From an uncultured Acidobacteriota bacterium (lineage in GTDB: Bacteria; Acidobacteriota; Vicinamibacteria; Vicinamibacterales; 2-12-FULL-66-21): DNA of 64,000 nucleotides. Below, one piece after another: positions 1 through 64,000 of this stretch; within the stretch, counting starts at the first letter, position 1; every line of letters starts with the position of its first letter. Both the position numbers and the translations under genes were made by a program. The notes below the pieces were generated by a model. That model did not search any database. It had not been told where the DNA came from and saw nothing but the letters and a program-made list of their open reading frames with translations. Location of the stretch: positions 13,206 to 77,205 of the forward strand of contig CAVYTY010000029.1 of the NCBI GenBank assembly GCA_963771395.1, written 5' to 3'.

Positions 1-246
1 AGCATCACCAATCTCGCACTCGGAAATGCGCACGTCGCCGTGCCAGCGATCGGACTCGTAACGGCGATCGATGACCAGGCATTGGCCGAAGGAATTGCGG
101 GCGGCTCGACCGCCGAGCATCTCGCCCACGCGGTCGATCGTCGGACCGGCTTCGTACCCGCCGATGTCTGGCTCGTATGTGAGCTCGCGCACGGGCTTGC
201 GGCCCGATGGCTGAACGATGGCGCGAAGCCTGGATTTGAGATCCAC
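1..246 (-). CDS. RNase H-fold exonuclease, MrfB/YprB-like, N-terminal 82 codons only (gene runs off the window start)
   Basis: GTG at 246-244 lies 1 nt after the helicase stop (TGA 250-248). Translation is VDLKSRLRAIVQPSGRKPVRELTYEPDIGG...VIDRRYESDRWHGDVRI. Assigned mainly by position directly downstream of a YprA/MrfA-type helicase, as in the B. subtilis mrfAB pair, plus weak motif memory. Confidence 0.4.
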   Translation of the reverse strand, partial: MDLKSRLRAIVQPSGRKPVRELTYEPDIGGYEAGPTIDRVGEMLGGRAARNSFGQCLVIDRRYESDRWHGDVRISECEIGDA

Positions 247-247
247 G

Positions 248-2834
248 TCAGTGCCCGTCCTCGATCGCCGCGTGATTTCGGCCTGGCACCGGAAGCAGCA
301 GATCGTCGAGGAGCCGCAGCGCTACCTCCTTGGCGTGGGGTCCGGTGTTGCCTTCTGGCCCGACGCAGGATGGACAGCCCGACTCGCACGGACAGCCGAC
401 AATCAGGTCGCGCGTGCGATCGAGCAGCAGCAGGTGCATCTCGTACAGCGGCCGGCTGAATCCGATGCCGCCCGGATAGTTGTCGTAGATGAAGATGTTC
501 GGCTCGGCGGCGAGCGCGGCGGTGGTGTCTGCGCCAGCATTACTCAATGCGCTTGGGGCCCCACCCCCAAGCGCTCTCGCTCGGCGACTTCGCGCCTCGC
601 TCGGGCCGCGGGCGCCCGTTCGTGGCGCTCGCTCGAGCGTCCCACCGTCCACCGAGAGCCCGATATCGTGCCGATCGCACATCAGCAGAAGCTGCGCGAT
701 GTTGCGCATCGCGAACGCGAGCCCGACGACGCCGTCGCGCCGGTCGTCGCCGCCAAACGGCAGCGCGGCCATGATGGACGAGGGGATCGTCAGCCAGTAC
801 CGACGAGGTGTGCATCTGCTGCTCCGGCAGGCTGAGCTCGCCCGATCCGACATTCTCGTTCGTATAGAACTTGATCTTCTTGAAGCCGACGACGCGGGAC
901 ACTACATGCACTTCACCGTGGGACTTTCCCGCAACATGACCAACCGGGTATTCAGATGCCAACTGCCCGCTTTTCTCAATGCTCGTGGGGCCCCCGCTCT
1001 CACTCGGCGCATCCGCGCCTCGCTCGGGCCGCAGGCGCTCCGCAAACGTCTCGAGTATGGTGACCTTCGTGTACGTGATGGCGTCCGTGTAATAGTCGCA
1101 CTCGACCGCGCGCACGAAGGCCTTGCGCCCATCGAAATCCAGGCGCTCGACCTGATAGAGCTGGCCTTCGACGATGTAGATGGCCTTTTCGTGAAGCGTC
1201 GCCGGTCCGCTCGTGAAATCGGTCTCGCCGATCACGCGTTCACCGTCAGTGGCATCGATCACGACGAAGTTGTCCGACGAGATCGACCGGAGGCTCACCG
1301 CGTCGGCCGGGTAGGACTCGTTGGTCCAGTTCCATTGCCCATCGGCGTGGTGAACGAACTCGTCCTCGGCGAGCACCGCGAGAATTTCCTGGACGTTTTC
1401 GTTTCCGAAGCCCTCGGCGTCGCTGAAAGGCAGCTCGAACGCTGCGCACTTCACGTGGTCCAGCAGGATGTGGAGGTTGTCGGGGTTGATGAGCGCGTGC
1501 TCGGGGGATGCGTCGAAGAAGTACGCCGGGTTGCGGATGATGTACTGATCGATCGGTGCGCTGCTCGCCACGAGCACCGCGGCCGAGCGCGTGGTGCGGC
1601 GGCCCGCGCGGCCCGCGCGCTGCCACGTGGCGGCAATCGTCCCCGGGTAGCCGGCCATCACCGAGACGTCGAGCGCGCCGATGTCGATCCCCAGTTCGAG
1701 CGCGTTGGTGGACACGACCGCGCGCACCTGGCCTTCGCGCAGGCCGCGCTCGATCTCCCGCCGGCGAAGTGGAAGATAGCCGCCCCGGTAGCCGCGGATC
1801 ACGTCGGCGGCGCCGGGTGGACCGTGGAAGGCGTCTTTGAGATAGGTCGTGAGGAGCTCTACCGACAGGCGGCTCTGCGCGAACACGATCAGCTGCAGCT
1901 GGTATTTCAGGAACTCGAGCGACACGCGGCGCGCTTCGGCCAGATACGAGCGCCGGATGCCCAGCTCGGCGTTGACGACCGGCGGGTTCACGAAGAGGAA
2001 GAACTTCTCCCCGCGCGGCGCGCCGCTTTCGTCGACGAGCTCGAATGGTTTCCCGGTCAGCCCTTCCGCCAGCTCGCGGGGGTTGGCGATCGTCGCCGAC
2101 GAGCAGATGAAGATGGGATCAGATCCGTAGTGCTGGCAAACGCGCTGCAAGCGGCGGAGGATGTTCGAGAGATGGCTGCCGAACACGCCGCGATACGCGT
2201 GCAGCTCGTCGATCACGACGAAGCGCAGGTTCTCGAAGAGCTTCGCCCAGCGTGGATGGTGCGGCAGGATCCCCGCGTGCAGCATGTCGGGATTGCTGAG
2301 CACGACATGCGCCTTGCCGCGAATCGCGCGCCGCGCGTCGGATGGCGTGTCTCCATCGTAGGTGAAGACGCCGATCTCGAGATCGTTGTCGCGCGTGACG
2401 AGCTCGGACAACGCGTGCAGCTCGGCGAGCTGGTCCTGCGCGAGCGCCTTGGTCGGAAAGAGGTACAGCGCGCGCGTCGACTGATCCTGAAGGATCGCGT
2501 TGAGGACCGGCGCGTTGTAGCAGAGCGTCTTGCCCGATGCCGTCGGCGTGATCGTCACCACGTTCCGTCCGGCGAGCACGTGCGCAAACGCCTGTGCCTG
2601 GTGCGTGTAGAGCTGACCGATCCCGCGCGCGGAGAGCGAGCCGATGAGGCGCGGGTCAGTGCCTTCCGGGTAGGGTGCAAACGACGCCGCCACCGCAGGC
2701 ATCCGCCGCACGGCCGTCACAATCGGGTCCGCCTCGGCTCCGCCGGGCCTGGGCGAATACGTGATCCGGCTGACCGCCTCCTGGAGCGAACGGTCCTTAT
2801 CGCCCGAGACGACCGGAAGAGTCTGTGGAACCAT
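248..2834 (-). CDS. DEAD/DEAH-box helicase with C-terminal DUF1998/MZB zinc domain (MrfA/YprA-like); frame broken once in this assembly
   Basis: ORFs 540..2834 and 248..853 are in different frames but form one protein. Motifs: TPTASGKT (Walker A), VVIDELH (DExH), SSATIANP, QRAGRAGR (motif VI), then YWLTIPSS...NIFIYDNYPGGIGFS...CPCESGCPSCV. The frames join at HTSS|YWLTIP only if one base at 797-801 (GTACC) is removed. Two GC-rich repeat copies lie inside the ORF. Confidence 0.9.
543..638. repeat. GC-rich palindromic element, copy 1, inside the helicase ORF
   Basis: Perfect 10-bp stem GCGCTTGGGG (549-558) / CCCCAAGCGC (565-574). The 42-nt core TCTCGCTCGGCGACTTCGCGCCTCGCTCGGGCCGCGGGCGCC matches copy 2 at 36 of 42 positions. 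Confidence 0.8.
975..1056. repeat. GC-rich element, copy 2, inside the helicase ORF (9-nt deletion removes one stem arm)
   Basis: CTCAATGCTCGTGGGGCCCCCGCTCTCACTCGGCGCATCCGCGCCTCGCTCGGGCCGCAGGCGCT aligns with 543-616 in the same orientation. It is translated in a different frame from copy 1. Confidence 0.8.
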
Positions 2835-2943
2835 AAGCGGAAACCGATGCAGCCAAAGGGATTGCGGGTCCGATGGTAGCAGTCCTTGCGCAGGCGATCA
2901 AGAGGCGAAAGGCAGGAAAGGAGATAGGAGATCGGAGTTAGTC

Positions 2944-4275
2944 CTACCGTGTCACCTCTTCAGCCCGTATCGGAGTCCTCGCAATCCTCGCCACAATCGC
3001 ACTCAACCCCAGGACTCCGATCAAATTGGGAAACACCTGCAGCGTGTTCATCAGGTCGCCCCATGCCCACACGACTTCGACGCGCGAGATGGCGCCGAAG
3101 GGAATGAGCAGGCAGAAGATCCACCGATAGGGCGTCGCCACCTTGCGGCCGAGGATGTACTCGAAGAACTGCTCGCCGTAGTACGCCCAGCCGATGAGCG
3201 TCGTGTAGCCGAAGAGGAACGTGCAGAACGCGACGATCCATCCGCCGACGACGGGCATGACCGAGTTGAAGCCGGCGGCGACGGCGGCCGTGCTCGTCAG
3301 ACCTGACTGCCAGGCGCCGGTCAGGAGGATCGTCATCGCGGAGATGGTCGAGGTCACGAACGAGACGATAAACGTCTCCATGACCGCGTTCAGGCCCTGC
3401 TGCGCGGGTTGGTTGCTTTGCGCCGTGCCGTAGGCAACGGCCGCCGTGCCGTAGCCGGCCTCGTTCGCGTAGACGCCGCGCGCGATGCCGTAGCGCATGG
3501 CGATGAACATCCCGAACCCGAACGCCGAGTGCATGGTGAGCGCTTCGCGCACGACCATCTTGAGCACGTCAGGGATCCGCCCGGCGTTCATCAGGATCAC
3601 GACGAGGCCGCCCACCAGATAGAGGCCGACCTTGAGAGGCGAGAGCTTCTCGGCCGCCCTGCCGATCGACTTGATCCCGCCGATGATGACGAGCCACGTC
3701 AACACCGCGATGGCAATCCCTGAGACGATGCGCGGGATCCCCAGCACAGAGTTCAGCACGAGCGCCATGGAGTTGGGCTGCGTGAAGGGTGTGGTGGTGA
3801 GCGCGGCGACGGCCGCCACGAATGCAAAGAGCCACGCGAGGAAGGGCGACCGCAGGCCGTCACGCAGGTAGTACATCGGACCCGACAGGACCTGATCGCC
3901 TCGGGCGTCTCGGAATGTCATCCCGAGCACGGCCTCGGCGAACTTGATCGCGGTCGCGACGAACCCGTACACCCAGATCCAGAAGAGGGCACCCGGACCG
4001 CCTGACACGATCGCGGTCGCCACGCCGGCGATGTTGCCCGTGCCGATGGAGGCACCGAGCGCCGTCATGAACGCCTGAAACGGCGTGAGCGCGCCATCGC
4101 GCCCGCTGCCCCGCCGGACGAACGCGACGCGGCAGGCCTCGCCGAAACGCCGCACCTGCACGAACCCGGTCCGGATCGTCAGGAACAACCCCGCCCCGAG
4201 CAGCAGGATCACGACCCACGGCATGAAGAGACCGTCGGCCGCGGATTGAATCAGGGTTGCAAGCGCTTCGGACAT
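2944..4275 (-). CDS. alanine/glycine:cation symporter (AGCS family)
   Basis: Intact 443-aa ORF. N-terminus MSEALATLIQSAADGLFMPWVVILLLGAGLFLTIRTGFVQ and TPFQAFMTALGASIGTGNIAGVATAI are typical of sodium:alanine symporters. Many hydrophobic segments. Confidence 0.9.
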   Translation of the reverse strand: MSEALATLIQSAADGLFMPWVVILLLGAGLFLTIRTGFVQVRRFGEACRVAFVRRGSGRDGALTPFQAFMTALGASIGTGNIAGVATAIVSGGPGALFWIWVYGFVATAIKFAEAVLGMTFRDARGDQVLSGPMYYLRDGLRSPFLAWLFAFVAAVAALTTTPFTQPNSMALVLNSVLGIPRIVSGIAIAVLTWLVIIGGIKSIGRAAEKLSPLKVGLYLVGGLVVILMNAGRIPDVLKMVVREALTMHSAFGFGMFIAMRYGIARGVYANEAGYGTAAVAYGTAQSNQPAQQGLNAVMETFIVSFVTSTISAMTILLTGAWQSGLTSTAAVAAGFNSVMPVVGGWIVAFCTFLFGYTTLIGWAYYGEQFFEYILGRKVATPYRWIFCLLIPFGAISRVEVVWAWGDLMNTLQVFPNLIGVLGLSAIVARIARTPIRAEEVTR

Positions 4276-4464
4276 GGAGCGTGGTTATATCACGCGGCTC
4301 GCGGCGCCGGCGGAAATCCCGTGGTTTGCCGCGTCCAAAAGCTTCTCACCGCCGAGCACGCCGAGTCCGCAGAGACAGACCCATATCGCTCCGCGTTCTC
4401 GGCGACCTCTGTCGGTGGAAAGGCTCTTGGACAGCAGGCGGTGATGAATGGCCGGAACTAGAAA

Positions 4465-5244
4465 CTAGATGTTCGACCGCCCCTGACATCCATCGACGGG
4501 AATGCACGCACCGCTGACCCAGCTGGCGCGCGGGGACGCGAGGAACGCGACCGCCGCTCCGACTTCCTCAGGACGCCCGAAGCGGCCGAACGGCAGCTCG
4601 CGGCGCACGAACTCCGCGATCCCGCCAGGATCCGCCTGCTGTCGCCGGTGCCAGGAGCCGCCGGGAAAGAGGATGGAGCCTGGCGCGACGCTGTTCACGC
4701 GGATGTTGAGCGGGGCGAGCTGTTGCGCGAGCGACTTGGCGAGGCTGATTTCGGCCGCCTTCACGGCGTTGTACGTCATCCGGCCGCCGGCCTCGCGACC
4801 GTAGATCGAGGCAATCATGACGATCGATCCGCCACCGCGCTGCCGCATGTGCGGCACCGCGAGGCGTGACGCGCGGATCGCCGGAAAGAGCGTCTCGTCG
4901 AACGCCGCCTGCCACTCGGCGTCCGATGTGTCCAGGAGGTCCGATCCGCCGGCGCGGCCCACGTTGTTCACGAGCACGTCGAGCCCGCCGAAGGCGTCGA
5001 CGGCCTTCTCGATCACGCGCTCGACGCCGTCCGTGGTCGAGACGTCGGCCTGAACGGTCGCGACCAGATTGGGACGCTTGGCCACAGCCTCGACCTCGAG
5101 CGCGGCCTCCGCCAGCCGCTCGTCGCCGCGCGCGCACAGACAGACGCGGCAGCCTTCGGCCACGAGCGCTCTGGCGCTCGCGAGTCCGAGTCCGCGACTC
5201 GAGCCGGTGACGATCGCAACTTTGTCGACGAGTCCGAGATCCAT
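4465..5244 (-). CDS. SDR family oxidoreductase
   Basis: ORF 4465..5397 trimmed to ATG 5244. VAIVTGSSRGLGLA is the TGxxxGxG motif and YNAVKAA is the YxxxK motif. The 51 upstream ORF codons are translated repeat DNA (5270-5353). Confidence 0.85.
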   Translation of the reverse strand: MDLGLVDKVAIVTGSSRGLGLASARALVAEGCRVCLCARGDERLAEAALEVEAVAKRPNLVATVQADVSTTDGVERVIEKAVDAFGGLDVLVNNVGRAGGSDLLDTSDAEWQAAFDETLFPAIRASRLAVPHMRQRGGGSIVMIASIYGREAGGRMTYNAVKAAEISLAKSLAQQLAPLNIRVNSVAPGSILFPGGSWHRRQQADPGGIAEFVRRELPFGRFGRPEEVGAAVAFLASPRASWVSGACIPVDGCQGRSNI

Positions 5245-5269
5245 GAAGTCAGTGGGTGAATGGGTGTAC

Positions 5270-5353
5270 GGCTCTGGGCTCTCGGCTTTTGGCTCTCGGC
5301 TTTGGGCTCTAGCAAGACCTTTGCGATCGCGCTCGAGGATCTTGCCTAGAGCC
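5270..5353. repeat. tandem-motif hairpin element, GGCTC-unit family with conserved core
   Basis: GGCTCTGGGCTCTCGGCTTTTGGCTCTCGGCTTTGGGCTCTAGCAAG...CTTGCCTAGAGCC. The 37-nt core at 5309-5345 has the same ends (CTAGCAA...TCGAGGATCTTGC) as 17755-17791. Confidence 0.75.
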
Positions 5354-5357
5354 GCGT

Positions 5358-6212
5358 CTACTCGATCCGTCCGCCGGTCAGATCGTTCAGCCGCCAATCG
5401 AAGGCTTGGAACGTGACCTTGAAGCGGTTCTCGTCGAGGAACTCACGCTCGAGCGGCAAAACGTGGGGGGTGATGAACGCGATGAGCGCCCGCTCGATCG
5501 GGGAGCGCGTCGCGAAGCGCTCGCCCGCCTTCGAGCCAAACGCCGCGACGAATTCCGCCTCGTGCCAACTGACGATCGACGTCGTCGACACCTGACCGCC
5601 CGCCCGATCGACCTTGAGCAGGCGCTGCCGCGTCACGAACTCGGCCTGAATCGACTCGAGCTGCTCGGGCAACCGCGCCGCCGTGTAGGCTTCACTCCGC
5701 AGACGGCCGCTGCCGACGGCGCCGCGGCCGAGGGCGAGCGACAGCCGCGGCTCGTTGAACTCCGCGAGGATGGTCTTCTCGATCTCGTCGAGCGTCACGC
5801 TCCGCCCCGCCGCCCGGAACTTCATCTGATCGAACGCGCCTGGAACCTGGCGGATGCTCGATGCCGGGTACGTGCTGCTCGTCCCTTTGATCGGATAGCG
5901 GCTGACGACGGTCTGCAGTACGAACGCGTTGTACGCATTCACCCAGAACGCCATCTTCGCTTCTCGCGACCAGGCGTCATAGGTGGCCGTCGAGACGTTG
6001 AGCGATGCCACATAGCGATCGAGCGCGCCGCGCGACGACTGCAGCGCCCGATAGTAGACCAGTCCGTCGCGGACGTTGACGTCGAGGATCTGATCGAGCG
6101 CCCGGTGAAACGGATCGCTGCCTGGAGGCAGCGGGGGCTGCTGCGCGCTCCGCGCCGGCGCGAAACCGAGAACGAACGCCAGCACGACGGTGGAGACAAA
6201 AGCACCACGCAT
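5358..6212 (-). CDS. DUF547 domain protein, secreted
   Basis: ORF 5358..6299 trimmed to ATG 6212, giving signal peptide MRGAFVSTVVLAFVLGFAPARSAQQ. Blocks FWVNAYNAFVLQTVV and VTLDEIEKTIL are as in DUF547. Confidence 0.8.
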   Translation of the reverse strand: MRGAFVSTVVLAFVLGFAPARSAQQPPLPPGSDPFHRALDQILDVNVRDGLVYYRALQSSRGALDRYVASLNVSTATYDAWSREAKMAFWVNAYNAFVLQTVVSRYPIKGTSSTYPASSIRQVPGAFDQMKFRAAGRSVTLDEIEKTILAEFNEPRLSLALGRGAVGSGRLRSEAYTAARLPEQLESIQAEFVTRQRLLKVDRAGGQVSTTSIVSWHEAEFVAAFGSKAGERFATRSPIERALIAFITPHVLPLEREFLDENRFKVTFQAFDWRLNDLTGGRIE

Positions 6213-6264
6213 CTTGTTATCGTATGCCACGCCGTCGGACATCTCTATGCCAAAAGGCATAGCG

Positions 6265-7071
6265 TCAAAAGACACGCGACAGAAACCTCGCGAGCGCACT
6301 CGAAAAACCCTCCGGCGCCTCGAGGTTCGAGAGGTGCCCCACGCGCGGCAGCACGACCAGCTCCGCCCTGGGAATGGAGCAGGCGAGGAGCTCGGCGTCG
6401 GCGGCGGGGGTCACCGTATCCTCCTGCCCCACGATGACGAGCGCGGGACAGCTGATGCGCCGGAGGTCCGGCGTCGAGTCCGGACGGTTGATGAGCGCGT
6501 GCAACGCGGCGTCAATCGCATCCGGCTGGTTCGCCTCCATGATGCGACGAGCCTCGGCGAGGACCTGCGGACGTTCGCGGTGCGTGGTCTCGCCGACGAG
6601 CTTCGGGAGCAGCGTGTCCACAACCGCGCTCACGCCTCTTCCCCGGAGCAACTCTGACGTCGCGCGCCGGCCGGCCTGGCCTTCCGGCGTATCCGCCTGG
6701 GCCTTCGTATCGGCCAGGACCACGCCCGCGAATCGGCCCGGCGCCTGCCGGAAAAGGGCGAACGTGACATAGCCGCCCATCGACAGGCCTCCTATCACCG
6801 CCGTCTCGATTCCCAATGCGTCCATGAGTGCGACCACGTCGCCGGCGTACGCGTCCATGGTCAACAACGCGTCCACCTCGGGCGTCCCGGCGCCGAATCC
6901 GCGGAGATCAGGCGCGATGAATCGCCAGCCGTCAGGCACGTGGTCGATTTGGGCCTGCCACATGTCGGCGTTGAAAGGGAATGCGTGGAGGAGGAGGAGC
7001 GGCCGCCCCCTCCCGGCTTCGAGGTACCGCGTTGCCCGGCCGTTCAATGTCGCCTGCCGTTCGAGAACCAT
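6265..7071 (-). CDS. alpha/beta hydrolase (3-oxoadipate enol-lactonase-like)
   Basis: Intact 268-aa ORF. LLLLHAFPFNADMW, nucleophile elbow GLSMGG, C-terminal VGHLSNLE. Confidence 0.85.
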   Translation of the reverse strand: MVLERQATLNGRATRYLEAGRGRPLLLLHAFPFNADMWQAQIDHVPDGWRFIAPDLRGFGAGTPEVDALLTMDAYAGDVVALMDALGIETAVIGGLSMGGYVTFALFRQAPGRFAGVVLADTKAQADTPEGQAGRRATSELLRGRGVSAVVDTLLPKLVGETTHRERPQVLAEARRIMEANQPDAIDAALHALINRPDSTPDLRRISCPALVIVGQEDTVTPAADAELLACSIPRAELVVLPRVGHLSNLEAPEGFSSALARFLSRVF

Positions 7072-7181
7072 GATCGAATGATAGTGTCAAACGTCGTGAC
7101 GAGTGGACAGGGATCAATTTGACGGGGCTCGGAACCACACCCCGCGCTGCGAAGATAATATCGATCATCCTGGAGAATCCA

Positions 7182-7934
7182 ATGCAGATGCGCACGCGTC
7201 CCCGCTCGATCGCCGCAATGTTTCTCGCGCTCGCGCTCGCGCCCTCGTCTGCGGCTGCGCAGACGGCGGATGACATCATCACCCGTCACATCGCGGCGCG
7301 GGGCGGCCGGGACAAGCTCACGTCAATCCAGACGGTGAAGATGACGCGAACGGTGGCGAGCGGGATCGGGACGACGCTCAAAGTCATCGTCTACAAGAAG
7401 CGGCCCAACCTCATGCGAGTCGAGCAGGGACCGGCGGCACCTGGTGCGACAATGACGCCTCGAGGCATCAATGCGGACGCGGTCTGGGACATGGTGCAGG
7501 GCAAGGCGGTGCCTCGTCAGCCGCAGCTGGCCGCCGAGTCGCGAGAAGTCGACGGTGACTTCGATGGGCTGCTCGTCGACTGGCGGGAGAAGGGCCATGC
7601 CGTCGCGCTCGCGGGGCGGGAGACATTGCCCGGCGGCGACACCTACAAGCTCACGGTGACGCTCAAGAGCGGCCTGGTACGAACCATCTACCTCGACGCC
7701 CGCACATACCTCGACCGTCGTCACACGGGAGTGCTCAACCTGCCGAACGGCCGCAGGTTCGATATCACGATCGACTTCGACAACTGGCGCGACGTCGATG
7801 GCGTGAAGTTCCCATTCGACGTCATGGAAGAGCGAACGGGCAAGGAACCGGTCGTCACGCTCGTCACATACACCGAGAAGATCGAGGTCAACGTGCCGAT
7901 GGAGGACGCGCTCTTCGCCGCGCCCGTGAAGTGA
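7182..7934 (+). CDS. secreted hypothetical protein (possibly LolA-like fold)
   Basis: ORF 7119..7934 trimmed to ATG 7182 behind GGAGAA (7172-7177). Signal peptide MQMRTRPRSIAAMFLALALAPSSAAAQ. Beta-rich sequence with no catalytic motif recognised. Confidence 0.6.
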   Translation: MQMRTRPRSIAAMFLALALAPSSAAAQTADDIITRHIAARGGRDKLTSIQTVKMTRTVASGIGTTLKVIVYKKRPNLMRVEQGPAAPGATMTPRGINADAVWDMVQGKAVPRQPQLAAESREVDGDFDGLLVDWREKGHAVALAGRETLPGGDTYKLTVTLKSGLVRTIYLDARTYLDRRHTGVLNLPNGRRFDITIDFDNWRDVDGVKFPFDVMEERTGKEPVVTLVTYTEKIEVNVPMEDALFAAPVK

Positions 7935-7948
7935 CCGCGACCGCCTCT

Positions 7949-9352
7949 CTACCCCGCGCAGACGCGGTCGAACGCCTGGAGGATCGATGCCGCGGATCGG
8001 TCGATATCGTCCTCGTTCGTTCGCCAGTTCGAGACCGAGATCCGCATCGCGGGAGCGCCTCCCCACATCGTCCCGCCACACCAGCACACGCCCGAGGCCT
8101 GGACTGCCGCCATGACGTGGTGCGTGATGTTCTCGTCGGTCCGCCCCGACAGTGACGAGAACCGGACGAGGACCTGATTGAGGACCACCTCGTTGAGAAC
8201 CAGCACTCCCGGTTGATTCGAGAGCCTGTCGGCCATGCGCACCGCCAGCCGGCAGCAGCGATCCACGAGATCGGCGAGACCCGATCGGCCGAGCGTCCGC
8301 AGCACGGCGTAGATCGGTACGACACGGGCGCGGCGTGAGGCCTCGGGTACCCAGTCGGTTCCGTCACGCTGCTCACCTTGACCGGGCGTGAGGTAGGCGG
8401 CCGTCTGACTCATCGCCGCGCGGTGGGCCGCGGGATGACGCACGATCACGATGCCGCTGTCGTACGGGACGTTGAGCCACTTGTGCCCGTCGGTCGTCCA
8501 CGAATCGGCATCCGCGAGCCCGGAGACGAGCCGGCGATAGCTGGGTGAGGCGGCAGCCCACAAGCCGAAGGCTCCATCGACGTGCAGCCATGCTCCGTGC
8601 GCGCGGGTGAGCTCTGCGATCTCGAGCAGGGGATCACACGCGCCGGTGTTCACGTTCCCGACCTGCGCACAGACAATCGTCGGACCTGGCGTCGCCGACA
8701 GAGCCCACTCGAGCGCATCGGGCCGCATGCGACCCTGTTCGTCGGTGGCCACCCCCATGATCGTCCGGCTGCCGACGCCGATCATCCGGCACGCGGCGTG
8801 GATCGAGGCGTGAGCCTCCTGGCTGGCGACGACTGTCAGCGCCGGCGCTCCCTGCAGGCCGAGGGACTCGACGTCCCACCTCGCGCGGCGCAACACTTCG
8901 TGCCGCGCCGCTGCCAGCGCGGTCACGTTGGCCGTGTGCGCGCCGGTCACGAACCCGACGCTCGCCTGCTCGGGCAGGCCGAGCAGGTCCAGAATCCAGC
9001 GCGCCGTGCAGGCCTCGAGCGCCGACATCGCGGGGGACATGATGTGCAGGGCGACGTTCTGGTCCCACGTCGACACGAGCCAGTCGGCGGCCACGGCGAT
9101 GGGATAACTCCCTCCGGTCACGAAGCCGAAATAGCGCGGCCCGGCGGTGGCGACGATACCGGGCTCGAGGCGAGCGGTCAGGTCAAGAAGGACGCTGAGC
9201 TCGTCCTGAGGGCCCGACGGAAGCGGACCTCCGAGAGCGGCCACCAGCTCGTCGAACGACGCTCTTGGGGCCACGGGTCGATCGGGCAATGAGTTGAGAA
9301 AGGCCATGGCCTGCTCATGGGCGCGCGCCAGCAGGTCATAGGGTTGAGCCAT
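7949..9352 (-). CDS. PLP-dependent decarboxylase (group II, aromatic-amino-acid decarboxylase-like)
   Basis: ORF 7949..9439 trimmed to ATG 9352 (MAQPYDLLARAHE). GPRYFGFVTGG; PLP-lysine block DGHKWLNVPYDSG. Confidence 0.85.
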   Translation of the reverse strand: MAQPYDLLARAHEQAMAFLNSLPDRPVAPRASFDELVAALGGPLPSGPQDELSVLLDLTARLEPGIVATAGPRYFGFVTGGSYPIAVAADWLVSTWDQNVALHIMSPAMSALEACTARWILDLLGLPEQASVGFVTGAHTANVTALAAARHEVLRRARWDVESLGLQGAPALTVVASQEAHASIHAACRMIGVGSRTIMGVATDEQGRMRPDALEWALSATPGPTIVCAQVGNVNTGACDPLLEIAELTRAHGAWLHVDGAFGLWAAASPSYRRLVSGLADADSWTTDGHKWLNVPYDSGIVIVRHPAAHRAAMSQTAAYLTPGQGEQRDGTDWVPEASRRARVVPIYAVLRTLGRSGLADLVDRCCRLAVRMADRLSNQPGVLVLNEVVLNQVLVRFSSLSGRTDENITHHVMAAVQASGVCWCGGTMWGGAPAMRISVSNWRTNEDDIDRSAASILQAFDRVCAG

Positions 9353-9432
9353 CAGACAAGTAGTATGCGACCGAATTCGTCTGTTGTTGGGCTTGATCAC
9401 AGGGCGACTGTCATCCGACTGTGTTTGTAGTC

Positions 9433-9461
9433 TTGACAAATTTATTTGTCGGATCTATCCT
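9433..9461 (+). promoter_or_regulatory. sigma70-like promoter with overlapping palindromic operator, upstream of the ArsR-family gene
   Basis: TTGACA (9433-9438), 17-nt spacer, TATCCT (9456-9461). The ATG at 9469 is only 7 nt downstream, implying a leaderless or near-leaderless mRNA. A 7-2-7 palindrome GACAAATttATTTGTC (9435-9450) overlaps the -35 box and spacer. AT-rich island in GC-rich DNA. Confidence 0.45.
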
Positions 9462-9468
9462 CTCCGCG

Positions 9469-10098
9469 ATGTTGCCAAGAGCCTCCGGCGTGCAGGTCAT
9501 TCAACCAGAGACGGCCGCCACAGCCCTTCGGGGCACGCGGCGCACCTTGCTCGCCGCGCTGGCCGAGCCCGACTCTGCCGCCGGGCTCGCCCGAAGGCTG
9601 GGGCTCCCCCGCCAACGGCTCAACTACCATCTGAAAGCGCTCGAGCACTGCGGGTTGCTCGAGTGCGTCGAGGAGCGCCGGAAAGGAAACTGCACCGAAC
9701 GAATTCTCCGCGCCACAGCCCACTCGTTCGTGATCAGCCCCGACGCGCTCGGCGCCCTCGGTCACACCCCGGAAGCAGCGCACGATCGCTTCAGCGCTTC
9801 CTACGTGGTCGCAGTCGCGGCCCGGACGATCACCGAAGTCTCTTCGCTCGACGCACGGGCACGAGCCGAGCACAAGCGACTCTCCACGCTTGCCATCGAC
9901 GCGGAGATCCGCTTCGCGTCTCCCGAGTCCCGCGCGGCCTTTGCCTCGGAGCTGGCCGATCGCGTGGCCGAGCTCGTCGCGAAGTATCACGACGACGTGT
10001 CGCCTCGCGGCCGCCGCTGTCGCGTCGTGGCGCTGGCACATCCGCTGGCGGACGTCCCGCCGCCGGATGCCGCGGCCCTTTCCCCCTCAACCCCCTGA
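9469..10098 (+). CDS. ArsR/SmtB-family winged-helix transcriptional regulator
   Basis: ORF 9421..10098 trimmed to ATG 9469. RRTLLAALAEPDSAAGLARRLGLPRQRLNYHLKALEHCGLL is a wHTH. Followed by an SRPBCC/AHSA1 gene, a common pairing. Confidence 0.8.
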   Translation: MLPRASGVQVIQPETAATALRGTRRTLLAALAEPDSAAGLARRLGLPRQRLNYHLKALEHCGLLECVEERRKGNCTERILRATAHSFVISPDALGALGHTPEAAHDRFSASYVVAVAARTITEVSSLDARARAEHKRLSTLAIDAEIRFASPESRAAFASELADRVAELVAKYHDDVSPRGRRCRVVALAHPLADVPPPDAAALSPSTP

Positions 10099-10126
10099 CG
10101 CTACGCCTCGAGAACAGGAGTAACAC

Positions 10127-10975
10127 ATGGCATCCACGTCCGATAAACCCGTCGCCGCGACGGAGCGCGCGAGCCGGACTTTCTCGATGTCTCTCGACAT
10201 CAACGCGACGCCGGAGGACATCTGGCGCGCGCTCACCGACGCGGGTGAGCTGGTGCGGTGGTTCCCGCTGCAGGCGCGGGTGACGCCTGGGAAGGGAGGC
10301 TCCGTCTTCTGGGGATGGGACGGCCACTTCGCGTGGGAGTCACAAATCGACGCATGGGAGCCTGGCAGGCGCCTGAGGCTCATCGAGAACCGGCCCGCCT
10401 TCGACGTGAACGGCGAACCGCTGCCGGGTCCCTCGCAGCAGATGGCCATGGAGTTCACGCTCGAGACGCACGCGGGGCGGACGACCCTGCGCTTCGTGCA
10501 CTCCGGCTTCAGTGAGGGATCGACCTGGGACGACGAGCTGGAATCGGTGAGCGCGGGCTGGCAGTTCGAATTGCGTGGACTGCGCCACTACCTCGAGCAC
10601 CACAAGGGCCGCGACCGGCAGCACGCATCGGTGCACCACGTAACCTCGCTCACCGCCGCCGAGGTATGGACGCGGCTCCTCAGCCCGGCAGCCTTCGTCG
10701 TCACCGAAGGTCACCTGGCGCAGGGTGAACGGATCGTGATCCACGCGGCGACCGGCGACGTGATCGCGGGCACCGTCGCGTGGCACAACCCCGGCCGCGA
10801 TCTGTTCGTCAGGGTCGATGATCTGGAAGACGGTGTGTTCCGCCTGAGCACCTGGCATGCGGGCGGACAGACTGGACTTCAGGTGTGGATGACAACCTAC
10901 GACGCGAGACACGCCGAGCGTGTGCGCGAGTTCGGCGCTCGGGCGCAGCAGCTGGTCGACCAGGTGTTCCGGTGA
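10127..10975 (+). CDS. SRPBCC superfamily protein (Aha1/AHSA1-like), two tandem domains
   Basis: ATG 10127 behind AGGAG. ...INATPEDIWRALTDAGELVRWFP... is typical of the AHSA1 family. 282 aa. Confidence 0.8.
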   Translation: MASTSDKPVAATERASRTFSMSLDINATPEDIWRALTDAGELVRWFPLQARVTPGKGGSVFWGWDGHFAWESQIDAWEPGRRLRLIENRPAFDVNGEPLPGPSQQMAMEFTLETHAGRTTLRFVHSGFSEGSTWDDELESVSAGWQFELRGLRHYLEHHKGRDRQHASVHHVTSLTAAEVWTRLLSPAAFVVTEGHLAQGERIVIHAATGDVIAGTVAWHNPGRDLFVRVDDLEDGVFRLSTWHAGGQTGLQVWMTTYDARHAERVREFGARAQQLVDQVFR

Positions 10976-11028
10976 TCGAGCAGGGGCTCGCGGGTTCGGG
11001 CTCATCTGGCCATGCACTCAATCGCGTT

Positions 11029-11415
11029 TCATCCGCGTGCCGCTCCTCGCTCTTCCCGCGACACCGCAGCATTTTCTTCGTGAGCGTTCGGAATCTCGTC
11101 GATGGATCGAAACACGGAGAGCCCGCGCGCCCGAAACGTCTCGACCTCGTCATCGGCCCCCTGCGACGCGCCTTCGATCCTCAAGACCGCATCGCAGCGC
11201 TCCGTCAGGCTGATGGACAGCGCCGCCATGATCTGTCCGTACGATTCCTGACCGGCGGTCTCAATGACTGGCAGAGCCAGATTCACGCCAATGATCGGGA
11301 CATGGCCCTTCTCGAGAATGGCAAGGGCGGATCGATTGAGTGTCCGCAGGTTCTGCGCCCAGACCTCCGGATCGGACGAACCGGAGCGATACGGGCCCGC
11401 CACCATGATCCACAT
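11029..11415 (-). CDS. hypothetical protein, paralogue of 52887..53258 (possibly nucleoside 2-deoxyribosyltransferase-like Rossmann fold)
   Basis: ORF 11029..11448 trimmed to MWIMVAGPYRSGSSDPEV. Shares with 52887..53258 the blocks AGPYRSG, GH(V/I)PI(I/V)G, LALP, RCDAVLR and GAD. Function not recognised with certainty. Confidence 0.6.
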   Translation of the reverse strand: MWIMVAGPYRSGSSDPEVWAQNLRTLNRSALAILEKGHVPIIGVNLALPVIETAGQESYGQIMAALSISLTERCDAVLRIEGASQGADDEVETFRARGLSVFRSIDEIPNAHEENAAVSREERGAARG

Positions 11416-11513
11416 GCGCTCGCAGCCCCTCGTGGTCACATTGCACACCGCGGCTAGACCGCGCCCGCAACGACGGCCACGTCAATCGCCAATCACAGGC
11501 ATGTGCTCGTGCA

Positions 11514-11877
11514 TCACCCGGCTCGTGTGCCCGCCGGAACCGCTCGCTCGGGCACTGCCAGCACGGGCACCAGCCCGTCGGCGTGTCCGATATCGAATAG
11601 CATGGCCTCCGAGATTCCGACCAGCCATCCGGCGCGGCGGGAGGTTGACCACGAACAACGCCTGACGACCCACCACTTCCGATGGATCCGCCCGTTCCCG
11701 CTTCATGCCGACAAGCACCTGCCGGCTGTGGTCGCCGAAACTGACCCGAAGCTCGACCAGCTTCTCCGAGCCGGACACGTCCGTCAATGCTTCGATGGTA
11801 CCCACCCGAACGTCGATTCGGTTCAGCTCGTCGATCGACACCGGCGGCTTGATTGGGACGGGGACAGGCGGTGACAT
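11514..11877 (-). CDS. tRNA-binding OB-fold protein (CsaA/Trbp111-like); frame broken once
   Basis: ORF 11482..11952 from ATG 11877 gives MSPPVPVPIKPPVSIDELNRIDVRVGTIE...FVVNLPPRRMAG, then junk. Skipping one base at about 11617-11622 gives GISEAMLFDIGHADGLVPVLAVPERAVPAGTRAG-stop (TGA 11516-11514). Confidence 0.75.
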
Positions 11878-11882
11878 GTCGA

Positions 11883-12872
11883 CTACCTCGCGGCGTACTT
11901 GTCGGCGCCAAGGAAGTGGAGCGACACGTACGGCTCGCCGCCGACGACCCAACTGTCGTGCGGTTCCGGCGGAATGTAAAACAAGTCCCCCGCGCGGAGC
12001 TCGATAACCCGACCGTTGTCGAACGCCGCCGTGGCCACACCTGAAACGACCAGCCCCACGTGCTCAACGGTGCAACGCGACGCTCCAACCTCTGGACCCA
12101 CGTGCGCCGACCACTTCCAACCCGGTTGGTACGTCGCCCTGCCGATCGTCTGTCCGGCAAGGCGAACCACCTCAAAACGGCCGAGCGGCATCTCCCGGAC
12201 CTCGTCTGGAGTTTCGAACCGCCTGAGGATCACGCCGACGTCCATTCCGCCCTCCTGACGAAAGTGCCTGCGCATGGGCACGAACTGAATGTCAACGCCG
12301 CCAGGCAAGGCGTGTTGGACCGGCTCTCGAGAGATGTAGCCGCAGCTGCTGTATAGACGTTTGCCTGGCAGCGTGGCCATCAGTTCGGCCGACGCGAAAC
12401 CGCGCGCTCGGGCCTCCGCCTCGCACAGCTCGAGCGTTGTCCGGCCAAGGCCTCTGCGCGCCCAGTCCGGATGGACGAAGAACGCTCGAATCCGCGCGGC
12501 ATCGCGAGCGGGATCCAGCGGCTCGGGCTGACGATCGGCCAGGCCATCGCTTCCGAAAAGCGTCTTCCGCCAACTCCACCCGCCGCAGGCGACGAGCGTC
12601 CCGTCCGTCTCGGCCACGAAGTAGGTTCCGTCCCGGACCAATTGGGTGTCGACGCCCAGAGCGGATCCGAGCGCTGCCTCGATCTGTTCCTCGGAGTAGT
12701 CGTCTCGGCTCAGTCCACGTGTGGCGAGCGCGATGAGCCGCTCGATCTCAGGAATGTCGTCTGGAGACGCACGGCGGAACCGAGCGACGACCGCTCGTCC
12801 TTCGGGGTCTCGAATCGGAATCTGAGCAAGCACGTGGAGTCCTCGTCCGGGGGCAGGCGATGGTCGGGCCAC
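11883..12872 (-). CDS. GNAT N-acetyltransferase fused to a C-terminal cupin domain
   Basis: Single 329-aa ORF. N-terminal half has ...FVAETDGTLVACGGW...RIRAFFVHPDWARRGLGRTTLELCEAEARARGF (GNAT motif A). C-terminal half from MDVGVILRRFETPDE...GDLFYIPPEPHDSWVVGGEPYVSLHF is cupin-like. No stop between the halves. The start could also be the internal GTG at 12833. Confidence 0.75.
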   Translation of the reverse strand: MARPSPAPGRGLHVLAQIPIRDPEGRAVVARFRRASPDDIPEIERLIALATRGLSRDDYSEEQIEAALGSALGVDTQLVRDGTYFVAETDGTLVACGGWSWRKTLFGSDGLADRQPEPLDPARDAARIRAFFVHPDWARRGLGRTTLELCEAEARARGFASAELMATLPGKRLYSSCGYISREPVQHALPGGVDIQFVPMRRHFRQEGGMDVGVILRRFETPDEVREMPLGRFEVVRLAGQTIGRATYQPGWKWSAHVGPEVGASRCTVEHVGLVVSGVATAAFDNGRVIELRAGDLFYIPPEPHDSWVVGGEPYVSLHFLGADKYAAR

Positions 12873-12913
12873 TCATGGCGTTCTCGCTAACCGCCGCCTC
12901 CGAACAATTCAGG

Positions 12914-13040
12914 CTGTCACGGACTCACGGTCAACTCACGATGGCACGATGACGCGATGAACACGATGAAACCTTTAAGTCTTGTCATCGTGCTCATCGT
13001 GCCATTGTGCCATCGTGCCGGAGCCGTCGGCCCGTGACAG
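12914..13040. repeat. tandem-motif hairpin element (CACGATG unit)
   Basis: Arms of about 60 nt, 12914-12972 and 12981-13040, are imperfect reverse complements. Each arm is a degenerate array of CACGATG(N2-3). Confidence 0.85.
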
Positions 13041-13047
13041 TAATCAC

Positions 13048-13563
13048 CTACGACGCGACCTCGTCGAACTCTTCTCTGTACTTGGCTACACCGGACACGC
13101 CCGCCATGGCCGGCGCATCCAGAACCAGCGCCATGAACGCCGCCTCCGGCATTCCCTCCCATTGGCTCGCGAGGCGGTGCGTCGAAGCGGGCTCGAACCC
13201 GAAGCGCGGGTAGTACTCAGGGTGGCCGACGACGACGACGAAAGGACAGCCGCGCTCACGGAGGATGTCGAGACCTCGGCGTACGAGTTGGGAGCCTATC
13301 CCCTGTCGCTGGCGATCGGGGAGCACGGCCATCGGAGCCAATCCCATCCCGAGGACTCGTCGCCCCATGCTCTCGACCACTACCGGCGTGAACAGAATGT
13401 GACCGACAACGTCGTCGTCCACAGCCACCAACGACAGCGCGTCAGGGCTGGCCTGCCGCAGTTTGTCGACGAGGTCAGCCTCCGCCGGCTGCGCGAACGC
13501 CAGCTCGTTGACGTGTCGAACCTGGGCGGCGTCCTCTATCTTCTCGGGACGGATGGCAATCAT
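13048..13563 (-). CDS. GNAT family N-acetyltransferase
   Basis: ORF 13048..13695 trimmed to ATG 13563 behind GGAGGA. MIAIRPEKIEDAAQVRHVNELAF...LPDRQRQGIGSQLVRRGL...YYPRFGF. Confidence 0.85.
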   Translation of the reverse strand: MIAIRPEKIEDAAQVRHVNELAFAQPAEADLVDKLRQASPDALSLVAVDDDVVGHILFTPVVVESMGRRVLGMGLAPMAVLPDRQRQGIGSQLVRRGLDILRERGCPFVVVVGHPEYYPRFGFEPASTHRLASQWEGMPEAAFMALVLDAPAMAGVSGVAKYREEFDEVAS

Positions 13564-13576
13564 GCTTCCTCCGAAA

Positions 13577-14062
13577 TCACGCCGCACGGCGCCTCGCCGC
13601 CCGGACGCCGAGCGTGAGCCCACCAGCGCCGAGCGCCACCAGCAACAGAACGGTATCCGCCGGATGGTTGGCGATGGCGGCGAGGTCCGCGGCAAGCGTC
13701 GGCCTCATGTGTGGACCCCCCGCAAACAGGAAACGGCCGCCTGCCAGCAACACCAGGGCCTGAAGCGGCGCCACCGCCACTCCCACCTGGCCGAGCAACC
13801 AGGGCCGGCCCGGACCAGTCATGGCCCGTGCGCCCCCAACTGCCGGCAACAGCACTCCGCCGACGACCAGCGCAAACGGCGCGCTCATGATCGGCGCGTA
13901 AATCACGACGAGTTCGACGATCGCAGTGCGATCGTGCATTGCCGCAATCGCCACAGCGCCGCACAGCCCCGTTATCACGGTGACCAGCCAGGCGCCCGCG
14001 GCGGCGGGCAGAAGCGACCGGATGTTCGCCAGAGTTTCACGAAACGTCATCAGGCCCCTCAT
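13577..14062 (-). CDS. hypothetical integral membrane protein
   Basis: ATG 14062 overlaps the upstream stop (ATGA overlap at 14059-14062). About four hydrophobic segments (AWLVTVITGLCGAVAIAA, VVIYAPIMSAPFALVVGGVLL and others). Confidence 0.55.
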   Translation of the reverse strand: MRGLMTFRETLANIRSLLPAAAGAWLVTVITGLCGAVAIAAMHDRTAIVELVVIYAPIMSAPFALVVGGVLLPAVGGARAMTGPGRPWLLGQVGVAVAPLQALVLLAGGRFLFAGGPHMRPTLAADLAAIANHPADTVLLLVALGAGGLTLGVRAARRRAA

Positions 14063-14607
14063 CGGCACGAGCCGGCACCCCACTGCACGAACACCCAGCG
14101 ATCCTGAATGCGGCGATATTGCGCCCGACGCTCGCAGCAGCACATCTTCACAATTGCGGGATCGGCGGGGGCCACGAAGTCCACGCCCAGCGACATCGTC
14201 GCCGTGTCTCCGGACCACTCGAAGCGATCGACCGCGATGAAATAGACCAGCGCCCTGACGCGTTCGGCTTCGGCTGCCGCCTCTGCCTCGGAGAGGAGAC
14301 GAAACTCATAGCCCTCGCGCCTGGGAAGGGCGCCTTCCCCGAGCGTCAATCGCGATAGGGACAGATCGGAGCGGATCGCCACGCTTTTCGCGCCTCGCAA
14401 AAGGCCGATGTCCGGAATGTCCCCCGCAACCAGACGCTCCTCCAGAACCTGTTTGACCAACGTGTCGATCTCTGCACCGGCCGGCCGCGCCTGAGCGTGC
14501 GGCAAGACCAGCGAACCGTCGCACAACGCGAGCGTGCTGTCGGTGGCAGCGCTGAAGACCAGCCCCACGATGAGCGCACGCACACCCAGTTTCGTCATCT
14601 GTTCCAT
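14059..14607 (-). CDS. hypothetical secreted protein
   Basis: ORF 14059..14667 trimmed to MEQMTKLGVRALIVGLVFSAA (signal-like). No motif recognised. Cys-rich C-terminus (KMCCCERR). Confidence 0.5.
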   Translation of the reverse strand: MEQMTKLGVRALIVGLVFSAATDSTLALCDGSLVLPHAQARPAGAEIDTLVKQVLEERLVAGDIPDIGLLRGAKSVAIRSDLSLSRLTLGEGALPRREGYEFRLLSEAEAAAEAERVRALVYFIAVDRFEWSGDTATMSLGVDFVAPADPAIVKMCCCERRAQYRRIQDRWVFVQWGAGSCR

Positions 14608-14790
14608 GTTCTGAATAGCGCAGCGTTCAGCCGCGGCGGCTTCATCATCGCACGCCGTCGGCTGCAAACGGCCGATGCGCCCTCTATATCAGAAGCGCGG
14701 GCGAAGTGACCTTCATCGCCCCGATAGCCAATCTCGCACTGCCAGCAACCAGGACTCGGATGAAGCCGTCCCATGCAATCCAGAACGCGG

Positions 14791-15931
14791 TCAACCGACC
14801 CGCAGGCCCCGATCGAGCGCGAAGCATACCAACAGGATGCCGCACACCCCGAGCGTCACGACAATCCAAAAGATGACCGGCGACCAGATCCGGATGAAGT
14901 GTCGTCCCTCGGCAGCGTCCGCGCGGCTCTCGTACGATCGCATCGCCCCGGACGCCGCGTCGCCTAGACGCTGCCCGGCGTCGGCGCGCTGGCTCGCGGG
15001 CCATCTGTGGCCAGTTCGCGAGATGTACGACGGCGTATCGAGGACGGGTGCGTAGGTACTTCTCGAGGATGAGGTTCTCGGACCACGCGGCTCGAATGTC
15101 TCCCGCTTCCCACCGGTGATTCCGCTCCTGGACGTGCAGCAGTCCTTCGCTCATGTACTGGTCTTCGCGGCTCCGGCTGCGCGGTCTCTCGATCGGCGGC
15201 CGATCCTTCCAGAGCGTGAGCCGGTCCTGGCTGATGTTGAGGAGCGTCGCAGCATCGTAGCGCGACCGGAACCTCCCGGCCTCGGGATCGCTCGTCTCCA
15301 CGCCGAGGTGCACGGAGCGGACGAAGAGTGCAAAGAGGAGCGACACGGCGGCTGCCACGACGCCAATCCGTCGAAGCGATCCCGGGCGGAGCATCAACGG
15401 TCGAGCGCCGGGCGGATCGACGCCGACACTGAAGAGCAGCCCGCAGACGATTGCGGCCATGTTGAGGAAGACGTCCCGCATGTCGCCGACACGGCCGGGA
15501 ATGAACCACTGCAGCCACTCTTCGACCGTGCCGACGGCGATGCCCGCCAGCATCGGCAGCACGAACATCGAGGCGTCACCGCGCGGGCGCCAGACGCGGT
15601 AGAAGAGCAGCGCAATGACGCCGTACTCGACAAAGTGGACGCGTTCGACGGCGTCGACTTCGGCGATGCCCTGCGCGTTCCAGAGCGCGTAGACGGTCCC
15701 GAAGGCCAGGGCGAAGACGATGGCGCCGTACCTCAGCGTACGCCGATCCCGGATCCTCAGGAGGGCAACGACGATGGCCCCGCCAATCGCCAGGGCGACG
15801 GCGGTTCCGACGACCGTGGCGTACTGACCCGGGAACGTGGCCCGGATCCAGTCGCGGATGTCGCGGATGAAGGGCGTCGAGAGAATCACTGCGATCGACA
15901 GCGCCACGGCCACCGACAAGCGCACGAACAC
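14791..15931 (-). CDS. VanZ-like family membrane protein with extended C-terminal region; frame broken once
   Basis: GTG 15931. VERVHFVEYGVIALLFYR is VanZ-like. After ...SENLILEKY the listed ORF turns into Arg-rich junk. Removing one base at 15055-15059 (GTACC) gives YAPVLDTPSYISRTGHRWPASQ...WSPVIFWIVVTLGVCGILLVCFALDRGLRVG-stop (TGA 14793-14791). Confidence 0.7.
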
Positions 15932-15934
15932 TCC

Positions 15935-16094
15935 ACGGTTGTACCACAGCTGAGCTCGGGGACATCCAAGGTTGGGTGTCCCCGGGACCTACGGCTGAGC
16001 TCAGGGACATTCAACCTTGGGTGTCCCGGACCTACGGCTGGGCTCGGGGACATTCAACCTTGAGTGTCCCCGACCTCGGCTGTGGTACAACCGT
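15935..16094. repeat. composite structured element: 16-bp inverted repeat enclosing three tandem hairpin units of about 43-45 nt
   Basis: ACGGTTGTACCACAGC (15935-15950) is the reverse complement of GCTGTGGTACAACCGT (16079-16094). Between them are units 15951-15995, 15996-16038 and 16039-16080, each TGAGCTC-GGGGACA-loop-TGTCCCC-GGACCTACGGC. Confidence 0.85.
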
Positions 16095-16097
16095 CGC

Positions 16098-17726
16098 GTG
16101 AGCGTTTCCAGAGTCGTCACCGCCACCCTGGTCGCGACGGCCTCGGCCTCCGTCGCAGCCGGACTGGACCATTCCGCCCAGCAGCGGCCAGCCGGCCCGC
16201 GGATCGAGATCACGATCGCCGGGGATGCCCGCGCCGAGGCGACGACCGGGATGGTCTACGTCGCCATCAGTCGCGACAACAAGCGAACGCCGATCGAGCA
16301 GGCCGAGCCCACGGGCGCTCCTCTTTTTTCGATCCCCGTCGAGAGCCTGCAGGCCGGCACGCCGGTCGCCATCACCGCGGCCGAGCGCGGGCATCCGATC
16401 GCGAGCCTGAAGGACATCCCGGCCGGCGAATACTGGATGCAACCATTCGTCAATGTCTACACACGATTCGCGCGCGCCGACGGCAAGACCGTGTGGCTGC
16501 ACATGGATCAGTGGGAGGGCCAGAACTGGAAGCGGTCGCCGGGGAACATCTTTGGCGATCCGGTACGCATCCAGTTCGATCCCCGAACCACTTCACCGAT
16601 CCGCCTCGTCGCCGACAAGGTGATTCCGCCGATTCAGCCGCCGGCCGACACCGAGCTCGTCAAGCGCATCAAGATAGAGAGCCGAATCCTGACGAAGTGG
16701 TGGGGCCATCCGATCTATCTCGGCGCAACGGTCCTGCTGCCGAAGGACTACGACACCCGTCCCGATGTCCGCTATCCGGTGAACTACGAGCAGGGCCATT
16801 TCTCGCTGCGCGCGCCCGGCGGCTTCGGCACCGGCGGCGCCTTCGATACGTTCTGGCTCGCCTCGTCCACGCCGCGGATGATCTATGTGACGCTTCAGCA
16901 TCCATCGCCCTACTATGACGACTCGTATGGTGTGAACTCGGAGAACAACGGGCCGTTCGGCGACGCGATCCTCCAGGAGCTCATCCCCGCCATCGAGGAA
17001 GAATTCCGCGTCATCCGCGAGCCGTGGGCGCGCACGCTCTCCGGCGGATCGACCGGCGGATGGATCGCCGCCGCGCACCAGATCTTCTACCCGGATTTCT
17101 ACGGCCGCGCATTCGCCAGCTGCCCGGACTCGCTCGACTTCAGGTATCACCAGATCGTCGACATCTACAAGGACGCGAACGCGTACTTCGTCGACAAGGG
17201 CTGGATGCGCGTCGACCGCCCCAACCAGCAGCGGCCGGATGGCAACATCGAATCGATGATGAAGGACGAGAACCACTTCGAGCTCGTCGTCGGGGACAAG
17301 TCACGCTCGGGCGGCCAGTGGGACATCTGGGAGGCGACGTACTCACCCGTCGGTGCCGACGGCTACCCGAGACGCCTGTGGGACAAGAGCACCGGGCAGA
17401 TCGACAGGTCCGTCGCCGAGTCGTGGCGCAAGTACGACCTGCGCCACGTGCTCGAAACCAACTGGAGCACGCTCGGGCCGAAGGTCGCGCACAAGCTGAA
17501 CGTGTACGTCGGGGACATGGACTCGTACTATCTGAACAACGGCGTCGAGAAGCTGAACGAGTTTCTCGGCAAGGCCGACAACCCGAAGTTCACCGGCGAG
17601 ATCGTCTTCGAGCGTCGCGCCCCGCACTGCTGGGGCCCGCGCGGGGCGGACCTGATGACGAAGATGGTCCGGCACATCGAGAAATACGCGGCGCCGGGGG
17701 CGGATCTGAAGAGCTGGAGATACTGA
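16098..17726 (+). CDS. secreted esterase-family alpha/beta hydrolase (putative esterase/enterochelin-esterase-like)
   Basis: ORF 16017..17726 trimmed to GTG 16098 (VSVSRVVTATLVATASASVAAG signal). LSGGSTGGW is a GxSxG elbow. The upstream ORF codons are translated repeat DNA. Confidence 0.8.
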   Translation: MSVSRVVTATLVATASASVAAGLDHSAQQRPAGPRIEITIAGDARAEATTGMVYVAISRDNKRTPIEQAEPTGAPLFSIPVESLQAGTPVAITAAERGHPIASLKDIPAGEYWMQPFVNVYTRFARADGKTVWLHMDQWEGQNWKRSPGNIFGDPVRIQFDPRTTSPIRLVADKVIPPIQPPADTELVKRIKIESRILTKWWGHPIYLGATVLLPKDYDTRPDVRYPVNYEQGHFSLRAPGGFGTGGAFDTFWLASSTPRMIYVTLQHPSPYYDDSYGVNSENNGPFGDAILQELIPAIEEEFRVIREPWARTLSGGSTGGWIAAAHQIFYPDFYGRAFASCPDSLDFRYHQIVDIYKDANAYFVDKGWMRVDRPNQQRPDGNIESMMKDENHFELVVGDKSRSGGQWDIWEATYSPVGADGYPRRLWDKSTGQIDRSVAESWRKYDLRHVLETNWSTLGPKVAHKLNVYVGDMDSYYLNNGVEKLNEFLGKADNPKFTGEIVFERRAPHCWGPRGADLMTKMVRHIEKYAAPGADLKSWRY

Positions 17727-17727
17727 C

Positions 17728-17819
17728 GCGGCTCAAGGCTCCGGGCTTTGGGCTCTAGCAAACCCCTCGACCATGTAGTCGAAGATCTTGCGAGCGCCTG
17801 AAGCCCGGAGCCAAGAGCC
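17728..17819. repeat. tandem-motif hairpin element, GGCTC-unit family with conserved core, between convergent genes
   Basis: Left arm GGCTCAAGGCTCCGGGCTTTGGGCTCTAGCAA. Right arm TTGCGAGCGCCTGAAGCCCGGAGCCAAGAGCC is its imperfect reverse complement. Core at 17755-17791. Confidence 0.85.
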
Positions 17820-20467
17820 TACTCCCTCAACGACATAGCCGGATCGACGCGCGCGGCTCTGAGCGCGGGGACATAGCTCGCCAACGCGCCGGCGAGCGCG
17901 AGGATGGCGGCGACCGACAGCAGGACCGCCGGATCGGCCCGCGGCGTCTCGAACAGGAACGCGGATACCACGCGGCTCATGGCGACTGCGCCAATCAGCC
18001 CCACGACCAGTCCAGCCAGCACCACGCGAAGCCCGTCCCACACGACCATCCTCAGCACGAGCGAGCGGCTCGCGCCGAGCGCCAGTCGAAGCCCGATCTC
18101 CCTCGTCCGGGATGAGACCGCGAACGCGACGACGCCGTAGAGCCCGATCGCGGCGAGCAGCAGCGCGGCGCCGGCAAAGCCGGTCAGCACCGTCGTGGCG
18201 AACCGCTCGACGGCGAGCGACCGGTCGATCACCTGCGCCAGCGTCCGGATGTCGTAGATCGCGATCGTGCCGTCGAGCGCCGCGACCTCGCGGCGGATAG
18301 CCGGCAGCATCGAGTACGGGTCGCCGCTCCCACGCACGACGATCGACATCGTATGAGCGGGGCGCTGCGTGTGCGGTTCGTAGACCTCGGGCCTGACCTC
18401 GACCGCGAGCCCATCCTGCTTCTCGTCGGCGACGACGCCGACGATCGTTCTCCATCGCGTCGTCGGCGAGGGACGGCCGTACGTGAGTCGCTGGCCGATC
18501 GCGCTCCGATTCTTGAAGTACAACTGCGCGAGCGTTTGGTTGATGATCGCCACCGGCTGTGCCGTCGCTCTGTCACCCGTCGTGAAATCGCGTCCCGCCA
18601 TCAGCCGGATACCGGCCGCGTCGAGAAACCCTGGCGTGATGCCCTTGTGTCGCAGCTCTCTTCCCCAGACATCAGGTTGACCGTCGATGAAGAGATCGCC
18701 GGTCCATGTGTACCCCTCGAGCGCCAGGCGCACGGTTGCACCCGCCGCGCCCACGCCCGGGATGCTCCGCAGCCTGCTGACGGCCTCGGAGAAAAACACA
18801 GCCGCCTTCTGATCGTCGTCGTATCGCAGCGCCGGCAACGAGAGCTTGAAGGAAAGACCGCCGCTGGGATCGATGCCCGGGTCGACGCCGCGCAGCTGGA
18901 GAAAGCTTCGCACCAGCAGACCCGAGGCGACGAGGAGCACAACCGAGAGCGCGACCTCGATGACGATCAGCCCACGCCTCACCATCACCCCGCCGCCTGT
19001 GGCGCTGCGGCCGCCCTCCTGCAACGTGTCCGCCGGCGTCGAGCGAACGCTCTGCCACGCCGGCGCCAATCCGAACACGAGCGACGTCCCGAGCGCGGCG
19101 AGGACGATGAAGCCGAGCACCCATCCGTCGATGGCTGCCTGCTCGAGGCGCGGCACACCGGCCGGCGCCGATTCCCGCAGCCAGTCGACCGCGACACGGG
19201 CGACGATCGCGCCGGCTGCCGCACCCGCGGCCGCGAGGACCAGGCTCTCCGTGAAGAGCTGACGCAGCAGCCGCAACCGACCGGCGCCGAGGGCGACGCG
19301 AATCGCGAGTTCGCGCCTGCGGGTCGTCGCGCGCGCCAGAAGGAGGCTCGCGACGTTCGTGCACGCGATGAGCAGCACCAGGCCGACCGCTCCCATGAGC
19401 ATCAGGAGCGCCTGCCGGTTGTCGCCGACGAACCACTCGTGCAGCGGCCCGAGGCCAACGCCCATCTGCGTATTGGTGTCCGGGTACTCGCGTTCGAGCT
19501 CACCGGCGATGCGCGTCATGTCCGCACGGGCCTGACCGAGCGTGACACCCGGCGCGAGACGCGCGACCGCCCGGAACCAGTGCGGGCGGCGCATGCTGCG
19601 GAAGAGCGGCTCGTTCAAAACCTGCGGCGTCCAGTAGTCGGCCGCGGCCCCTGGGAAGGTGAAGGTCCGCGGCATGATGCCGACGATCTGAACGGACGCG
19701 CCGTCGAGGTCGATCGCCCGCCCTACCGCCGCCGGATCGGCTGCGAAGCGGCGGCGCCAGAAACCGTCGCTGAGCACGATGACGCGTGCATGGCCGCGCT
19801 GTTCATCGGCCGGAGTAAACGTGCGGCCGTGGGCGGCGTCGGTGCCGAGCACGGAAAAAAAGTCGGCCGAGACGTCCATGCCGCGAACCCGATCCGGCTC
19901 TCCGATGCCAGTCAGCGTCGCGTCGTTGAGGCCGGGCCCCTTGCCGTCAGCGCCGGTGTAGTAGGCAATCGCCTCGAACGATCGGTTGCGGGCTCTCCAG
20001 TCGAGCAGGTTCGCCGGCGCCACCGTCGCGTGCGTCCAGTTCCGCGGCGGATTGGTCTCCCAGATCTGCACGAGGCGATCCGGTTCGCGATACGGCAGCG
20101 GTTGGAGAAGCACGGCGTGAACGACGCTGAAGACCGCCGCGTTGGCGCCGATCCCGAGCGCGAGCGTCAGGATCGAGATCGAAGTGAACGCCGGGCGTTG
20201 CCGTAGACCGCGAAGCGCGTAGCGGACATCTTGAAGAATCACGGACAAGCTCCATTCTTCCTTGCGCAACCACGCGGCGTGCAGGACGGCGCCGCACGAC
20301 CGCAGGACCAGACGCAGGCGCGACCCGAGCGAGAGCGTCGCCCCGTTCGCGAGCCGTTCGCGCTCGTGCCACAGCTCGGCCTCCCACTCGCGCGTCCAGT
20401 CGTCGCGGAAGGCGCACGGCACGATGGCCGTTCCGAGCGCGATGAGAAGGCGAGAGAGCCCCAGCAT
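17819..20467 (-). CDS. ADOP-type duplicated ABC permease (MacB-like, two FtsX domains)
   Basis: The real start is ATG 20467 (MLGLSRLLIALG...), overlapping the PadR stop by 1 nt (TGATG). The listed 1222-aa ORF is an upstream run-on. 882 aa with a DVRYALRGLRQRPAFTSISILTLALGIGANAAVFS-type N-terminal TM and two permease halves. PadR + ADOP is the classic acidobacterial pair (TIGR03433/TIGR03434). Confidence 0.9.
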   Translation of the reverse strand: MLGLSRLLIALGTAIVPCAFRDDWTREWEAELWHERERLANGATLSLGSRLRLVLRSCGAVLHAAWLRKEEWSLSVILQDVRYALRGLRQRPAFTSISILTLALGIGANAAVFSVVHAVLLQPLPYREPDRLVQIWETNPPRNWTHATVAPANLLDWRARNRSFEAIAYYTGADGKGPGLNDATLTGIGEPDRVRGMDVSADFFSVLGTDAAHGRTFTPADEQRGHARVIVLSDGFWRRRFAADPAAVGRAIDLDGASVQIVGIMPRTFTFPGAAADYWTPQVLNEPLFRSMRRPHWFRAVARLAPGVTLGQARADMTRIAGELEREYPDTNTQMGVGLGPLHEWFVGDNRQALLMLMGAVGLVLLIACTNVASLLLARATTRRRELAIRVALGAGRLRLLRQLFTESLVLAAAGAAAGAIVARVAVDWLRESAPAGVPRLEQAAIDGWVLGFIVLAALGTSLVFGLAPAWQSVRSTPADTLQEGGRSATGGGVMVRRGLIVIEVALSVVLLVASGLLVRSFLQLRGVDPGIDPSGGLSFKLSLPALRYDDDQKAAVFFSEAVSRLRSIPGVGAAGATVRLALEGYTWTGDLFIDGQPDVWGRELRHKGITPGFLDAAGIRLMAGRDFTTGDRATAQPVAIINQTLAQLYFKNRSAIGQRLTYGRPSPTTRWRTIVGVVADEKQDGLAVEVRPEVYEPHTQRPAHTMSIVVRGSGDPYSMLPAIRREVAALDGTIAIYDIRTLAQVIDRSLAVERFATTVLTGFAGAALLLAAIGLYGVVAFAVSSRTREIGLRLALGASRSLVLRMVVWDGLRVVLAGLVVGLIGAVAMSRVVSAFLFETPRADPAVLLSVAAILALAGALASYVPALRAARVDPAMSLRE

Positions 20468-20793
20468 CAGGCCTTTGCGCGCGCCGCGCGGTTCGCGAGC
20501 GTGGGCCGGACGGGCCTCAGCGCGTGGAAGCGGTCGAGCGCCTCGACCAGTGCGCGCTCGCCCTGCGCGGTGATGCGGTAGTAGCGGCGCGGCGGCCGGC
20601 GGTCGCCGTGCGCCTTCACCAGGTCCTCCCACTGAGACTTGACGTATCCGTCGCGTTCGAGACGTGACAACGCCGGATACACCGTGCCGCTCGGGAGCTC
20701 CGAGCGATCCATGATGTCGAAGCCGTAGCGCACGCCGTCGGCGATCGCATGCAGCACCGACACCGCCGCGTAACTCAGTCGTCTTCCGGACAC
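20467..20793 (-). CDS. PadR-family transcriptional regulator
   Basis: GTG 20793 behind GGAGG. VLHAIADGVRYGFDIMDRSELPSGTVYPALSRLERDGYV...RRYYRITAQG. Confidence 0.9.
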   Translation of the reverse strand: MSGRRLSYAAVSVLHAIADGVRYGFDIMDRSELPSGTVYPALSRLERDGYVKSQWEDLVKAHGDRRPPRRYYRITAQGERALVEALDRFHALRPVRPTLANRAARAKA

Positions 20794-20850
20794 GCGCCTG
20801 CCTCCACAGTACTTTGGCTACTGCTATAGTTATACTACATAGTTCGACTC

Positions 20851-20984
20851 TTGGCTCTAGGCTGTTCGGGTACGCGGTCGAGGGTTTTCCTGAAGCCGAG
20901 ATCGCCGGGGCTCTCGGCTCTGGCGGGAGCTTCGAGTAAGCGGCCGAGGGTTTTCCTAGAGCCTGGAGCCGAAAGCCAAGAGCC
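20851..20984. repeat. tandem-motif hairpin element, GGCTC-unit family, two inverted copies of the conserved core
   Basis: GGTCGAGGGTTTTCCT (20876-20891) and GCTTCGAGTAAGCGGCCGAGGGTTTTCCTAGAGCC (20929-20963). The reverse complement of the latter matches 17751-17785 at 27 of 35 positions. Flanked by TTGGCTCT / CCAAGAGCC units. Confidence 0.8.
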
Positions 20985-20988
20985 TGGT

Positions 20989-22061
20989 CTATACGAACCG
21001 CGTCAGCGTGACGTCGAGCACCCGCGCCTGACGGTTGCCGCGGTGCCACTGGACGAGGATGGGGCTCTGGTAGGTGCCTTCGACGATCGTGCCGCGATCG
21101 ACGCTGTGGCGGTCGGACACGAAGAGGCTGACGGAGCGCTTCATGCGCAGGAACCGGGACGCCGGCATCGCGATCGCGCGTGAGAGCACGCTTTCGACCA
21201 TCGACTCGTGCAGGCCGACGGCATCGAGGAGCTGGTTGAAGACGCGCACGAGGTCGTACTTCGCGTAGTCGAGCGTCTTGGCCGGAATCGCGCGGGGGTT
21301 GCCCAGCATGTGGCCCGCCTTCTCGACCATGAAGCGCAACGGATCGCGCAGCACTTCCGACAGGTCGTGACGCATCAACAGCGTCTCGTATTCGTTGACG
21401 GTCAGGCCGGCGTGTCGCTCGCCGGGCGCGAGCGAGAGGCGAATGCGGCCTTTCGTCACGCCGTGCTCGGCCACCAGCTGCCGGCACTGCTCGTAAATCC
21501 CCAACCGCGGGTTCTTCAGGTTGACCGAGTCGACCGCGTGCCGGGAAACGGGCACCACGATGCGCGTCTGCGCGACGGGCTCCTCGTGGGAATACCCGAG
21601 CACGCTCGTCCGGCGGCGCCGGGGGCGGCCGGCGTGGACTCCGTCGAGGTCGATGAAACAGACAGGCTCGTTCGGCCGGTTGCGGTAGGTGACACAGGTC
21701 CGCAGCGCTCCGGCCATGAACGCCAGATGCGAATCGGCGTTCTGGGGCTCCTCGGGCTTCTGGGCCTCGGTCAGTTCCGTCCGCCGGTCAATCTTGTCGT
21801 GCTCGTATCCCGCACCCTCCGGGAACATCGTCCGGAAGACGTTGATATAGGACATGACGCCCGCCGCGGCTATGGTTGAGCCGGGTCGCGAGGCTCTGGT
21901 CCAGATATCCCGCCGTCGTGTGGAACGAGCAACAGAGCGCCTGCGGGATAGGCGTCTAGACTATCGCCAAAGCGTTGGGACACCAGTTGGCGGACGTCGA
22001 TGACGTCCACCCGCGCACGGGGAATGAGTTCGAAGTCGAACTCGACAGGCGCTATGGACAT
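20989..22061 (-). CDS. YjbQ/UPF0047-like protein, long form; frame broken twice
   Basis: ORF 21870..22061 (MSIAPVEFDFELIPRARVDVIDV...DAY), a third-frame stretch QALCCSFHTTAGYLDQSLATRLNHSRGG, then ORF 20989..21855 (MSYINVFRTMFPEGAGYEHDK...NADSHL...GTYQSPILVQWHRGNRQARVLDVTLTRFV). The HTTAG, Y.H and N..aHl blocks and the closing GT(W/Y)Q...R...V pattern match UPF0047. Breaks at about 21925-21945 and 21858-21866. Confidence 0.7.
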
Positions 22062-22132
22062 TCAGAAGCGGATAACCGCCTTATAAAGTAACACGTTTAT
22101 ACTTTGCATTGCAAAGCCTTTTAGTATGCCGG

Positions 22133-22872
22133 CTACTTCCGCTTCCCCGAGAACGTCCCCTCCCCCAGGTCGCCGAACGTGACCGTCCCCTTCATCGTGT
22201 CTTTCTCGACCGTTCCTGAGTACGTCGACCTTGACGGCGTTGCCGTCGAACGAGGCCGTAAACCCGAACGAGATCGCGTTGCCCTTGATCGTGCCGGTAA
22301 GTTGCTGCTCGCCAAGCACCTGCGAGGAGTAGTGCCCGCGTGAGCTTCTCGCCCTCCTGCTTGAACGTCACCGTCGGGGTGCCGGTCGTCCCGCCGCCGA
22401 TTTCGATCTGGAACGCCCAGGCGCCGGTGACGTCGACTGGTTTCTCCGCCTGCGCCGGCGGCTTGTCCGCCTGCGCCGGGGCCGCCACGGGAGCCGCCGC
22501 CTGCGTCCCGCCCCGCCGCTTCGCGCTCCATTCCGCCTGGCCCTGACCGTTGAAGTCCATCGTGCCGCTGATGGCGTCGCCGTCCTGATTCCCGTTCATC
22601 ACGATGGCGAAGGGACCGTTGGGCGTTTGAACCGAGAAGTTGACGGAAACCGCCTTCTCTTTCTGCGTGCCCTGGATTGCCACTTCGCCCTGGGGCCCGG
22701 CGATCGAGCCGGTCAGCTTCTCGCCGTCCTTCTTGAGGGTCAGTGACACCGTCATCGGGCCGCTGGGCGTGGTCAGGTTCACGTCCCACGTCCCGCCGAC
22801 GTCGGCACTCTGAGCGGACGCGGAACCGGCCAGCATGAGAACGGCAACCAATATCGGGAGGATGTTCTTCAT
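22133..22872 (-). CDS. secreted protein with two tandem beta-rich domains of about 95 aa; frame broken twice
   Basis: MKNILPILVAVLMLAGSASAQ signal. Domain 1 is GTWDVNLTTPSGPMTVSLTLKKDGEKLTGSIAGPQGEV...DFNGQGQAEWSAKR. Domain 2 is GAWAFQIEIGGGTTGTPTVTFKQEGEKLT|GHYSSQVLGEQQLTGTIKGNAISFGFTASFDGNAVKV(D/E)|YSGTVEKDTMKGTVTFGDLGEGTFSGKRK, spread over ORFs 22192..22872, 22062..22319 and 22133..22789. Breaks at about 22335-22342 and 22220-22224. Confidence 0.6.
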
Positions 22873-22904
22873 AGCGGGTGATTATAGGCCACAGTTGAGC
22901 CGGA

Positions 22905-22970
22905 GTCAGATCTGCGATTTTCTCGAGCGGCGTCGATGCCGGCCCCTAATGAGAAGATCGAGATTCTGAC
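22905..22970. repeat. tandem-motif hairpin element (GATYTYC unit)
   Basis: GTCAGATCTGCGATTTTCTC (22905-22924) and GAGAAGATCGAGATTCTGAC (22951-22970) are imperfect reverse complements, separated by a 26-nt loop. Confidence 0.7.
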
Positions 22971-22974
22971 CCCA

Positions 22975-24366
22975 TCAGCAGAGGACGCGAATCACGTCGG
23001 ACCGCGTGATGATGTAGGTCTTGTCGGTCTTGAAGTCGCGCACCAGGACGGCCGGGATTCGCGGGCGTGATCATGGTGGACAGGAGCTCGAGCGGCGTGG
23101 AGATGTCGACGAACGGAAACGCCGGCTGCATGATCGTCTCGACGGGCTGCTTCTTGACCTCGGGCGACCCCACGAGTTGCTCGTAGAGGTGGGCTTCGTT
23201 GAGCGATCCGACGAGCCGCTTGTCGCGCGTGATCGAAATCTGCGAGAAGTCGTGCTCGCCCATCAACTTGACCGCGATTTCGACCGGCTCGGTGCCTTCG
23301 ATCGCGAGGAGCTCGCCCGAGACGCCCGAGGCGACGAGGTCGCGCGCGGTCAGGCCGCTCTTGTCGAAGAACCCCTTCTCGCGCATCCAGTCGTCGTTGA
23401 ACATCTTCCCGAGGTAGCGCGAGCCGTGGTCGTGAAAGATCACGACGACGAGGTCGTCTGCGGCGAACCGATCCTTGAGCTGCAGCACGCCGGCCATCGC
23501 CGAGCCCGCCGAATTCCCCGCGAAGATGCCCTCCTCGCGCGCGATTCGCCGCGTCATGAGCGCCGCGTCCTTGTCCGTCACCTTCTCGAAGTGGTCGATG
23601 ACGCTGAAGTCGACGTTCTTGGGCAGGAAGTCCTCGCCGATCCCTTCCGTGACGTAGGGATAGATCTCGTTCTTGTCGAAGATCCCCGTCTCCTTGTACT
23701 TCTTGAAGACCGACCCGTACGTGTCGATGCCCCACACCTTGATCTTGGCGTTCTTTTCCTTGAGGTACCGGCCAACGCCGCTAATCGTGCCGCCGGTGCC
23801 GACGCCGACGACGAGATGCGTGACTCGACCGTCTGTCTGTTCCCAGATTTCGGGGCCCGTCTCCTCGTAGTGCGCCGCCGTGTTCGCCAGATTGTCGGTA
23901 CTGGTTGGCCTTCCAGGAGTTCGGGATTTCCTTCTCGAGCCGCGACGAAACGGAATAGTAGGACCGGGGATCCTCGGGGTCGACGTTGGTCGGACACACG
24001 ATGACGTCCGCGCCAAACGCCCTGAGCGCGTCGACTTTTCTCCTTCGACTGCTTGTCGGTTGTCGTGAACACGCATTTGTAGCCCTTGACGACCGCCGCA
24101 ATCGCCAGCCCCATCCCGGTATTGCCAGACGTGCCCTCGATGATCGTTCCGCCCGGTTTCAGCAGCCCCTTCCGCTCGGCGTCCTCGATCATCCGGACGG
24201 CCATGCGGTCCTTGATCGAGTTGCCAGGATTGACGGTCTCGATCTTCGCGAGGACCGTCGCTCGGACAATGCCTCTGGTAATCCGGTTGATCCGGATCAT
24301 CGGCGTGTCGCCGATCGCTTCGAGAACGTTGTTGAAGACCTTCTTCTTCGCGGTGATAGTGCTCAT
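22975..24366 (-). CDS. cystathionine beta-synthase-type PLP enzyme (cysteine synthase fold plus C-terminal CBS pair); frame broken three times
   Basis: ORF 23578..24366 (PGNSIKDRMA PLP-lysine, GTSGNTG), ORF 23781..24101 (VDALRAFGADVIVCPTNVDPEDP...SWKANQY) and ORF 22946..24076 (DNLANTAAHYEETGPEIW...GVGTGGTISG...two CBS motifs). The tail AVLVRDFKTDKTYIITRSDVIRVLC-stop (22977-22975) is in another frame. Breaks at the A4 run 24036-24039, at GGTAC 23897-23901, and at about 23050-23056. Confidence 0.9.
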
Positions 24367-24381
24367 GGATCGCAGATGGCC

Positions 24382-24555
24382 CTACAGCACGAGCCGGTGC
24401 AAGAGGAAGAACATCGTGGCCAGGAGGAACAGACCGACCCCTCCCTCGAGAAAGATGCCGTCATCGTCTCGGCTCTTGTACCTGCCCAGCGTGACGAGCT
24501 TGAGACCGCTGTAGCCGACGAGCCGGACGAGGTCCTGAAGCACGTCTTCACCCAC
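24382..24555 (-). CDS. possible small membrane protein (57 aa) just upstream of the CBS-type gene
   Basis: Below the 60-aa cutoff of the ORF track. GTG...VGEDVLQDLVRLVGYSGLKLVTLGRYKSRDDDGIFLEGGVGLFLLATMFFLLHRLVL-stop (TAG 24384-24382), with one C-terminal TM helix. No homology recognised. Confidence 0.25.
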   Translation of the reverse strand: MGEDVLQDLVRLVGYSGLKLVTLGRYKSRDDDGIFLEGGVGLFLLATMFFLLHRLVL

Positions 24556-24677
24556 GCCACGATCGTAGCATGCCCCTTACGGTCCGCGCGTCGGGACACC
24601 TGGCAGGCAAGCAGTTCAGGAGAGACGGCGCCGTTCGGACGGAATAGAGTGATCCGCGATCGAAGATAATTGACTGT

Positions 24678-25685
24678 GTGAAACGGTCCGTGATTGTCCT
24701 GGTCGCATCGAGTGCGCTGACGGCCGCGATCGGCGTCCGAGCTTCGTCAAACCAAGCCCCGGCCGCGACCTCGAGCGAAGCCCGGGCTATCGCCTACCTG
24801 TCGGGCGAGGTCCCTGCCTGGCGCCGGGAGCACCCCTGCTATTCGTGCCATAACAACGGCGACGCCGCGAGGGCGCTCGTCGCGGCGCTCGGCCAGGCGC
24901 CAGAGGTCCGCGCCGCACTCGACGACACGCTCAAGTGGCTCGCCGAACCGAGTCGATGGGAAACCAACGGCGGCGGCGAGGGCGGCGCCGACGACAAGCG
25001 GCTCGCGCGCATCCAGTTCGCGCACGCGACGACAACGGCGTTTGCGGCGGCGCTCGTGTCGAAAGCCGCCATCGACTCGGCAGCGGCAATCGTCGCCGCC
25101 GATCAGCAAGACGATGGCTCGTGGCGTCTCGATTCCTCCGACAGCATCGGTTCGCCCGCGACCTACGGCACGGCACTCGCGACGGTCTTCGCGCGGCGCA
25201 CGCTGGCCGCCTCCGGACTGAGCGCGCTCGGAGAGCGCATCGCGCGCGCCGACCGCTGGCTCTCCCGCCTGGAGGTCCACAACGTGCCCGATGCGACGGC
25301 GATCATGTTTGCTTTCGTCGATCCGCCGCGCGGTCCCGTATCGGACAACTGGCGCGCAGCAGTGGAGCTCCTGCAGAAAGGCCAGGGACGCGACGGCGGC
25401 TGGGGACCCTACGTCACGTCGCCCGCCGAGCCATTCGACACGGCGCTGGCCACGCTCGCCCTGCACGCGCTGACGAGACGGCCTTCGCGCGCCGAGCCCT
25501 CATACACGAGGGCGACGCTCGCCGGCGCGATCGCGAAGGGCCGAGCCTATCTGGTTCGACAACAGCTTGCCGATGGGAGCTGGAACGAGACGACGAGACC
25601 CGCCGGGCAGACGAGTTACGCGCAGCGAATCTCCACGACGGGCTGGGCGCTCCTGGCGCTCATCGAAACGAGAGGCGCGCAGTGA
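24678..25685 (+). CDS. prenyltransferase/squalene-oxidase-repeat protein (alpha/alpha toroid), secreted
   Basis: GTG 24678 with signal MKRSVIVLVASSALTAAIGVRA. Repeated QxxDGSW-type motifs (QQDDGSW, GRDGGWG, LADGSW). CYSCHNNGD block. Confidence 0.8.
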   Translation: MKRSVIVLVASSALTAAIGVRASSNQAPAATSSEARAIAYLSGEVPAWRREHPCYSCHNNGDAARALVAALGQAPEVRAALDDTLKWLAEPSRWETNGGGEGGADDKRLARIQFAHATTTAFAAALVSKAAIDSAAAIVAADQQDDGSWRLDSSDSIGSPATYGTALATVFARRTLAASGLSALGERIARADRWLSRLEVHNVPDATAIMFAFVDPPRGPVSDNWRAAVELLQKGQGRDGGWGPYVTSPAEPFDTALATLALHALTRRPSRAEPSYTRATLAGAIAKGRAYLVRQQLADGSWNETTRPAGQTSYAQRISTTGWALLALIETRGAQ

Positions 25686-25688
25686 AAG

Positions 25689-26917
25689 TCAGCGGCCTAC
25701 CTTGAACGCCAGGGTCCGGCGCTCCGGCTCGGGAGTGAGGTCGGTCCGTTCGAAGTTGTCGACTTCGAACGCGCGGCCGATCCGGTTGCCGGCGAGGTCT
25801 TCGAGGAACGCGAGCGCCACGAGATCGTAGTCGCCCGATACCCACGGGGCGCGCGGCGTGAACCGCCAGCGGGTCTCGGCGCCTTCGATGGCCACGTCGC
25901 CCTCGAGGGCGGCGCCGCCTCTTGCGACGCCGAGCGCGCGTCGCAGCAGACCGTGATCCAGCGGATCGGGAAACGTCACCACTACCGGCTCACGGGTGCC
26001 CGCCGCCGGCGCCGCTACCTTCCACGCCGCCATCGTCAGCGGCCGCTCCATTGGAGGGCTCGCGCGAAACTCGTGCCTGAACTCTTCCTTGAGCGGAAGC
26101 CCGTGCCCGTCCCGCCACTCGCGCTTGACGAGGAGCGTGTACCGCTTCCCCGCGGCGAGGGCCCTGCCCATCTGCTTGTTCGGCAGGATGCCGCGCTTGA
26201 CGCGGCCCGGGTCGAAGAACACGGTGTAACGCGTCCGATCGTCGTTCCAGAAGTCCGCGTCGAGCGGGAGGAAGGCGTCGACGACCTCCTGGCCGCGATC
26301 ATCGAGGAGCATGACGTAGTCGAACCCGCTCCGCCAGTCCATCGGGCGCCGAGAAGTGCAAGATACAGCCGAAGCTGATTCGCCGGCACGACGTCGCCGC
26401 TCGGATAGATGTGCGTCACGATGGTCGACGGCGACCGCGCAACTGCCGGTCTTCCGACGACCGCCCTGACGACGTCCTTGCGCCACGGGTCGTTCACGTT
26501 GCCAGCCGGCAAACGGGTCGCATCGAGGACCACGTGGTACTGACGGCCCTCGTCGAACGGGAACATCGGCGTGAAGCGCAGGCTCCCATCGGCGATGGAA
26601 AACGTCCCCGCCACTGCCGGGCGCGCAGCCGCCAACGGCTCGCCGGCGCCCGCGGGCTTGACCGAGACACGCAGCAATGCCTGCCAATCGGCCTCGGTCC
26701 AGTGGGCGTTCGACAGCGCGGCCACGGTCGCGGCCGGGAGGCCTGTCACGTCCACGGTGTTGGTCTGGGAATTGAGCTGAATCCCGGGTGGTGCGGATGG
26801 CGCGGAGGAAGCGGTGCAGGCGGCGTAGCCGACGAGAACCGCGAGGACAACGAGGACAGTGCAGAAACGAACGCTGCGACGAGTGTAGTCACCCACCGCT
26901 GCGCTCGTTTCTGCCAT
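25689..26917 (-). CDS. hypothetical lipoprotein with Ig-like domain; frame broken at least once
   Basis: ORF 26036..26917 (lipobox-like VLVGYAAC; ...ANQLRLYL) continues in ORF 25689..26687 (MDWRSGFDYVMLLDDRGQEVVDAFLPLD...). The join at 26340-26372 needs one or two 1-nt corrections (LRLYL-HFSAP-MDWRS uses all three frames). Confidence 0.6.
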
Positions 26918-26941
26918 GTGTCCGCGAATCCCTGCGCTTCG

Positions 26942-28060
26942 TCAGGGCAGCGCGATCGCCTGAAGCGAGAGCACGCCGCCTTCGGCGCGCGTGAGCACGA
27001 TCGCCCGCTCGCCGTCGAGCAGATCGAGCTGTTCGACGCCCTTGAGCGACGCAACCGGTTCGAAGCCCACGCCACCGGTTTCGGACGCCACGCGCGCCGT
27101 GATGCCGGGCGCGGTCGCGAACCCGTCGGTCGGGACCTTCATCACGCCGCGACTCGTGTTCGCGATGAGCAGGTAGTCCTTGCCGCCCTTCTTGTACACG
27201 ATCATGTCGGTCGGGCGGTTGCGATTGCCGAGCTCGGCGATCGTCGTGCCCATCACCTTCTGACCGGGCGCGAGGCTCGACACCGGGAACTTCACGAGCG
27301 GCGTGCACGTGTAGCCGGCGATCAGGTGCGACGAGTTGTTGATCTGGTAGGGCACGAACGAGATGACCGGCGAGCGCGTTTCGAACTGCCCGTGGTTCCC
27401 GTGATAGATCTCGACGCTCGTGCCGGCATCGACTGCCGCGAACGGGTACGGCACCGTCCGGAGCTTCGACGCGAACTCCTCGTTCGAGAGCCCCGCGACG
27501 ACGAGCTTCCCGTCGACAAACGCCATGTCGGTGATCGATTCCATCCGCGGGTTGCGCTGCTGTCCGGGGGCGGCGGCCGCCGGGGCGTTCGGCATCGTGG
27601 CCTTCGTCATCTTCAGGCCGTCGAGCGCGACGACCTCGATCTTGCCGGCGCCGTCGACGCGAAAGAGCGCTGGCTTCGCGTCAGCCCCGGTCCCGCGCAT
27701 GACCGAGATGAACGCGTTCCGCGTCTTGGGGTGCACTGCGAGATCCGTGACCTGGACCTCTTTGGGATCGGTTCCGAGCATTGACGCAATCTGCGCATCG
27801 ATGCCGGTCACATCCTTGGCCCCCGGCGCGCCGCCGGTTGCCTTCGCCGCCAGATCGATGGCGTAGATGGTGGCGGCCTGTCGATCGGCGGCAAAGAGCA
27901 CGCCGTCAGGGCCGAACGCCAGCGGGCCGATCGACTGGAGCGCCTGCGCGGCCGGTGCCTGGGACTCAGCAGTTGCCACAGTCCTGGTGGCGGCGACAGC
28001 CACGGCCAGCGTGGCGGCAGCCAGAGTCAACGCACATGTTTTCAATGATATACGGCGCAT
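26942..28060 (-). CDS. hypothetical secreted protein (beta-propeller-like)
   Basis: Intact 372-aa ORF behind AGGAGG. Signal MRRISLKTCALTLAAATLAVAVAA. No motif recognised. Confidence 0.7.
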   Translation of the reverse strand: MRRISLKTCALTLAAATLAVAVAATRTVATAESQAPAAQALQSIGPLAFGPDGVLFAADRQAATIYAIDLAAKATGGAPGAKDVTGIDAQIASMLGTDPKEVQVTDLAVHPKTRNAFISVMRGTGADAKPALFRVDGAGKIEVVALDGLKMTKATMPNAPAAAAPGQQRNPRMESITDMAFVDGKLVVAGLSNEEFASKLRTVPYPFAAVDAGTSVEIYHGNHGQFETRSPVISFVPYQINNSSHLIAGYTCTPLVKFPVSSLAPGQKVMGTTIAELGNRNRPTDMIVYKKGGKDYLLIANTSRGVMKVPTDGFATAPGITARVASETGGVGFEPVASLKGVEQLDLLDGERAIVLTRAEGGVLSLQAIALP

Positions 28061-28132
28061 TCACACTCCTCCTGACGAGAAAGGGACCTTAGACTAGTTT
28101 GTCTACGACTTCCGGTCCGGGGGCGTTTCGTT

Positions 28133-28230
28133 TCGCGGCTACCGGCCCGGTTCGCGGCTCACGGCTCGCAGAGCCCGGGGCACAAGCGCCAAGCGGCGAG
28201 CCGCGAGCCGCGAGCCGCGAGCACGCGAGC
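28133..28230. repeat. tandem-motif hairpin element (GCGAGCC unit)
   Basis: Left arm CGCGGCTACCGGCCCGGTTCGCGGCTCACGGCTCGC. Right arm GCGGCGAGCCGCGAGCCGCGAGCCGCGAGCACGCGAGC is its imperfect reverse complement. Loop of about 23 nt. Confidence 0.8.
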
Positions 28231-28247
28231 GTATTGTAACGCCCGGC

Positions 28248-29721
28248 TCAGTAAGTGACCCTGACTCGATACTTCAGCGTCGCGACCCCATCGGTCGCGA
28301 CTGGCACGCTGAACTGCGCGGCCCAGGCCGCCGTCTTCGTCGCGGTGTGTGACGACCGCACCATCCGCCAGCTGCCTCCGATGGGCTCGTTGACCTCAAC
28401 GGTGATGGGCGTGGCTTTGTGATTGCGCAGCGTGATCTCGTACTCGAACTCGTAGACGTTGCTGGCAATCTTCTGGAAATCGATCTGGTTGCGCTCGCAG
28501 ACGACGTCGAACGCGTTCCCGATCTTCAGCTTCAGCGTTTCGTCCTTCGGCGTGTGATCGATCCGGTCTTCGCCGGCGAACTGCACGCCGCCCTTCGAGT
28601 CCGCCTGGTACACGCGCACGGTGCCCGCCGGCATCGGCATGCCCAGCCCGGCTTTCTCCTCGTTCTTGAACTGATAGTACACCTGCACCACATCCTTGAG
28701 GGGCGCGCCCGGGTGCTGCTGGTTGTGATAGTAGAAGTCCTGACCGTCGACGACGAAGCGCTTCTGGACGGGGACGCCGGTACCGGCGAGCATGCTGATC
28801 TGCTTGGTCTCGGAATTGTTAATCGTCGTCTTTCGGCCGACCGTGTAGAGGTGATACTCCGAGAATGACTCCTGTGCCATCGGCGCGGCCGCGGCCATCT
28901 CCATCGTGCGGCGGGCCTGGTCGAACCGTTCGTCTTTGATCGCTTGCACCACACGATTGAGATCGCCGGCGACGAGCTGCAGCTTCGCGTTCCTGAACGA
29001 CGTGCCGCTGCCGTTCTGGAGCGTGACCCAGCCGTCGAGGTCCGCATTCTTGTCGTCGCGCGCGACGGTCAGCACGTAGTCGGCGTTCCACGCCAGCTTG
29101 CCGGCAAGATACGACGCTTCCACGCGATGCGGCTGCGCACCGCTGTTCTGCAGCGTCCAGATGAGCGTCGGGTGCGTATAGAGGTTGTCGGGAAGCTCCG
29201 GGAAACGGATATGGTCCGCGTGGAGGCCGGTGATGATCTCGCCGCCGATCCGCCACACCGGCCCGTTGTTGTAGCTGAGGAGCGTGGCCTTCACTTCTTC
29301 CTGGCGCGTCGTGCCGTCCTGCTGCACCGTGCGCACGAGCGTCACTTCCCGGCCGACGTATTTCTGCAGCAGCTTCTCGGGCTCGAGGAGGTCTGTACTC
29401 GTAGTTCTGCTCGAGCACGTTCACGCGCGACGGCTCGGTCAACGAGCGGAAATGCACCGTCGCGGGGTTCACCGTCGCCGCGATGTCCATGAACTTCAGA
29501 TCGAATTCGCCGGTCGGCAACACCAGGCGGCGCACGTCGCGCACGAGCGCGATGTCCGAGTTGTAGACCGTGACGGCAAGCTCCACCTGATCGTCGAGGG
29601 TCGTCGTATCTTGTCCGCCACCGTGCAGGGGCGCGGCGTCAGGGGTTGACAATGTTAAGAACGACGAACTGAGGGCGATCGCGGCCGCCAGTGGGGCGAC
29701 CAGCAAGTATCGGGAACGCAT
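28248..29721 (-). CDS. DUF4139 (plus DUF4140) domain protein, secreted; frame broken once
   Basis: ORF 28819..29721 (MRSRYLLVAPLAAAIALSS...VTVYNSDIALVRD...VLEQNYEY) joins ORF 28248..29345 (DLLEPEKLLQKYVGREVTLVRT...) when the base at 29394, next to GTAC 29395-29398, is removed. Confidence 0.8.
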
Positions 29722-29806
29722 CGGACAGCTCCTTCATTGACGAAATTTTTGGGGCGCTGTCCTTGGAACGGCGTCGGGCCGGTTCCTTGCGGGGAGGTAT
29801 GTGGCG

Positions 29807-31183
29807 CTACCGCGGGTTCCAATTTCGACCGCCGTCGGTCGTTAGAAACCGCCGACCGTTGGCAGTGGTGACCGTGGCCGTGCGCGCATCGGTCGAGGTG
29901 ACGGTAATGAGGTCGACGGGCTCGGGGAATTTCACACGCCGCCAGTCCCGGCCATCCGTGGTGAGAACGATCGCGCCACCACGGCCGACGAGCCAGCACA
30001 CGGTCGACGTGGGCGCAGCACCAGCGGTGAACACCACGCCGTCTTCCGCGGTGTACTGATTCGTCCATGTCGCTCCAGCATCGAACGAACGCTGCACGGT
30101 GCGCCCCTCGACGACGCGCCAGGGTGCGGACGCATCGAGGGGAACCACGTCGAAGTTGCCTGCCTGGGTTCGGGAGCCGAGCCCCCCGCCCGCGTATCCA
30201 TAAACCGGTCCGGGCTTCTTTGCCGCCTCGCGGCGCGCGGCACCGCTGTCGGCAACGGCGGCTGGAGGGGGAACGGGCCGTTCGGCCACCGTTACCCGCT
30301 CTGCCACGGGCTCGGCGGCCTGTTGTCGCGGGGCGATCTGATTCTGATTCGGGCTCTGGTTCTGATTCGGACTCTGATTCTGATTCTGACTCTGGTTTTG
30401 GTTCGGACTCTGACTCTGATTCTGATTCTGGCCAGCCTGCGGCGCAGGCGCGACGGGCCGGGCCAACCTGGCCTGCGCTGACCGATCGCCTGAGGCGGCC
30501 TGGACGCCTTCCGGTGCTGGCGGCGCGGTCGGTGGCGGCCCGGCGTCCTGCCGCGTGGAAGCGGCTGCCGCGGCCACTTCATTCTTCCTTTCGTCAGGCT
30601 TGGCCTTCGCGAGCGCGTCCGTCGTCGCCTTGTCGGCGCCGACGCGCTGCTCGTTCTCCTTGCGGGCGTCTGCGGACAACTTGGATGCGTCGCGGAATCT
30701 GTCTGACGCTTCGCGATCCAGAGAGCTGTCGAGCGCCCGGCGCTCTGCGTCTTTCTCGAGCACAGCGGGCGGCGGCGCGGCGGCCGAGCTCGCGCGTTCC
30801 GACGGCTGGCCGGCCACCCGCTGATCTCTATCCATGCTGGCAGGGGGTGACTGCAGCGGCCTCTGATCCACCGCAAACCACAGCGCGACGGCGGCACCGG
30901 CCGCAAGAGCCGGGCTCAGCATCATGAGCCACTTGCGAAGCGGTGAGGCCGACCTCGGCGGCGGCGCGGGCATCGTCCGGACCATCACGGCCATCATGGC
31001 CTGACAACGTGCGCACCCCGAAGCGTGCGTTTCGGCAGACGCGCGCTCCGGCCCGTTGAGCAGACCTTCGGTCCAGGCGGCGAGAGTCTCCGCGTCGAGA
31101 CAGGCGGACTCCGAGCGCGCGCCGGCTGCCGGCGTCTGACGGAGCCACCGCTCCACCGACTGGTCGCGCTCTCGATCGGTCAT
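29807..31183 (-). CDS. anti-sigma factor (zf-HC2) with one TM, Gln/Asn/Ser-rich linker and C-terminal BNR/Ycf48-like beta-propeller domain
   Basis: ORF 29807..31318 trimmed to ATG 31183. HASGCARCQ is the Hx3Cx2C motif. TM is LMMLSPALAAGAAVALWFAV. C-terminal SFDAGATW, TTDGRDW and TTDGGRNW repeats. Confidence 0.8.
   Translation of the reverse strand: MTDRERDQSVERWLRQTPAAGARSESACLDAETLAAWTEGLLNGPERASAETHASGCARCQAMMAVMVRTMPAPPPRSASPLRKWLMMLSPALAAGAAVALWFAVDQRPLQSPPASMDRDQRVAGQPSERASSAAAPPPAVLEKDAERRALDSSLDREASDRFRDASKLSADARKENEQRVGADKATTDALAKAKPDERKNEVAAAAASTRQDAGPPPTAPPAPEGVQAASGDRSAQARLARPVAPAPQAGQNQNQSQSPNQNQSQNQNQSPNQNQSPNQNQIAPRQQAAEPVAERVTVAERPVPPPAAVADSGAARREAAKKPGPVYGYAGGGLGSRTQAGNFDVVPLDASAPWRVVEGRTVQRSFDAGATWTNQYTAEDGVVFTAGAAPTSTVCWLVGRGGAIVLTTDGRDWRRVKFPEPVDLITVTSTDARTATVTTANGRRFLTTDGGRNWNPR
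30338..30430. repeat. imperfect hexanucleotide tandem repeat (CTGATT/CTGACT/CTGGTT) inside the anti-sigma gene
   Basis: Encodes QNQNQSQSPNQNQSQNQNQSPNQNQSPNQNQ (residues 297-327 of ORF 29807..31318). Confidence 0.9.
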
Positions 31184-31253
31184 GCCCAGAACCTTATCGG
31201 TATCACAGTTTGCCGCGCCTGCGCGGCCGGGCTCGGGCCGCAGGCGCTTCTCC

Positions 31254-32160
31254 TTACTTTGAACGTCCCAAATCCGAATCCTTGCGCAGGCCCGGGTGGC
31301 TGAAGAGCTCGGCCACATCGAGCGGACCCGGGTCGTCGATCGTACATTCGAAGCATCTGGCGATTTCGGCCTCGCTCAGGCCGCGTTCCGTGCGCAGGTG
31401 CCGCTCGACTTCGGTCCGGATCACCTTGCGCGTGCGCGTGAGCTGACGCGAGACGGTGGCCTCGTGCTCGCCGAGCAGACGGCCGGTCTGGGCGAGCGTC
31501 AGATCCTCACGATAGTAGCAACCGAGCCGGAGCCGGTCACGATCCGGCAGGGCCGACAGGGCGCGCAGCAGCGCGTGCCTGATGATCGCCACGAACCGTC
31601 CTGTATCCGGATCCGGCGTCGGCTCGCTCACGAGCGCCGCCGGCACGGCCTCTTCGTCATCGAGCGGCGTCAGCCGGCGCGAGGCGCGCACACGGTCGAC
31701 GAGGCGCTGCGCGAGCACGGCGCGCAGCCACGTCGCGAGACTGCTCCTCCCGTGAAAGTACCCGGAAGAGCGAACGGCGCTCGCCGTCGCGTTCCTGCAG
31801 GCCAAAGAGGTCCGCGTAAATCGAATCGGCCAGTTCGCGCGCACCGCCCCCCGGATCGATCGCATCGGCCGAGCGATAGAGCACGGGACGGTACTCGAGC
31901 ACGAAGTGATCCCATGCCGCCTCGTGCCCCTCGGCACACGCGGTAGCGAGCGCGAGATCGTCGAGGTGCAGCGACGTCAGATAGCGTTCGACTCGCTGGT
32001 GATCCGGCGCGCCGTCGGGCAGCGCCTTGGCCGCGCTACGCTCGAGCGCGGCGGTGAACGCCAGCTCCGACACACCCCAGCGCGAGCCCTGGGCCTGTCG
32101 ATAGAGGCGCGCGACGAGGGTCGCGTCTATCCGCACGACGGTCGGCGACTGTCTGGACAC
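31254..32160 (-). CDS. ECF-type RNA polymerase sigma factor; frame broken once
   Basis: ORF 31657..32160 (...DLFGLQERDGERRSLFR) joins ORF 31254..31937 (YFHGRSSLATWLRAVLAQRLVDRVR...LGCYYREDLTLAQTGRLLGEHEATVSRQLTRTRKVIR, regions 2 and 4) when one base at 31758-31762 (GTACC) is removed. Followed by its anti-sigma gene. Confidence 0.85.
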
Positions 32161-32220
32161 GATCCTGGCCGCGCTCTAGTCCCAGGGCCCTCGTGGGTAA
32201 CGTGCACGCGCCGAAGGCCC

Positions 32221-32306
32221 GTCACGATGAACACGATGGCCCGATGATCACGATGCGCTTTCCAAACAACTCATCGTGTCCATCGTGTTCATCGTGGCCA
32301 TCGTGG
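32221..32306. repeat. tandem-motif hairpin element (CACGATG unit, same unit as 12914-13040)
   Basis: GTCACGATGAACACGATGGCCCGATGATCACGATG, a 15-nt loop, then TCATCGTGTCCATCGTGTTCATCGTGGCCATCGTGG. Lies between divergently transcribed starts. Confidence 0.85.
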
Positions 32307-32421
32307 TGGGAGCCGTCAGCCCGTGCGGGTGCCTGAGGGACCTGAGCAGCACAGTCAATTGTAGCGTGGCAGCGCGTCGACGCGCCCCAGATCGGCCCGC
32401 AATTGTGTAGAGTCTTGGCAC

Positions 32422-33843
32422 ATGCCCGCCGAACCCGGCTCGACCGCGCCTCCCATGCCGCGCAGCCGCACGCGGCTGACCCGCTTCGTCGTGCTGATGG
32501 CGGTCGTCGCGGCGGTGCGGCTGGCCGCCCTGCCGCTGCGCGGGACCGAGGACGTGCTCACCTGGAAGATCTGGATGATCGGGGCCTCGAAAAACGTCAC
32601 GACCGTCTACGGCGTCGGCGGCCACCCGCCGGTGCGGGGCGAGCTCCACTGGCTGCACCATTCGACGACCGTCGACTACCCGCCAGTCGCGCTCTACGAG
32701 CTCGGCGCGGCCGGACTGGTCTATCGCTTGTTCGACGCCGGATTCACCGACCGGCGAATGCTCACCGCTGCGGTGAAGGTTCCCGGATTGATCTTCGGCA
32801 TCGCGCTGACGGTGTTTCTGTGGTGGACCGTCCTGCGGCTCACGGGCGACCACAACCGCGCCGAATGGGTCGCGCTCGCCTACTGGGCCAACCCCGCGAC
32901 GATTCTCAATGGCGAGGTACTCGGGTATCTGGACCCGCTCATGATGCTGCCCGCGATCGCCTCGCTGGTGCTGCTGCATCTGCGGGCGCCCGAATGGGCA
33001 GGCGCGAGCCTGGCCATCGCGATGCTGACCAAGCCGCAAGCGTTGCTCATCGCGCCGATCCTCGCGCTCGGGGCCTGGCGGACCGGCGGAGCACGCGCGC
33101 TCGTGGCCGCCGGCCTCGGTGGCGCGATTACGGCCGGCGTCCTCATCCTGCCGTACGCCCTCGTCGGCGCCTTGCCCAACATGTGGCTGGCGTTCGGATC
33201 GTTCTACGCGCGCAGGGACATCCTCTCGGGGTACGCGGCGAACATCTGGTGGATTGCCAATTACGTGCTGCGCGCGTGGAATCAGATTCCACGGCTGGGC
33301 GTGACTGGGGCCTATCTGGCGCCCGTCCGGCGCATCATGGCCATCAGCACGTTTCAGGACTACGGCCTCCCGAACCCTCGGCCGTTCGGCACGCTGCTGG
33401 TCCTCCTGGCGAGCGGCTGGAGCGTGTGGCGGATCCGGCGCGCGCGCGACCTGTCACTCCACGCGCTCGGCGCAGCGTTCATCGTCCATGCGTTCTTCGT
33501 GCTGTCGGTCGGCGTTCACGAACATCACATGATGCTGGCGGTTCCGCTCCTCGCGCTCGCCGCGGCGCTTCGACCGCCGCTCGCGCCGCTCTTCTGGACC
33601 ATCAGCCTCATCGTCGCGCTCAACATGAACCTTTTCTACGGCATCGGCCTGGGGCTCGGATGGTCGCCGCCGCGCGGACTGCTGCTCGTCGATCTCAGCG
33701 TCCTGCTGTCGATGGCCAACATCGCGGCGCTCGTGTGGCACGGGCGCGTGCTCGTGCGCGCAGCGGCCGACGAGTCGCTTCAGCTGAACGAGGGCTCGAG
33801 TGCCGGGCGATCCCATCTGCCCAGGTCTGCCGCGGCGACGTAG
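32422..33843 (+). CDS. GT-C-fold integral membrane glycosyltransferase (DUF2029/GT87-like)
   Basis: Intact 473-aa ORF with about 11 hydrophobic segments. The first-loop block TTVDYPPVALYELGAAG is typical of polyprenol-phosphate-sugar transferases. The last ~60 nt overlap the convergent gene. Confidence 0.65.
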   Translation: MPAEPGSTAPPMPRSRTRLTRFVVLMAVVAAVRLAALPLRGTEDVLTWKIWMIGASKNVTTVYGVGGHPPVRGELHWLHHSTTVDYPPVALYELGAAGLVYRLFDAGFTDRRMLTAAVKVPGLIFGIALTVFLWWTVLRLTGDHNRAEWVALAYWANPATILNGEVLGYLDPLMMLPAIASLVLLHLRAPEWAGASLAIAMLTKPQALLIAPILALGAWRTGGARALVAAGLGGAITAGVLILPYALVGALPNMWLAFGSFYARRDILSGYAANIWWIANYVLRAWNQIPRLGVTGAYLAPVRRIMAISTFQDYGLPNPRPFGTLLVLLASGWSVWRIRRARDLSLHALGAAFIVHAFFVLSVGVHEHHMMLAVPLLALAAALRPPLAPLFWTISLIVALNMNLFYGIGLGLGWSPPRGLLLVDLSVLLSMANIAALVWHGRVLVRAAADESLQLNEGSSAGRSHLPRSAAAT

Positions 33844-34710
33844 GTGGACTGAAGGAACTCGAGCAGCGTGCGGTCGGGGTCGGCCGACGTCCGCACGACG
33901 TCGTACGGCAGGATGAACTCGTGGAGATCCGGGCTGTAGAACGCCTGGCTCGGCTTGACCTCGGCTGCCGCGAACCCCGCCGGCTCTGGATACGCGTAGG
34001 CGTAGTACGCCGGGTACGCGATCGGCCCGCCGCCCGCCCAGAACCCGCCGCTGCTGACTTCGTGCGAGTACGCCTCGCGCGTGATTCGATCGGGCAGGTT
34101 GGGAATGCCGCCGGGATGCTCGGGCGCCCGCCGGCCCGAGAAACGCGTGACGGCAAGATCGAACGCCCCCCAGAACAGGTGCACCGGACTGCACTTGCCG
34201 ATGAAGCCCGAGCGAAACTGCTTGAACACGCGGTCGCTCTGCACGAGCACGCGCCAGAAACGATTGACGGCCGCGGCGTTGTACGCGCGGTGCAGCTCGT
34301 CGCGATCGAAGGGAATCGGGTCGGGCACCTCGTTCGGCCTGGCGTAGATGCGCACGTCGATGTCCAACCCGTGCAGGGCGTCCATGACGCGCCGATAGAA
34401 CGACGCGACGGTCTGCGGCTCGAGCGGCACGCGCGCGGTTCTTCCGTCGCTGACGTCGATGTCGAGCGTGTGATCGATGAAGTCGAAGTCGATCTGAACA
34501 GTGCGCGGTCCGTGCGGAATCGGCGACGTCGTCAGCCCGCGCGCAGTGACGTAGAGCGGACCTGTGCCATCCGTGGTTGATGGGCGCGCTCTCGCGCAGT
34601 CGGATCTTGCCGACGATCTGCGTCCACATGTGCAGCGTCGCACACGAGTCAACCCACGCGTCGAGGGGCACTGCCGGCCAGGCCTGCTCGCGCGATAGCT
34701 GTTCACTCAT
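33780..34710 (-). CDS. DUF5996 family protein; frame broken once
   Basis: ATG 34710 behind GGAGGA. MSEQLSREQAWPAVPLDAWVDSCATLHMWTQIVGKIRLRESAPINHGWH (ORF 33454..34800) continues as (G)PLYVTARGLTTSPIPHG...FLQSTYVAAADLGRWDR (ORF 33780..34706). Break at about 34568-34576. Confidence 0.75.
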
Positions 34711-34824
34711 CGAATCCTCCGGTCCCGATATCTCCGGTCCCACGCGGCCAGTATAGCCCCCGGCGAATGCTCTCGCCTCCGGCCACGTCCGATTCGCCAA
34801 CCTGGTTCGCTCCTGAAAGACGAA

Positions 34825-34889
34825 CAGGAAATCAGGAGGTCAGGAGGTTCTGGTTTCACGAGTCAACTCCTGGACTCCTCGGACTCCTG
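34825..34889. repeat. tandem-motif hairpin element (CAGGAGG unit)
   Basis: CAGGAAATCAGGAGGTCAGGAGG (34825-34847) and ACTCCTGGACTCCTCGGACTCCTG (34866-34889). Smaller hairpins flank it within 34801-34912. Lies between divergent starts. Confidence 0.75.
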
Positions 34890-34976
34890 TAAAGGCTCCT
34901 CCATCTGGAGCGCTCATCGGGGATCCCGACCGTTGGTTGGTGTAATATCCGCGCAGTTCATCTGGGGAGGGTGTGT

Positions 34977-37900
34977 ATGGTTCGAAGAGCCTCTGTCGCC
35001 GTCTGCCTCACCGCGGTGCTCGCGCTGGCGTTTGGCAGTGCGTTCCCAACGGCCGCTCCCGTCCGCCTGGCCCGCCATCCTGACTACTACGGCGGCAAAG
35101 TCGTCTTCAGCTATCTTGGCGACATCTGGATGGCGAACGAGGATGGGTCGAACGTCCACCGCCTCACCGACAACCTCGCGCGCGAGGTGTATCCGCGGTT
35201 CTCCCCCGACGGACGCTCCATCGCCTTCTCGTCCAATCGATACGGCAACAACGACGTTTACGTCATCCCGTCGGTCGGCGGCACGCCCAGGCGGCTGACC
35301 TACCACACGGGCGGCGACGACGTCGTCGGCTGGACACGCGATTCCGGGAGCGTGATCTTCCGCGCCGCCCGCGGCGATGGGGCCTTCCCTTCCGTGGCGA
35401 CGCTCTATCAGATTGCGGCGAAGGGCGGACAGGAGCAGTCGCTGAACCTCGATTGGGGCTACTGGGGCAGCTTCTCGCCCGACGGCAAATCGCTCGTCTT
35501 CAACCGCCATCCGGCCACGTGGTCCCGACGCCACTATCGTGGCAGCTACGCCGCCGATCTCTGGATCGCCGACGTGGCGGCGCAGAGCTACACGAAACTG
35601 CTCGGCGACGAACAGTACAACCGGTACTGGCCGATGTGGGGCGCCGACGGGTCGATCTACTTCGTCGGCGATCCGCTGCCGAACGAGAAGGGCGTGATCC
35701 CAGGCAGCCTGGACGTAAGGAAGAGCGTCAACAACATCTACAGGATTCCCGTGAAGGGCGGACAGCCGACGCAGGTGACCCGGCACACCGATGGCAGCCT
35801 CTTCTGGCCGTCGATGTCGAGCGACGGCAAGGTCATCGTGTACGAAGACAACTTCGGCATCTGGAAGCTGGACGTCGCGTCCGGCAAGTCCAGCGAAATC
35901 AAGCTGGACATCGCCTCGGACGAAAAGCAGAACGAGGTCGAGTTCGAAACCATCACGAACGAAGTCGACACCTTCGACCTGTCACCGTCCAGCCGTCGCG
36001 CCGTCATTTCCGCGCGGGGACAGATCTTCACGATTGCGACCGAGCGCGGCGACATCACGCGCGTGGCGCCGGACAAGATGGCGTCCCGCAATCAGGCGCC
36101 AAAGTGGTCCGCCGACGGCAAGTTCCTCGCCTTCGTCTCGGATCGCTCGGGTCGCGACGAAATCTGGGTCAGCGACCCCGAAGGCCGCACGCCGAAGAAG
36201 ATCACCGACCTCGACAACGAGAAGGGCGCGCTCGTATGGACGCCGGATTCAACGGCGCTGCTCTACACTGCCGCCGACAAGAAGCTCTACAGCTACAACG
36301 TCGCCGACGGCAAGACCGCAGTCGTCGCGGCGAGCGATGTCGGCCGCATCGGCTCGGTCGACGTGTCACCCGACAGCAAGTGGATCGCCTTCTCCAAGCA
36401 GGATCGGACACTCCGCTCCCACGTCTACATCGTGCCGATCGCGGGCGGCGAGGAACGCCACATCTCCGACGACAGCCTGCTCTATTCCGAGACCAACGCC
36501 ATCTGGACCGCTGACGGGCGCTACCTCGTCTTCACGTCCTCCGAGGGCGCGAGCAACGGCATCGCGTCCCAGGGCGGCATCAGCACGACGATGGAGTTGT
36601 GGGCGCTGTCGCTGCGCGATCAGGACCGCGACCCGACGAACCGCGACATCGACAACGAGGCGCAGGGACTCGCCGCCGAGGCGGCCGCGCGCCAGAACAC
36701 CGGTCGCGGCGGCGGAGCCGCTGCAGCGCCCGCACCCGAGGTTCGCATCGACTGGAACGGCCTCGCGCGCCGCGCGCGGCAGTTGTCTGTTCCCGGAACG
36801 GCGATCGGCGGACTCACCGCGGCGCCGGAAGGACATTCCGTGGCGCTGACGGCGTCGAACGCGGGGGCAGGTGGCCGTGGTGGCGCGCCGGACGGGACGG
36901 CAGGCATCTACATCATCAATGTCGAAAGCGGGCAGTTGACGCGCGTGCCGCCCGCTCCTGAAAGCGCAGGCGCGGGCGCCGGGCGCGGCGGACGCGGCGG
37001 CGGAGCCGGAGGATTTGGCGGCGGTGGCAGCAGCATGGCGTTCGCCCGTGATGGTCGCACGCTCTACTTCCGCTCGGGCAGCGCGCTTTTCGCCGCTCCG
37101 ATCAATCTTGCCGGAACCGGCGGTGCGCAGGCTGCGGCGGGCGGAGGCCGGGGGGGCGGACGTGGCGGCCGCGGCGGCGCGCCAACCGTGACCGAACCGG
37201 CGGCCAATGCGTCGGCTCGTCAGGTCACTTACACCGTCAACATCGAAGTCGATCGCAAGGCGCTTCGCTCTCAGGTCTTCAACGAGGGCTGGCGCATCAT
37301 GAAGAACCGCTTCTACGACCCGAAGATGCACGGCGCGGACTGGGCCGCGATGAGGACCGCCTACGCGCCGCTCCTCGACTACCTCGTGGACGACGAGGAG
37401 CTGAACACCGTCATGATGATGATGATCGGTCAGCTCAACGCGTCGCATACCGGAGTGAGCGGCGGCGGACCGGCCAACGACAACCGGCCGGCGTTGCAGA
37501 CGCGCCAACCGGGATTCGATCTGGCGGCGGACCCCTCCGGCTTCTACAAGATTACCCACATCTACAAGGACGGCCCCGCCGATCACGACTACCTGAAGAT
37601 CAAGAAGGGCGACTACCTCATTTCGGTCGACGATCGCGACGTCAAGACCACCGAGAACTACTGGCAGTTCTTCACGCTCGCCGCCGGGAGCAAGTTCCAC
37701 TTCATGGTGAACGACAAGCCCGCCAAGGAAGGCGCGTGGGCGGTCACGATCTCTCCGGTGGCCGGCGGCGCCTTTACCGATCTGCAGTACGCCAGGTGGG
37801 TCGCCGATCGCCGCGAGATGGTGACGAAGTTGAGCGGCGGCGACATGGGCTACCTCCACATCCGTGCGATGGACGCGCCCTCGCTGCGTCAGTTCCAGCT

Positions 37901-38417
37901 CGACCTCGCGGCGCAGCGCACGAAGAAGGCGCTCGTCATCGACCAGCGCTTCAATGGCGGCGGCGGCATCGATCAGGAGCTGCTGGGCATCCTGGCAGGA
38001 CGCCAGTATCAATACACGATCGGACGCGATGCCGGCTTCCAGCAGCCGCGGCCGCAGAACTTCTACGGCCCGATGGTCGTGATGCAGAACGAACGCTCGG
38101 CCTCGGACGCGGAGATGTTCCCCGCCGGGTTCAAGGCGCTCGGTCTCGGCAAGGTCGTCGGTGTGCCGACGATGGGCGCCGTCATCGGCACGGGCTCCTA
38201 CACGCTGTTGAACGGTGCGGCGATTCGGACACCGGGCAGTGGTGTCTGGACGGTCACCGGTCAGAACATGGAGAACTACGGCGTGCCGCCCGATGTGCAC
38301 ATCGACAACACGCCCGGCGACTTCATCAAGGGCCGCGACGCGCAGATCGAGAAGGCGGTCGAGGTGCTGAAGGCCGAGATGGGCAGGAAGACGTCGACGT
38401 CGCAGCAGCAGCGGTAG
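34977..38417 (+). CDS. tricorn protease homologue (S41 peptidase with beta-propellers and PDZ)
   Basis: Intact ORF. RHPDYYGGKVVFSYLGDIWMANEDGSNVHRLT...PRFSPDGRSIAFSSNRYGNNDVY is the tricorn N-terminal signature. C-terminal S41 core ...IDQRFNGGGG...ERSASDAEMF. Contains Gly/Arg-rich inserts at about 36858-37190. Confidence 0.9.
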   Translation: MVRRASVAVCLTAVLALAFGSAFPTAAPVRLARHPDYYGGKVVFSYLGDIWMANEDGSNVHRLTDNLAREVYPRFSPDGRSIAFSSNRYGNNDVYVIPSVGGTPRRLTYHTGGDDVVGWTRDSGSVIFRAARGDGAFPSVATLYQIAAKGGQEQSLNLDWGYWGSFSPDGKSLVFNRHPATWSRRHYRGSYAADLWIADVAAQSYTKLLGDEQYNRYWPMWGADGSIYFVGDPLPNEKGVIPGSLDVRKSVNNIYRIPVKGGQPTQVTRHTDGSLFWPSMSSDGKVIVYEDNFGIWKLDVASGKSSEIKLDIASDEKQNEVEFETITNEVDTFDLSPSSRRAVISARGQIFTIATERGDITRVAPDKMASRNQAPKWSADGKFLAFVSDRSGRDEIWVSDPEGRTPKKITDLDNEKGALVWTPDSTALLYTAADKKLYSYNVADGKTAVVAASDVGRIGSVDVSPDSKWIAFSKQDRTLRSHVYIVPIAGGEERHISDDSLLYSETNAIWTADGRYLVFTSSEGASNGIASQGGISTTMELWALSLRDQDRDPTNRDIDNEAQGLAAEAAARQNTGRGGGAAAAPAPEVRIDWNGLARRARQLSVPGTAIGGLTAAPEGHSVALTASNAGAGGRGGAPDGTAGIYIINVESGQLTRVPPAPESAGAGAGRGGRGGGAGGFGGGGSSMAFARDGRTLYFRSGSALFAAPINLAGTGGAQAAAGGGRGGGRGGRGGAPTVTEPAANASARQVTYTVNIEVDRKALRSQVFNEGWRIMKNRFYDPKMHGADWAAMRTAYAPLLDYLVDDEELNTVMMMMIGQLNASHTGVSGGGPANDNRPALQTRQPGFDLAADPSGFYKITHIYKDGPADHDYLKIKKGDYLISVDDRDVKTTENYWQFFTLAAGSKFHFMVNDKPAKEGAWAVTISPVAGGAFTDLQYARWVADRREMVTKLSGGDMGYLHIRAMDAPSLRQFQLDLAAQRTKKALVIDQRFNGGGGIDQELLGILAGRQYQYTIGRDAGFQQPRPQNFYGPMVVMQNERSASDAEMFPAGFKALGLGKVVGVPTMGAVIGTGSYTLLNGAAIRTPGSGVWTVTGQNMENYGVPPDVHIDNTPGDFIKGRDAQIEKAVEVLKAEMGRKTSTSQQQR

Positions 38418-38438
38418 ACAGCCCTGCTGCGCTCTCGA

Positions 38439-39221
38439 CTATTGACTCCACCTCGGCATTGGATTGACTGCCCGCAGAGCGTCCAGGATGGCCTGGAGCG
38501 TCTGCTTCTGCTGAGCCTCGCGCGAGATCGTGGCCGGCCAATCTCCGGGTTGGAAGCCGTAGTAGCCGAACTGCGAGTGGTTGCCGCCGTCGATTGGCAC
38601 CAGGCGCGTCGATGGTGGCAGGTTTCCGCGCGTCCGCTCGATCTTGTCCGCGTCGGCGACGGTGTCGCGCGTCCCGTAGATCTTCGTCACGGGGAACGTG
38701 ACGTCAGCCAGGCTGAAGTCGCGAGGGTGCGACGTGCCGACGAGCACGAGACCGGCGACGTGCGGATACTTGCCTCGGGCGAAGGTCGACGCGACCTTTC
38801 CGCCGAGGGAATGACCGGCGATAACCCAACGATCCACATCGCTTTGTAGCATCATCGCGGCGCGCGCCCGATTGAGCACTTCTGGACCCTCTGCACCGCC
38901 GAATGCGCCGCGCCTCGGGAGCTCGACGAGGAGCACCGGAAACCGCGCCGACGCAACCGCGCGGGCGAGCGGCGCATACGCCGCCGGCTCGACGAGTGCG
39001 CCGGCGAAAAAAAGCAGCCCCGTCCTTTCCGGAGCGACTCTGGGCCGGAACGACCAGTGAGCGCCGGCCCGCTCGACGCTGACGTCTCGAGTGCTCTCGA
39101 GCGCAGCTTCGCCCTCTGCGCTCGCTTGGTACGCAAGGGATGCCCAGAGCGTGAAGACCACGAATGCCACCGTCCCGCAAATCGCCCAGACGCGACGAAT
39201 CTTCGCCCACCGTTGTCCCAT
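38439..39221 (-). CDS. alpha/beta hydrolase family protein, membrane-anchored
   Basis: Intact 260-aa ORF. N-terminal TM, nucleophile elbow GHSLGG, ...GGNHSQFG. Confidence 0.8.
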   Translation of the reverse strand: MGQRWAKIRRVWAICGTVAFVVFTLWASLAYQASAEGEAALESTRDVSVERAGAHWSFRPRVAPERTGLLFFAGALVEPAAYAPLARAVASARFPVLLVELPRRGAFGGAEGPEVLNRARAAMMLQSDVDRWVIAGHSLGGKVASTFARGKYPHVAGLVLVGTSHPRDFSLADVTFPVTKIYGTRDTVADADKIERTRGNLPPSTRLVPIDGGNHSQFGYYGFQPGDWPATISREAQQKQTLQAILDALRAVNPMPRWSQ

Positions 39222-39290
39222 CAGCTCATGCGGCCCCGCCGCGCCTGCACCAACCAGCCAGTCGTCCGCGTAGCTGCCACGCTCCGTGCG

Positions 39291-39968
39291 TCACGCGCGG
39301 ACGAGGCACCTGTCGTACCCGGCCGCAACCAGCGCTTCGTAGGCGTCCCACACATCTGCCGGAATATCCTGGGGAATCTGAAAACCCTTTTCCGCATAAA
39401 GCTTGACGCGCTGAAGATCCCCGACCATGATGCTCACGACGTCCTCGGTCGAGAGCACGTCGTTCGAGTATCTCGCGAGATACTCGTCGAGCGAGACCTG
39501 TGGCGAGGTCACGACCACGCGCTTTTCCGGCCACTGCTTCCTGAACGTCGCAAAGCTGCGCCGTTCCATGTAGGGCTTCTGCACCAGGATGAACGACTGA
39601 GGGTCGAGTCCCCGTTCGGCCAGCAAGCGCTTCGTGAAGAGAACGTTCTCGCCAGTATTCGTCGACCGGTTCTCCGTGAGGATGTTCTTTCTGGGAACAC
39701 CCATTCGCTCGGCGATCGCGGCGAACTGGTCCGCCTCCGGATCGGTCCATAGATGGCTCGTGATGGAGCCCAGGCCGCCCGAGAAGATGAGGAGCGGCGC
39801 CCAGCCGTCGAGGAAGAGCTCGGCGCCCCGCTCGGCCACACCAATGTCGTGGCTGCAGAGCACGAGGATCGCGTCTGCCTTCGACAGCGGATGACCGAGC
39901 TGGTGATACGCCCAGACCTTCTCGACGAGCTTCCTGATGCCCGGCGACAAGACGTCACTGTGCCGCAT
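39291..39968 (-). CDS. YdcF/DUF218 family protein
   Basis: Intact 225-aa ORF. ILVLCSHD...LLIFSGG...STNTGENV are typical of DUF218. The start overlaps the upstream stop by 14 nt. Confidence 0.85.
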   Translation of the reverse strand: MRHSDVLSPGIRKLVEKVWAYHQLGHPLSKADAILVLCSHDIGVAERGAELFLDGWAPLLIFSGGLGSITSHLWTDPEADQFAAIAERMGVPRKNILTENRSTNTGENVLFTKRLLAERGLDPQSFILVQKPYMERRSFATFRKQWPEKRVVVTSPQVSLDEYLARYSNDVLSTEDVVSIMVGDLQRVKLYAEKGFQIPQDIPADVWDAYEALVAAGYDRCLVRA

Positions 39969-40632
39969 CGGTCACCCGCACGATCGCCAGGCCGTCGTAG
40001 CCCTTGATGCCGACCGTCTGAATTGCCGTCGCCTCCACGCGCGGCTCAGACCGTACCAGCTCGAAGAACTTGCGCATCCCGAGCACGCCGGGATCAGTGC
40101 TCGATGGATCCGCCACCGCGCCATCCCGCACCACGTTGTCCACGACGATGAGGCTGCCGGGTCGCGACAGGGCGAGCGCCCAGGTGAAGTACTGTGGCGT
40201 ATTCACCTTGTCCGCGTCGATGAAGGTCAGGTCGAATGGGCCGCGCCCCTCAGCGGCGAGCTGAGGGAGCGTGACGAGCGCAGCGCCGACCCGGACCTGG
40301 ACCACACGAGACAGCCCGGCGCGACCGATGTTCGCCCGCGCGACGTCGGCGTGCCTCGGATCGGCCTCGAGCGTCGTGAGGTGGCCGCCGGCTGGCAATG
40401 CTCGGGCGAGCCAGATCGTGCTGTACCCGCCGAGCGTGCCGATCTCGAGGATTCTCGTCGCCCCCTGGATCCTGGCCAGAAGATGCAGGAGTCTGCCGTG
40501 GTTCGGAGCTACGGCAATCTCCGGAAGCCCCGCCGTCGCGCTCGTCGCCAGCACGGCATCGAGCGCCGCGTCGGATGGGACGAGCATGTCGATCAGGTAG
40601 CGGTCGACGCCGGTCCACAGTTCTGTCGTCAT
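39955..40632 (-). CDS. class I SAM-dependent O-methyltransferase (caffeoyl-CoA OMT-like)
   Basis: ORF 39955..40902 trimmed to ATG 40632 (MTTELW...), which makes an ATGA overlap with the upstream stop. ILEIGTLGGYSTIWLA (motif I), FDLTFIDADK. Confidence 0.85.
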   Translation of the reverse strand: MTTELWTGVDRYLIDMLVPSDAALDAVLATSATAGLPEIAVAPNHGRLLHLLARIQGATRILEIGTLGGYSTIWLARALPAGGHLTTLEADPRHADVARANIGRAGLSRVVQVRVGAALVTLPQLAAEGRGPFDLTFIDADKVNTPQYFTWALALSRPGSLIVVDNVVRDGAVADPSSTDPGVLGMRKFFELVRSEPRVEATAIQTVGIKGYDGLAIVRVTDAAQ

Positions 40633-41261
40633 TGTCTGTTCGAATGATTGCACGAATCCTTCCTGACGACCCACGTCGTCATGCACCGCGCGTCCTGGAC
40701 GATCGTCGTCTTCAGCGGATCGATCAGCCGCCCGCCCAGATCGTGTGTGAGGTCGAGGAGCATCGCCTGATCGACGAGGTAGCGCTCGGATCCGTCCGGC
40801 AGCAGACATCGCCGGCCGTCGATCCGCTGCATTCTGGTTTCCATGCCGATGTCGGACGCGAGCCTGGAGAAGAGCAGCCCTCCGCGCCTGAGCACGCGCC
40901 ACATCTCGCGCACCATGCCATCGAACTGCGCATCGTTTGTTGCGAAGTGCAGCACGGCGCTGCTCAAGACGGCGTCGGCGAACTCGTCCGGGAACGACAT
41001 TTCTTCGACGGACTCGACCCTGAAGTTGTTCTCCGGCAGATCGGGCGCGAGCCGCTTCGCGATGGCGCGCACCGACCCTATCGCGCCGGGATCGGCGTCC
41101 ACGCCGAAGATGTCGAACCCGTTTCTGAAGAAGTAGACCAGGTTGCGGCCGCCGCCGCAGCCCGCGTCGACCACGCGCATGCCCGGTGCGATCCTGCCGC
41201 GGAGGAGCTGATCGAAGAGGTAGATGTCTATCTGTCCGAACTCGGTCACCAGATCAGTCAT
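40629..41261 (-). CDS. class I SAM-dependent methyltransferase
   Basis: Intact 210-aa ORF. VVDAGCGGGRN (motif I), GGLLFSRL. Confidence 0.85.
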   Translation of the reverse strand: MTDLVTEFGQIDIYLFDQLLRGRIAPGMRVVDAGCGGGRNLVYFFRNGFDIFGVDADPGAIGSVRAIAKRLAPDLPENNFRVESVEEMSFPDEFADAVLSSAVLHFATNDAQFDGMVREMWRVLRRGGLLFSRLASDIGMETRMQRIDGRRCLLPDGSERYLVDQAMLLDLTHDLGGRLIDPLKTTIVQDARCMTTWVVRKDSCNHSNRQ

Positions 41262-41411
41262 GGCGTGTCAATCCTTCGTAACGGCTTGAACCCGGCACAT
41301 CCGCGAGAACGGATACCCGTTGCACCCGGTCTTCGGGAACCGCTGCCCAGCGGGTTGGACGGCATCTTGGGGTATGCCGCAATGAAGTCAAGGCAACAGG
41401 CACGCTCGGGA

Positions 41412-41810
41412 TCAGGCGCCCTTTCGTGGCTTGCGCGCGACGCCTTCGAGATGCGTTCGCCGGGACTCGTTTCGACGCCCCTGCTCCTTCCGACGGCAGG
41501 CCCAGCACCGACTGGCTATGGAATAAGCGAAGCCCTTGGCGACCTCATACCACCACTTCTGTTGAGTGGCAGTCCAGATCTCGTCCTTCCCGCAGTCCTT
41601 GCAGCGAAACGGCACGTCAACGTAGTAGCCGCGGTACACGAACGCGGGCGCGCCGTAGCTGTTGTTCGGGGCGAGGGCCGCGGGGTTGACGAGCACTCCC
41701 CTCGCCTCGAGCTGCTTCCAGCGAGCGGCCTCCTCGAGCTTGTCACGCCGCGCGGCACGAGCGGCACGACGAATCTTGATCTCTTCGGGGCGCGCCTTCC
41801 CACGAGTCAT
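41412..41810 (-). CDS. zinc-ribbon domain protein (zf-trcl-like)
   Basis: ORF 41412..41867 trimmed to ATG 41810. FRCKDCGKDEIWTATQQKWWYEVAKGFAYSIASRCWACR carries two CxxC pairs. Lys/Arg-rich N-terminus. Confidence 0.75.
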   Translation of the reverse strand: MTRGKARPEEIKIRRAARAARRDKLEEAARWKQLEARGVLVNPAALAPNNSYGAPAFVYRGYYVDVPFRCKDCGKDEIWTATQQKWWYEVAKGFAYSIASRCWACRRKEQGRRNESRRTHLEGVARKPRKGA

Positions 41811-42085
41811 GCGCACACCCCCAACGGGACGCACGAATACCGCAACGGCGACCCCGCGCCGGGACACTCGGACAGCGCAGCCAGGCAGACAGGCTCTCGC
41901 ATCCCGGACCCGTCAGATCCGCGTCCGGTCAGGACGTGTTCCACGTCCACTTTCATGTGATCCCGCGCTTCGAGAATGATCGGTTCAACGACGGCGATGA
42001 CCGTTTTCCGTATGGGTGCGTCGAGGTCGCCCGCGAGGTACGCCGGACACAGGCTGCCCGGATCAGCGCCGCGCTGGGACGTCAA
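41807..42085 (-). CDS. hypothetical small protein (uncertain)
   Basis: TTG-initiated 92-aa ORF whose stop makes an ATGA overlap with the zinc-ribbon gene start. No motif recognised. Separated from the in-frame ORF 42101..42298 by a single TGA. Confidence 0.3.
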   Translation of the reverse strand: MTSQRGADPGSLCPAYLAGDLDAPIRKTVIAVVEPIILEARDHMKVDVEHVLTGRGSDGSGMREPVCLAALSECPGAGSPLRYSCVPLGVCA

Positions 42086-42225
42086 GCCCCGGCCTGAATG
42101 TCACATAGCCCATCCCGACTGAGCCTGCCGAATCCGCTGGCGGTTCACCAACCCTCGTCTCTTGACATCGACGGTGATCCTGTAGTCGCACTGAACACAG
42201 GTGAACACGTGCGACCGCCATACGT

Positions 42226-43140
42226 CTACTTCGTGTAGCCCCGGCGCGCCGTGATTGTCGCCTTCCCACTTTTCAGCCGCAGATCGATTGTGTGCCACCC
42301 CCCGGCGACTACCCTCTGCGGCCGGTACGTGAGGACGTAGCGGCTTCGGAACTGCATCACAATGGCAGAGAACAAGTCGCTGAGCTCGTCGGCCCGCTCC
42401 GCGATAGAGATGTGGCCTCCGGTGATGTTCGCCACTTCGAGCATCGCGGGACGTGCCGACTGGGAGGCAGTGTTCTCGGTCCAGAGTTCGATACCAGACC
42501 TGTACTCCAATCGGACATCCGGTCGCGGCGGGCGCCGCGTCACGACGTACACGACTGCGTCGCTGCGCCGCGCACGTTCCATGAGTGCGCGCGCCGGCAG
42601 CCAGCTCGACGTGTCGCCGCCGTCACTGAACAGCAGGACGAACGAGCGGCGGCCCGGGAGGTTGTCCTTGAGCGTCAACGCCGCATACGCCGCATCGTAG
42701 AGTGAGGTGGCGCCTCTGGCGGCCGCGGCGGTGATCGCGTTGCGCATGGCCGTGGACGGTGGACTCCAGTCGGCCCGGAGGGTGACGGCGTCCGCGAACG
42801 TCACGATGGCAGCGCGATCGCGGGTTGTCAGCGAATCAACGGCTGCGATCGCGGCGCGTTTCAGATGACTCAGCGTCGCCCCTTCCACACTATTGCTGGT
42901 GTCGAGCGCCAGCAGCATGCTGACGGGCGTCTCGTCGACAGTGACCGAGTCGATCTCCTGCACGATGCCGTTGTCGCGCAGCTCGAAATCGTTTGCCCTC
43001 AAGCCGCTCAGGGCACGTCCTCCCTGCGTCACGAGCACGTCTACGGTGACGACTTCGACGCCACTGCGGAACTGCTGGACGGTTGATTGGCTGACCGCAA
43101 GTGATACGGCGATGAGTGTAGCGGCAGTTTTCATCGCCAC
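42226..43140 (-). CDS. VWFA-related acidobacterial domain protein (TIGR03436-like)
   Basis: Intact 304-aa ORF. FRSGVEVVTVDVLVTQGG...DFELRDNG... followed by the MIDAS motif LLALDTSNSV. Confidence 0.85.
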   Translation of the reverse strand: MAMKTAATLIAVSLAVSQSTVQQFRSGVEVVTVDVLVTQGGRALSGLRANDFELRDNGIVQEIDSVTVDETPVSMLLALDTSNSVEGATLSHLKRAAIAAVDSLTTRDRAAIVTFADAVTLRADWSPPSTAMRNAITAAAARGATSLYDAAYAALTLKDNLPGRRSFVLLFSDGGDTSSWLPARALMERARRSDAVVYVVTRRPPRPDVRLEYRSGIELWTENTASQSARPAMLEVANITGGHISIAERADELSDLFSAIVMQFRSRYVLTYRPQRVVAGGWHTIDLRLKSGKATITARRGYTK

Positions 43141-44209
43141 ACCTCAGCGCGTAGCTGATCGAGAGATGGACCGAGGTCGGTCGCGGGATTGGCAAGATAG
43201 GTCCGGAGCGGCTCGACGGCGCGGCCGCGCGTTGTCGTGAAATGCAGCGCGAGCGTCTCGTGCGCTTCCGGCTCCCGGCCAGTTCGCATCAGGACGTGCG
43301 AGAGCGCAAGCGGCGCTGCCTGGCCCCAGCGGAACGTGTCGAGCGCCGCCCGGGTACTGCTTTGCGGCATCGTCGTAACGCGCCTGACGTTCCGCAATGA
43401 CACCCAGGAACATCATCGCCAGGTACCGAACCGGAAGGCTGTGGGCGGCGGAGGCGACGCGAAGCCACCGTTCGGCGTCAGCCTCGCGGCCATCGAGGAG
43501 CCTGACGCGGCCCAGGTGGAGTGCCGCTGCCACGCAGGCCGGGTCAGCGGCCATGGCAACTTCGAAGTGTCGCGCGGCAGCACGCAGTTCCGCGCGGGCC
43601 TCGGGCGGTACGACCGACGTGCCCTTCGGCAAGGGTCCGCTGAGCGGCCCGGCGACTGCAGCCTGAATCTCCGAGCGGACCCCCATCTCGAACGCAGCCA
43701 ACGCGCGGGTTTGATCTTCGGACTCCCGCAGCCACTTCATCGAATGCGTGCTCAGGTTCGATGCCATCTCAGGCGCTCCGAAGGCATGCAGAAGGCCCGC
43801 TACCGTATCGCGCCAGCGGCGGGCGAACTCCGCCTGCCCGGCCGTGCGGTCGACGGCCGCTCTGAGCAACGTCGTCGCGGCATCGATGTGGGCGACAGCG
43901 TCCGGTTGCCGGGCCATCTTGACCAGCCGCAGCGACACATCGGTGTGCAGCATGGCCGCGGCGGCGAGATCAATGGGTGACCAGCCGCTCGTCGGCTCAA
44001 CGACGCGATCGACGAGGGACGGATCGGAAGTCAACCGGGCGATATCGGCGTCGGCCGTCGGACGGCCGCCGCGGGTACTCGTCGACGATGAGTCGATAGG
44101 CGGCGTAGTCCGCCTGGGGCTGCGCCTGGCCGGAGAGGGCCGAGATGGCTAACAGTGCCACAGAAAGTGTGCCACCAACGGCAAGCGGCGGCCATTTGTC
44201 GCTCGGCAT
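43131..44209 (-). CDS. hypothetical secreted alpha-helical (TPR-like) protein; frame broken twice
   Basis: MPSDKWPPLAVGGTLSVALLAISALSGQAQ...RLIVDEY (ORF 43997..44320) | RGGRPTADADIARLTSDPSLVDRVVEP...DDAAKQY (ORF 43144..44034) | RAALDTFRWGQAAPLALSHVLMRTGREPEA...LRAEVWR (ORF 43131..43403). Both joins are at GTACC sites (44074-44078 and 43353-43357). Confidence 0.55.
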
Positions 44210-44213
44210 CTGG

Positions 44214-46939
44214 CTACCGGATCCGCTCCCGGACCCGGCCGACGGTCGTTTCTTTCTGTCCCGCGACCTCCACGGTGATCTTGTACTCGCCAGCCGGCAG
44301 CGTCGGTCCCACGGCGCCACCGCGCCCGCCGCGGCCGCCTGCGGGCGCCGGCCCGGCCCGCATGTTCCACTGGACGCGATTGAGCCCCGCCTCCGACGGC
44401 CCTTTGAGCTGAGCGATCTCGGTGCCCTTGATGTCAGCGACCGTCACCCCCGCCCCCGAATCATGCTTCGCGCGCAGGTAGTAGTTGATCACCAGCGCGT
44501 CGGGCTCGTTGGGCACCTCGACGTAGGCGTTGCCGAACAAACGGAAATTCCCCAGGGCACGGAAACCGTACGCGGTACGGGGCTCAACCGCGAACACGTG
44601 GAACGGCTTGGCGAGGACGTCCGTCGAGAGCTCCTGCAGGTGCGTGATGTCGCCGATGAAGATGCCGCGACCGTACGTGCCGAGCACCAGATCGTTCTCG
44701 CGGGGATGCACGGTCAGATCGTGCACGGGCACGGTCGGCAGGTTCGCCTTGAGCCGCGTCCAGGCGCCGCCCGCGTCGACCGACACCCACACCCCAAGAT
44801 CGTTCCCCACGATCAGGACGTTCGGGTTTTTGCGATCCTGCACGACGACGTTGATCGGTGAAGCCACCAGGTTCGACGAGATCGCCGTCCAGGTCTTGCC
44901 GAAGTCGTTCGTCCGATACAGATACGGCCGGAAGTCGTCGTTCCTGAAACCGTTCTTGGCGACAAACGCGGTGCCCGCGTCGTGCGGCGAGGCAAACACG
45001 CGGCTCACGTAGCGATCGACAGGACCGCCTGCGGCAGCGACTCCGGCCGTGACGTCGGTCCACGCCGCGCCGTGATCACGCGTCACATGAACCTTGCCGT
45101 CGTCGGTGCCGACCCAGATGAGGCCGGCGGTCAGCGTCGACTCCGAGATCGACGTCACCGTGCAATACGGCACGTAACCGGAGTTGAGCCCGCACTTCGT
45201 GGCATCGGCCGTTGTCAGATCCGGACTGATCTCCTGCCACGCGTCGCCGCGGTTGAGAGAGCGAAAGAGCGACTTGTGCGCCCGTGTAGACAATCTGCGG
45301 ATTGTGCGGCGACAGAACGAGCGGCGTGACCCAGTTGTAGCGCAGCGCCGGCGAACTCTGCGGCCGCTGCGGCTGAATATTCGTCGGCCTGTCCCGTCAA
45401 CTGATCGAACCGGCGCTGGCCGCCGGTCTGGAAGCTGTTGTAGACCCACCGGGAGTTGGTCGGGATCCACCTGGTTGTACATGCCGTCGCCGGTGCCCAC
45501 CGTCGTCCAGTCCTCGAGCGTGATCATGCCGCTTCTGGAATTGCTCGGACCCTTCCACGACTCGTGGTCCTGAAGGCCGCCGTAGACGTTGTACGGATCG
45601 TCCATGTCGACGCCCACGGCGTACACCTCTCCGAGCCGCTTGTTCAGGAAATAGTCGGCCGTGCGGCCGCCGTCGTACGACACGTTGACGCCGCCGTCGC
45701 TGCCGAGCATGATGCGCTGCGGGTCCTGTTCGTCCCACCAGATCGTCCGGAAGTCTCCGAACACGCTCCTGAAGAAGTCACAGTTCCACGTCTTGCCACC
45801 GTCGCGCGACTCGTACATCGTGTCGCTGGTGACGACGATCTGCATCGGATCGACAGGATTCGTCCTGATCTGATTGAACGAGTACGGGGCCTTCGATCCG
45901 GCGACGTCGATGTCGTCGCCGTGCAGCTTCCTCCACGCCCGGCCGCCATCCTCGCTTCGGTACACTTCGTTGCCCATCGGCCCACCGGCGCGTCCGGCGC
46001 GTCCTCCGCCTGCCGCACCGCCGCCCCGTGCGCCGCTCGCCTGGCACGCGTCAATTCGCGCGGGCATTCCCTCTCGCCGCGCGTTCAGGTTCTCGACAAT
46101 GAGCGTCAGGACGTTCGGGTTGCGCTGCTGGATGTCCAGACCGATACGCCCGACGTTACCGGCCGGAAGGCCCTCGAGCTTCCTCCACCTCGTGCCTCCG
46201 TCGTCTGTCCGATACACGCCGCTGCCGGGACCGCCGAGCACGAGCTGCCAGGGAGTGCGGTGCTTCTCGTACATCGCCGCATACAACGTGTCCGGCGACT
46301 TGCGATTGATCACGAGGTCGATTGCGCCGGTGCCGTCGTCTACATACAGCACCTTGTCCCAGGTCTTTCCCCCGTTCCGCGTCCGGAACACACCGCGTTC
46401 CTCGTTTCTCGAGAACAGATGGCCCATCGCCGCGACGTAGACGATCTCCGGATTGGTCGGGTGGACGACGATGCGGGCGATGTGATGCGTGTCGGTCAAC
46501 CCCATGGATTGCCAGCTCTTGCCGGCGTCGGTGGACTTGTAGACGCCCTTCCCCGAGTAGGACGAGCGCGCGTTCGCCTGATCGCCGGTGCCCATCCAGA
46601 CAACGGAGGGATTGGAGGGGGCGAGGGCAACGGCACCGACCGCGGCAATTTCAACGCTGTCGGAGATGGGGTCCCACGTGACGCCATTGTTCGACGTCTT
46701 CCAGAGCCCGCCCGTGCGCGTCGCGGCATAAATCGTGTAGAGGTGATCCGCGCCGGAGCCTCAGGCACGGCGATCTCGGTGACCCACGCGGACGTGCGAA
46801 ACGGACCGATGTTCCGGAAGCTCGTGGCGTTCAGCACATCCTCGAGCGAGGCTGCGTTCTGCAGGGCCGTGGCCGGCAGAATCCACACCGCGGCTGCAGC
46901 AAGCAGCACCAGCAGTCTTCCCGTCTCTCGTGTCGTCAC
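44214..46939 (-). CDS. BNR/sortilin-Vps10-like repeat glycoside-hydrolase-like protein, secreted; frame broken about four times
   Basis: GTG 46939 with signal MTTRETGRLLVLLAAAAVWILPA. Repeated S.D.G.tW motifs (STDAGKSW, TRNGGKTW, TDDGGTRW, SEDGGRAW, SRDGGKTW, NRGDAW, TRDHGAAW, TNDFGKTW, SVDAGGAW). The reading path uses ORFs 46496..46939 and 44214..46595 plus two other-frame stretches (NSRWVYNSFQTGGQRRFDQLTG; PTNIQPQRPQSSPALRYNWVTPLVLSPHNPQIVYTGA). Breaks at about 46748-46753, 45458-45464, 45385-45395 and 45277-45284. Confidence 0.8.
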
Positions 46940-46947
46940 GTAGCTTC

Positions 46948-46975
46948 CCTCCGCGGAACACGGTACCCGCGGAGG
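46948..46975 (-). promoter_or_regulatory. Shine-Dalgarno-sequestering hairpin in front of the BNR-repeat gene
   Basis: The mRNA sense reads CCTCCGCGG-GTACCGTGTT-CCGCGGAGG, then GAAGCTAC, then GTG (46939). The 9-bp GC stem pairs the GGAGG ribosome-binding site with CCTCC. Confidence 0.4.
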
Positions 46976-46999
46976 AGGCCATCGGCAAGTGAGCGACGG

Positions 47000-47428
47000 C
47001 TATGGTCCGGGGGCCTCACTTCGCTGCTTGAGACCGTTTGCCTCGAGCGTGACGTACCGTGCGATCAACCCGCGCGTCAGCCACGTCATGAGCGGCGCCA
47101 GCATGCCGCCGAACTGAATCGACAGCGTCACGCGGCTTCCGCTGTCGATCGCATCGATCCAGTGGCGCCCGATTGCGGTCAGGCCAAGGCTCCGCGTCGT
47201 CCAGTCGAAGCCACGCCCGGCTTCCAGTTTCGTCACCACCCAGTCAGCTGGAAGGAGCTTCGGTTGATGAACCCTGGCGCGGCTCCCGACCGCCAGCGGT
47301 CCGATGTCGAGCCGCTTGACGCTCTTCATGGACGGAGTCCAATCCGGCCAGCGTTCGATGTCGCTCACGAGCGCCCAGACACGTTCCGGTGAGGCCGCGA
47401 TTTCAATCGTGAGGCTGAAGTCTGTCAC
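47000..47428 (-). CDS. SRPBCC family protein (polyketide cyclase/dehydrase-like)
   Basis: Intact 142-aa ORF. IEIAASPERVWALVSDIERWPDWTPSMKSV is typical of the family. Confidence 0.8.
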   Translation of the reverse strand: MTDFSLTIEIAASPERVWALVSDIERWPDWTPSMKSVKRLDIGPLAVGSRARVHQPKLLPADWVVTKLEAGRGFDWTTRSLGLTAIGRHWIDAIDSGSRVTLSIQFGGMLAPLMTWLTRGLIARYVTLEANGLKQRSEAPGP

Positions 47429-47446
47429 GGGTCCGGACGACGGGCG

Positions 47447-47934
47447 CTACGCTCTCCGTAGAGTGCGGGACCTGATGGACGTGTCCCGGTCCCATCCCTC
47501 GTTCTGCAACGTCAGGGACTGGATCAGCGCGCACTCGGATCCCGCCTCGAGACCGTCGATCGCCACGTAATCCGACGGCCAGCACCGATGGACGTCGTAC
47601 GCCAGCGCCAACCGTCCGCGGGCGTCGTAGATCTCGACCCGGACCTCCTTGCGGAACGCCACCTGCTGCTCCGTCGAACCGGAGACGAGGCGTGCCCAGG
47701 CCTCGAAATCGGCGTCGTACAGATGCCCCGCTCGAGGGTGATGGGTTCGAACCCGGTGACGCCTGGCAGCTTACGTGTCGCGCCGGTGTTGCCGCCTTCC
47801 CGATACTCCACGACCTGGGTCGAGCGTTTGAGCGCGCTGACCTTGGTGATGCCCGCAACAATCCGACCATCCCACCTGACGCGGAACGTGTAACCGTGAT
47901 AGGGGTCGACGGGGCGACGAGACTTCTTCGGCAT
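47447..47934 (-). CDS. contractile-tail tube protein (phage T4 gp19-like / TIGR02241-type), orphan; frame broken once
   Basis: MPKKSRRPVDPYHGYTFRVRWDGRIVAGITKVSALKRSTQVVEYREGGNTGATRKLPGVTGFEPITLERGI (ORF 47524..48411) | YDADFEAWARLVSGSTEQQVAFRKEVRVEIYDARGRLALAYDVHRCWPSDYVAIDGLEAGSECALIQSLTLQNEGWDRD (ORF 47447..47662 and its upstream frame). Break next to GTAC at 47717-47722. Confidence 0.8.
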
Positions 47935-48004
47935 GAGACGCTTCACTCCTTGGACGTCGGTTGCGGGCCGGGCACGCGGTTGCGAAAGCGGGTGCGACGG
48001 CTGT

Positions 48005-48584
48005 CTATCGGCCGGCCTCTCCGTGCGGTTCCTCGATGCGCCCGGCCTCGAGGATGGTCGCGTAACAGAGCACATCGGCGGCGACACCCGGCGCAAGATT
48101 CGGGAACTCCGTATGACGGCGCAGAATCCCTTCGCGCTCGAATCCGCACTTCTCGAGCACGCGCTCCGACGCGCGATGCTCGACGTGGCAGAGCGCATAG
48201 AGCCGCTGGACCCCGACGCGCGCGGCGAGGTCGACCATCGCGCGGAGCGCTTCGGTCGCATAACCGCACCCCCACGCGTCACGCGCCAGGACATAGCCCG
48301 TCGCGGCCCGATAGGGCGTTTCGAACCCCAGCCCGCTGCTGCCGAGCAGCGTGCCGTCGGCCCGGGACAGCCCGAGATACGGTCCTGCGGGCCAGCGCTC
48401 CCATTCCGCATCGCTGAACGCGAGAAACCCGCGCGTGTCGGCGATCGTCTCGTGCGTCGGCCAGCTGACGAACCGCGTCACGTCAGGGTCGCTCGCATAA
48501 CGCGCGAACAATACGCTCCGCATCGCCGGCGCGAGGACGTCTCAGCAGCAATCGGGACGTCTCGAGTGTCTCAGGGCCCTTCAC
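48005..48584 (-). CDS. GNAT N-acetyltransferase (RimJ/RimL-like); frame broken once
   Basis: GTG 48584. VKGPETLETSRLLLRRPRAGDAE (ORF 48483..48677) | (V)LFARYASDPDVTRFVSWPTH...GCGYATEALRAMVDLAA...SERVLEKCGFEREG (ORF 48005..48523). Break at about 48518-48528. Confidence 0.75.
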
Positions 48585-48891
48585 GGTACAGCCGATCGCG
48601 CGACGACCGAATGGTGCGCGATACGCCCGCCGCATCGCCGTGTTTCGTGGCGCCGCCGGGCGCGATCCACGTGGCATACGCCGTTGTCCGCCATTTTCGT
48701 TGTCCGCGATCAGTGGATGAGTCGGAGTGTCGCACGCATCCCTTCGCGTGACACCCGACTGGGGCGACTGATTGGCGACTGATTATAGATGCGTGGAGAC
48801 GAAAAACGGCCGAGATTTGCGGCGGTCAGATGGCGATGCCGGCGCACACGATACGCACACGGAAACGTGCCCGTAGCGGCTGCTGGTCAAC

Positions 48892-49714
48892 TCAGCCACG
48901 GCGTGCCGGCGTGAAGCGCTCGTTGATCTCCGCAAAAGGAACGGCACGCGCGAGACCCTGAAACGTCCCCTGGTCCGCGATCTCCTTTGCGGCCTGCAGA
49001 AACCCGGCCCATGCGGCGCGAGAGACCGCTCCCGACGCTGACCCTCCGAACCCCGAGCCGGGCGAGATCGGTCACCGTCGTGAAGTCAGCGCCCACCAGC
49101 ACGTTCACCGGTTTCGGTGCGACGGCACCGACGATCGCGGCGATCTGACTCGCGGCGCGGATGCCGGGCGCATACAGACAATCAGCGCCCGCCTCCGCAT
49201 ACGCAATCAGTCGGCGGATGGTCTCTGCAAGATCCGGCCGCCCCACGATGAATCCCTCCGAGCGTGCCGTCAGGAGCACGCCGGTTCCGGTCCCGTCGAT
49301 AGCTCCGCGGGCGGCTCGAATGCGCTCCACCGCGAGGGAGTACAGGAGAGGACTCGCCGGGTCGCCGGTGGAGTCCTCGATGGAGAGTCCGGCCACCCCG
49401 GTGGCGGTCGCTGCGGTGACGTTCACGGCCACCGTGGCCGGCTCGATCGCAAACCCGCCTTCGAAGTCGGCGTTCACCGGCACGTCGACACCGTGCGCGA
49501 TCGAGCGGATGTGCGCAAGGCACTCGTCGAGCGTCACCGCGTTGTCCGGACGGCCCATCGACCACGCGAATCCCGAGCTGGTGGTGGCGAGCGCCTTGAA
49601 ACCGAGCTGGACGAGCGCACGGGCACTGCCAATGTCCCACGGATTCGGGATCACGAAGCAGCCCGACTCGTGGAGCTGACGAAACACCCGGCGGCGAGCG
49701 ATTGAGTCAACCAT
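48892..49714 (-). CDS. isocitrate lyase/PEP mutase superfamily enzyme (2-methylisocitrate lyase/oxaloacetate decarboxylase-like); frame broken once
   Basis: ATG 49714. FVIPNPWDIGSARA...GLSIEDS...ADCLYAPG. After ...VSVGSGLSR the C-terminus continues in another frame (AWAGFLQAAKEIADQGTFQGLARAVPFAEINERFTPARRG-stop 48894-48892). Break at about 49012-49020. Confidence 0.8.
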
Positions 49715-49798
49715 GAGACGAGGATACCTGATGCCTGGTGTCACTCGGTGATGCCGTAGCTCAGCGTTCTCGCCGTTGTCCGCAGGAAGCCGACGGGC

Positions 49799-50785
49799 TC
49801 ACACGCACAGCCAGTCGTCGTCTCGATCGTCCCGCGAGTGATCGGGTTCGGGGAGGGCTACCCCGGACACTCGAGGCTTCGGCTTGGGCCGGAGCGGCGC
49901 ACCAACCAGAGCATCGCGACGGTCATCATCATCGCCAGCCACGCGGCGAGGCTGATACCGATAGAAACGCGTCTTGAACGCGCCTCGGCCGAACGTCCGC
50001 GCCCTGAGGTCAGTCGCATAGCCGAAGAGCTCCGCCAGCGGCACGCGCGCGTGCAGCACGCAAGTCCCGTCGCATTCCTGGCGCGAGTCAATCAGCCCGC
50101 GACGGCCGATGATGTTCCCCATCATGTCCTCGACGTGTTCTTCGGGAACCGTCACCTCCAGCAGCATCACGGGTTCGAGCAGAACCGGCGCCGCTTTCTG
50201 TACGGCATCCCTGGCCGCGAGGAAGCCGGCGAGCTTGAAGGCCTCCTTCGTCGAGTCGACATCGTGATACGAGCCGTCATAGAGCTCCACCCTCACGCCG
50301 TCCATCGGATAGCCCGCGACAATGCCGCGCGCGAGCGCTTCCCTGATCCCTTCGTCTACGGATGCGATGAACTCCCGCGGAATCGCACCACCCGAGGTTG
50401 CGTTCTCAAAGACAAACGCCGTGCCTGGCTGGTCAGGAAAGAGACGAAGCTTCACATGCGCGTATTGGCCTCGACCACCAGTGTGCCTGAAATACTTCAT
50501 CTCGCCGTCGGCAGGCCGGGTCAGCGCCTCCCTGTAAGCGACCTGTGGGCGGCCCACACTTGCTTCGACTTTGAACTCGCGACTCAGGCGGTCGATGATG
50601 ATTTCGAGATGGAGCTCTCCCGTGCCCCCGAGGACAACCTCGCGGGACTGCCGATCGATCTGGACCCGGATGGTCGGGTCCTCGGCGGTCAGCTGCTCGA
50701 GCGCCTGAGCAAGCCTCTGGTCGTCGTCAGGCGTCTTTGGCTTGATTGAAATGCAGAGGAGACCTGTTCCGTAGCCTGCGCTCAT
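49799..50785 (-). CDS. EF-G homologue consisting of domains III, IV and V only (no GTPase domain, no domain II)
   Basis: Intact 328-aa ORF. ISIKPKTPDDDQRLAQALEQLTAEDPTIRVQIDRQSREVVLGGTGELHLEIIIDRLSREFKVEASVGRPQVAYRE is domain III. HTGGRGQYAHV and YDGSYHDVDS are the domain IV tip. LLEPVMLLEVTVPEEHVEDMMGNIIGRRG...ELFGYATDLRARTFGRG is domain V. An unrelated gene lies immediately upstream. No G1-G5 motifs occur anywhere in the window. Confidence 0.8.
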   Translation of the reverse strand: MSAGYGTGLLCISIKPKTPDDDQRLAQALEQLTAEDPTIRVQIDRQSREVVLGGTGELHLEIIIDRLSREFKVEASVGRPQVAYREALTRPADGEMKYFRHTGGRGQYAHVKLRLFPDQPGTAFVFENATSGGAIPREFIASVDEGIREALARGIVAGYPMDGVRVELYDGSYHDVDSTKEAFKLAGFLAARDAVQKAAPVLLEPVMLLEVTVPEEHVEDMMGNIIGRRGLIDSRQECDGTCVLHARVPLAELFGYATDLRARTFGRGAFKTRFYRYQPRRVAGDDDDRRDALVGAPLRPKPKPRVSGVALPEPDHSRDDRDDDWLCV

Positions 50786-50837
50786 CTCAGTCCCGTCGGT
50801 CTATGCCGATAGTTCAGCTCGTCCGGTCGAACACATG

Positions 50838-51182
50838 CTACACCCCCGTCGGAGAACCCGGTCGCGGGTTCACCACGTGAAGCGTGCGGTGGTCCCGCAG
50901 ATACAACGCCAGCAGGATCTCGACAGGAACCCAGGTCACCAGCACCTGGATCACGATGAAGAGGCCAGGGCTGGCAATCCCGACATCGACCGCCACCTCA
51001 TGAACGATGAGAGCTGCCAGGATTACGATCGCAAACGGCAAGGCGATGAGCGCGAACGTGCCGTCATAGCGAAGCAGCGTTCGGCAGCGGGGGCACCGGA
51101 TGCGGGTCGGCACCCCGGCCGCGACAATCGCCCACACGCCGATGTCCTTGCCGCAGGCTGGACACAGTTTGCCGTTCGCCAT
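50838..51182 (-). CDS. zinc-ribbon membrane protein, hypothetical
   Basis: ORF 50838..51203 trimmed to ATG 51182. MANGKLCPACGKD...RIRCPRCRT carries two CxxC pairs. Followed by two or three TM helices. Confidence 0.6.
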   Translation of the reverse strand: MANGKLCPACGKDIGVWAIVAAGVPTRIRCPRCRTLLRYDGTFALIALPFAIVILAALIVHEVAVDVGIASPGLFIVIQVLVTWVPVEILLALYLRDHRTLHVVNPRPGSPTGV

Positions 51183-51258
51183 TCCACGCTCTCCCCCGGC
51201 CACTCACGGTGCCCTCGACGAACGCGCCGTGGCGTCGGCGACGATCGACCGACGTGCC

Positions 51259-52137
51259 TCAGTAAAGAACCGACGGCAGGTACGCTCCGGCCGGTTCGTT
51301 GTAGAGCCCGCGCGTCATCAAGGTCATCACCTGCACGACCCTCAGACGGTGACCCAGACACCATTGGAGGACCTGGGCGTTCCGGAGCGGCACCAGCATG
51401 CCGGGACCAGCAAACGCCGTGGCCGACGCGATGAGCGCCATCAGATCACGGTTCGTCTCGGCCGCGGCGTGAGCGAAGAACGCCAGGTCCGTGGCATAGC
51501 CGGTGATGCGGCCGTCGTGCTCCACGACCTTCGCCGTCCCCTGCTTGACGGCATCGAGCACTTCGCCATGCCGGTCATGGCCGTGGACGAACCGACAGAC
51601 GAGGTCGCACGCCTCGAGATCCGCCTCCCCTGCTTGTCGCACGGCATGACCCGATATCGAGATCCCGATTGGCGGGCCCTGCAGGCACGCGATCGGTTCC
51701 CGCACCTGGAAGCCGAGCGTGGAATACAACGCCAGCGACCGTCCGTGATAGGCAGACTGGAGCAGCCGCACACCGGGATTGCCCGACTCGCGGACTCGTT
51801 CGAGCGCCGCCTCCATCAGGCGGCGGCCAATCTGACGATTCTGCACCGTCGGATGGACGCTGATCGGGCCAAGCCCGACGACGTCGGACCGCTCGTCCAG
51901 GAAATTGCTGCCGATGATGGTTCCGTCGACTTCTGCGACGACACTGAAGAAACGCGGATGCGACAGCAGCATCCGCATGAAGTCGATCCCGACCTCGGCC
52001 GACGGAATGTCAGCTGGGAAACTGTGCTGCGCCGCGATTGTGCTGAACGCATCGAAGAGAATCCTCCCGCATGCTTCAGCGTCTGTCGCTTGCCCCGGGC
52101 GCAGGTTGACGTGCGGCCCGGCCTGATCACGAGTCAT
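51259..52137 (-). CDS. GNAT family N-acetyltransferase with C-terminal extension
   Basis: The listed 525-aa ORF is trimmed to ATG 52137 (MTRDQAGPHVNLRPGQATDAEACGRILFDAF...). VHPTVQNRQIGRRLMEAAL is motif A. The upstream ORF part overlaps the DinB gene in another frame. Confidence 0.8.
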   Translation of the reverse strand: MTRDQAGPHVNLRPGQATDAEACGRILFDAFSTIAAQHSFPADIPSAEVGIDFMRMLLSHPRFFSVVAEVDGTIIGSNFLDERSDVVGLGPISVHPTVQNRQIGRRLMEAALERVRESGNPGVRLLQSAYHGRSLALYSTLGFQVREPIACLQGPPIGISISGHAVRQAGEADLEACDLVCRFVHGHDRHGEVLDAVKQGTAKVVEHDGRITGYATDLAFFAHAAAETNRDLMALIASATAFAGPGMLVPLRNAQVLQWCLGHRLRVVQVMTLMTRGLYNEPAGAYLPSVLY

Positions 52138-52250
52138 GGTTCCTCGGTCCTCTATCGGTGCCGGGCGCAGGCGGCACTCCGAAGACACCAGAGTCACCTG
52201 CGGCGGGCAGGTCCGGAATGGTACCACGCGTGCGGCGGGACGGCTGGCGC

Positions 52251-52769
52251 TCAGCCGCGCTTCACGGTCCAGATCCCGAGCTGCTGCCGAACGAGCACCA
52301 GCTGGCCGACGTGATACGCCGTGTGATCGGCCACCAGCACGAGCTCGCGCAGATAGGTCTGCCCAGAACCGTGGGGAATCGTGGCCGTCAGCGCGACCTT
52401 CGGGTCGGCGGCGAGCCTCTGCAGCGCACGCCGGTCGCGGAGGAACTGCGCAAGGCTCTTGTCCCAGGCCGCCAGTGAGGGGGGCGTCGCAGGAGGCCAG
52501 TAGTCGTCGGGCCACGTGCGCTCCTCGTAGTCGGGATTGACGCAGAAGTCCAGAATGTCGAACTGCGCGATCCGAAGATGCTCGACAATCTGCCAGGGCG
52601 AATGCGGGGCGCCCGGCGGCCGCGCACTTCGAAGCTTGGGCGGGATGCCGGCGACCGCCGTCTCGAACCCGACGTGGGCGCCCTCCCAGTCCAGCAATTG
52701 GCGCAACATTGCGCGCAACGTCTTCTCGTCGGTTGTCGTCGGCGCTTGGCGTCTCCTCGAACCTGTCAC
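52251..52769 (-). CDS. DinB family protein
   Basis: 172-aa ORF (GTG 52769; ATG 52709 is an alternative start). WQIVEHLRIAQ...LVADHTAYHVGQLV are His-rich DinB_2 motifs. Confidence 0.8.
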   Translation of the reverse strand: MTGSRRRQAPTTTDEKTLRAMLRQLLDWEGAHVGFETAVAGIPPKLRSARPPGAPHSPWQIVEHLRIAQFDILDFCVNPDYEERTWPDDYWPPATPPSLAAWDKSLAQFLRDRRALQRLAADPKVALTATIPHGSGQTYLRELVLVADHTAYHVGQLVLVRQQLGIWTVKRG

Positions 52770-52784
52770 ACTCGGGCCCCCCGT

Positions 52785-52896
52785 GTAATGCTGAATGCTG
52801 AGTGCTGAATGCTGAAGTGAATGGTGAAGTTGCCAACTTGAAACTCAGAGCCCTTCAGCATTCACTTCGCATTCAGCATTCAGCATTCAGAATTGA
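52785..52896. repeat. tandem-motif hairpin element (AATGCTG unit)
   Basis: GTAATGCTGAATGCTGAGTGCTGAATGCTGAAGTGAATGGTGAAG, a 22-nt loop, then CCTTCAGCATTCACTTCGCATTCAGCATTCAGCATTCAGAATTGA. The right arm contains the last codons and the stop (52889-52887) of the next gene. Confidence 0.85.
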
Positions 52897-53258
52897 TAGG
52901 GTCCATCCTCCAACCGGTAGAACACCTGTCGCCCCAGCGACCGCGCGACGCGCACCATCTCGTCGGCTCCGGTCGAGACGCCGCCGACACGAAGCACCGC
53001 GTCGCAGCGAGCCACCAGGCGCTCGGCGATGGGGTGAAAGATCTCGTCGAAGGCAGCGTCTCCAACGTCGCGCGAGCCGGCGAGCGCCACCAACGGCAGC
53101 GCCAGCCATTCGCCAACGATGGGGATGTGCCCCGCGCGAAAGAGCGGCAGCGCGTAGCGCTCCATCGCCCTCACGTTCGCCACCATCTTCACCGGATCAT
53201 CACCAGTGCCCGAACGGTACGGCCCGGCGATCAGAATCATCAACGATGGTACGGCCAT
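52887..53258 (-). CDS. hypothetical protein, paralogue of 11029..11415
   Basis: Intact 123-aa ORF. MAVPSLMILIAGPYRSGTGDDPV...GHIPIVGEWLALP...RCDAVLRVGGVSTGADEMV. Confidence 0.6.
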   Translation of the reverse strand: MAVPSLMILIAGPYRSGTGDDPVKMVANVRAMERYALPLFRAGHIPIVGEWLALPLVALAGSRDVGDAAFDEIFHPIAERLVARCDAVLRVGGVSTGADEMVRVARSLGRQVFYRLEDGPYQF

Positions 53259-53458
53259 TGGGCAGCTTCCTCCAGTGCCGCGATTGCCGCTCCCAGTCTC
53301 ATGGCCTGCCTGACCGCGCCAGGCACGCGAGCATGAACGCTACTCTACTCGTCCCGCGGCACGATCCCGAACCACGCCGGTACCGCAAGCATGCTCTGGC
53401 GTTCTTCACCGGCCGAGACAATCGCCCCTCGACCGTTACGTACTGCTACGCTTCAAGG

Positions 53459-53983
53459 ATGCATCCGGTCATTCTCGACCTTCTCCAACGGCAGCAGCGC
53501 GACGGCTTCCCGGATCTCGGCGGCACCGAGATCACCGCCACGATACCCATCTCGGACCGTCTCATCACCGAGCTCATCGCCGCAGCGCTCCCGATCGGAG
53601 GAAAGGTCCGCGAGATCATAGTCGAGGCGGAGGAAGGCAACCGCGTGATCGCAAGGGTCCGGCTGTCGGCCTCGAGCCTTTTTCCAGCGATCCCCGTAAC
53701 GCTTGCGATCGAGGATCAGCCGAAGCTGCCCGAGCAGCCGATCATCGGCTTGGGGCTTTCCCAGGCCTCCGGCTTCGTCGCCAGGGCCGCGTCGGCGCTG
53801 CCGTCCATGGTGACGCTGCCACCGGGCATCACCATCGAGGGTGACCGCATCCGGATAGACATCCGGCTGTTGCTCGCCGAACGCAACCTCGAGGGTTTGC
53901 TCGACTACGTCACGAGTCTTCGCGTCAGCACTCGCGCCGGGGCTCTCGTCCTCGACGTGAGCGCCAGGCTCGGTCCGCGGTAG
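53459..53983 (+). CDS. hypothetical protein
   Basis: The long ORF 52802..53983 is trimmed to ATG 53459 (MHPVILDLLQRQQRDGFPDLGGTEITATIPISDRL...). No motif recognised. The upstream part of the ORF is antisense to a real gene. Confidence 0.5.
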   Translation: MHPVILDLLQRQQRDGFPDLGGTEITATIPISDRLITELIAAALPIGGKVREIIVEAEEGNRVIARVRLSASSLFPAIPVTLAIEDQPKLPEQPIIGLGLSQASGFVARAASALPSMVTLPPGITIEGDRIRIDIRLLLAERNLEGLLDYVTSLRVSTRAGALVLDVSARLGPR

Positions 53984-53984
53984 G

Positions 53985-54401
53985 TTACCGGCGCACGAAC
54001 TCCATTGTCGTCTCGCGGCGTCGCGGCGTGCGAAAGCCACGGACGTACTTGAGCGAGCCCGGAGTCGAGTACTTCTGGGCGTAGGCGCGCTCGACGGCGT
54101 CACGGAGGCGCGTGCTTCTGGCGCGGACGGCCCGTACTCGCACCTGTCGTTCGCCCACCTGAATCGTGCCGAGCGGATCGTCCAGGAACGCCTTGTACCA
54201 GCCGTCCGGCTTCAGCGTCCACGAACGAACGAAGGCACGGCCGTCCACGACCACGGCCCAGACGCCGATGAAGCGATGGTCCGAACGGGCGCCCGCCCTG
54301 ATGCCGATGATCTTGCTGTCGTCGATGGCCGCCACGACCGGGCGCGGGAGCGCGCGGGGGACACGTCCTGTTGCCGACCGTGCCGGGTCTGATTTCTTCA
54401 T
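53985..54401 (-). CDS. DUF2255 family protein
   Basis: ORF 53985..54449 trimmed to ATG 54401. IGIRAGARSDHRFIGVWAVVVDGRAFVRSWTLKPDGWYKAF...GTIQVGERQVRVRAV is typical of DUF2255. Confidence 0.75.
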   Translation of the reverse strand: MKKSDPARSATGRVPRALPRPVVAAIDDSKIIGIRAGARSDHRFIGVWAVVVDGRAFVRSWTLKPDGWYKAFLDDPLGTIQVGERQVRVRAVRARSTRLRDAVERAYAQKYSTPGSLKYVRGFRTPRRRETTMEFVRR

Positions 54402-54460
54402 CGGTCGAAGGCGGGATCCTAGCACGAGCGCTCCGCTCGCTGGTGACACTCATGCTAGTC

Positions 54461-54478
54461 ATATATGCTAGCATATAT
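54461..54478. promoter_or_regulatory. 18-bp perfect palindrome, probable operator and -10 region of the VapBC-type operon
   Basis: ATATATGCTAGCATATAT ends 3 nt before the antitoxin ATG (54482). A partial upstream copy CATGCTAG lies at 54451-54458. Sharply AT-rich island. Confidence 0.55.
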
Positions 54479-54481
54479 CAT

Positions 54482-54775
54482 ATGAAGCGAACGACCATCT
54501 ACCTCGAGCCCGAGCTGGAGGTGCTCCTCAAGCTGGAAGTCCTGCGCCAGAAGCGGCCCATGGCCGAGCTCGTGCGTGAAGCGCTGCATGCCTACGTCGT
54601 GCGCGAGCCGAAGCGGGTCCCGCCTGGAGCCGGCGCGTTTGTCAGCGGCCACGCCGACACGGCCGAGCGCGCGGAGGAGATTCTCGGCGAAGCCGGCTTC
54701 GGGGGAGGCGTCGTGCCTCTGGTCCGGCGGCGGCGGGTCGCGACAGCCGCGAAGCGGACGCGGCCACGACGGTGA
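54482..54775 (+). CDS. vapB: ribbon-helix-helix (CopG-like) antitoxin, VapB-type
   Basis: ATG 54482. MKRTTIYLEPELEVLLKLEVLRQKRPMAELVREALHAY is an RHH fold. The stop overlaps the GTG of the PIN gene (GTGA at 54772-54775). Confidence 0.8.
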   Translation: MKRTTIYLEPELEVLLKLEVLRQKRPMAELVREALHAYVVREPKRVPPGAGAFVSGHADTAERAEEILGEAGFGGGVVPLVRRRRVATAAKRTRPRR

Positions 54776-55180
54776 GCATCCTGCTCGACACGGGAATCGT
54801 CTATGCCTACTACGATCGCGGCGACGCCTGGCATACGCGCGCCCGCGCCGTGATCGAGGGCGCCGCGTCTGGACTCATCCTGCCGGCGCCGGTTGTCCCG
54901 GAGGTCGACTACCTGCTCGGCCACCGGCTGGGGAAGGCGAGCCAGCTCACGCTGTACCTCGGCCATCACGGAGGGCTACTACCTCGTCGCGGACCTGCCT
55001 CGCGAAGGGTATCCCCGCGTCGCGGCGCTCAATCGACAGTTCCCCGATCTCGATCTCGGGTTCGTCGATGCCGCGATCGTCGCGCTGGCCGAAGCACTCG
55101 GTCTGAAGCGGATCGCCACAGCCGACCGCCGGCATTTCGCTCCGCTCGCCTCTGCGCTGAAGCTCGAGCTGCTACCGTAG
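54772..55180 (+). CDS. vapC: PIN-domain toxin, VapC-type; frame broken once
   Basis: VSILLDTGIVYAYYDRGDAWH...PEVDYLLGHRLGKASQLTLY (ORF 54772..55422) | SAITEGYYLVADLPREGYPRVAALNRQFPDLDLGFVDAAIVALAEALGLKRIATADRRHF (ORF 54893..55180). Acidic PIN residues D6, D(FVDA) and D(TADRR) are present. Break at GTACC 54954-54958. Confidence 0.8.
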
Positions 55181-55280
55181 CCGCCTGGCAGCCAGCGCTG
55201 TCGCCGGGATCGCGAACGGCTGATGGCAATGGCGCATCCGGGATGACCTGGCCGCCGATTCCGGCGCGCCACCAAGACGT

Positions 55281-56051
55281 TCAGCGCTCCCACTCCAGCC
55301 GGGCGACCCGCGGATCGGCCGCGAACGCCAGGCGATCGAACTCCAGCCGCTCGTCGGGGAAATCACAGAGCGCGCGGGCACCATGCGAGCCAAGATGGAT
55401 GCGCCACGTCTGCCGTTCCTGAGGCTGACGCGACGCGAAGGCACCACACGTCAGCAGCGCGAGGTTCACGCCACGAGGAACCCGGGCGGAGGCATACTTC
55501 AGCACGTTGACACCTGCCTCGCGCGCGCGATCGGCAAGATCCTGGCAAGCCGTCCAGTCTGCGCGGTTCGTCCATCGATCCTGATCCGCGCCGAACGGCG
55601 GACGCGTCAAGTCCAATCCGGCTGCCGTCCGGAACCTGACCGAGAACACCGTGTGCTCGCCAGCGATGCCGGGCCACGGCGTCTCCGGCGAGTCGGCAAA
55701 GAACAACAGGCGATGAAACGCGACCTCGGCAACGGCCGTCGCCGGCGTGCTGGATCCGTAGAACACACCCGGGGTGAAGCCGGCGCGGCGAAATCGCGAT
55801 CCGGATGGATAGGGGGCGCCGTACCTGAACGGCGTCGCCAGCAGGTAGTGGAGGTCACGACACTCGGAAGGGACGGGCGGCTTCGTCCGCTCGAGGACCG
55901 TTTCGAGAAGACTCTGCTCGGCCAGCGTGTCGACGATCTTCATCGTCGACACGCGGTGTTGCGCTTCGACCGCTCGCCAGCAGGAACCCGAGAGGCGGCG
56001 CCGCTCAGACGAGAGCGCGGCGGGCGTCCAGGTACGAGACTGCGTGGACAA
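55281..56051 (-). CDS. RES-domain toxin (ParT/MbcT-like)
   Basis: The conserved N-terminal block CWRAVEAQHRVSTMKIVDTLAEQSLLETVLERTKPPVP lies upstream of the first ATG (55943). The only canonical start upstream of it is TTG 56051, which overlaps the antitoxin gene by 47 nt. RES residues sit in GSRFRR, AVAEV and KYASAR. Confidence 0.8.
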   Translation of the reverse strand: MSTQSRTWTPAALSSERRRLSGSCWRAVEAQHRVSTMKIVDTLAEQSLLETVLERTKPPVPSECRDLHYLLATPFRYGAPYPSGSRFRRAGFTPGVFYGSSTPATAVAEVAFHRLLFFADSPETPWPGIAGEHTVFSVRFRTAAGLDLTRPPFGADQDRWTNRADWTACQDLADRAREAGVNVLKYASARVPRGVNLALLTCGAFASRQPQERQTWRIHLGSHGARALCDFPDERLEFDRLAFAADPRVARLEWER

Positions 56052-56394
56052 GTCCGGGAACCGACTGAATGATCGCCAGAGGCGTGCCGCCAAGCACTTC
56101 GTTCTCGTTCCGGAGCCACGCCTGCGCGACGGCGTCGTCGCCATGAACAATCGCGTCGAGCGCGCGAAACAGCCGGACGAAGAGCACCGCGAGGTCGAAG
56201 GCCTTGTCGCCGGACGCGAGGGTGTAGGTGCCCGACCCCATACGGGAGACGCTAGCCTCGGAGAGCCCGATAGTGGCCGCCAGAGCCTTGTTCGACACCC
56301 CAAGACGGCTCGCGGCACGAAGAACCGCCTTGGTGACGACGGCGGCTTCGGACACCGCGGTCGATCGCTCGGCTGGACCAGGGCCTTTCGTCAT
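56005..56394 (-). CDS. Xre-like antitoxin with DUF2384 toxin-binding domain (ParS/MbcA-like)
   Basis: ORF 56005..56526 trimmed to ATG 56394 behind GAGGAA. HTH is SNKALAATIGLSEASVSRM. C-terminus AQAWLRNENEVLGGTPLAIIQSVPGLVHAVSYL is typical of DUF2384. Confidence 0.8.
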   Translation of the reverse strand: MTKGPGPAERSTAVSEAAVVTKAVLRAASRLGVSNKALAATIGLSEASVSRMGSGTYTLASGDKAFDLAVLFVRLFRALDAIVHGDDAVAQAWLRNENEVLGGTPLAIIQSVPGLVHAVSYLDARRALV

Positions 56395-56406
56395 TTCCTC
56401 TGAAAT

Positions 56407-56436
56407 ATTATACAGTAAGTATTTCTGTAGTAACAA
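56407..56436 (-). promoter_or_regulatory. sigma70-like promoter of the Xre-RES operon
   Basis: On the minus strand: TTGTTA (56436-56431), 18-nt spacer containing TACAG...CTGTA, then TATAAT (56412-56407), 12 nt upstream of the ATG. AT-rich island. Confidence 0.5.
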
Positions 56437-56657
56437 GCGGCCGCGGGCGATGGCTGGAACCGATGCCGAAACCCCCGCCGTCGAAGGCAGGCTGATGGCG
56501 TCCATGAAAGTCGAGGCAAATGCCACTAACGTGCCACGACTGAATCGCTCGGTTTTCGCTCAGAATCGCAAGGGCTTCGAATCGAGTGCGCGGGTTCTGC
56601 ATCCGCGAACCCCTTGAAGTACGCAGATCCTGAGATCAGGGCGGCGGCCCAGAGTCC

Positions 56658-57461
56658 TCATCGTCCGGCCGCCCACCGAATCGCGGCCGCGATCTGTCCC
56701 TGAAACCGCGGATCCATCCACGTCGAGGGGAAGTGCCCGAGCGCGTTGTAGTACACCCGGCCGTTGCCATGCGACTGCACCCAGGCGAGCGGGTAATCGC
56801 CCGACGATCCGACCGATCCCGCGTCGAGCCGCAGCAGGACCTGGACACGGTTGCGTGGGTTCTCGCGGAACGTGTAGAACTCTTCTTCAAGCGAGAAGCG
56901 ATCGCCAAGGCCCGTCGTCGCAGGGTGCGCCCGATCTTCGACGATGACCGAGGCCGTCTGGGTCCATGGGTGCTCCTTGAAGTAGGCGCCGATGAGTGCG
57001 CCGTACTCGGGCCACTGATACAGCGTGTCGGTCGCGCTGTGTGCGCCGAGAAAGCCCTTGCCACCCGAGACAAACGCCAGGATCGCGGCTTTCTGGTCGG
57101 CCGTGAACGCGAGCTCGCCGCTGGTCAGCGCGAAGAACAGCACGTCGTAGGTCGCCAGGGTCGTAGCGGTGATCGCCGCGACGTCCTCGGTCGCCGTGAT
57201 CGCGAACTCGCCATTCGCTGCGCCGAGACCCGTCAGCACCTGTCGGGCGGTGACGATGGAATCGTGCCGAAACCCGGCCGTCGCCGTCAGCATGAGCACC
57301 CGGACAGGCGCGGACGGCGGTCCCGAAGGACCGACCGGGGTGGACGTCGAGGGCGGCTTGGATGAACAGGCGAGGCAGGCGACCAGCAGGACGACGACGG
57401 AGCCGCGAGCGCTGGCCCTGTTCGAGCGCCTCGAGCCTGCCCATTCTTGTGCCGCGTCCAC
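56658..57461 (-). CDS. ThuA-domain protein, probable lipoprotein
   Basis: ORF 56658..57656 trimmed to GTG 57461 (start uncertain). Lipobox-like VVVLLVACLACS. VLMLTATAGFRHDSI...GFLGAHSATD...WVQSHGNGRVYYNALGH is typical of ThuA. Confidence 0.75.
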   Translation of the reverse strand: MDAAQEWAGSRRSNRASARGSVVVLLVACLACSSKPPSTSTPVGPSGPPSAPVRVLMLTATAGFRHDSIVTARQVLTGLGAANGEFAITATEDVAAITATTLATYDVLFFALTSGELAFTADQKAAILAFVSGGKGFLGAHSATDTLYQWPEYGALIGAYFKEHPWTQTASVIVEDRAHPATTGLGDRFSLEEEFYTFRENPRNRVQVLLRLDAGSVGSSGDYPLAWVQSHGNGRVYYNALGHFPSTWMDPRFQGQIAAAIRWAAGR

Positions 57462-57685
57462 GCTCTTGTGACTCCCCCACTGATAGTAAAGCCTTTCGGT
57501 CCTCGGTGGCGCCGGGCAGTAACGTGTCACGGGCCGATATCGGCGCGCAACACCTGCGACATCCGTCTCACCTACGCCACAACGCACAGGACAGTCCTCA
57601 GAAGGTCCGACGTATGATAGCCCTCCGATGAAACCTTCTTCGTTTTTGTGGTTCACGCCAAAGACGCCGAAGGGTTGACTGCAGC

Positions 57686-58051
57686 GTGGCGAGAAAAGCC
57701 GACACGTTCGACGCTGTGCGCAAAGCCGGGCTCGGGCTGCCAGGCGTCGAGGAGAGCACGATGTACGGCGCGCCGGCGCTGAAGGTCCGCGGCAAGCTCG
57801 TCGCCTGCATGGCCAGCCATAAGTCGGCCGAGCCAGGGTCGCTCGTGGTCCGCATCGACTTCGAACAGCGAGAAGAGCTCGTCGCGGCCGAGCCGGACAC
57901 CTACTACCTCACCGATCACTATGTCGGGTACCCGTCGGTGCTGGTGCGATTGTCTCGAATCCGTGCGGACGCGCTGGCGGATCTGCTGAGGTCCGCCTGG
58001 CGATTCGTCAACGATCGGGACCTGAAGGGAGTCGGCCGGCCGAGGGCCTGA
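57686..58051 (+). CDS. MmcQ/YjbR family DNA-binding protein
   Basis: GTG 57686, 121 aa. LPGVEESTMYGAPALKVRGKLVA...YYLTDHYVGYPSVLVRL. Confidence 0.75.
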   Translation: MARKADTFDAVRKAGLGLPGVEESTMYGAPALKVRGKLVACMASHKSAEPGSLVVRIDFEQREELVAAEPDTYYLTDHYVGYPSVLVRLSRIRADALADLLRSAWRFVNDRDLKGVGRPRA

Positions 58052-58175
58052 TCGGCGGGATCTTCGCGCGAATGTCAGCCTGGCGGGCGCTGGCGCTCGA
58101 AGAAGACCGTGTCGAGCCCGAGCGATCGTGCCGCGACGGACGGGCGCAAAGCCGAGTTTCTCCAGCATGCTCGTG

Positions 58176-58826
58176 TCAATGAAGCTCGATGACGCCTTTG
58201 GCCGTGCTCACGGTTGCATGGAGCTCCGCCCCAGAGGCCAGTGCGACGTCAGCATCGATCCCTACGGCCTTGAGGACGCCGACGACCGCCGCCGGCTGGG
58301 GATGCGCGATGCGCAGCGCCTTCAGCTGGCACCCTCCCGGAGAATCGGTCGCCGGATGCACGGCATCGGCCGCCCATTGGATGAAGAACGGGATGGGCTC
58401 GACGACTCCGACGGCGAGCGAGCTCGCGACACCGAGCGATCGCCATTTCAGCAGCCTGCCATCGGGACGTGCGCGCGAACCGTCGCTCGGGCCGAAGACG
58501 GCCTGGCCGGCGGCCTTCGCGCCACGCGCTACTCCGTCGATGTCCGTCGTTGCCGCCGCCCACGTCACCAGCCGTGGCTCGGTCAGCGCCCGGAGGTCGA
58601 TCTGGAACGTGTAGGTGCTCTGCGCGGGATCGGGCGCAATGATCTCGAGATACTGCTTCGTACCGAGTGACAGAAGCGCGTTGCGGGTGCCCCGGCCCGG
58701 ATGACTGCCCCCGACCACGGGCCTGACCCCGGTCCGCTCCTCCACCCATTGGATACCGCGATCGAGATCGGCCACGCCGAGCAGCAGGTGATCGGCGGCC
58801 GTGACGGCAGAAACTGCAGCTCGCAT
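58176..58826 (-). CDS. VOC/glyoxalase-like domain protein
   Basis: ORF 58176..58913 trimmed to ATG 58826; the longer form from 58913 is possible. DHLLLGVADLDRGIQWVEERTGV...NALLSLGTKQYLEIIAPDP. Confidence 0.75.
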   Translation of the reverse strand: MRAAVSAVTAADHLLLGVADLDRGIQWVEERTGVRPVVGGSHPGRGTRNALLSLGTKQYLEIIAPDPAQSTYTFQIDLRALTEPRLVTWAAATTDIDGVARGAKAAGQAVFGPSDGSRARPDGRLLKWRSLGVASSLAVGVVEPIPFFIQWAADAVHPATDSPGGCQLKALRIAHPQPAAVVGVLKAVGIDADVALASGAELHATVSTAKGVIELH

Positions 58827-58941
58827 GATGATCTCGGGCCGGGTCAGCGTCGACGCCGCGACGAGGCCGGGCGCCCGGAGCGCCGGTCGGCGGTCGGTTG
58901 CCGGGACATCCATACACGCATTCTAATCCGCTCCGTTCCGC

Positions 58942-59218
58942 ATGTCCTTCGCACAGGTGACGCCGCGTCGACGGTGGATCGACGGCCACCTCGTGCTCGC
59001 GCGACGGCTGGAGCATCCGCTTTCGACTGGTGCAGACGTTCTCGCCAAGGAATCATCTGCACGCGTTCAGAATCAGCTCGGAATCGGACGTCGACACCGA
59101 GTTCGCCGAATGGGTGCGGGAAGCATACGCCGTCGGCGAGCAGCGACACCTTCGCCCGTCGAAGACGGCCGGTGCCCGACAGCGGCGGCGCAAGACGGGA
59201 AACCGGGACGCCACGTAG
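58942..59218 (+). pseudogene. remnant of a DUF5655-like gene (C-terminal part only, frame broken)
   Basis: MSFAQVTPRRRWIDGHLVLARRLEHP (ORF 58942..59265) | FRLVQTFSPRNHLHAFRISSESDVDTEFAEWVREAYAVGEQRHL (ORF 59030..59218). No N-terminal domain upstream. Break at about 59017-59024. Confidence 0.4.
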
Positions 59219-59417
59219 TCGACATACAGCCACTCGAGCCCGGACACGGCTCCTTCAAAATCTGACCCAGGCTCGACTCCCTGCCCGCCGCGGACTTTCA
59301 GGCGAGCCGATTTGCGCGGCCGGGCCGCACGAATCGCTCGGCCCCGAAAACCGGCACGTGGTGTCAAAAAAAAGCCAAAAATGTCAGTTCACACAGCAAC
59401 TCGTCCCAACATGTCCG

Positions 59418-59446
59418 TTGACCGTCACTCGTCCCAGATCTAGACT
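59418..59446 (+). promoter_or_regulatory. possible sigma70-like promoter upstream of the TonB-dependent receptor
   Basis: TTGACC (59418-59423), 17-nt spacer, TAGACT (59441-59446). Preceded by the A-rich tract GTGTCAAAAAAAAGCCAAAAATGTCAG. About 85 nt upstream of ATG 59532. Confidence 0.3.
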
Positions 59447-59531
59447 TCGACCCCAGGGGTCAACTTGCAAGTGGCACGTCTGTAACAACACTAGCTTGGG
59501 AGGGCATCCACCTGGGTGCCGGGGAGGGAGT

Positions 59532-62500
59532 ATGTTGCGTTCGTCCAGCCGCTGGAAAGTCGCGGTCATCGTCGCCCTGTTCACCGCCATGGTCCCTTGG
59601 GGGGCCGCCGCACAATCCACCGCGTCGATTTCCGGCGTGGTCAAGGACGCCCAGGGAAGCGTGCTTCCCGGCGTGTCGGTCGTCATCAAGGACGACGCCT
59701 CCGGCCAATCACTGGATGTGACGACCGATGCCGAGGGGAGATACCAGGCCACAGCCCTTGCCGCCGGGTCCTACACCGTGACGGCAACGCTCTCGGGCTT
59801 CAAGGTCGCAACGTCGAAGAACATCCGCGTCGCGCCCGGTCAGCCGGTGTCCATCCCGCTCACGCTCGAGATCGGCCAGCTCGAAGAGACGGTCGTGGTC
59901 ACGAGCAGCTCCGAGCTCATCAACACAGAAAACGGCACAGTCGCGGCGACGCTGAACTCGGATCAGCTCACCCGCATGCCGACGGCGACGCGCAACGCGC
60001 TGAACGCCGTCGCGTTCCTGCCCGGCGTGAACGTCACGGGCACCAACCGCGACTCGACGATCAACGGTCTCCCGGAGAACTTTCTGAGCATCACCATCGA
60101 CGGGGTGAGCAACAACGACAACTTCCTGCGCAACACGGATGGTTTCTTCGCCTCCGTCACGCCGCGGCAGGACGCGGTCGAGGCCGTATCGGTGACCCTT
60201 TCTGCCGCCGGCGCGCAGGTGGGCGGCGGCGCCGGCGCTGTCACGATGGCGTTCCAGACGCGATCGGGCGGCAACCGTTTCACCGGCAGCGCCTACGAGT
60301 ACTACCGGAACCCGAAGTTCAACACCAACTACGTCTTCAACGAGATCAACCATCAGCCGAAGAACGAGGTCAAGCTGAACACGTTCGGCGCGCGGGTCGG
60401 TGGTCCGATCGTGATCCCCGGCTTGTACGACGGCCACAACAAGGCGTTCTTCTTCGTGCACTACGAGCAGGTCCGCTTCCCGAACAGCTTCACGCGCACG
60501 CGGACGGTCTTCAATCCGCGCGTCTACGACGGCTGGTTCCGCTACCAGTTCGGCACCGAAGTGCGCGAGGTCAACCTGCTGCAGCTGGCGGCCACCAACG
60601 GGCAGATCTCCGCGACGGACGCGACGATGATGAAGCTGCTCGGGCAGATCGACGCCTCGACGAAGACCACCGGCACCCGCGCCGCCCAGAGCGATCCGCT
60701 GTACGACAACTACGTCTGGCAGAGCCCGTCGGAGCTCTTCGAGCATCAGCCGACGGTGCGCCTCGATTACAACCTCACGACCAACCACCGGCTGAACGGA
60801 TCGTTCTCCCAGATCACAGCCAAGCGGACGCCCGACTACCTGAACAACACCGATCCGCGGTTTCCCGGTGCGCCGAACCAGCGCGACTTCGTCTCGACGC
60901 GGCCGCTGATAGCCCTGGCCATGCGATCCGTGCTGTCCAAGAACATCGTCAACGAGGTGCGCGGCGGGTTGACCGCCTACGCGAGCGGCTCGAATTTCGG
61001 CTACGCATCGAGCATCACCTCGCGCAACGATCCCAGCACGTTCGCCGACTCCGGCGGGTTCGCGATCAGCGCGCCGAACAACACGATCACCAACTGGTTC
61101 ACGTCCAACGGCCCGAGCTGGCGCAAGGCACCGACCTATACCGTGGAGGACACGTTGACCTGGAACCGGGGCGCGCACACCATCCTGACCGGCGGGAACT
61201 TCATGATCTCGAACGCCTCGTCCTCGGGACAGACCATGGTCCGCGGGATCACGCTGGGGCTCAATACGGACTTCGATCCGGCGGCCGGCTTGTTCAACAC
61301 CACCAACTTCCCTGGCGCGTCGAGCGATCAGCTGACGGCCGCACGCGCCACCTACGCGGTGCTGACCGGCCGGGTGGCCACCGTGGCCAGTACCGCGGTT
61401 TTGCAAAGCACCGGCCAGTACCAGGAACTGGCGCCGAGTACCCTCGAAGGCGGCTACAAGGTCTTCGGCATGTTCGCCCAAGATACGTGGCGAGTGAAGC
61501 CGAATCTGACCCTGACGGCCGGCCTCCGCTATGACATCCAGACGCCGTTCGCCCCGTTCTCGAGCGTCATGTCCGCAGTCACGATGGCGAGTGTCTGCGG
61601 GACATCGGGCGAAGGCGACGGCGGCCTCTACAGCCGGTGCGATGTCCTGACGCCAGGCGCCACGGGCGGCGTCACGCCGCAGTACATCCAGTTCGAGAAA
61701 GGGAGCGAAGGCTACAAGACGGATTTGAACAACATCGCGCCGTCGGCCAGTATCGCCTGGCGGCCCAACGTCCAGTCCGGGTTCCTGAGCAAGATCCTCG
61801 GGGACCCCGATCAGGCGACGGTGCGCGCGGGATACTCCGAAGCCTACGCCCGTGAGGGCCTCACCCGGTTCACCACCCTCTACGGGGGCAACCGCGGCGC
61901 CTCGATTTCGCTGAATCGCACCGCCAACACCGGCCTCGTGCCGGCGGGCGAATCATGGCCGGTCCTGCTCTCGCAGACCAATCGGCTGTATCCGGCGTCG
62001 TTCAATCCCGATCCGACGTATCCGATCGCCGTCGGCGCGAACCGGGCCGACAGCCTCAACGCCTTCGCGCCGGACATCCAGATCGCGCGCGTGCGCAGCT
62101 GGACGGTCGGCTTCGCACGGTCGCTCTCGAGGGACATGGCGGTCGAGATCCGCTACGTCGGCAACCGCGCCGACAACGAGTGGTCGGAGATCAACTACAA
62201 CTCGGTCCGCGGCGAGAACCTCGTCGCCAACGGCTTCCTCGACGAGTTCAAGCTCGCGATGGCGAACCTCGCCGCCAACAACGCCTCCGGCGCGTCGAAC
62301 CGGGCGGGCTCGTTCGCCTACTTCGGCGCGGGCACCGGCACGAACCAGCTGCCGATCTACCTGGCGTACCTCAATGGCCGAACGGATGCCGGCAACCCGG
62401 CCGCCTATGCCAACGCCTCGACCACCTGGGCGAACGCGACGATCGCCGGCCGGCTCGCCGGGCCGAACCCAAACCCAACCGCGGCGGCTGGTACCGATCT

Positions 62501-63461
62501 CGACGGCAACCTGACGCGCCGCAACCAGGCCCGCGCCGTCGGCTACCCGGCGAACTTCTTCGTCCTCAACCCCGACGTGAACGAAAACAACGTCACCGAC
62601 AGCGGTGCGTTCAGTAACTACAACGCGCTGCAACTCGAGCTGCGCCGGCGCCTGTCGAAGGGCTTCTCGGCGAACATGAACTATCAGTACACCTTCGAGG
62701 GCGGGTCGCAGTTCGACGGCTTCAGCTTCGGCCGCGCGTGGACCGACGTCCCCGTCACAGGCAACCCGACGGTCCGCCATGCGATCAAGTTCCAGGCGGA
62801 CTGGACGCTTCCGTTCGGCAGCGGCCAGCGGTTCGGCGGCGACATGGGCAGGTTCGCGAACGCGCTGGCGGGCGGCTGGAGCGTCACCGGCGTCGGCCGC
62901 TTCCAGACGACCGTGCAGGACCTCGGCAACGTGCGGCTCGTCGGCATGACGGTTGACGACCTGCAGAGCGTCTACAAGTTCTACCGCCGGGAGAACGCCT
63001 CGACCGACATCGACGAGGTCTGGATGCTGCCCGAGGACATCATCCTCAACACGCGGCGCGCGTTCAGCACCAGCAACACGACACTCACCGGCTACTCGGC
63101 GAGCCTTGGCGCGCCGGAGGGACGGTACATCGCACCCGCCAACTCGGCCGACTGCATCCAGGTGAGGACCGGCGACTGCGCACCGCGCAGCGTGCTGCTG
63201 CTCTCGCCGTGGTTCAAGCGCGTCGATTTCGGCGTCGCGAAACGAGTGGAGACCGGCGGCACGACGAACGTCGAGGTGCGGTTCGACCTGCTCAACCTCT
63301 TCGATTCGCCGAACTACAACCCGGCCGGTCAGACTGGGACCAACACGGCTGCCGGAACATCCGCGACGATCTTCCGCACGACCGGCGCCTATCAGGACCC
63401 GAGCAACACCTACGATCCAGGCGGCCGAATCGGGCAGCTGACGATCAGGTTCAACTGGTAG
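59532..63461 (+). CDS. TonB-dependent outer-membrane receptor with N-terminal carboxypeptidase-regulatory-like domain (Oar-like)
   Basis: ATG 59532 behind GGAGGGAG. Signal MLRSSSRWKVAVIVALFTAMVPWGAAAQ. SISGVVKDAQGSVLPGVSVVIKD...GRYQATALAAGSYTVTATLSGFK is a CarboxypepD_reg domain. Plug block ...TINGLPENFLSITIDGVSNND. 1309 aa ending QLTIRFNW (beta-barrel terminal aromatic). Intact. Confidence 0.9.
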   Translation: MLRSSSRWKVAVIVALFTAMVPWGAAAQSTASISGVVKDAQGSVLPGVSVVIKDDASGQSLDVTTDAEGRYQATALAAGSYTVTATLSGFKVATSKNIRVAPGQPVSIPLTLEIGQLEETVVVTSSSELINTENGTVAATLNSDQLTRMPTATRNALNAVAFLPGVNVTGTNRDSTINGLPENFLSITIDGVSNNDNFLRNTDGFFASVTPRQDAVEAVSVTLSAAGAQVGGGAGAVTMAFQTRSGGNRFTGSAYEYYRNPKFNTNYVFNEINHQPKNEVKLNTFGARVGGPIVIPGLYDGHNKAFFFVHYEQVRFPNSFTRTRTVFNPRVYDGWFRYQFGTEVREVNLLQLAATNGQISATDATMMKLLGQIDASTKTTGTRAAQSDPLYDNYVWQSPSELFEHQPTVRLDYNLTTNHRLNGSFSQITAKRTPDYLNNTDPRFPGAPNQRDFVSTRPLIALAMRSVLSKNIVNEVRGGLTAYASGSNFGYASSITSRNDPSTFADSGGFAISAPNNTITNWFTSNGPSWRKAPTYTVEDTLTWNRGAHTILTGGNFMISNASSSGQTMVRGITLGLNTDFDPAAGLFNTTNFPGASSDQLTAARATYAVLTGRVATVASTAVLQSTGQYQELAPSTLEGGYKVFGMFAQDTWRVKPNLTLTAGLRYDIQTPFAPFSSVMSAVTMASVCGTSGEGDGGLYSRCDVLTPGATGGVTPQYIQFEKGSEGYKTDLNNIAPSASIAWRPNVQSGFLSKILGDPDQATVRAGYSEAYAREGLTRFTTLYGGNRGASISLNRTANTGLVPAGESWPVLLSQTNRLYPASFNPDPTYPIAVGANRADSLNAFAPDIQIARVRSWTVGFARSLSRDMAVEIRYVGNRADNEWSEINYNSVRGENLVANGFLDEFKLAMANLAANNASGASNRAGSFAYFGAGTGTNQLPIYLAYLNGRTDAGNPAAYANASTTWANATIAGRLAGPNPNPTAAAGTDLDGNLTRRNQARAVGYPANFFVLNPDVNENNVTDSGAFSNYNALQLELRRRLSKGFSANMNYQYTFEGGSQFDGFSFGRAWTDVPVTGNPTVRHAIKFQADWTLPFGSGQRFGGDMGRFANALAGGWSVTGVGRFQTTVQDLGNVRLVGMTVDDLQSVYKFYRRENASTDIDEVWMLPEDIILNTRRAFSTSNTTLTGYSASLGAPEGRYIAPANSADCIQVRTGDCAPRSVLLLSPWFKRVDFGVAKRVETGGTTNVEVRFDLLNLFDSPNYNPAGQTGTNTAAGTSATIFRTTGAYQDPSNTYDPGGRIGQLTIRFNW

Positions 63462-63466
63462 TCCTC

Positions 63467-63546
63467 GGGCTGGCTGCTCGCGGTTGGCAGCTCGCGGTTG
63501 CTGGCTAGCAGCCAGCAGCGAGCAGCCCGCCAGCGAGCAGCCGAAG
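63467..63546. repeat. tandem-motif hairpin element (GCTSGCNG unit)
   Basis: GGGCTGGCTGCTCGCGGTTGGCAGCTCGCGGTTGCTGGCT, AGC, then AGCCAGCAGCGAGCAGCCCGCCAGCGAGCAGCCGAAG. Near-loopless palindrome starting 6 nt after the receptor stop. Confidence 0.8.
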
Positions 63547-63554
63547 TCGTTCTG

Positions 63555-64000
63555 ATGCCCTCGCCACGACGCGCATCGGCCGCCCTCCAGATCGCGCTCA
63601 TCTGGGCGCTCGGGACTCCCGCCACGGGTCCGCCGCATCGCGTCTCGGCGCACCAGTCGCAGATCGCGAGTGAGCGTCCGGCCGGTCCGACCATCGACTT
63701 CGTCGCGCTGGACGCCAGCGGCTCTCCGGCCGCCGACCTGCAGCCGTCGGACGTCGAAATCCGTATCGCCGATCGAGTCCGAACGGTGCGCACGCTGCGC
63801 CGGGTCTCGGCCGCGCCTGCGCCGACAGCCGGTGCGCCAGGGCGCGTGCCGCCGCCCTACGGCACGAACGACAACGTCGCGGCCGGCCGCCGTTTCGTGC
63901 TCGTCATCGATCAGGAGTCCTTCATCGCGGGACGCGAACAGCTCTTCAGGGACGCGATCGAAGGGCTGCTCGCGCAGCTCACGCCGGCCGATCGGACGAT
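63555..64000 (+). CDS. VWFA-related acidobacterial domain protein (TIGR03436-like), N-terminal part (runs off the window end)
   Basis: ATG 63555. MPSPRRASAALQIALIWALG... then TIDFVALDASGSPAADLQPSDVEIRIADRVRTVRTL and RRFVLVIDQESF (start of the VWA/MIDAS region). Not in the ORF track because no stop falls in the window. Confidence 0.6.
   Translation, partial: MPSPRRASAALQIALIWALGTPATGPPHRVSAHQSQIASERPAGPTIDFVALDASGSPAADLQPSDVEIRIADRVRTVRTLRRVSAAPAPTAGAPGRVPPPYGTNDNVAAGRRFVLVIDQESFIAGREQLFRDAIEGLLAQLTPADRT

Follow-up and report, generated by a model that had tools for sequence, protein, structure and literature searches.

Near the left edge of the window (the whole 64-kb stretch of DNA that was analyzed) lies an mrfA/yprA-type helicase gene that contains two copies of a short, GC-rich element and is followed by the start of an mrfB-like gene (Table 1). 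The helicase combines an SF2 DEAD/Helicase_C core and a winged helix with a C-terminal, four-cysteine, Zn-binding MZB/DUF1998 domain, and an mrfB exonuclease gene adjoins it, as in members of the MrfA/YprA group. That both copies lie inside an MrfA/YprA-like gene on the minus strand, as originally predicted, is borne out by the match of its product to PDB 6znp (E = 4.5e-236) and by Pfam (DEAD, Helicase_C, WHD_HRQ1, and MZB); the translated gene also contains the motif CPCESGCPSC. The 120 orthologs found share 78 to 89% identity with the window helicase, whose nearest relative among 5.8 billion proteins is only 89% identical.

Table 1. Features of the mrfA-mrfB locus, in window positions
Feature	Position	Strand	Basis or detail
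Start of mrfB-like gene (RNase_H_2 exonuclease), downstream of mrfA, cut by the window edge	4..246	-	tblastn, Pfam
mrfA/yprA-type helicase gene (host of both copies)	248..2834	-	861 aa with the frameshift repaired; PDB 6znp and Pfam
Copy 1 of the ~84-nt element, site 1	534..617	+ (model orientation)	nhmmer 534-615, E = 2e-21
Hairpin 1 of copy 1: perfect 10-bp stem, 6-nt loop	549..574	+	fold
+1 frameshift	800..801	-	extra G on the gene strand: TCGTCGGTAC versus TCGTCGTAC in four orthologs
Copy 2 of the element, site 2, decayed	966..1041	+	nhmmer 966-1039, E = 8e-15

The helicase gene is not a single open reading frame: an extra base at 800/801, located between copy 1 and copy 2, divides it between ORFs 540-2834 and 248-853, and the tblastn alignment of mrfA switches reading frame at 799/801. 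The host frame had been described as open across both copies, which holds for each copy in its locally correct frame but not for the gene as a whole. Frame F1 of copy 1 contains a TAA that is the exact stop of the frameshifted ORF. The frameshift is either an assembly error or the sign of a recent pseudogene; a search for an exact match to the 764-aa ORF of the window found no record.

The two copies lie in the same orientation and are more similar than expected by chance: positions 572-615 and 995-1038 agree at 39 of 44 sites, the 20-nt head CTCAATGC..GGGGCCCC (543-562 versus 975-994) agrees at 18 of 20, and a 24-mer core with up to three mismatches occurs twice in 64 kb, versus 0.01 occurrences expected. 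Their earlier limits (543-638 and 975-1056) must be redrawn: as defined by the repeat family, the element ends ~15 to 20 nt sooner at the right, and positions 618-638 and 1042-1056 are host codons (LERAPRT and LETFA) found also in orthologs without the element. Folding recovered the perfect stem ascribed to copy 1 (549-558/565-574), and the segment that includes it (540-640) has a folding z score of -6.2. Copy 2, compared with all seven other aligned copies, has indeed lost one stem arm through a 9-nt deletion after position 994, and its fold test gave nothing significant. The peptides and the one-base frame offset quoted for the copies are both correct, such that the two are translated in different frames: mrfA reads the reverse complement of copy 1 in frame F2, yielding GARGPSEARSRRARALGGGAPSALSN, and copy 2 in frame F1, yielding ERLRPERGADAPSESGGPTSIEKS.

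Aligned to 6znp, site 1 falls between Bacillus subtilis residues 671 and 678, and site 2 falls between residues 575 and 588 (in the B. subtilis MrfA, the connector element [CON] comprises residues 557-630 and MZB residues 631-749; PMC7797055). Copy 1 thus appears to lie in a loop within MZB, the Zn-binding domain, and copy 2 in CON, a placement taken from this alignment because the AlphaFold2 model of the repaired protein with 49 close orthologs (mean pLDDT, 48; pTM, 0.33) was too poor to place the inserts. Alignment with orthologs further establishes that the inserts are lineage specific and consist of whole codons: both sites are empty in one ortholog (L004/P0008), site 1 measures 141 nt in the window versus 66 nt when empty (+75 nt), and site 2, taken whole, measures 126 nt versus 24 nt (+102 nt), all lengths being multiples of 3.

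Copy 1 is common only to ortholog L001/P0001, which has another insert at site 2, and none of the 120 orthologs has the same insert as copy 2. Site 2 has been filled repeatedly: it holds the same element, reversed, in L002, L003, and 8 of 121 orthologs, a REPIN-like doublet occupies it in 17 of 121, and the length of its insert ranges from 0 to ~80 aa across orthologs. The doublet at site 2 of L001, which is unrelated to the element, bears a GTAG head. At site 1, a few host bases have been replaced by the element rather than simply interrupted, and there was no clean empty/filled pair giving exact insertion junctions among the orthologs compared. Copy 1 and its counterpart in L001 are identical at 82 of 82 positions, which is the longest perfect run between two genes that are 84.9% identical (the next longest is 41 nt); such identity is unexpected of neutral junk. 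The mrfB genes of L001 and L003 have their own in-frame copies of the element ~300 nt in (12892-12971 and 12874-12957, respectively), both diverged; the equivalent position in the window's mrfB lies beyond the window edge.

Outside the window, the element core was detected in at least 103 genomic stretches in a scan of representative genomes, mostly in intergenic positions. Among the matches listed, these stretches derive almost exclusively from Vicinamibacterales/Acidobacteriota MAGs, with as many as 17 loci in a single MAG; the genomes matched are relatives and do not include the source genome, so the genome-wide spread is that seen in relatives. In the stretches listed, the family model has 130 matches, mostly full length, of which 66 are intergenic, 33 are at gene edges, and 31 are inside called ORFs; in-frame copies inside real genes make up roughly a tenth. 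Such copies lie between Pfam domains in Lhr, an S9 peptidase, a PSCyt/DUF1553 protein, a PD-(D/E)XK nuclease, LigD, and UvrC, where a second copy splits the RNase H endonuclease domain; the copy in MrfB sits just upstream of its sole domain. A search with the F2 and F1 peptides retrieved only 69 short (31 to 95 aa), spurious ORFs and no large host proteins.

The ~84-nt consensus of 69 full copies (CATTTnTCAATGCTCGCGGGGCCCCACCCCCGCTCGCTCTCGCTCGGCGACTTCGCGCCTCGCTCGGGCCGCAGGCGCT) contains at least two different hairpins, and the apparent invariance of its 3' part is partly a product of the scan pattern, which required it. Two stem positions of hairpin 1 covary (GC to UA in 7 of 68 copies and CG to UA in 13 of 68), and copies from different species are 93 to 97% alike. 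All frames except F0, which has a TGA, are open (five of six). Intergenic copies are usually aimed at the downstream start codon: the A/T-rich end, often with ATG or AAGGAG/AGAGGA, faces a co-directional downstream gene in 44 of 77 copies, and the orientation bias relative to the downstream gene is 44 to 12. Two whole elements stand head to head at a few loci (L104, L107, and L079). Because the only two copies in the 64-kb window are both in mrfA and the mrfA-mrfB locus of several relatives has two to three, local spread or tolerance appears to matter as much as random transposition. An Rfam search of five element-rich loci (E ≤ 1) returned no relevant family, and, in line with the earlier statement that no such report was known for Acidobacteriota, our literature search found no account of this repeat family or of the phenomenon in that phylum; the family seems to be undescribed.

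We consider it highly probable that the two segments arose by separate insertion of a dispersed, noncoding hairpin repeat and were kept in frame at tolerant sites. Each window copy is more similar to a copy from another genome (L092, 97%; L008, 96%) than to its partner (89%), and the two are therefore independent insertions rather than an internal duplication. Derivation of one copy from the other by duplication or gene conversion within mrfA, with no mobile element involved, would account for the presence in one gene of two like-oriented copies, 430 nt from each other, and for the lack of any other match in 64 kb, but it is very improbable: the copies have differing stem variants (GCGCTT/AAGCGC versus GCTCGT), over 100 copies that are not mrfA fragments exist elsewhere, and P0001 combines copy 1 with a different insert at site 2. 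More improbable still are ancestral low-complexity linkers whose likeness at the DNA level would be due to GC-rich codon bias; the two sites are indeed loops of variable length with the Ala/Arg/Gly/Pro/Ser-rich peptides expected at high GC, but the similarity is out of frame, orthologs of 85% identity lack both segments, and the same 84 nt recur between genes and within unrelated ones. Duplication and ancestral linkers are both contradicted by the data, the linkers by the empty sites and intergenic copies.

Some properties of the family are as might be expected of a functional cis-acting DNA or RNA module of 5' leaders, whose copies in mrfA would be kept for their function: the 82-nt identity to L001, about twice the length of any other perfect run in that gene pair; the likeness of copies across species; the compensatory changes in hairpin 1; the A/T-rich end turned toward co-directional downstream genes; and the preponderance of repair genes among the hosts of internal copies. 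Under this reading, they might act as regulatory hairpins within the gene, bind a protein, or supply enzymes that handle DNA with a useful Arg-rich peptide. We nonetheless regard such a module as unlikely. The genes that follow the copies have housekeeping roles and no relation to one another (among them thiolase, ABC transporters, acyl-CoA dehydrogenase, Pth, and TrmD) and therefore form no regulon; copy 2 has decayed and lost its hairpin, divergence is seen in the mrfB copies of L001 and L003, and L002 has a site 1 copy whose core is deleted; one loop takes either orientation, as well as unrelated repeats; the five element-rich loci have no Rfam match; and the invariance of the 3' consensus was imposed in part by the scan pattern. 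It is also quite unlikely that the element is a domesticated cis-acting module tied to DNA-repair genes or a marker of sites preferred by single-strand transposition or a repair-linked process; pointers in that direction are the 82/82 identity despite 15% divergence in mrfA, the orientation toward start codons, and the concentration of in-frame copies in repair enzymes.

A small, noncoding, hairpin-bearing repeat of ~84 nt populates genomes of Vicinamibacterales (Acidobacteriota subgroup 6); under the preferred reading, independent insertion of this repeat, its gene-internal copies would survive only where they comprise whole codons, have no stop in the frame read, and sit in a loop or interdomain linker. 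The connector and the Zn-binding-domain loop of MrfA would be sites of this kind and act as a sink for repeats. Frame and orientation would then decide which of several unrelated peptides, rich in Arg/Gly/Pro/Ser and probably disordered, the same DNA yields; these peptides are presumably neutral passengers. From the distribution of copies, we infer that the element moves, or once moved, as a nonautonomous unit. Among the matches listed, no transposase, mobilizing gene, or recurrent transposase-like gene (RAYT included) was found within 1.5 kb of ~120 copies in 8-kb pieces; clustering of 304 proteins near elements and Pfam searches of the recurrent ones yielded thiolases, ABC ATPases, acyl-CoA dehydrogenase, and PDZ protease. 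The element has no terminal inverted repeats (the best inverted match of its 25-nt ends is 9/25), and no excess of flanking direct repeats indicative of target-site duplication was detected in 69 copies (k = 2 to 9, at any boundary offset). These two absences, together with the subterminal hairpins and the strong orientation bias, tentatively suggest movement by a single-strand HUH/Y1 (IS200/IS605- or RAYT-like) pathway, a possibility that we hold as doubtful. The same four traits characterize IS200/IS605-derived PATEs and REPINs (HUH Y1) and reflect single-strand transposition; for the element, no cognate Y1 transposase or conserved target tetranucleotide was found in the copies surveyed.

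The original prediction likened the segments to Rickettsia palindromic elements (RPEs), and DNA-level insertion of this kind is supported by the out-of-frame reading, the empty sites, and the intergenic copies, as well as by the occurrence of a reversed element or a REPIN-like doublet in the same loop elsewhere. RPE-1 to RPE-10 are short palindromic repeats situated between genes and in frame in many unrelated genes, with several families coexisting, and add peptide segments at fold-compatible positions, each encoding a conserved peptide according to a 2024 MITE review (PMC10969869). The element likewise occurs in frame in MrfA, MrfB, Lhr, UvrC, LigD, PD-(D/E)XK nuclease, S9 peptidase, and PSCyt proteins, in addition to its 66 intergenic copies. 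RPEs, however, are AT-rich, ~100 to 150 bp long, and found in reduced genomes of intracellular alphaproteobacteria, whereas the element is 84 nt long, very GC-rich, and present in large genomes of soil acidobacteria; translation of its DNA uses five or more of the six frames instead of giving one conserved peptide, and roughly a tenth of its copies are intragenic, versus nearly half in some RPE families. The element works like RPEs, but homology at the sequence level is implausible given its composition and host phylum.

Rickettsia is not the only precedent, as had been supposed, since in-frame intragenic REPs and ERIC/BOX/MITE fusions have been published (PMC3733652, PMC10969869). Di Nocera et al. 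(2013) described GTAG-/CGTC-tagged, GC-rich REPs that are mostly extragenic, with a minority in frame, often in replication and repair genes (uvrA/B/C, helicases, and ligase), sometimes twice per gene, and in linkers or loops, and speculated that the repair capacity of such tagged genes is modulated (PMC3733652). The hosts of the element (MrfA, MrfB, Lhr, UvrC [twice], LigD, and an AddB-like nuclease) fit this description, but the element itself does not: it is ~84 nt long with at least two different hairpins rather than a single imperfect palindrome of 20 to 40 nt, its consensus has no GTAG/CGTC head, and it lies mostly 5' of genes where REPs lie mainly 3'. Nor is it a REPIN, since its halves differ in sequence and are not inverted copies of each other. 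No RAYT was found near the copies surveyed. ERIC, BOX, Correia/NEMIS, Nezha, and the enterobacterial RU-1/2/3 are nonautonomous repeats of 70 to 300 bp with open frames and, sometimes, in-frame fusions to host genes (PMC10969869, PMC2759123); the element differs from these MITEs in having neither terminal inverted repeats nor target-site duplications.

The best-known cases of repeats turned into protein loops come from Rickettsia and, for REPs, from Proteobacteria; the present family adds the abundant, poorly studied soil Acidobacteriota. The family amounts to a clean natural experiment: translation of a single 84-nt DNA in five frames, in ten or more protein families, and recurrent hits by different repeats on a single loop of a helicase. 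For genome annotation, it means that copies of the element are mis-called as small hypothetical proteins and that length variation in ortholog alignments is inflated. This family also offers a second, independent data set for testing the recurring bias toward DNA-repair genes; were the element a domesticated module, repair capacity would be modulated by the Arg-rich loops that it inserts or by hairpins in the mRNA.

The two copies of the GC-rich, hairpin-bearing element in the helicase gene mrfA agree at 39 of 44 positions (572–615 against 995–1038) and at 18 of the 20 nt of a common head, and their 24-nt core (≤3 mismatches) occurs twice in the window versus 0.01 times in shuffled sequences. 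The stem of copy 1 is perfect over 10 bp, and the segment that holds it (540–640) has a far more stable fold than shuffled sequence (z = −6.2); in copy 2, the 9 nt of one stem arm are missing, and the fold is not significant (z = 0.1). The reading frames of the copies are offset by one base relative to their common DNA, the gene-strand peptides being GARGPSEARSRRARALGGGAPSALSN for copy 1 and ERLRPERGADAPSESGGPTSIEKS for copy 2. Identity, folding, and translation thus bear out the original prediction on the two copies, the intact and the lost stem arm, the frame offset, and the peptides, although the right-hand limits then drawn overshoot into host codons. Identity between the copies is 89%, and each is nearer to a copy in another genome (97% for copy 1, at locus L092; 96% for copy 2, at L008) than to its neighbor, which makes them separate insertions of independent origin.

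Features of the window (coordinates in nt)
Feature	Position	Strand	Remark
mrfA/yprA-type helicase gene	248–2834	minus	B. subtilis MrfA/YprA match and Pfam domains
mrfA, overlapping ORFs	540–2834; 248–853	minus	
+1 frameshift	800–801	minus (gene)	extra base versus four orthologues; between copies 1 and 2
Element copy 1 (site 1)	534–617		
Copy 1 stem	549–558/565–574		
Element copy 2 (site 2)	966–1041		
Palindromes from facing heptamer tandem arrays	12914–13040; 52787–52894; 17729–17819; 5269–5315		intergenic; e.g., (CACGATG)n/(CATCGTG)n, (GAATGCT)n/(AGCATTC)n
Three tandem 43–45 nt units inside a 66-nt inverted repeat	15924–16105		intergenic

The product of mrfA matches Bacillus subtilis MrfA/YprA (PDB 6znp) at E = 4.5e-236 and carries the Pfam domains DEAD, Helicase_C, WHD_HRQ1, and MZB. 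The host frame, previously taken to stay open across both copies, is in fact split by a shift that had gone unmentioned: the window reads TCGTCGGTAC where four orthologous DNAs read TCGTCGTAC, and removal of one extra G on the gene strand joins the two ORFs at LPEQQMHTSS/YWLTIPSS, giving a protein of 861 aa. The TAA of copy 1 in frame F1 is the exact end (540) of the frameshifted ORF. Nine further genes of the syntenic 13 kb are intact, which leaves a rare, lone assembly error or a recent pseudogenization as the origin of the frameshift.

Aligned to B. subtilis MrfA, the protein has 42 residues against 12 at chain residues 575–588 (site 2) and 46 against 6 at 671–678 (site 1), the former within the connector element (557–630) and the latter within the Zn-binding MZB domain (631–749) (PMC7797055). 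Among 120 orthologous proteins (78 to 89% identity, all from Vicinamibacterales-type metagenome bins), site 2 is hypervariable: P0008, P0013, P0019, and others lack an insert, and inserts elsewhere reach ~80 residues and comprise many unrelated sequences. At site 1, nearly all orthologues have a conserved loop of 20 residues (RTGGTGGVPAALAA); the window's insert there is common only to P0001, with a short form in P0002 and P0003 and a different insert in four proteins. Between conserved DNA anchors, site 1 spans 141 nt in the window, 66 nt when empty, and 84 nt in the orthologous locus L002, and site 2 spans 126 nt in the window, 24 nt when empty, and 111, 159, and 183 nt in L001 (the locus of P0001), L002, and L003. 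Every measured length is a multiple of three, and with the empty sites this upholds the proposal that both segments are lineage-specific, whole-codon insertions in two MrfA loops; the same loops have been used repeatedly. In a census of 121 MrfA proteins, the element is present at site 1 in two (the window's and P0001) and at site 2 in opposite orientation in eight, and only the window's reconstructed MrfA reads the site 2 element in frame F1. The opposite orientation at site 2 of L002 and L003 yields the peptide SELAGPHPRSHSRGDFAPRSGRGR, and P0010 has an ERLRPE match close to its C-terminus.

A different, REPIN-like doublet occupies site 2 in 17 of the 121 proteins. In L001 (~11800–11890), it is an in-frame inverted doublet headed by GTAG (GGTCCAGCTGAAGCCGGACACTAC ... 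GTAGCGTCCGGCTTCAGCCGGACC) encoding PAEAGHY...VRLQPD, a peptide pair found at the same site in those 17. Site 1 of L002 (5700–5790) holds an element remnant with both ends kept (GGGCGCTC and GCGCATTGAGCAAT), the central 57 nt (19 codons) being deleted and the frame preserved.

A pattern scan for CGCGCCNCGCTCGGGCCGCNGGCGC in one genome per species returned at least 103 stretches, nearly all in Acidobacteriota/Vicinamibacterales MAGs, with 8 to 17 element loci in single genomes among the matches listed, and a profile built from eight copies recovered 130 copies, mostly full length, in the DNA of the listed stretches and the orthologous loci. A consensus of ~84 nt emerges from 69 full copies, copies from different species are typically 90 to 97% identical, and hairpin 1 carries compensatory substitutions (GC to UA in 7 of 68 copies, CG to UA in 13 of 68). 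Rfam gave no match for the element in five element-rich loci (E ≤ 1). A dispersed repeat family is thereby shown to exist. The core search that had been proposed did find many further copies, intergenic and coding; the source genome is absent among the genomes in the listed matches, and dispersal is thus shown in relatives. Exact-core density is roughly one copy per several hundred kb, so the lack of a further copy in the 64-kb window is unremarkable.

Directly after the GGCGCT end of 26 copies (L021, L083, L088, L038, L090, and ~20 other loci) lies a conserved ~42-nt module (TGCTGAYWC ... CAGCACGRCC), and the element therefore seems modular or composite. Heptamer arrays similar to those of the window adjoin this end of ~10 copies in other genomes. 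Intergenic copies are annotated in public metagenomes as "hypothetical proteins" of 31 to 95 aa (P0121–P0189).

Genes were called by a simple method based on codon usage, the output of which was compared with the L001 gene calls; by this placement, 66 of the 130 copies are in intergenic DNA, 33 at a gene end, and 31 within called ORFs. With the strand that reads AGCGCC...GCGAGCATTGAGAAATG taken as the F orientation, coding sequence in the same direction occupies the next 300 nt downstream in 44 of 77 cases, and coding sequence on the opposite strand does so in 12. A start codon or an AAGGAG/AGAGGA motif is often provided by, or adjacent to, the A/T-rich end, and some copies start at the upstream gene's stop codon; L001 has an intergenic copy upstream of mrfA. 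Five of the six consensus frames are open (F0 has TGA). Deep intragenic copies lie in Pfam-confirmed genes for Lhr helicase, S9 peptidase, PSCyt/DUF1553, a PD-(D/E)XK AddB-like nuclease, UvrC (two copies), LigD, MrfB, and another MrfA (L040); C-terminal-end copies occur in SecA, an ankyrin protein, and an FG-GAP protein. Internal copies mostly fall between Pfam domains, except that the second UvrC copy interrupts that protein's RNase H endonuclease domain and the one in MrfB lies just before the sole domain of MrfB. In-frame internal copies cluster in repair genes (Lhr, AddB-like nuclease, UvrC, LigD, MrfA, and MrfB, the last as the downstream RNase_H_2 gene of L001 and L003), which account for five of the seven internal hosts that the unbiased scan recovered, a small sample counted regardless of protein length. 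Repair-gene hosts are found at L012, L066, L072, L073, L040, L001, and L003. Beside the element in L061 (PSCyt gene) and L073 (LigD) lie repeat peptides of other families (PAKAGHY, VVSGFSRT, and VASGLSRKSPPP three times); several repeat families accumulate in the same linkers.

The 69 full copies have neither terminal inverted repeats (25-nt ends) nor a flanking target duplication, and no transposase lies within 1.5 kb of ~120 copies in the stretches listed. Because of the subterminal hairpins and orientation bias, a single-strand HUH/Y1 route is our preferred guess, a tentative one. Selection probably filters the insertions, with only open-frame, whole-codon ones in loops or linkers persisting, and the encoded peptides are probably passengers. 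Full-length copies on contigs binned as Alphaproteobacteria (L055) and Bifidobacteriaceae (L084) more likely reflect mis-binned Vicinamibacterales contigs than cross-phylum spread. Fitting poorly is the copy 1 region (538–619), identical to L001 12202–12283 at 82 of 82 positions in a gene 84.9% identical overall: this is the longest perfect run in mrfA (the next is 41 nt), and the immediately flanking bases differ. Given the divergence of other orthologous copies and the decay of copy 2, selection at the DNA level, gene conversion, or chance may each be the cause. The mrfA-mrfB locus also carries two to three copies in several genomes despite the low genome-wide density.

The dispersed family and its in-frame, lineage-specific inserts support the predicted likeness to Rickettsia palindromic elements, whose behavior is the same. 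Intragenic REPs are closer still, being in frame, sometimes two per gene, and concentrated in replication/repair genes (Di Nocera et al. 2013, PMC3733652); ERIC, BOX, and other MITEs fused in frame are covered by a review (PMC10969869). Membership among REPs, REPINs, and MITEs was rejected: the element differs from REPs in size and lacks their GTAG/CGTC head, lacks the inverted doublet of REPINs, and has neither the terminal inverted repeats nor the target duplication of MITEs. A literature search turned up no account of this family, nor of the phenomenon among Acidobacteriota. The element is a new family within an already known kind, and the process itself will not surprise a specialist; its use lies in showing one DNA translated in five frames in many proteins and one helicase loop struck repeatedly, and it adds a second, independent example of the association with repair genes, for which there is no explanation as yet.

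Follow-up and report, generated by a model that had tools for sequence, protein, structure and literature searches.

The palindromes described here, whose arms are arrays of short tandem units, are statistically real, and at least two of the types found in the window (the whole 64,000-nt stretch of DNA analyzed) are multi-copy families that occupy non-orthologous sites within and between genomes. They represent a previously undescribed, REP-like kind of element that lies directly behind genes across this group of soil Acidobacteria and probably marks transcript ends. Our fuller reading, to which we give about an even chance of being right, is that the interval 12914-13040 is one copy of a REP/REPIN-like extragenic palindrome family, in an acidobacterium of Vicinamibacterales type, whose members serve as 3'-end hairpins and are remodeled by slippage and template switching.

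Vicinamibacterales rank with the most abundant bacteria of soils, and to our knowledge almost nothing is known of how their transcripts end. A recent terminator survey had no acidobacterial RNA-seq of usable quality (PMC8355165). If the hairpins mark 3' ends, they would give a sequence-derived clue to the operon boundaries of thousands of MAGs. They also offer a clean natural system for the origin, spread and tolerance of long palindromes and heptamer arrays, and connect an old, unexplained excess of heptamer repeats in bacteria to REP-like elements. A practical effect is the production of spurious ORFs and periodic peptide tails, of which TTMATMNTMDTMS and LEPKAESQKPRAQS, as listed in the preliminary description, were reproduced; assembly and binning may suffer as well.

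Structure and neighbors of the hairpin at 12914-13040

The 127 bases form an imperfect palindrome of two 56-nt arms (12914-12969 and 12985-13040) that are 77% complementary and separated by 15 nt. TRF reported period 8 with 4.0 copies at 12937-12969 and period 8 with 4.1 copies at 12986-13019. Relative to dinucleotide shuffles, the interval has an RNA folding z of -10.2 on the plus strand and -12.2 on the minus strand, and a DNA folding z of -8.1, with 0 of 200 shuffles equally good. Inverted-repeat, TRF and shuffle-folding analyses therefore all bear out the palindrome with array arms that had been described from the letters, with two corrections. The spacing between units is N1-3, not N2-3, and the arms are not arrays throughout: their outer thirds, 12914-12936 and 13020-13040, form a conserved stem that holds no units.

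11883..12872, minus strand: GNAT + cupin gene, downstream and co-directional, starting about 40 nt past the hairpin
12906..13047, unstranded: full CACGATG-family copy (covariance-model match of 112.6 bits, E 9e-27, and alignment), comprising outer stem 12914-12936 / 13020-13040, CACGATG x4 at 12937-12969, loop at about 12970-12984 and CATCGTG x4 at 12985-13019
13048..13695, minus strand: GNAT acetyltransferase gene (Acetyltransf_9 / Acetyltransf_1 match), TAG stop at 13048-13050

Because the TAG stop of the acetyltransferase gene is 7 nt away, the hairpin constitutes the 3' flank of that gene.

Copies and sisters of the CACGATG family

Members of the CACGATG family are about 140 nt long; each arm has about four units, and the outer stem (GGCCGACGGC/GCCGTCGGCC) is conserved. 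The consensus reads ACGGGCCGACGGC, N5, (CACGATG N1-3) x4, a 12-25-nt loop, (N1-3 CATCGTG) x4, N5 and GCCGTCGGCCCGT. A covariance model matched two copies in the window and one in the nearest relative, L001, all at 110-113 bits. The L001 copy occupies a junction that is non-orthologous to those of the window copies, inside a complex 330-nt insert flanked by a duplication of about 50 nt. The second window copy also folds strongly (z at 32221 of -6.7 for RNA and -5.4 for DNA).

32193..32336, unstranded: second CACGATG copy, period 9, four units per arm, with the GCCGTCAGCCCGTG flank as in the 12914 copy (covariance model 110.3 bits); in a divergent spacer between a sigma-like gene start (32160, minus strand, about 60 nt) and a GT87-like gene start (32422, plus strand, about 115 nt)

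Scanning soil metagenome contigs added 13 palindromic CACGATG elements, likewise of 4+4 units; their conserved flank was outside the query, which demanded three perfect units. Sister families that combine CACGACG or CACGAAG units with CACGATG-type flanks occur in L007 (three copies in 21 kb), L026 and L015. The gene contexts tallied for the CACGATG family were seven co-directional, two convergent and no divergent. Its members keep the core, whereas their spacers differ in both length and sequence without co-variation between the arms, and pairing of an element's own arms (-39.7 kcal/mol) compared with foreign arms (-40.2 kcal/mol) gave no signal of arm co-variation. Conservation of the 7-nt core is largely an ascertainment effect, since the query required three perfect units.

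Other hairpins of the window

The loci had been presented as one architecture that recurs with different units. They are not independent inventions: the two CACGATG loci are copies of one family, and those at 5270, 17728 and 20851 are paralogues with a common core. An alignment of the copies that begin at 5290, 17728 and 20905 gives 69% agreement, the non-array core included, and the window holds three to four GGCTC-type copies.

5269..5353, unstranded: GGCTC-type element, six direct GGCTYNN units (5269-5310) and a core hairpin (5304-5353), 3' of the DUF547 gene stop (5358)
17728..17819, unstranded: GGCTC-type hairpin of GGCTYNN units with core CTAGCAA..TCGAC / GTCGAAGATCTTGC (inverted repeat, folding)
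20851..20984, unstranded: composite GGCTC-type element, 3' of the stop of gene 20989-21855 (minus strand)
28133..28230, unstranded: GCGAGCC-unit hairpin, between the DUF4139 gene stop (28248, minus strand) and the next gene's promoter-like element

The hairpin at 17728..17819 fills exactly the convergent stop-to-stop gap between an esterase-like gene (17726) and a MacB/FtsX permease gene (17819). It folds strongly (RNA z -8.1, DNA z -7.2), and in its L001 and L003 orthologues the arms are still complementary at variable unit positions. The right half of the 20851 element (about 20905-20984) is its paralogue. L001, L003 and L004 have a single hairpin in place of both copies and lack the 3.1-kb PadR-permease segment that separates the two in the window. 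Folding is weak at 20851 (RNA z -2.7, DNA z -2.4) and at 5270 (-1.8 and -1.9), which is mainly a one-armed array; the latter junction is empty in nine relatives, with a spacer of 12-20 nt, and carries unrelated arrays in L010, L014 and L019. A rigid pattern for the GGCTC core recovered one copy only, because copies differ by indels.

At the DUF4139 junction the order is stop, hairpin, a conserved promoter-like TTGAC-N17-TAGATA, AGGAGG and ATG, and the hairpin is strong (RNA z -5.1, DNA z -3.3). Its unit GCGAGCC is the reverse complement of GGCTCGC and, judged by unit only (the locus is unaligned with the others), makes it a putative GGCTCNN variant. Related units stand at this junction in L001 and L003, and unrelated ones in L004, L008 and L021.

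15924..16105, unstranded: nested palindrome, outer stem GGTTGTACCACAGC / GCTGTGGTACAACC, ending 7 nt ahead of the esterase start codon
22905..22970, unstranded: hairpin overlapping the final 8 codons of a PALP/CBS gene (stop 22946)
26856..26919, unstranded: plain non-periodic hairpin with 30-nt arms, 23 nt past the stop of gene 26942-28060 (minus strand)
34825..34889, unstranded: weak CAGGAGG-unit hairpin, between the divergent starts of a DUF5996 gene and a tricorn-like protease gene
52785..52896, unstranded: AATGCTG-unit hairpin, 6.3 units per arm, core 92% complementary (TRF, folding)
63467..63546, unstranded: GCWGCNN-unit hairpin, 6 nt past the stop (63461) of a 1586-aa TonB-dependent-receptor-like gene

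Strong folding was observed at 52785 (RNA z -10.7, DNA z -11.1), where support for the right-hand gene is weak (no Pfam match), at 63467 (-5.5 and -5.3) and at 22905 (-5.7 and -3.1). Periodicity at 22905 is marginal, TRF giving no array, and the hairpin is followed on the minus strand by a promoter-like CTGACT-17-TATAAT (22909-22881). The 34825 hairpin is weak (-2.6 and -2.3), and its unit type is also found in L008, L015, L019 and L119. The plain hairpin behind gene 26942-28060 shows that 3' hairpins are not limited to the tandem-unit kind.

The element at 15924-16105 is not built of 7-10-nt units. An older palindrome carries three 43-nt units in tandem within its loop, each of them a GGGGACA..TGTCCCC hairpin, and the RNA folding z of the element is -14.8. 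The L002 orthologue is an uninterrupted short palindrome, L003 has two units, and L001, like the window, has three; inner loops are inverted between copies. The motif GGGGWSAS, described for the terminal repeats of RAYT-like (TIRYT) elements (PMC3733652), fits the inner hairpins of the L001 and L003 orthologues (GGGGACAC, GGGGACAG), while the window's plus-strand inner copies (GGGGACAT, AGGGACAT) fit it only on the complementary strand. The GGGGACA..TGTCCCC arrangement occurs at one further site, an ordinary 3' hairpin of L048, and we treat the GGGGWSAS fit as a lead only.

Taken strictly, about seven to eight loci of the window fit a hairpin of 7-10-nt units, against the ten or more first counted, with 5270, 20851 and 34825 weak and 15924 nested. 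In folding against shuffled controls, 12914 and seven others were strong and those three weak.

Census in the window and relatives

The census covered 1.37 Mb, namely the window and its relatives (L-numbered), with the relatives sampling one gene neighborhood and gene models taken from our own codon-score calls. Array pairs were detected by TRF combined with matching of units to their reverse complements, the sole detector that worked. Ranking of Lfold output by energy, energy density or stem score gave no separation from the 65%-GC background, and a gapless antidiagonal palindrome scan returned 8 sites only. The k-mer detectors produced 83 matches versus 10 in shuffles, with GC-rich coding false positives; over-strict filters left 18 and lost known window loci. 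Single-linkage clustering of units chained everything and was not usable.

The sample contains 374 arrays of 6-12-nt units (156 of period 7), versus 66-79 (11-15 of period 7) in shuffles, and 33-35 inverted array pairs versus 0 in two shuffles. Among the 125 arrays without a strict inverted partner, 45 have a degenerate one. Intergenic DNA, about 17% of the total, holds 217 arrays, and period 7 is dominant there (116). Elements are hairpins of 60-250 nt with about four (3-14) units of 7-9 nt per arm and a stem of 25-55 bp. Individual units recur at several sites inside single genomes. Likeness between copies of one genome is only about 60-70%, and hence recent transposition cannot be seen; no clean pair of empty and filled sites that would fix the element ends was found in the sample. 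Orthologous junctions vary among close relatives, being empty, filled or occupied by a different unit type. There are 139 distinct units among 186 arrays, and some junctions that are empty in relatives carry one-armed arrays, from which it follows that many arrays may arise in place and not by copying.

Elements are present outside the contig, both in relatives' contigs and in independent metagenome assemblies. An assembly artefact was rejected because MAG and metagenome assemblies made independently, in many different projects, show this architecture too. Rfam gave 0 matches at the gathering score, and in E-value mode only generic miRNA-precursor hairpins at 24-32 bits, versus cut-offs of 69-100. 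Flanking direct repeats are at control level (4 nt, 3 of 35 versus a control mean of 2.4; 5 nt, 1 versus 0.8; 6 nt, 0 versus 0.3), which agrees with the earlier remark that target duplications are lacking and disqualifies a MITE. The units are contiguous (0-3 nt apart) and mirrored, with no constant-repeat/unique-spacer layout, so the elements are not CRISPR arrays, again as first stated. DNA uptake sequence pairs of the Neisseria/Haemophilus style were discarded since neither unit is enriched outside hairpins (CACGATG, 25 observed versus 22 expected; AATGCTG, 2 versus 2.8). Integron attC sites were set aside by inspection only: RYYYAAC/GTTRRRY ends are missing, and the flanking genes are syntenic and on both strands. 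None of the roughly 50 ORFs in the window encodes a Y1_Tnp or any other transposase domain, a result uninformative on RAYT because 64 kb is a small part of a several-Mb genome.

Position relative to genes and alternative explanations

Eight of eleven window loci adjoin a stop codon, consistent with the intergenic, mostly post-stop placement described at the outset, and the three loci named as exceptions (15924, 32221, 34825) do lie between divergent starts. Among 29 classifiable pairs in the census, 17 are co-directional, 9 convergent (31%) and 3 divergent, compared with 58%, 13% and 29% of background spacer length, respectively. Fourteen of the 17 co-directional pairs are within 30 nt of the upstream stop. 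Folding z is below -3 in 18.8% of 3' flanks versus 5.8% of 5' flanks (p = 6e-7).

The terminator reading draws on position only. Canonical hairpins with T-runs are not above chance in the sample (10 found versus 10.0 +/- 3.6 expected), and the 12 nt past the hairpins contain 2.69 T versus 2.38 expected, with at least 6 T in 3 of 70 tails. This agrees with the reported lack of a U-tract and rejects canonical intrinsic terminators. We think it unlikely that the hairpins are U-less intrinsic terminators that evolved in place, with every gene end under selection for a strong hairpin, slippage as the cheapest way to lengthen a stem, and likeness among copies due to convergence or local duplication and not to dispersal. 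Such terminators would suit the post-stop and convergent sites upstream of the next promoter, the greater structure of 3' flanks and the missing enrichment of canonical terminators. They would also explain why one junction carries unrelated hairpin sequences in different lineages and why the 15924 palindrome grew in place; I-shaped terminators have been discussed for high-GC bacteria (PMC8355165). The proposal does not account for the conserved non-array flanks and cores that unite copies from non-orthologous junctions and from many metagenome contigs, or for the three loci between divergent starts, and the spacers of CACGATG elements, which do not co-vary between arms, also oppose it. The U-less terminator suggested in the preliminary description agrees in position, and no strand-specific signature was found: G-U pairs show no sense-strand preference (52 sense versus 79 antisense), and in only 9 of 20 hairpins is the sense strand the stabler one. 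Pairing could therefore be kept up in DNA alone. Mycobacterial RNA polymerase in vitro is also said, in the 2014 work of Czyz et al. (in the reference list of PMC8355165), to terminate poorly at U-less hairpins and to need the U-tract.

A neutral by-product of mutation, in which heptamer-biased polymerase slippage produces arrays where selection tolerates them, downstream of stops, and template switching at nascent hairpins turns them into palindromes with neither function nor mobility, is in our view quite improbable. Enrichment beside stops (14/17), and not anywhere in long spacers, runs counter to it, as does the over-representation of convergent gaps. The conserved flanks and constant number of about four units per arm across many genomes, and the recurrence of the same family within genomes, are also awkward for a neutral origin. 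What it does explain is the dominance of period 7, an excess reported for many bacteria and ascribed to polymerase slippage (Mrazek 2007, as cited in PMC4692102). The diversity of units, one-armed arrays at junctions empty in relatives, unit-number polymorphism and loop inversions at 15924, and the lack of a strand-specific RNA signature would follow as well.

It is very unlikely that every heptamer is a binding site and the arrays recruit a host protein specific for sequence or structure, whether on DNA (for instance a nucleoid protein, or gyrase/IHF as at BIMEs) or on RNA (an RNA-binding protein). The 7-nt CACGATG core is kept while spacers vary without co-variation, the 4+4 units are constant and CspB-type proteins bind heptamer repeats (as discussed in PMC4679880), but units are very many and different even within one genome, core conservation is largely due to the three-perfect-unit query, and units are not enriched outside hairpins.

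Proposed mechanism

Under the REP/REPIN-like reading, the 25-55-bp stem-loop, once transcribed at the 3' terminus of the mRNA from the upstream gene, would either stop RNA polymerase or block 3'-to-5' exonucleases, and a block would set the transcript end after factor-dependent termination. Since no U-tract is present, the exonuclease block is the likelier of the two. REP sequences in E. coli block 3'-to-5' exonucleases and fix the transcript end. The families may have spread by copying without target duplication, through single-strand transposition of the HUH/RAYT type or recombinational copying between 3' ends. After arrival, an element would grow, shrink and be homogenized via replication slippage of units and template switching between arms.

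A bolder version, which we hold to be doubtful, would have the elements of Vicinamibacterales, and sparser ones in Gemmatimonadota, be unrecognized self-renewing "palindromic minisatellites", in families defined by heptamer core and outer stem. Dedicated or hairpin-primed reiterative copying would add units with 1-3 untemplated bases and no classical transposase, and the elements would jointly supply transcript ends where canonical terminators are absent.

Comparison with known systems

Like MITEs, the elements are small, palindromic overall, dispersed and intergenic; unlike MITEs, they have no target-site duplication and no terminal inverted repeats distinct from the body, and no related transposase was seen in the window. 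They share a GC-rich stem-loop after the stop and the missing T-run with the "I-shaped" U-tract-less terminators of high-GC bacteria (WebGeSTer, as cited in PMC8355165). Those are short unique hairpins of disputed activity, whereas the present elements are long palindromes that fall into families and have periodic arms. The STRR of cyanobacteria and the TAACTGA repeats of Beggiatoaceae (PMC4679880) are likewise abundant intergenic tandem heptamers of unexplained origin, and Calothrix heptamers are a further cyanobacterial example (as cited in PMC4692102). STRR/TAACTGA-type repeats differ in that their arrays are direct, use one fixed heptamer or a few, and lie mainly upstream of start codons; a Beggiatoaceae genome has one inverted case among 170 sets (PMC4679880).

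REP, BIME and REPIN elements (PMC2817692, PMC3733652, PMC8266576) are also multi-copy extragenic palindromes, mostly downstream of genes, with species-specific families and no target duplication; REP dimers form hairpins of about 100 nt, and roles in mRNA 3' stabilization are known. The window similarly has two CACGATG and three to four GGCTC copies in 64 kb, with a post-stop bias. REP stems measure 5-13 bp and REP loops 2-20 nt, with a conserved, unpaired GTAG or CGTC tag at one end (PMC3733652), whereas stems here are 25-55 bp of tandem units. GCCGTCGGCC of the CACGATG family contains CGTC, but within the paired outer stem, and no tag common to the other unit types was seen. The sequence available yielded no RAYT gene. 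The elements had not been recognized as any named family. This holds for Rfam and for formal REP membership, while outer stems and cores shared among dispersed copies amount to REP/REPIN-type behavior.

Of the known systems, the paired inverted GGGAATC heptamer arrays found in Xanthomonas come closest, with 70-75 facing pairs per genome, mostly of about four units, concentrated at most 50 bp from stops, rare between divergent ORFs and variable between species (Rehm et al. 2015, PMC4692102). Both systems comprise intergenic tandem units of about 7 nt in facing, stem-loop-capable arrays in high-GC genomes, near stops and between co-directional ORFs, depleted between divergent ORFs and differing in length and sequence between close species. 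Xanthomonas uses one G-rich unit per genome, read as G-quadruplex-forming, whereas dozens of unrelated units occur here, most without G-tracts (the CACGATG, AATGCTG and GGCTCNN units have no G3 tracts). The present elements also belong to another phylum and, unlike the Xanthomonas arrays, have conserved non-array outer stems or cores in some families.

Hairpins of the window

The palindrome at 12914-13040, which the preliminary description had flagged for its arms of CACGATG units, is imperfect, with two 56-nt arms (12914-12969 and 12985-13040) that are 77% complementary and 15 nt apart. Each arm holds a period-8 array detected by TRF, 4.0 copies of CACGATGA on the left (12937-12969) and 4.1 copies of CATCGTGC on the right (12986-13019). 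Its RNA folds at -75.6 kcal/mol (+ strand) and -83.1 (- strand), against -38.7 +/- 3.6 in dinucleotide shuffles (z = -10.2 and -12.2), and the DNA at -41 against -19.3 +/- 2.7 (z = -8.1; 0 of 200 shuffles equal). Arm alignment, TRF and folding against dinucleotide shuffles thus confirm a palindrome with unit-array arms. It lies 7 nt past the TAG stop of the GNAT gene (13048-13695, - strand) and upstream of the next co-directional gene.

Folding and TRF divided the other loci listed as tandem-unit hairpins as follows:

17728, 28133, 32221, 52785 and 63467: strong and periodic hairpins
22905: strong fold, hardly periodic
5270, 20851 and 34825: weak hairpins, every z above -3
15924-16105: nested build, three 43-nt units, each a hairpin, inside the loop of an outer palindrome

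A stop codon adjoins 8 of the 11 window loci. The placement of 15924, 32221 and 34825 between divergent starts holds with two frameshifted gene models corrected (the DUF5996 gene, and the sigma-like gene with its start at 32160), and the periodic peptide tails of the ORF track were reproduced. The tandem-unit kind is not the sole kind of 3' hairpin in this genome: a plain, non-periodic one with 30-nt arms occupies 26856-26919, 23 nt past the stop of gene 26942-28060.

Additional features were observed in the window:

33454-34800 (-) and 31254-32160 (-): two genes each split over two frames, pseudogenes or indel errors
33454-34800 and 33780-34706: ORFs with DUF5996 profile positions 1-40 and 41-295, respectively
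31657-32160: ORF with the N-terminal part of the sigma-factor-like gene, no Pfam match, conserved in a relative's locus (L004; 69% nucleotide identity up to 32083)
31254-31937: ORF with the sigma70_r4 domain of the same gene
30337-30431: in-frame TCTGAT x15.7 repeat with super-periods of 18 and 36 nt, encoding a low-complexity linker (QNQNQSQSPNQ) of a BNR/sortilin-like protein; its flanks (30224-30335 and 30439-30554) form unusually stable local structures
55281-56298 (-): RES-domain toxin and Xre/MbcA/ParS-type antitoxin pair
~47447-47890 (-): small ORF with a T4 gp19-like tail-tube domain, the neighbourhood otherwise free of phage or contractile-system genes
49799-50785 (-): ORF with EF-G domains III, IV and C only and no GTPase domain, truncated or frameshifted

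Occurrence in relatives

The closest relatives of a window protein are Vicinamibacterales/Acidobacteriota MAGs (amino acid identity up to 87%). The 80 sampled loci of ~21 kb (numbered with the prefix L) all come from one chromosomal neighbourhood, and many are collinear with window 1-30000; gene models are codon-usage calls made in the present analysis. TRF, run on the 1.37 Mb of window and loci together, detected 374 arrays whose periods lie between 6 and 12 nt, compared to 66-79 in total after shuffling. Intergenic DNA, ~17% of the total, holds 217 of them, among which period 7 stands out sharply (116 arrays), followed by 8 (44) and 9 (26). Arrays with reverse-complementary units at most 150 nt apart form 35 pairs (33 with equal unit length required; none in shuffles). 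Among the 125 unpaired arrays another 45 face a degenerate inverted partner, which brings the palindromic share of the intergenic arrays to over one half. Very clean is L007 5536-5665, in which ATGGGCG x9 stands opposite its own complement x9; GAAGGCA units in L070 and AAGACNN units in L027 are further clean examples. By the depositors' own taxon labels, Vicinamibacterales-type loci contain 16 arrays per 100 kb, and those assigned to Gemmatimonadota or other groups 7-9. Periodic-arm palindromes are thus present outside the window and more general than had been seen.

Sequence families

The hairpins constitute sequence families, beyond a shared architecture. A metagenome scan with three consecutive CACGATG units matched 120 loci, with the full palindrome on 13 contigs of 60-71% GC. 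Fifteen aligned copies give the consensus ACGgGCcGACGGC, N5, (CACGATGnn) x4, loop, (nnCATCGTG) x4, N5, GCCGTCGGCcCGT; the search pattern imposes part of the core conservation, while that of the outer stem is genuine, since the outer stem was absent from the query. A search of the 1.37 Mb with a covariance model built from this alignment recovered just three copies, all at 110-113 bits: both of those in the window and one in L001, the nearest relative, at a junction without an element in the window. Weaker matches are sister families. Those of L007, which has three copies in 21 kb, and of L026 combine CACGACG or CGCGACG units with unchanged GCCGACGG..GCCGTCrGC flanks; in L015 the units are CACGAAG. 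In L001 (20455-20835) the CACGATG copy is part of ~330 nt inserted relative to the window, with an imperfect direct duplication of ~50 nt on either side (TTGGATTTTCAyTyCGCGG...CGTCATGrCCAyTC); the matching junction in L003 has a different hairpin of AGCGGAG units.

Three GGCTC-type elements (5290, 17728 and 20905) can be aligned with one another and with L001 and L003; identity is 69%, and the alignment takes in a core outside the arrays, CTAGCAAGACCTTCGAG..CTCGAAGATCTTGCTAGAGCC. Reverse-complementing GCGAGCC, the unit of 28133, gives GGCTCGC. Recurrence at several sites of one genome was seen for other units as well.

Turnover and rearrangement

Orthologous junctions differ in what they carry. 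That of 5270-5353 is a bare 12-20-nt spacer in nine relatives and holds unrelated arrays in L010 (AGTCGTY x12) and L014 (TCCGTGTnn x9) and a mini GGCTC hairpin in L021. The junction 3' of the DUF4139 gene has GCTCGCG-type hairpins in the window, L001 and L003, a 230-nt CAGTCGR hairpin in L004, 260-nt GGTGCCnn in L008, GGCTCnn in L021, and no element in L009 and L067. One junction is of CACGACG type in L007 and CTCCCAn type in L026, and the units of hairpins past the esterase stop differ among L001, L003, L019, L023, L028, L030 and L070. In L010 (11600-11730), adjacent direct arrays, ACGTGCK x8 (self-complementary) and then CCCGAGY x6, were observed right after that stop.

A 3.1-kb segment encoding a PadR regulator and a MacB/FtsX permease (17819-20851) has a GGCTC copy, a paralogous hairpin, at either end; L001 (about 11631-11725), L003 and L004 lack the segment and have a single hairpin there. 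The difference is a 3.1-kb indel between repeat copies.

The L002 orthologue of 15924-16105 is an uninterrupted palindrome, GGTTGTATCACAGC-TGA-GCTGTGGTAGAAC, and the loop holds two 43-nt units in L003 and three in L001 and the window, with inner loops inverted between copies (AAGGTT vs AACCTT). Such a pattern is the footprint expected of tandem duplication with intrastrand template switching. The conserved palindrome GGTTGTAyCACAGC-TGA-GCTGTGGTArAAC (window 15936-15949 and 16080-16093; L002 ~9965-9995) precedes the esterase start codon by 7 nt and is similar to an operator, or to a leaderless-mRNA promoter of the form TTGTAy-N16-TAsAAC; inserted units, ~130 nt in all, split its halves in the window.

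GGCTC orthologues keep complementary arms through unit variants CAG (L001), TTA/CTC (L003) and CCG/TTG (window). In the CACGATG family, spacers do not co-vary between the arms (left arm with foreign right arms -40.2, with its own -39.7 kcal/mol), and RNAalifold found nearly invariant unit pairs and slight covariation.

Position and possible function

Among 29 classifiable pairs, 17 are co-directional, 9 convergent and 3 divergent, against 58%, 13% and 29% of background spacer length; in 14 of the 17 the hairpin is at most 30 nt from the upstream stop. CACGATG-family members with genes called on both sides are co-directional (7) or convergent (2), never divergent. Over ~260 gene ends, structured flanks (z < -3) are more frequent 3' (18.8%) than 5' (5.8%; Mann-Whitney p = 6e-7). 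The DUF4139 gene ends in TAC TGA in every orthologue, followed by the hairpin, a conserved TTGAC-N17-TAGATA, AGGAGG and the ATG of the next gene, an order that places the element exactly where a transcript end is expected. The TTGAC-N17-TAGATA sequence (window ~28061-28125, - strand) is promoter-like and kept in L001, L003, L004 and L009; a promoter-like CTGACT-17-TATAAT (22909-22881, - strand) also lies directly downstream of a hairpin.

The GT87-like glycosyltransferase gene (32422-33843, +) is missing from L004, where ~55 nt separate the DUF5996 stop from the sigma-like gene start. The 32221 hairpin may therefore be older than the gene insertion, which may have turned its spacer divergent.

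Canonical hairpin-plus-T-run terminators in window 5000-24999 are at chance level (10 vs 10.0 +/- 3.6), and no T-rich tail follows the hairpins (2.69 T vs 2.38 expected in 12 nt). Among 20 co-directional hairpins the sense strand is not enriched in G-U pairs (52 sense vs 79 antisense) and is the more stable in 9, which gives no sequence evidence for selection on the transcript; position alone thus carries the functional reading. REP stem-loops of E. coli stabilise upstream mRNA. Mycobacterial RNA polymerase reportedly needs a U-tract in vitro, a result ascribed to Czyz and colleagues in 2014. We therefore favour a role as 3'-end protecting or defining hairpins over autonomous termination. Hairpins without a U-tract are the I-shaped terminators of the WebGeSTer classification (PMC8355165). 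The transcript-end function and the mode of spread are both inferences.

Comparison with known elements

The observation in the preliminary description is confirmed. The hairpins were not recognised there as a named family, and nothing was found for them in Rfam; target duplication is likewise absent from their flanks. No transposase was found in the 64-kb window, and the units are not enriched outside hairpins. Full-text literature searches turned up no account of repeats like these from Acidobacteria or Gemmatimonadota; as far as those searches show, the elements are new to the phylum. The nearest precedent is the GGGAATC arrays of Xanthomonas, with 70-75 convergent pairs per genome, mostly of four units, at most 50 bp from stops, seldom located between divergent ORFs and differing among species (Rehm et al., 2015; PMC4692102). 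That paper cites a 2007 observation of an excess of heptamer repeats in bacteria, for which polymerase slippage may be the cause. Like REP/REPIN, the present hairpins are extragenic, post-gene, multi-copy, family-structured and without duplication, although their anatomy differs. The description that fits them best is REP/REPIN-like extragenic palindromes whose arms are made of tandem units.

Follow-up and report, generated by a model that had tools for sequence, protein, structure and literature searches.

The systems closest to the one reported here are the REP/BIME sequences of Enterobacteria and Pseudomonas, with their RAYT (TnpA-REP) transposases, and the REPIN-RAYT systems (PMC2817692, PMC3116915, PMC3479197), in which short palindromic units are dispersed and mostly extragenic. 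These units are clustered, reiterated in tandem, genus-specific and free of target-site duplications, and they lie on either side of a lone Y1/HUH transposase gene whose chromosomal position is conserved. REPs have also been found inside small palindromic targets and amplified in tandem together with flanking DNA, and Y1 transposases are present in Acidobacteria (Di Nocera et al., 2013, PMC3733652); the classes of Y1 transposases were treated by Quentin et al. (2018, PMC6006769).

Here we analyzed a window of 64,000 nucleotides, the whole stretch of DNA under study, from a genome designated G000 (assembly 7.16 Mb, 66% G+C, 82% complete). Between a gene for a VanZ-like membrane protein and a putative esterase gene, the window holds a structure that is a REP/BIME cluster of a REP-RAYT system. 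Its core family shares all of the REP/BIME and REPIN-RAYT features listed above, the flanking of a single transposase gene at a conserved locus being seen in genomes of the same genus. It differs from the described systems in several ways: the host belongs to an uncultured soil lineage of Acidobacteriota; the family is of modest size, at about 80 copies; swappable half-modules make up its core, a nearly perfect palindrome of 26 nt; no GT[AG]G abuts the stem on its 5' side, and GTAG ends a 15-nt 3' tail in one subfamily; and the cognate RAYT was not found in the 82%-complete assembly of G000. As with the GTAG-tagged REPs of PMC3733652, the units sit at the center of a palindrome; unlike the targets described there, this palindrome is a single-copy native region, putatively a promoter region, and not a repeated target family. 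The Acidobacteria TIRYT transposases of that study are flanked by terminal inverted repeats, not by REP hairpins.

Results

Organization of the VanZ/esterase spacer

The repeat array fills the spacer between the divergent VanZ and esterase genes, as the original prediction had proposed, and both start codons are backed by orthologue alignments. The features of the region, in window positions, are as follows.

14684..15931, minus strand: VanZ-like membrane protein gene, start GTG at 15931-15929 (Pfam PF04892, E = 2.5e-8)
15935..15950: left arm of the inverted repeat, 16 bp; minus-strand reading TG-G-TACAAC, 6 nt, VanZ GTG; native spacer DNA with a putative promoter role
15951..15957, minus strand: REP tail of unit 1, minus-strand GAGCTCAGC, running into the left arm; the same tail is found after the core in about 11 units at 8 other loci
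15958..15983: REP core of unit 1, 26-nt palindrome
15984..16002, minus strand: linker 1, formed by the tail of REP unit 2; minus-strand GAGCTCAGCCGTAGG plus 4 nt
16003..16028: REP core of unit 2, both outer bases mutated
16029..16045, minus strand: linker 2, formed by the tail of REP unit 3
16046..16071: REP core of unit 3, 1 mismatch against the search pattern
16072..16078, plus strand: degenerate inverted REP tail on the esterase side, seen in the sequence; the related genome G007 has an intact GAGCTCAGC here
16079..16094: right arm of the inverted repeat; TG-G-TACAAC, hexamer at 16086-16091, then 6 nt and the esterase GTG; putative promoter role
16098..17726, plus strand: putative esterase gene, start GTG (Pfam PF00756, E = 3.6e-6); the original prediction had named it a secreted esterase

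The position of the VanZ start is conserved in 8 genomes of the genus, and the esterase start is fixed by the conserved N-terminus of orthologues that are 68–87% identical. An ORF extension from TTG-16017 was rejected as an artifact; orthologue alignments support GTG 16098. The esterase start codon is GTG in the window's genome and ATG in all same-genus genomes compared (7/7), and this GTG makes the two divergent start codons mirror each other (CAC ... GTG), equidistant from the arms.

The two 16-nt arms, 15935–15950 and 16079–16094, proved to be exact reverse complements when checked on the sequence, and Tandem Repeats Finder recovered the predicted tandem repeats between them (15949–16082, period 43, 3.1 copies, 88% matches, score 194). 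The three units are arranged head-to-tail (core plus tail), with all tails on the minus strand and pointing at the VanZ gene. A 7-bp GGGGACA/TGTCCCC stem had been assigned to every unit; stems are indeed present, but the outer stem of unit 2 is only 6 bp long (GGGACA/TGTCCC), and the actual stems measure 12–13 bp. The 17–19-nt linkers between the cores are themselves repeated and form part of the repeat rather than unique spacers, so that the array is not a CRISPR array, and no target-site duplication is present at it. The 160-nt stretch is not a terminator at this spacer, and the array overlaps the upstream promoter DNA of both the VanZ and the esterase genes. On the CRISPR, target-site, terminator and promoter-overlap points the original prediction held.

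The proposed shape of the element, a cloverleaf with a closing helix and three hairpins, did not withstand folding: it lies above the minimum-energy fold by 27 kcal/mol as RNA and by 18 kcal/mol as DNA. That fold is predicted to be a single hairpin of ~75 bp, with unit 1 paired to unit 3. As each unit is palindromic in its own right, the 160 nt constitute one large imperfect palindrome. The RNA fold energy is −133 kcal/mol for a 180-nt stretch (z = −13.8) and −127 kcal/mol for the 160 nt. As a background, 361 loci in G000 have a perfect inverted repeat of at least 16 bp with arms within 200 nt, where ~0.3 per genome would be expected randomly, because this genome is full of hairpin repeats. 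Its hairpin load includes at least four REP-type families plus hairpins with arms made of short-unit tandem arrays, and G000 tolerates long palindromes in unusual abundance.

The core belongs to a dispersed repeat family

A BLAST search of G000 with the 160-nt stretch returned 95 matches, all of them to the core, and none takes in the first ten arm bases (positions 1–10). A fuzzy search for the core in the same genome found 80 units in 42 clusters, with none in the reversed control, and the 26-nt core had no match in 100 shuffles. Fourteen of the clusters are singletons, 20 are doublets and 7 are triplets, and one array is larger; 28 of the 42 have at least two units. The array had been regarded as one composite element bounded by an inverted repeat; instead, its three repeats are individual copies from a REP family spread over the genome, and the arms are native and unique. 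It had also been considered that the repeat might have no other copies, which would leave a local duplication. The core has many other copies in G000, which speaks for a mobile repeat rather than for a regulator specific to this locus.

According to a crude home-made gene caller, 32 of the 42 clusters are intergenic, with the neighboring predicted genes co-directional in 15 cases, convergent in 12, and divergent in 5, and about five more are inside only doubtful 5' ORF extensions. Many clusters begin 3–12 nt past a stop codon. The unit period is 26 nt in most arrays, 43–45 nt at the VanZ/esterase array, and 66 nt at one other locus, and the cores are assembled from exchangeable half-modules. 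The longest array of the family (C16:24389-24596 of G000) consists of eight contiguous 26-nt units and ends at the start of the next predicted gene or shortly before it.

In one subfamily, the 3' tail directly after the core reads GAGCTCAGC and then (C/A)GTAGG. The GT[AG]G tetranucleotide is absent from the core family in the position directly 5' of the stem; GTAG occurs 9–10 nt past the 3' side of the core, within the tail GAGCTCAGCCGTAGG, at only ~14 units. The tail sequence of linker 1 is also found 3' of the core at C15:583177, C15:584151, and C9:53052. As to whether the GAGCTCAGC tail belongs to the repeat or to its target, we compared two orthologous empty/filled sites: at one locus the units of the other species lack the tail, and at the other the tail partly overlaps native CDS.

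Two side observations concern the surroundings of the family. A sigma-54-promoter-like module (TGGCAC, 5 nt, TYGC) lies at most 60 nt from a GGGGACA-family cluster at 6 of the 48 sites where it occurs in G000, with ~0.05 expected by chance (C6:588623, C6:599515, C14:520033, C26:97199, C26:100339, and C15:222448), and at two loci it is sandwiched between two GGGGACA units. The module may be a promoter that is mobile, or one more kind of repeat module. Two spacers between convergent genes, L136–L147 (orthologues of C23:433181-433232) and L150–L154 (orthologues of C16:504208-504285), are empty in some species and hold 1–3 GGGGACA units in others, while unrelated tandem-heptamer hairpins (GGGAATC/GGATCC type) occupy them in G006 and G007. 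Different families of hairpin repeats have repeatedly landed in these two spacers.

The family is genus-specific and is linked to RAYT genes

With up to three mismatches allowed, the core was detected in 11 of 12 same-genus genomes (8–74 matches each) and had no match in the 28 genomes examined from other genera of the same family and order. Among species-representative genomes, the exact palindrome occurs only in uncultured soil Acidobacteriota MAGs, bar one labelled Actinomycetota.

At least six of the genomes (G001, G003, G004, G007, G009, and G011) carry, at a syntenic locus, a RAYT (Y1/HUH transposase) gene with core units on either side, and in G006 core units are found upstream of the RAYT only. 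The RAYTs with flanking units are 66–80% identical among themselves and ~45% identical to the protein at the syntenic locus of G000. That of G004 aligns to the E. coli TnpA-REP (4ER8_A, E = 1.9e-4), with PNHFHLV against PEHMHCI at the HUH motif and YVEANP against YIYINP around the Tyr. The best NCBIfam match of the RAYTs is NF047646 (REP-associated tyrosine transposase), with scores of 61–70 bits for the flanked RAYTs and 61–74 bits when the syntenic-locus paralogue of G000 is included, all below the 80-bit equivalog cut-off; another G000 paralogue, at 88.9 bits, is above it, and the G000 paralogues match Pfam Y1_Tnp above cut-off. We propose that the core repeats, a genus-specific family, are now or were formerly mobilized by a RAYT-type Y1/HUH transposase.

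G000 itself has three RAYT-like Y1 genes, each bracketed by a different dispersed palindrome family, and in its 82%-complete assembly no RAYT was found with the core family on both sides. The RAYT gene at C6:267154-267804 (L073:1429-2079) is bracketed by another palindrome family (AAGGTGGCTGGCACCTT), and a GGGGACA doublet lies ~190 nt upstream of it, on the upstream side only. Synteny of the RAYT locus holds across all genomes of the genus, the neighboring DNA being 72–90% identical. Set against the only ~45% identity of the RAYT itself, these flanks suggest that the resident RAYT of G000 seems to have been replaced in place.

The arms are native spacer sequence

The 16-bp arms occur only at the VanZ/esterase spacer in the 7.16-Mb assembly of G000. 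We recovered the orthologous spacer from eight relatives, and its length from start to start, its arms and its REP cores are as follows.

G019 (another genus): spacer 31 bp, no arms, 0 REP cores
G006 and G008: spacer 60 bp, left arm only (GTTGTAYCACA by the VanZ start), 0 REP cores
G009: spacer 44 bp, both arms, 0 REP cores
G002: spacer 80 bp, both arms, 1 REP core
G004 and G011: spacer 125–126 bp, both arms, 2 REP cores
G000 and G007: spacer 166–167 bp, both arms, 3 REP cores

Every same-genus genome compared has the left-arm part GTTGTAYCACA adjoining its VanZ start, the REP-free G006, G008, and G009 among them. The right arm is present in G002, G004, G007, G009, and G011 and absent from G006 and G008, which have a TAnnnT hexamer at its position, 8 nt ahead of the esterase ATG. 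Only a short center, resembling two fused tails, parts the arms in G009. The mirroring of the arms is 16/16 in G000 and 22/23 in both G007 and G011. The 16-bp arms are native spacer sequence and not the termini of an element.

In a maximum-likelihood tree of the two flanking genes, G009 is sister to the unit-bearing clade (bootstrap 77), and G006 and G008 fall outside. The units of G000 share substitutions that are missing from those of G007, and the two G000 linkers are nearly identical, which argues that the arrays grew at least partly by local duplication. Soil and rhizosphere metagenome contigs from several studies (public runs) hold the flanks of the locus; short-read contigs break at the array.

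The arms resemble two back-to-back promoters

Both arms read TG-G-TACAAC, and exactly 6 nt separate this motif from the start codon on each side. The TG-n-TACAAC motif, its distance from the start and the VanZ GTG are conserved in 8/8 genomes of the genus, no Shine-Dalgarno sequence precedes the VanZ or the esterase start codon, and the spacers of the REP-free relatives (31–60 bp) leave no room for a leader. For these reasons, the arms are probably two extended −10-like core promoters, placed back-to-back, of leaderless or near-leaderless mRNAs. Transcription of the array would place the end of a −127 kcal/mol hairpin 3 nt from a start codon without a ribosome-binding site, which argues that transcription starts downstream of the array. 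A consensus scan of the region found no sigma-70-type promoter, a terminator scan of it was also empty, and the TACAAC hexamer lacks the canonical final T of a −10 element. The lone RNA contig in public runs spans 15361–15585, inside the VanZ gene. We also considered the arms as a genome-wide operator motif and rejected this, as the 10-mer GTTGTACCAC occurs 10 times against ~8 expected by a rough base-composition estimate, with no regulon signal.

Warman et al. 2021 reportedly described bidirectional promoters that arise from DNA-sequence symmetry. The spacers of the REP-free relatives are like these promoters in that the divergent genes are 31–60 bp apart with mirror-symmetric −10-like hexamers. 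Unlike them, the symmetry in the window lies between two separate extended −10-like motifs, both putative promoters, that are now 128 bp apart.

Discussion

The locus is very probably a small BIME-like cluster of three REP units inside a native palindrome, with arms that are likely promoters and an array that acts as DNA. Each unit consists of the 26-nt palindromic core and a tail of ~15 nt ending in GTAG, and the native palindrome is made up of the mirror-image 5' contexts of two divergent genes, with the REP cluster at its center. A RAYT-mobilized REP unit probably entered the center of this palindromic promoter pair; the arms have GTGG where REP tails have GTAG, which, speculatively, may explain the choice of site. 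The unit would then have been amplified to 1–3 copies in different species by slippage or unequal exchange. Acting as DNA and lying in neither transcript, the array would have moved the core promoters from ~13–30 bp to 128 bp apart and replaced the upstream (−35/UP) DNA of both with repeat DNA, so that it would now occupy about −13 to −140 of each promoter. The likeliest effect would be passive, in that two formerly overlapping promoters were separated and their upstream DNA was swapped. No dedicated function of the array at the VanZ/esterase locus need be assumed.

A more active role is conceivable, in which the REP-derived array was co-opted as a spacer or insulator and kept to separate the divergent promoters or to supply −35-like, protein-binding or cruciform DNA, with the number of units tuning the expression of the VanZ-like and esterase genes. 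We consider this distinctly unlikely. It would agree with the retention of 1–3 units in five sister species, with the perfect or almost perfect mirroring of the arms in G000, G007, and G011, with the TTGAGT of the core, which matches a −35 element in part and precedes each TACAAC by 20 nt, and with the very stable cruciform that the DNA is predicted to be able to form (−62 kcal/mol). However, G009, G006, and G008 have the same gene pair with zero units, the same units follow stop codons or sit between convergent genes at most other loci, and a spacer of 20 nt is poor for a −35 element. The case for a dedicated cis-regulatory element of the gene pair, either the operator array of a regulator or a three-hairpin RNA leader of riboswitch-like type, is very improbable: although the position is that of a divergent promoter and the predicted structure is extremely stable (z = −13.8), the unit is dispersed over 42 unrelated loci and varies from 0 to 3 copies among species at this one. 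Rfam, searched at a permissive E-value, returned only microRNA-precursor look-alikes far below gathering scores, as is usual for any long hairpin, and a transcribed hairpin of −127 kcal/mol placed 3 nt before a start without a Shine-Dalgarno sequence would be expected to block translation.

What the eye meets at the locus, a perfect and terminal-looking inverted repeat around repetitive DNA, would also suit a MITE or a small composite transposon with 16-bp inverted-repeat termini. This is extremely unlikely and is already contradicted by the arms themselves, which exist nowhere else in the 7.16-Mb assembly, stand without an insert in G009 and are reduced to the left arm alone in G006 and G008; moreover, there is no target-site duplication, and the other BLAST matches of the 160-nt stretch never cover positions 1–10.

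Returning to the REP cluster inside a native palindrome, a tentative and rather unlikely extension would account for the symmetry of the arms as well. A template switch templated by a REP hairpin may have mirrored the VanZ core promoter and start context onto the esterase side, replacing an ancestral TAnnnT promoter that G006 and G008 would still have, and keeping the arms identical; G009 would then represent a secondary loss of the core that left fused tails. If this were true, promoters would be duplicated and turned over through the action of REP hairpins, and the natural 0–3-unit series would provide a ready test of how overlapping bidirectional promoters are tuned by repeat insertions.

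The finding opens no new element class or mechanism. It adds an undescribed REP family with a RAYT link to a poorly studied soil phylum, and it illustrates how a striking 'composite' structure may turn out to consist of a native palindrome, probably a pair of promoters, plus a selfish repeat array. With 0, 1, 2, and 3 units across sister species, the locus offers a clean natural experiment on REP insertions at divergent promoters, in a setting where the genes appear to start a few bases from their promoters.
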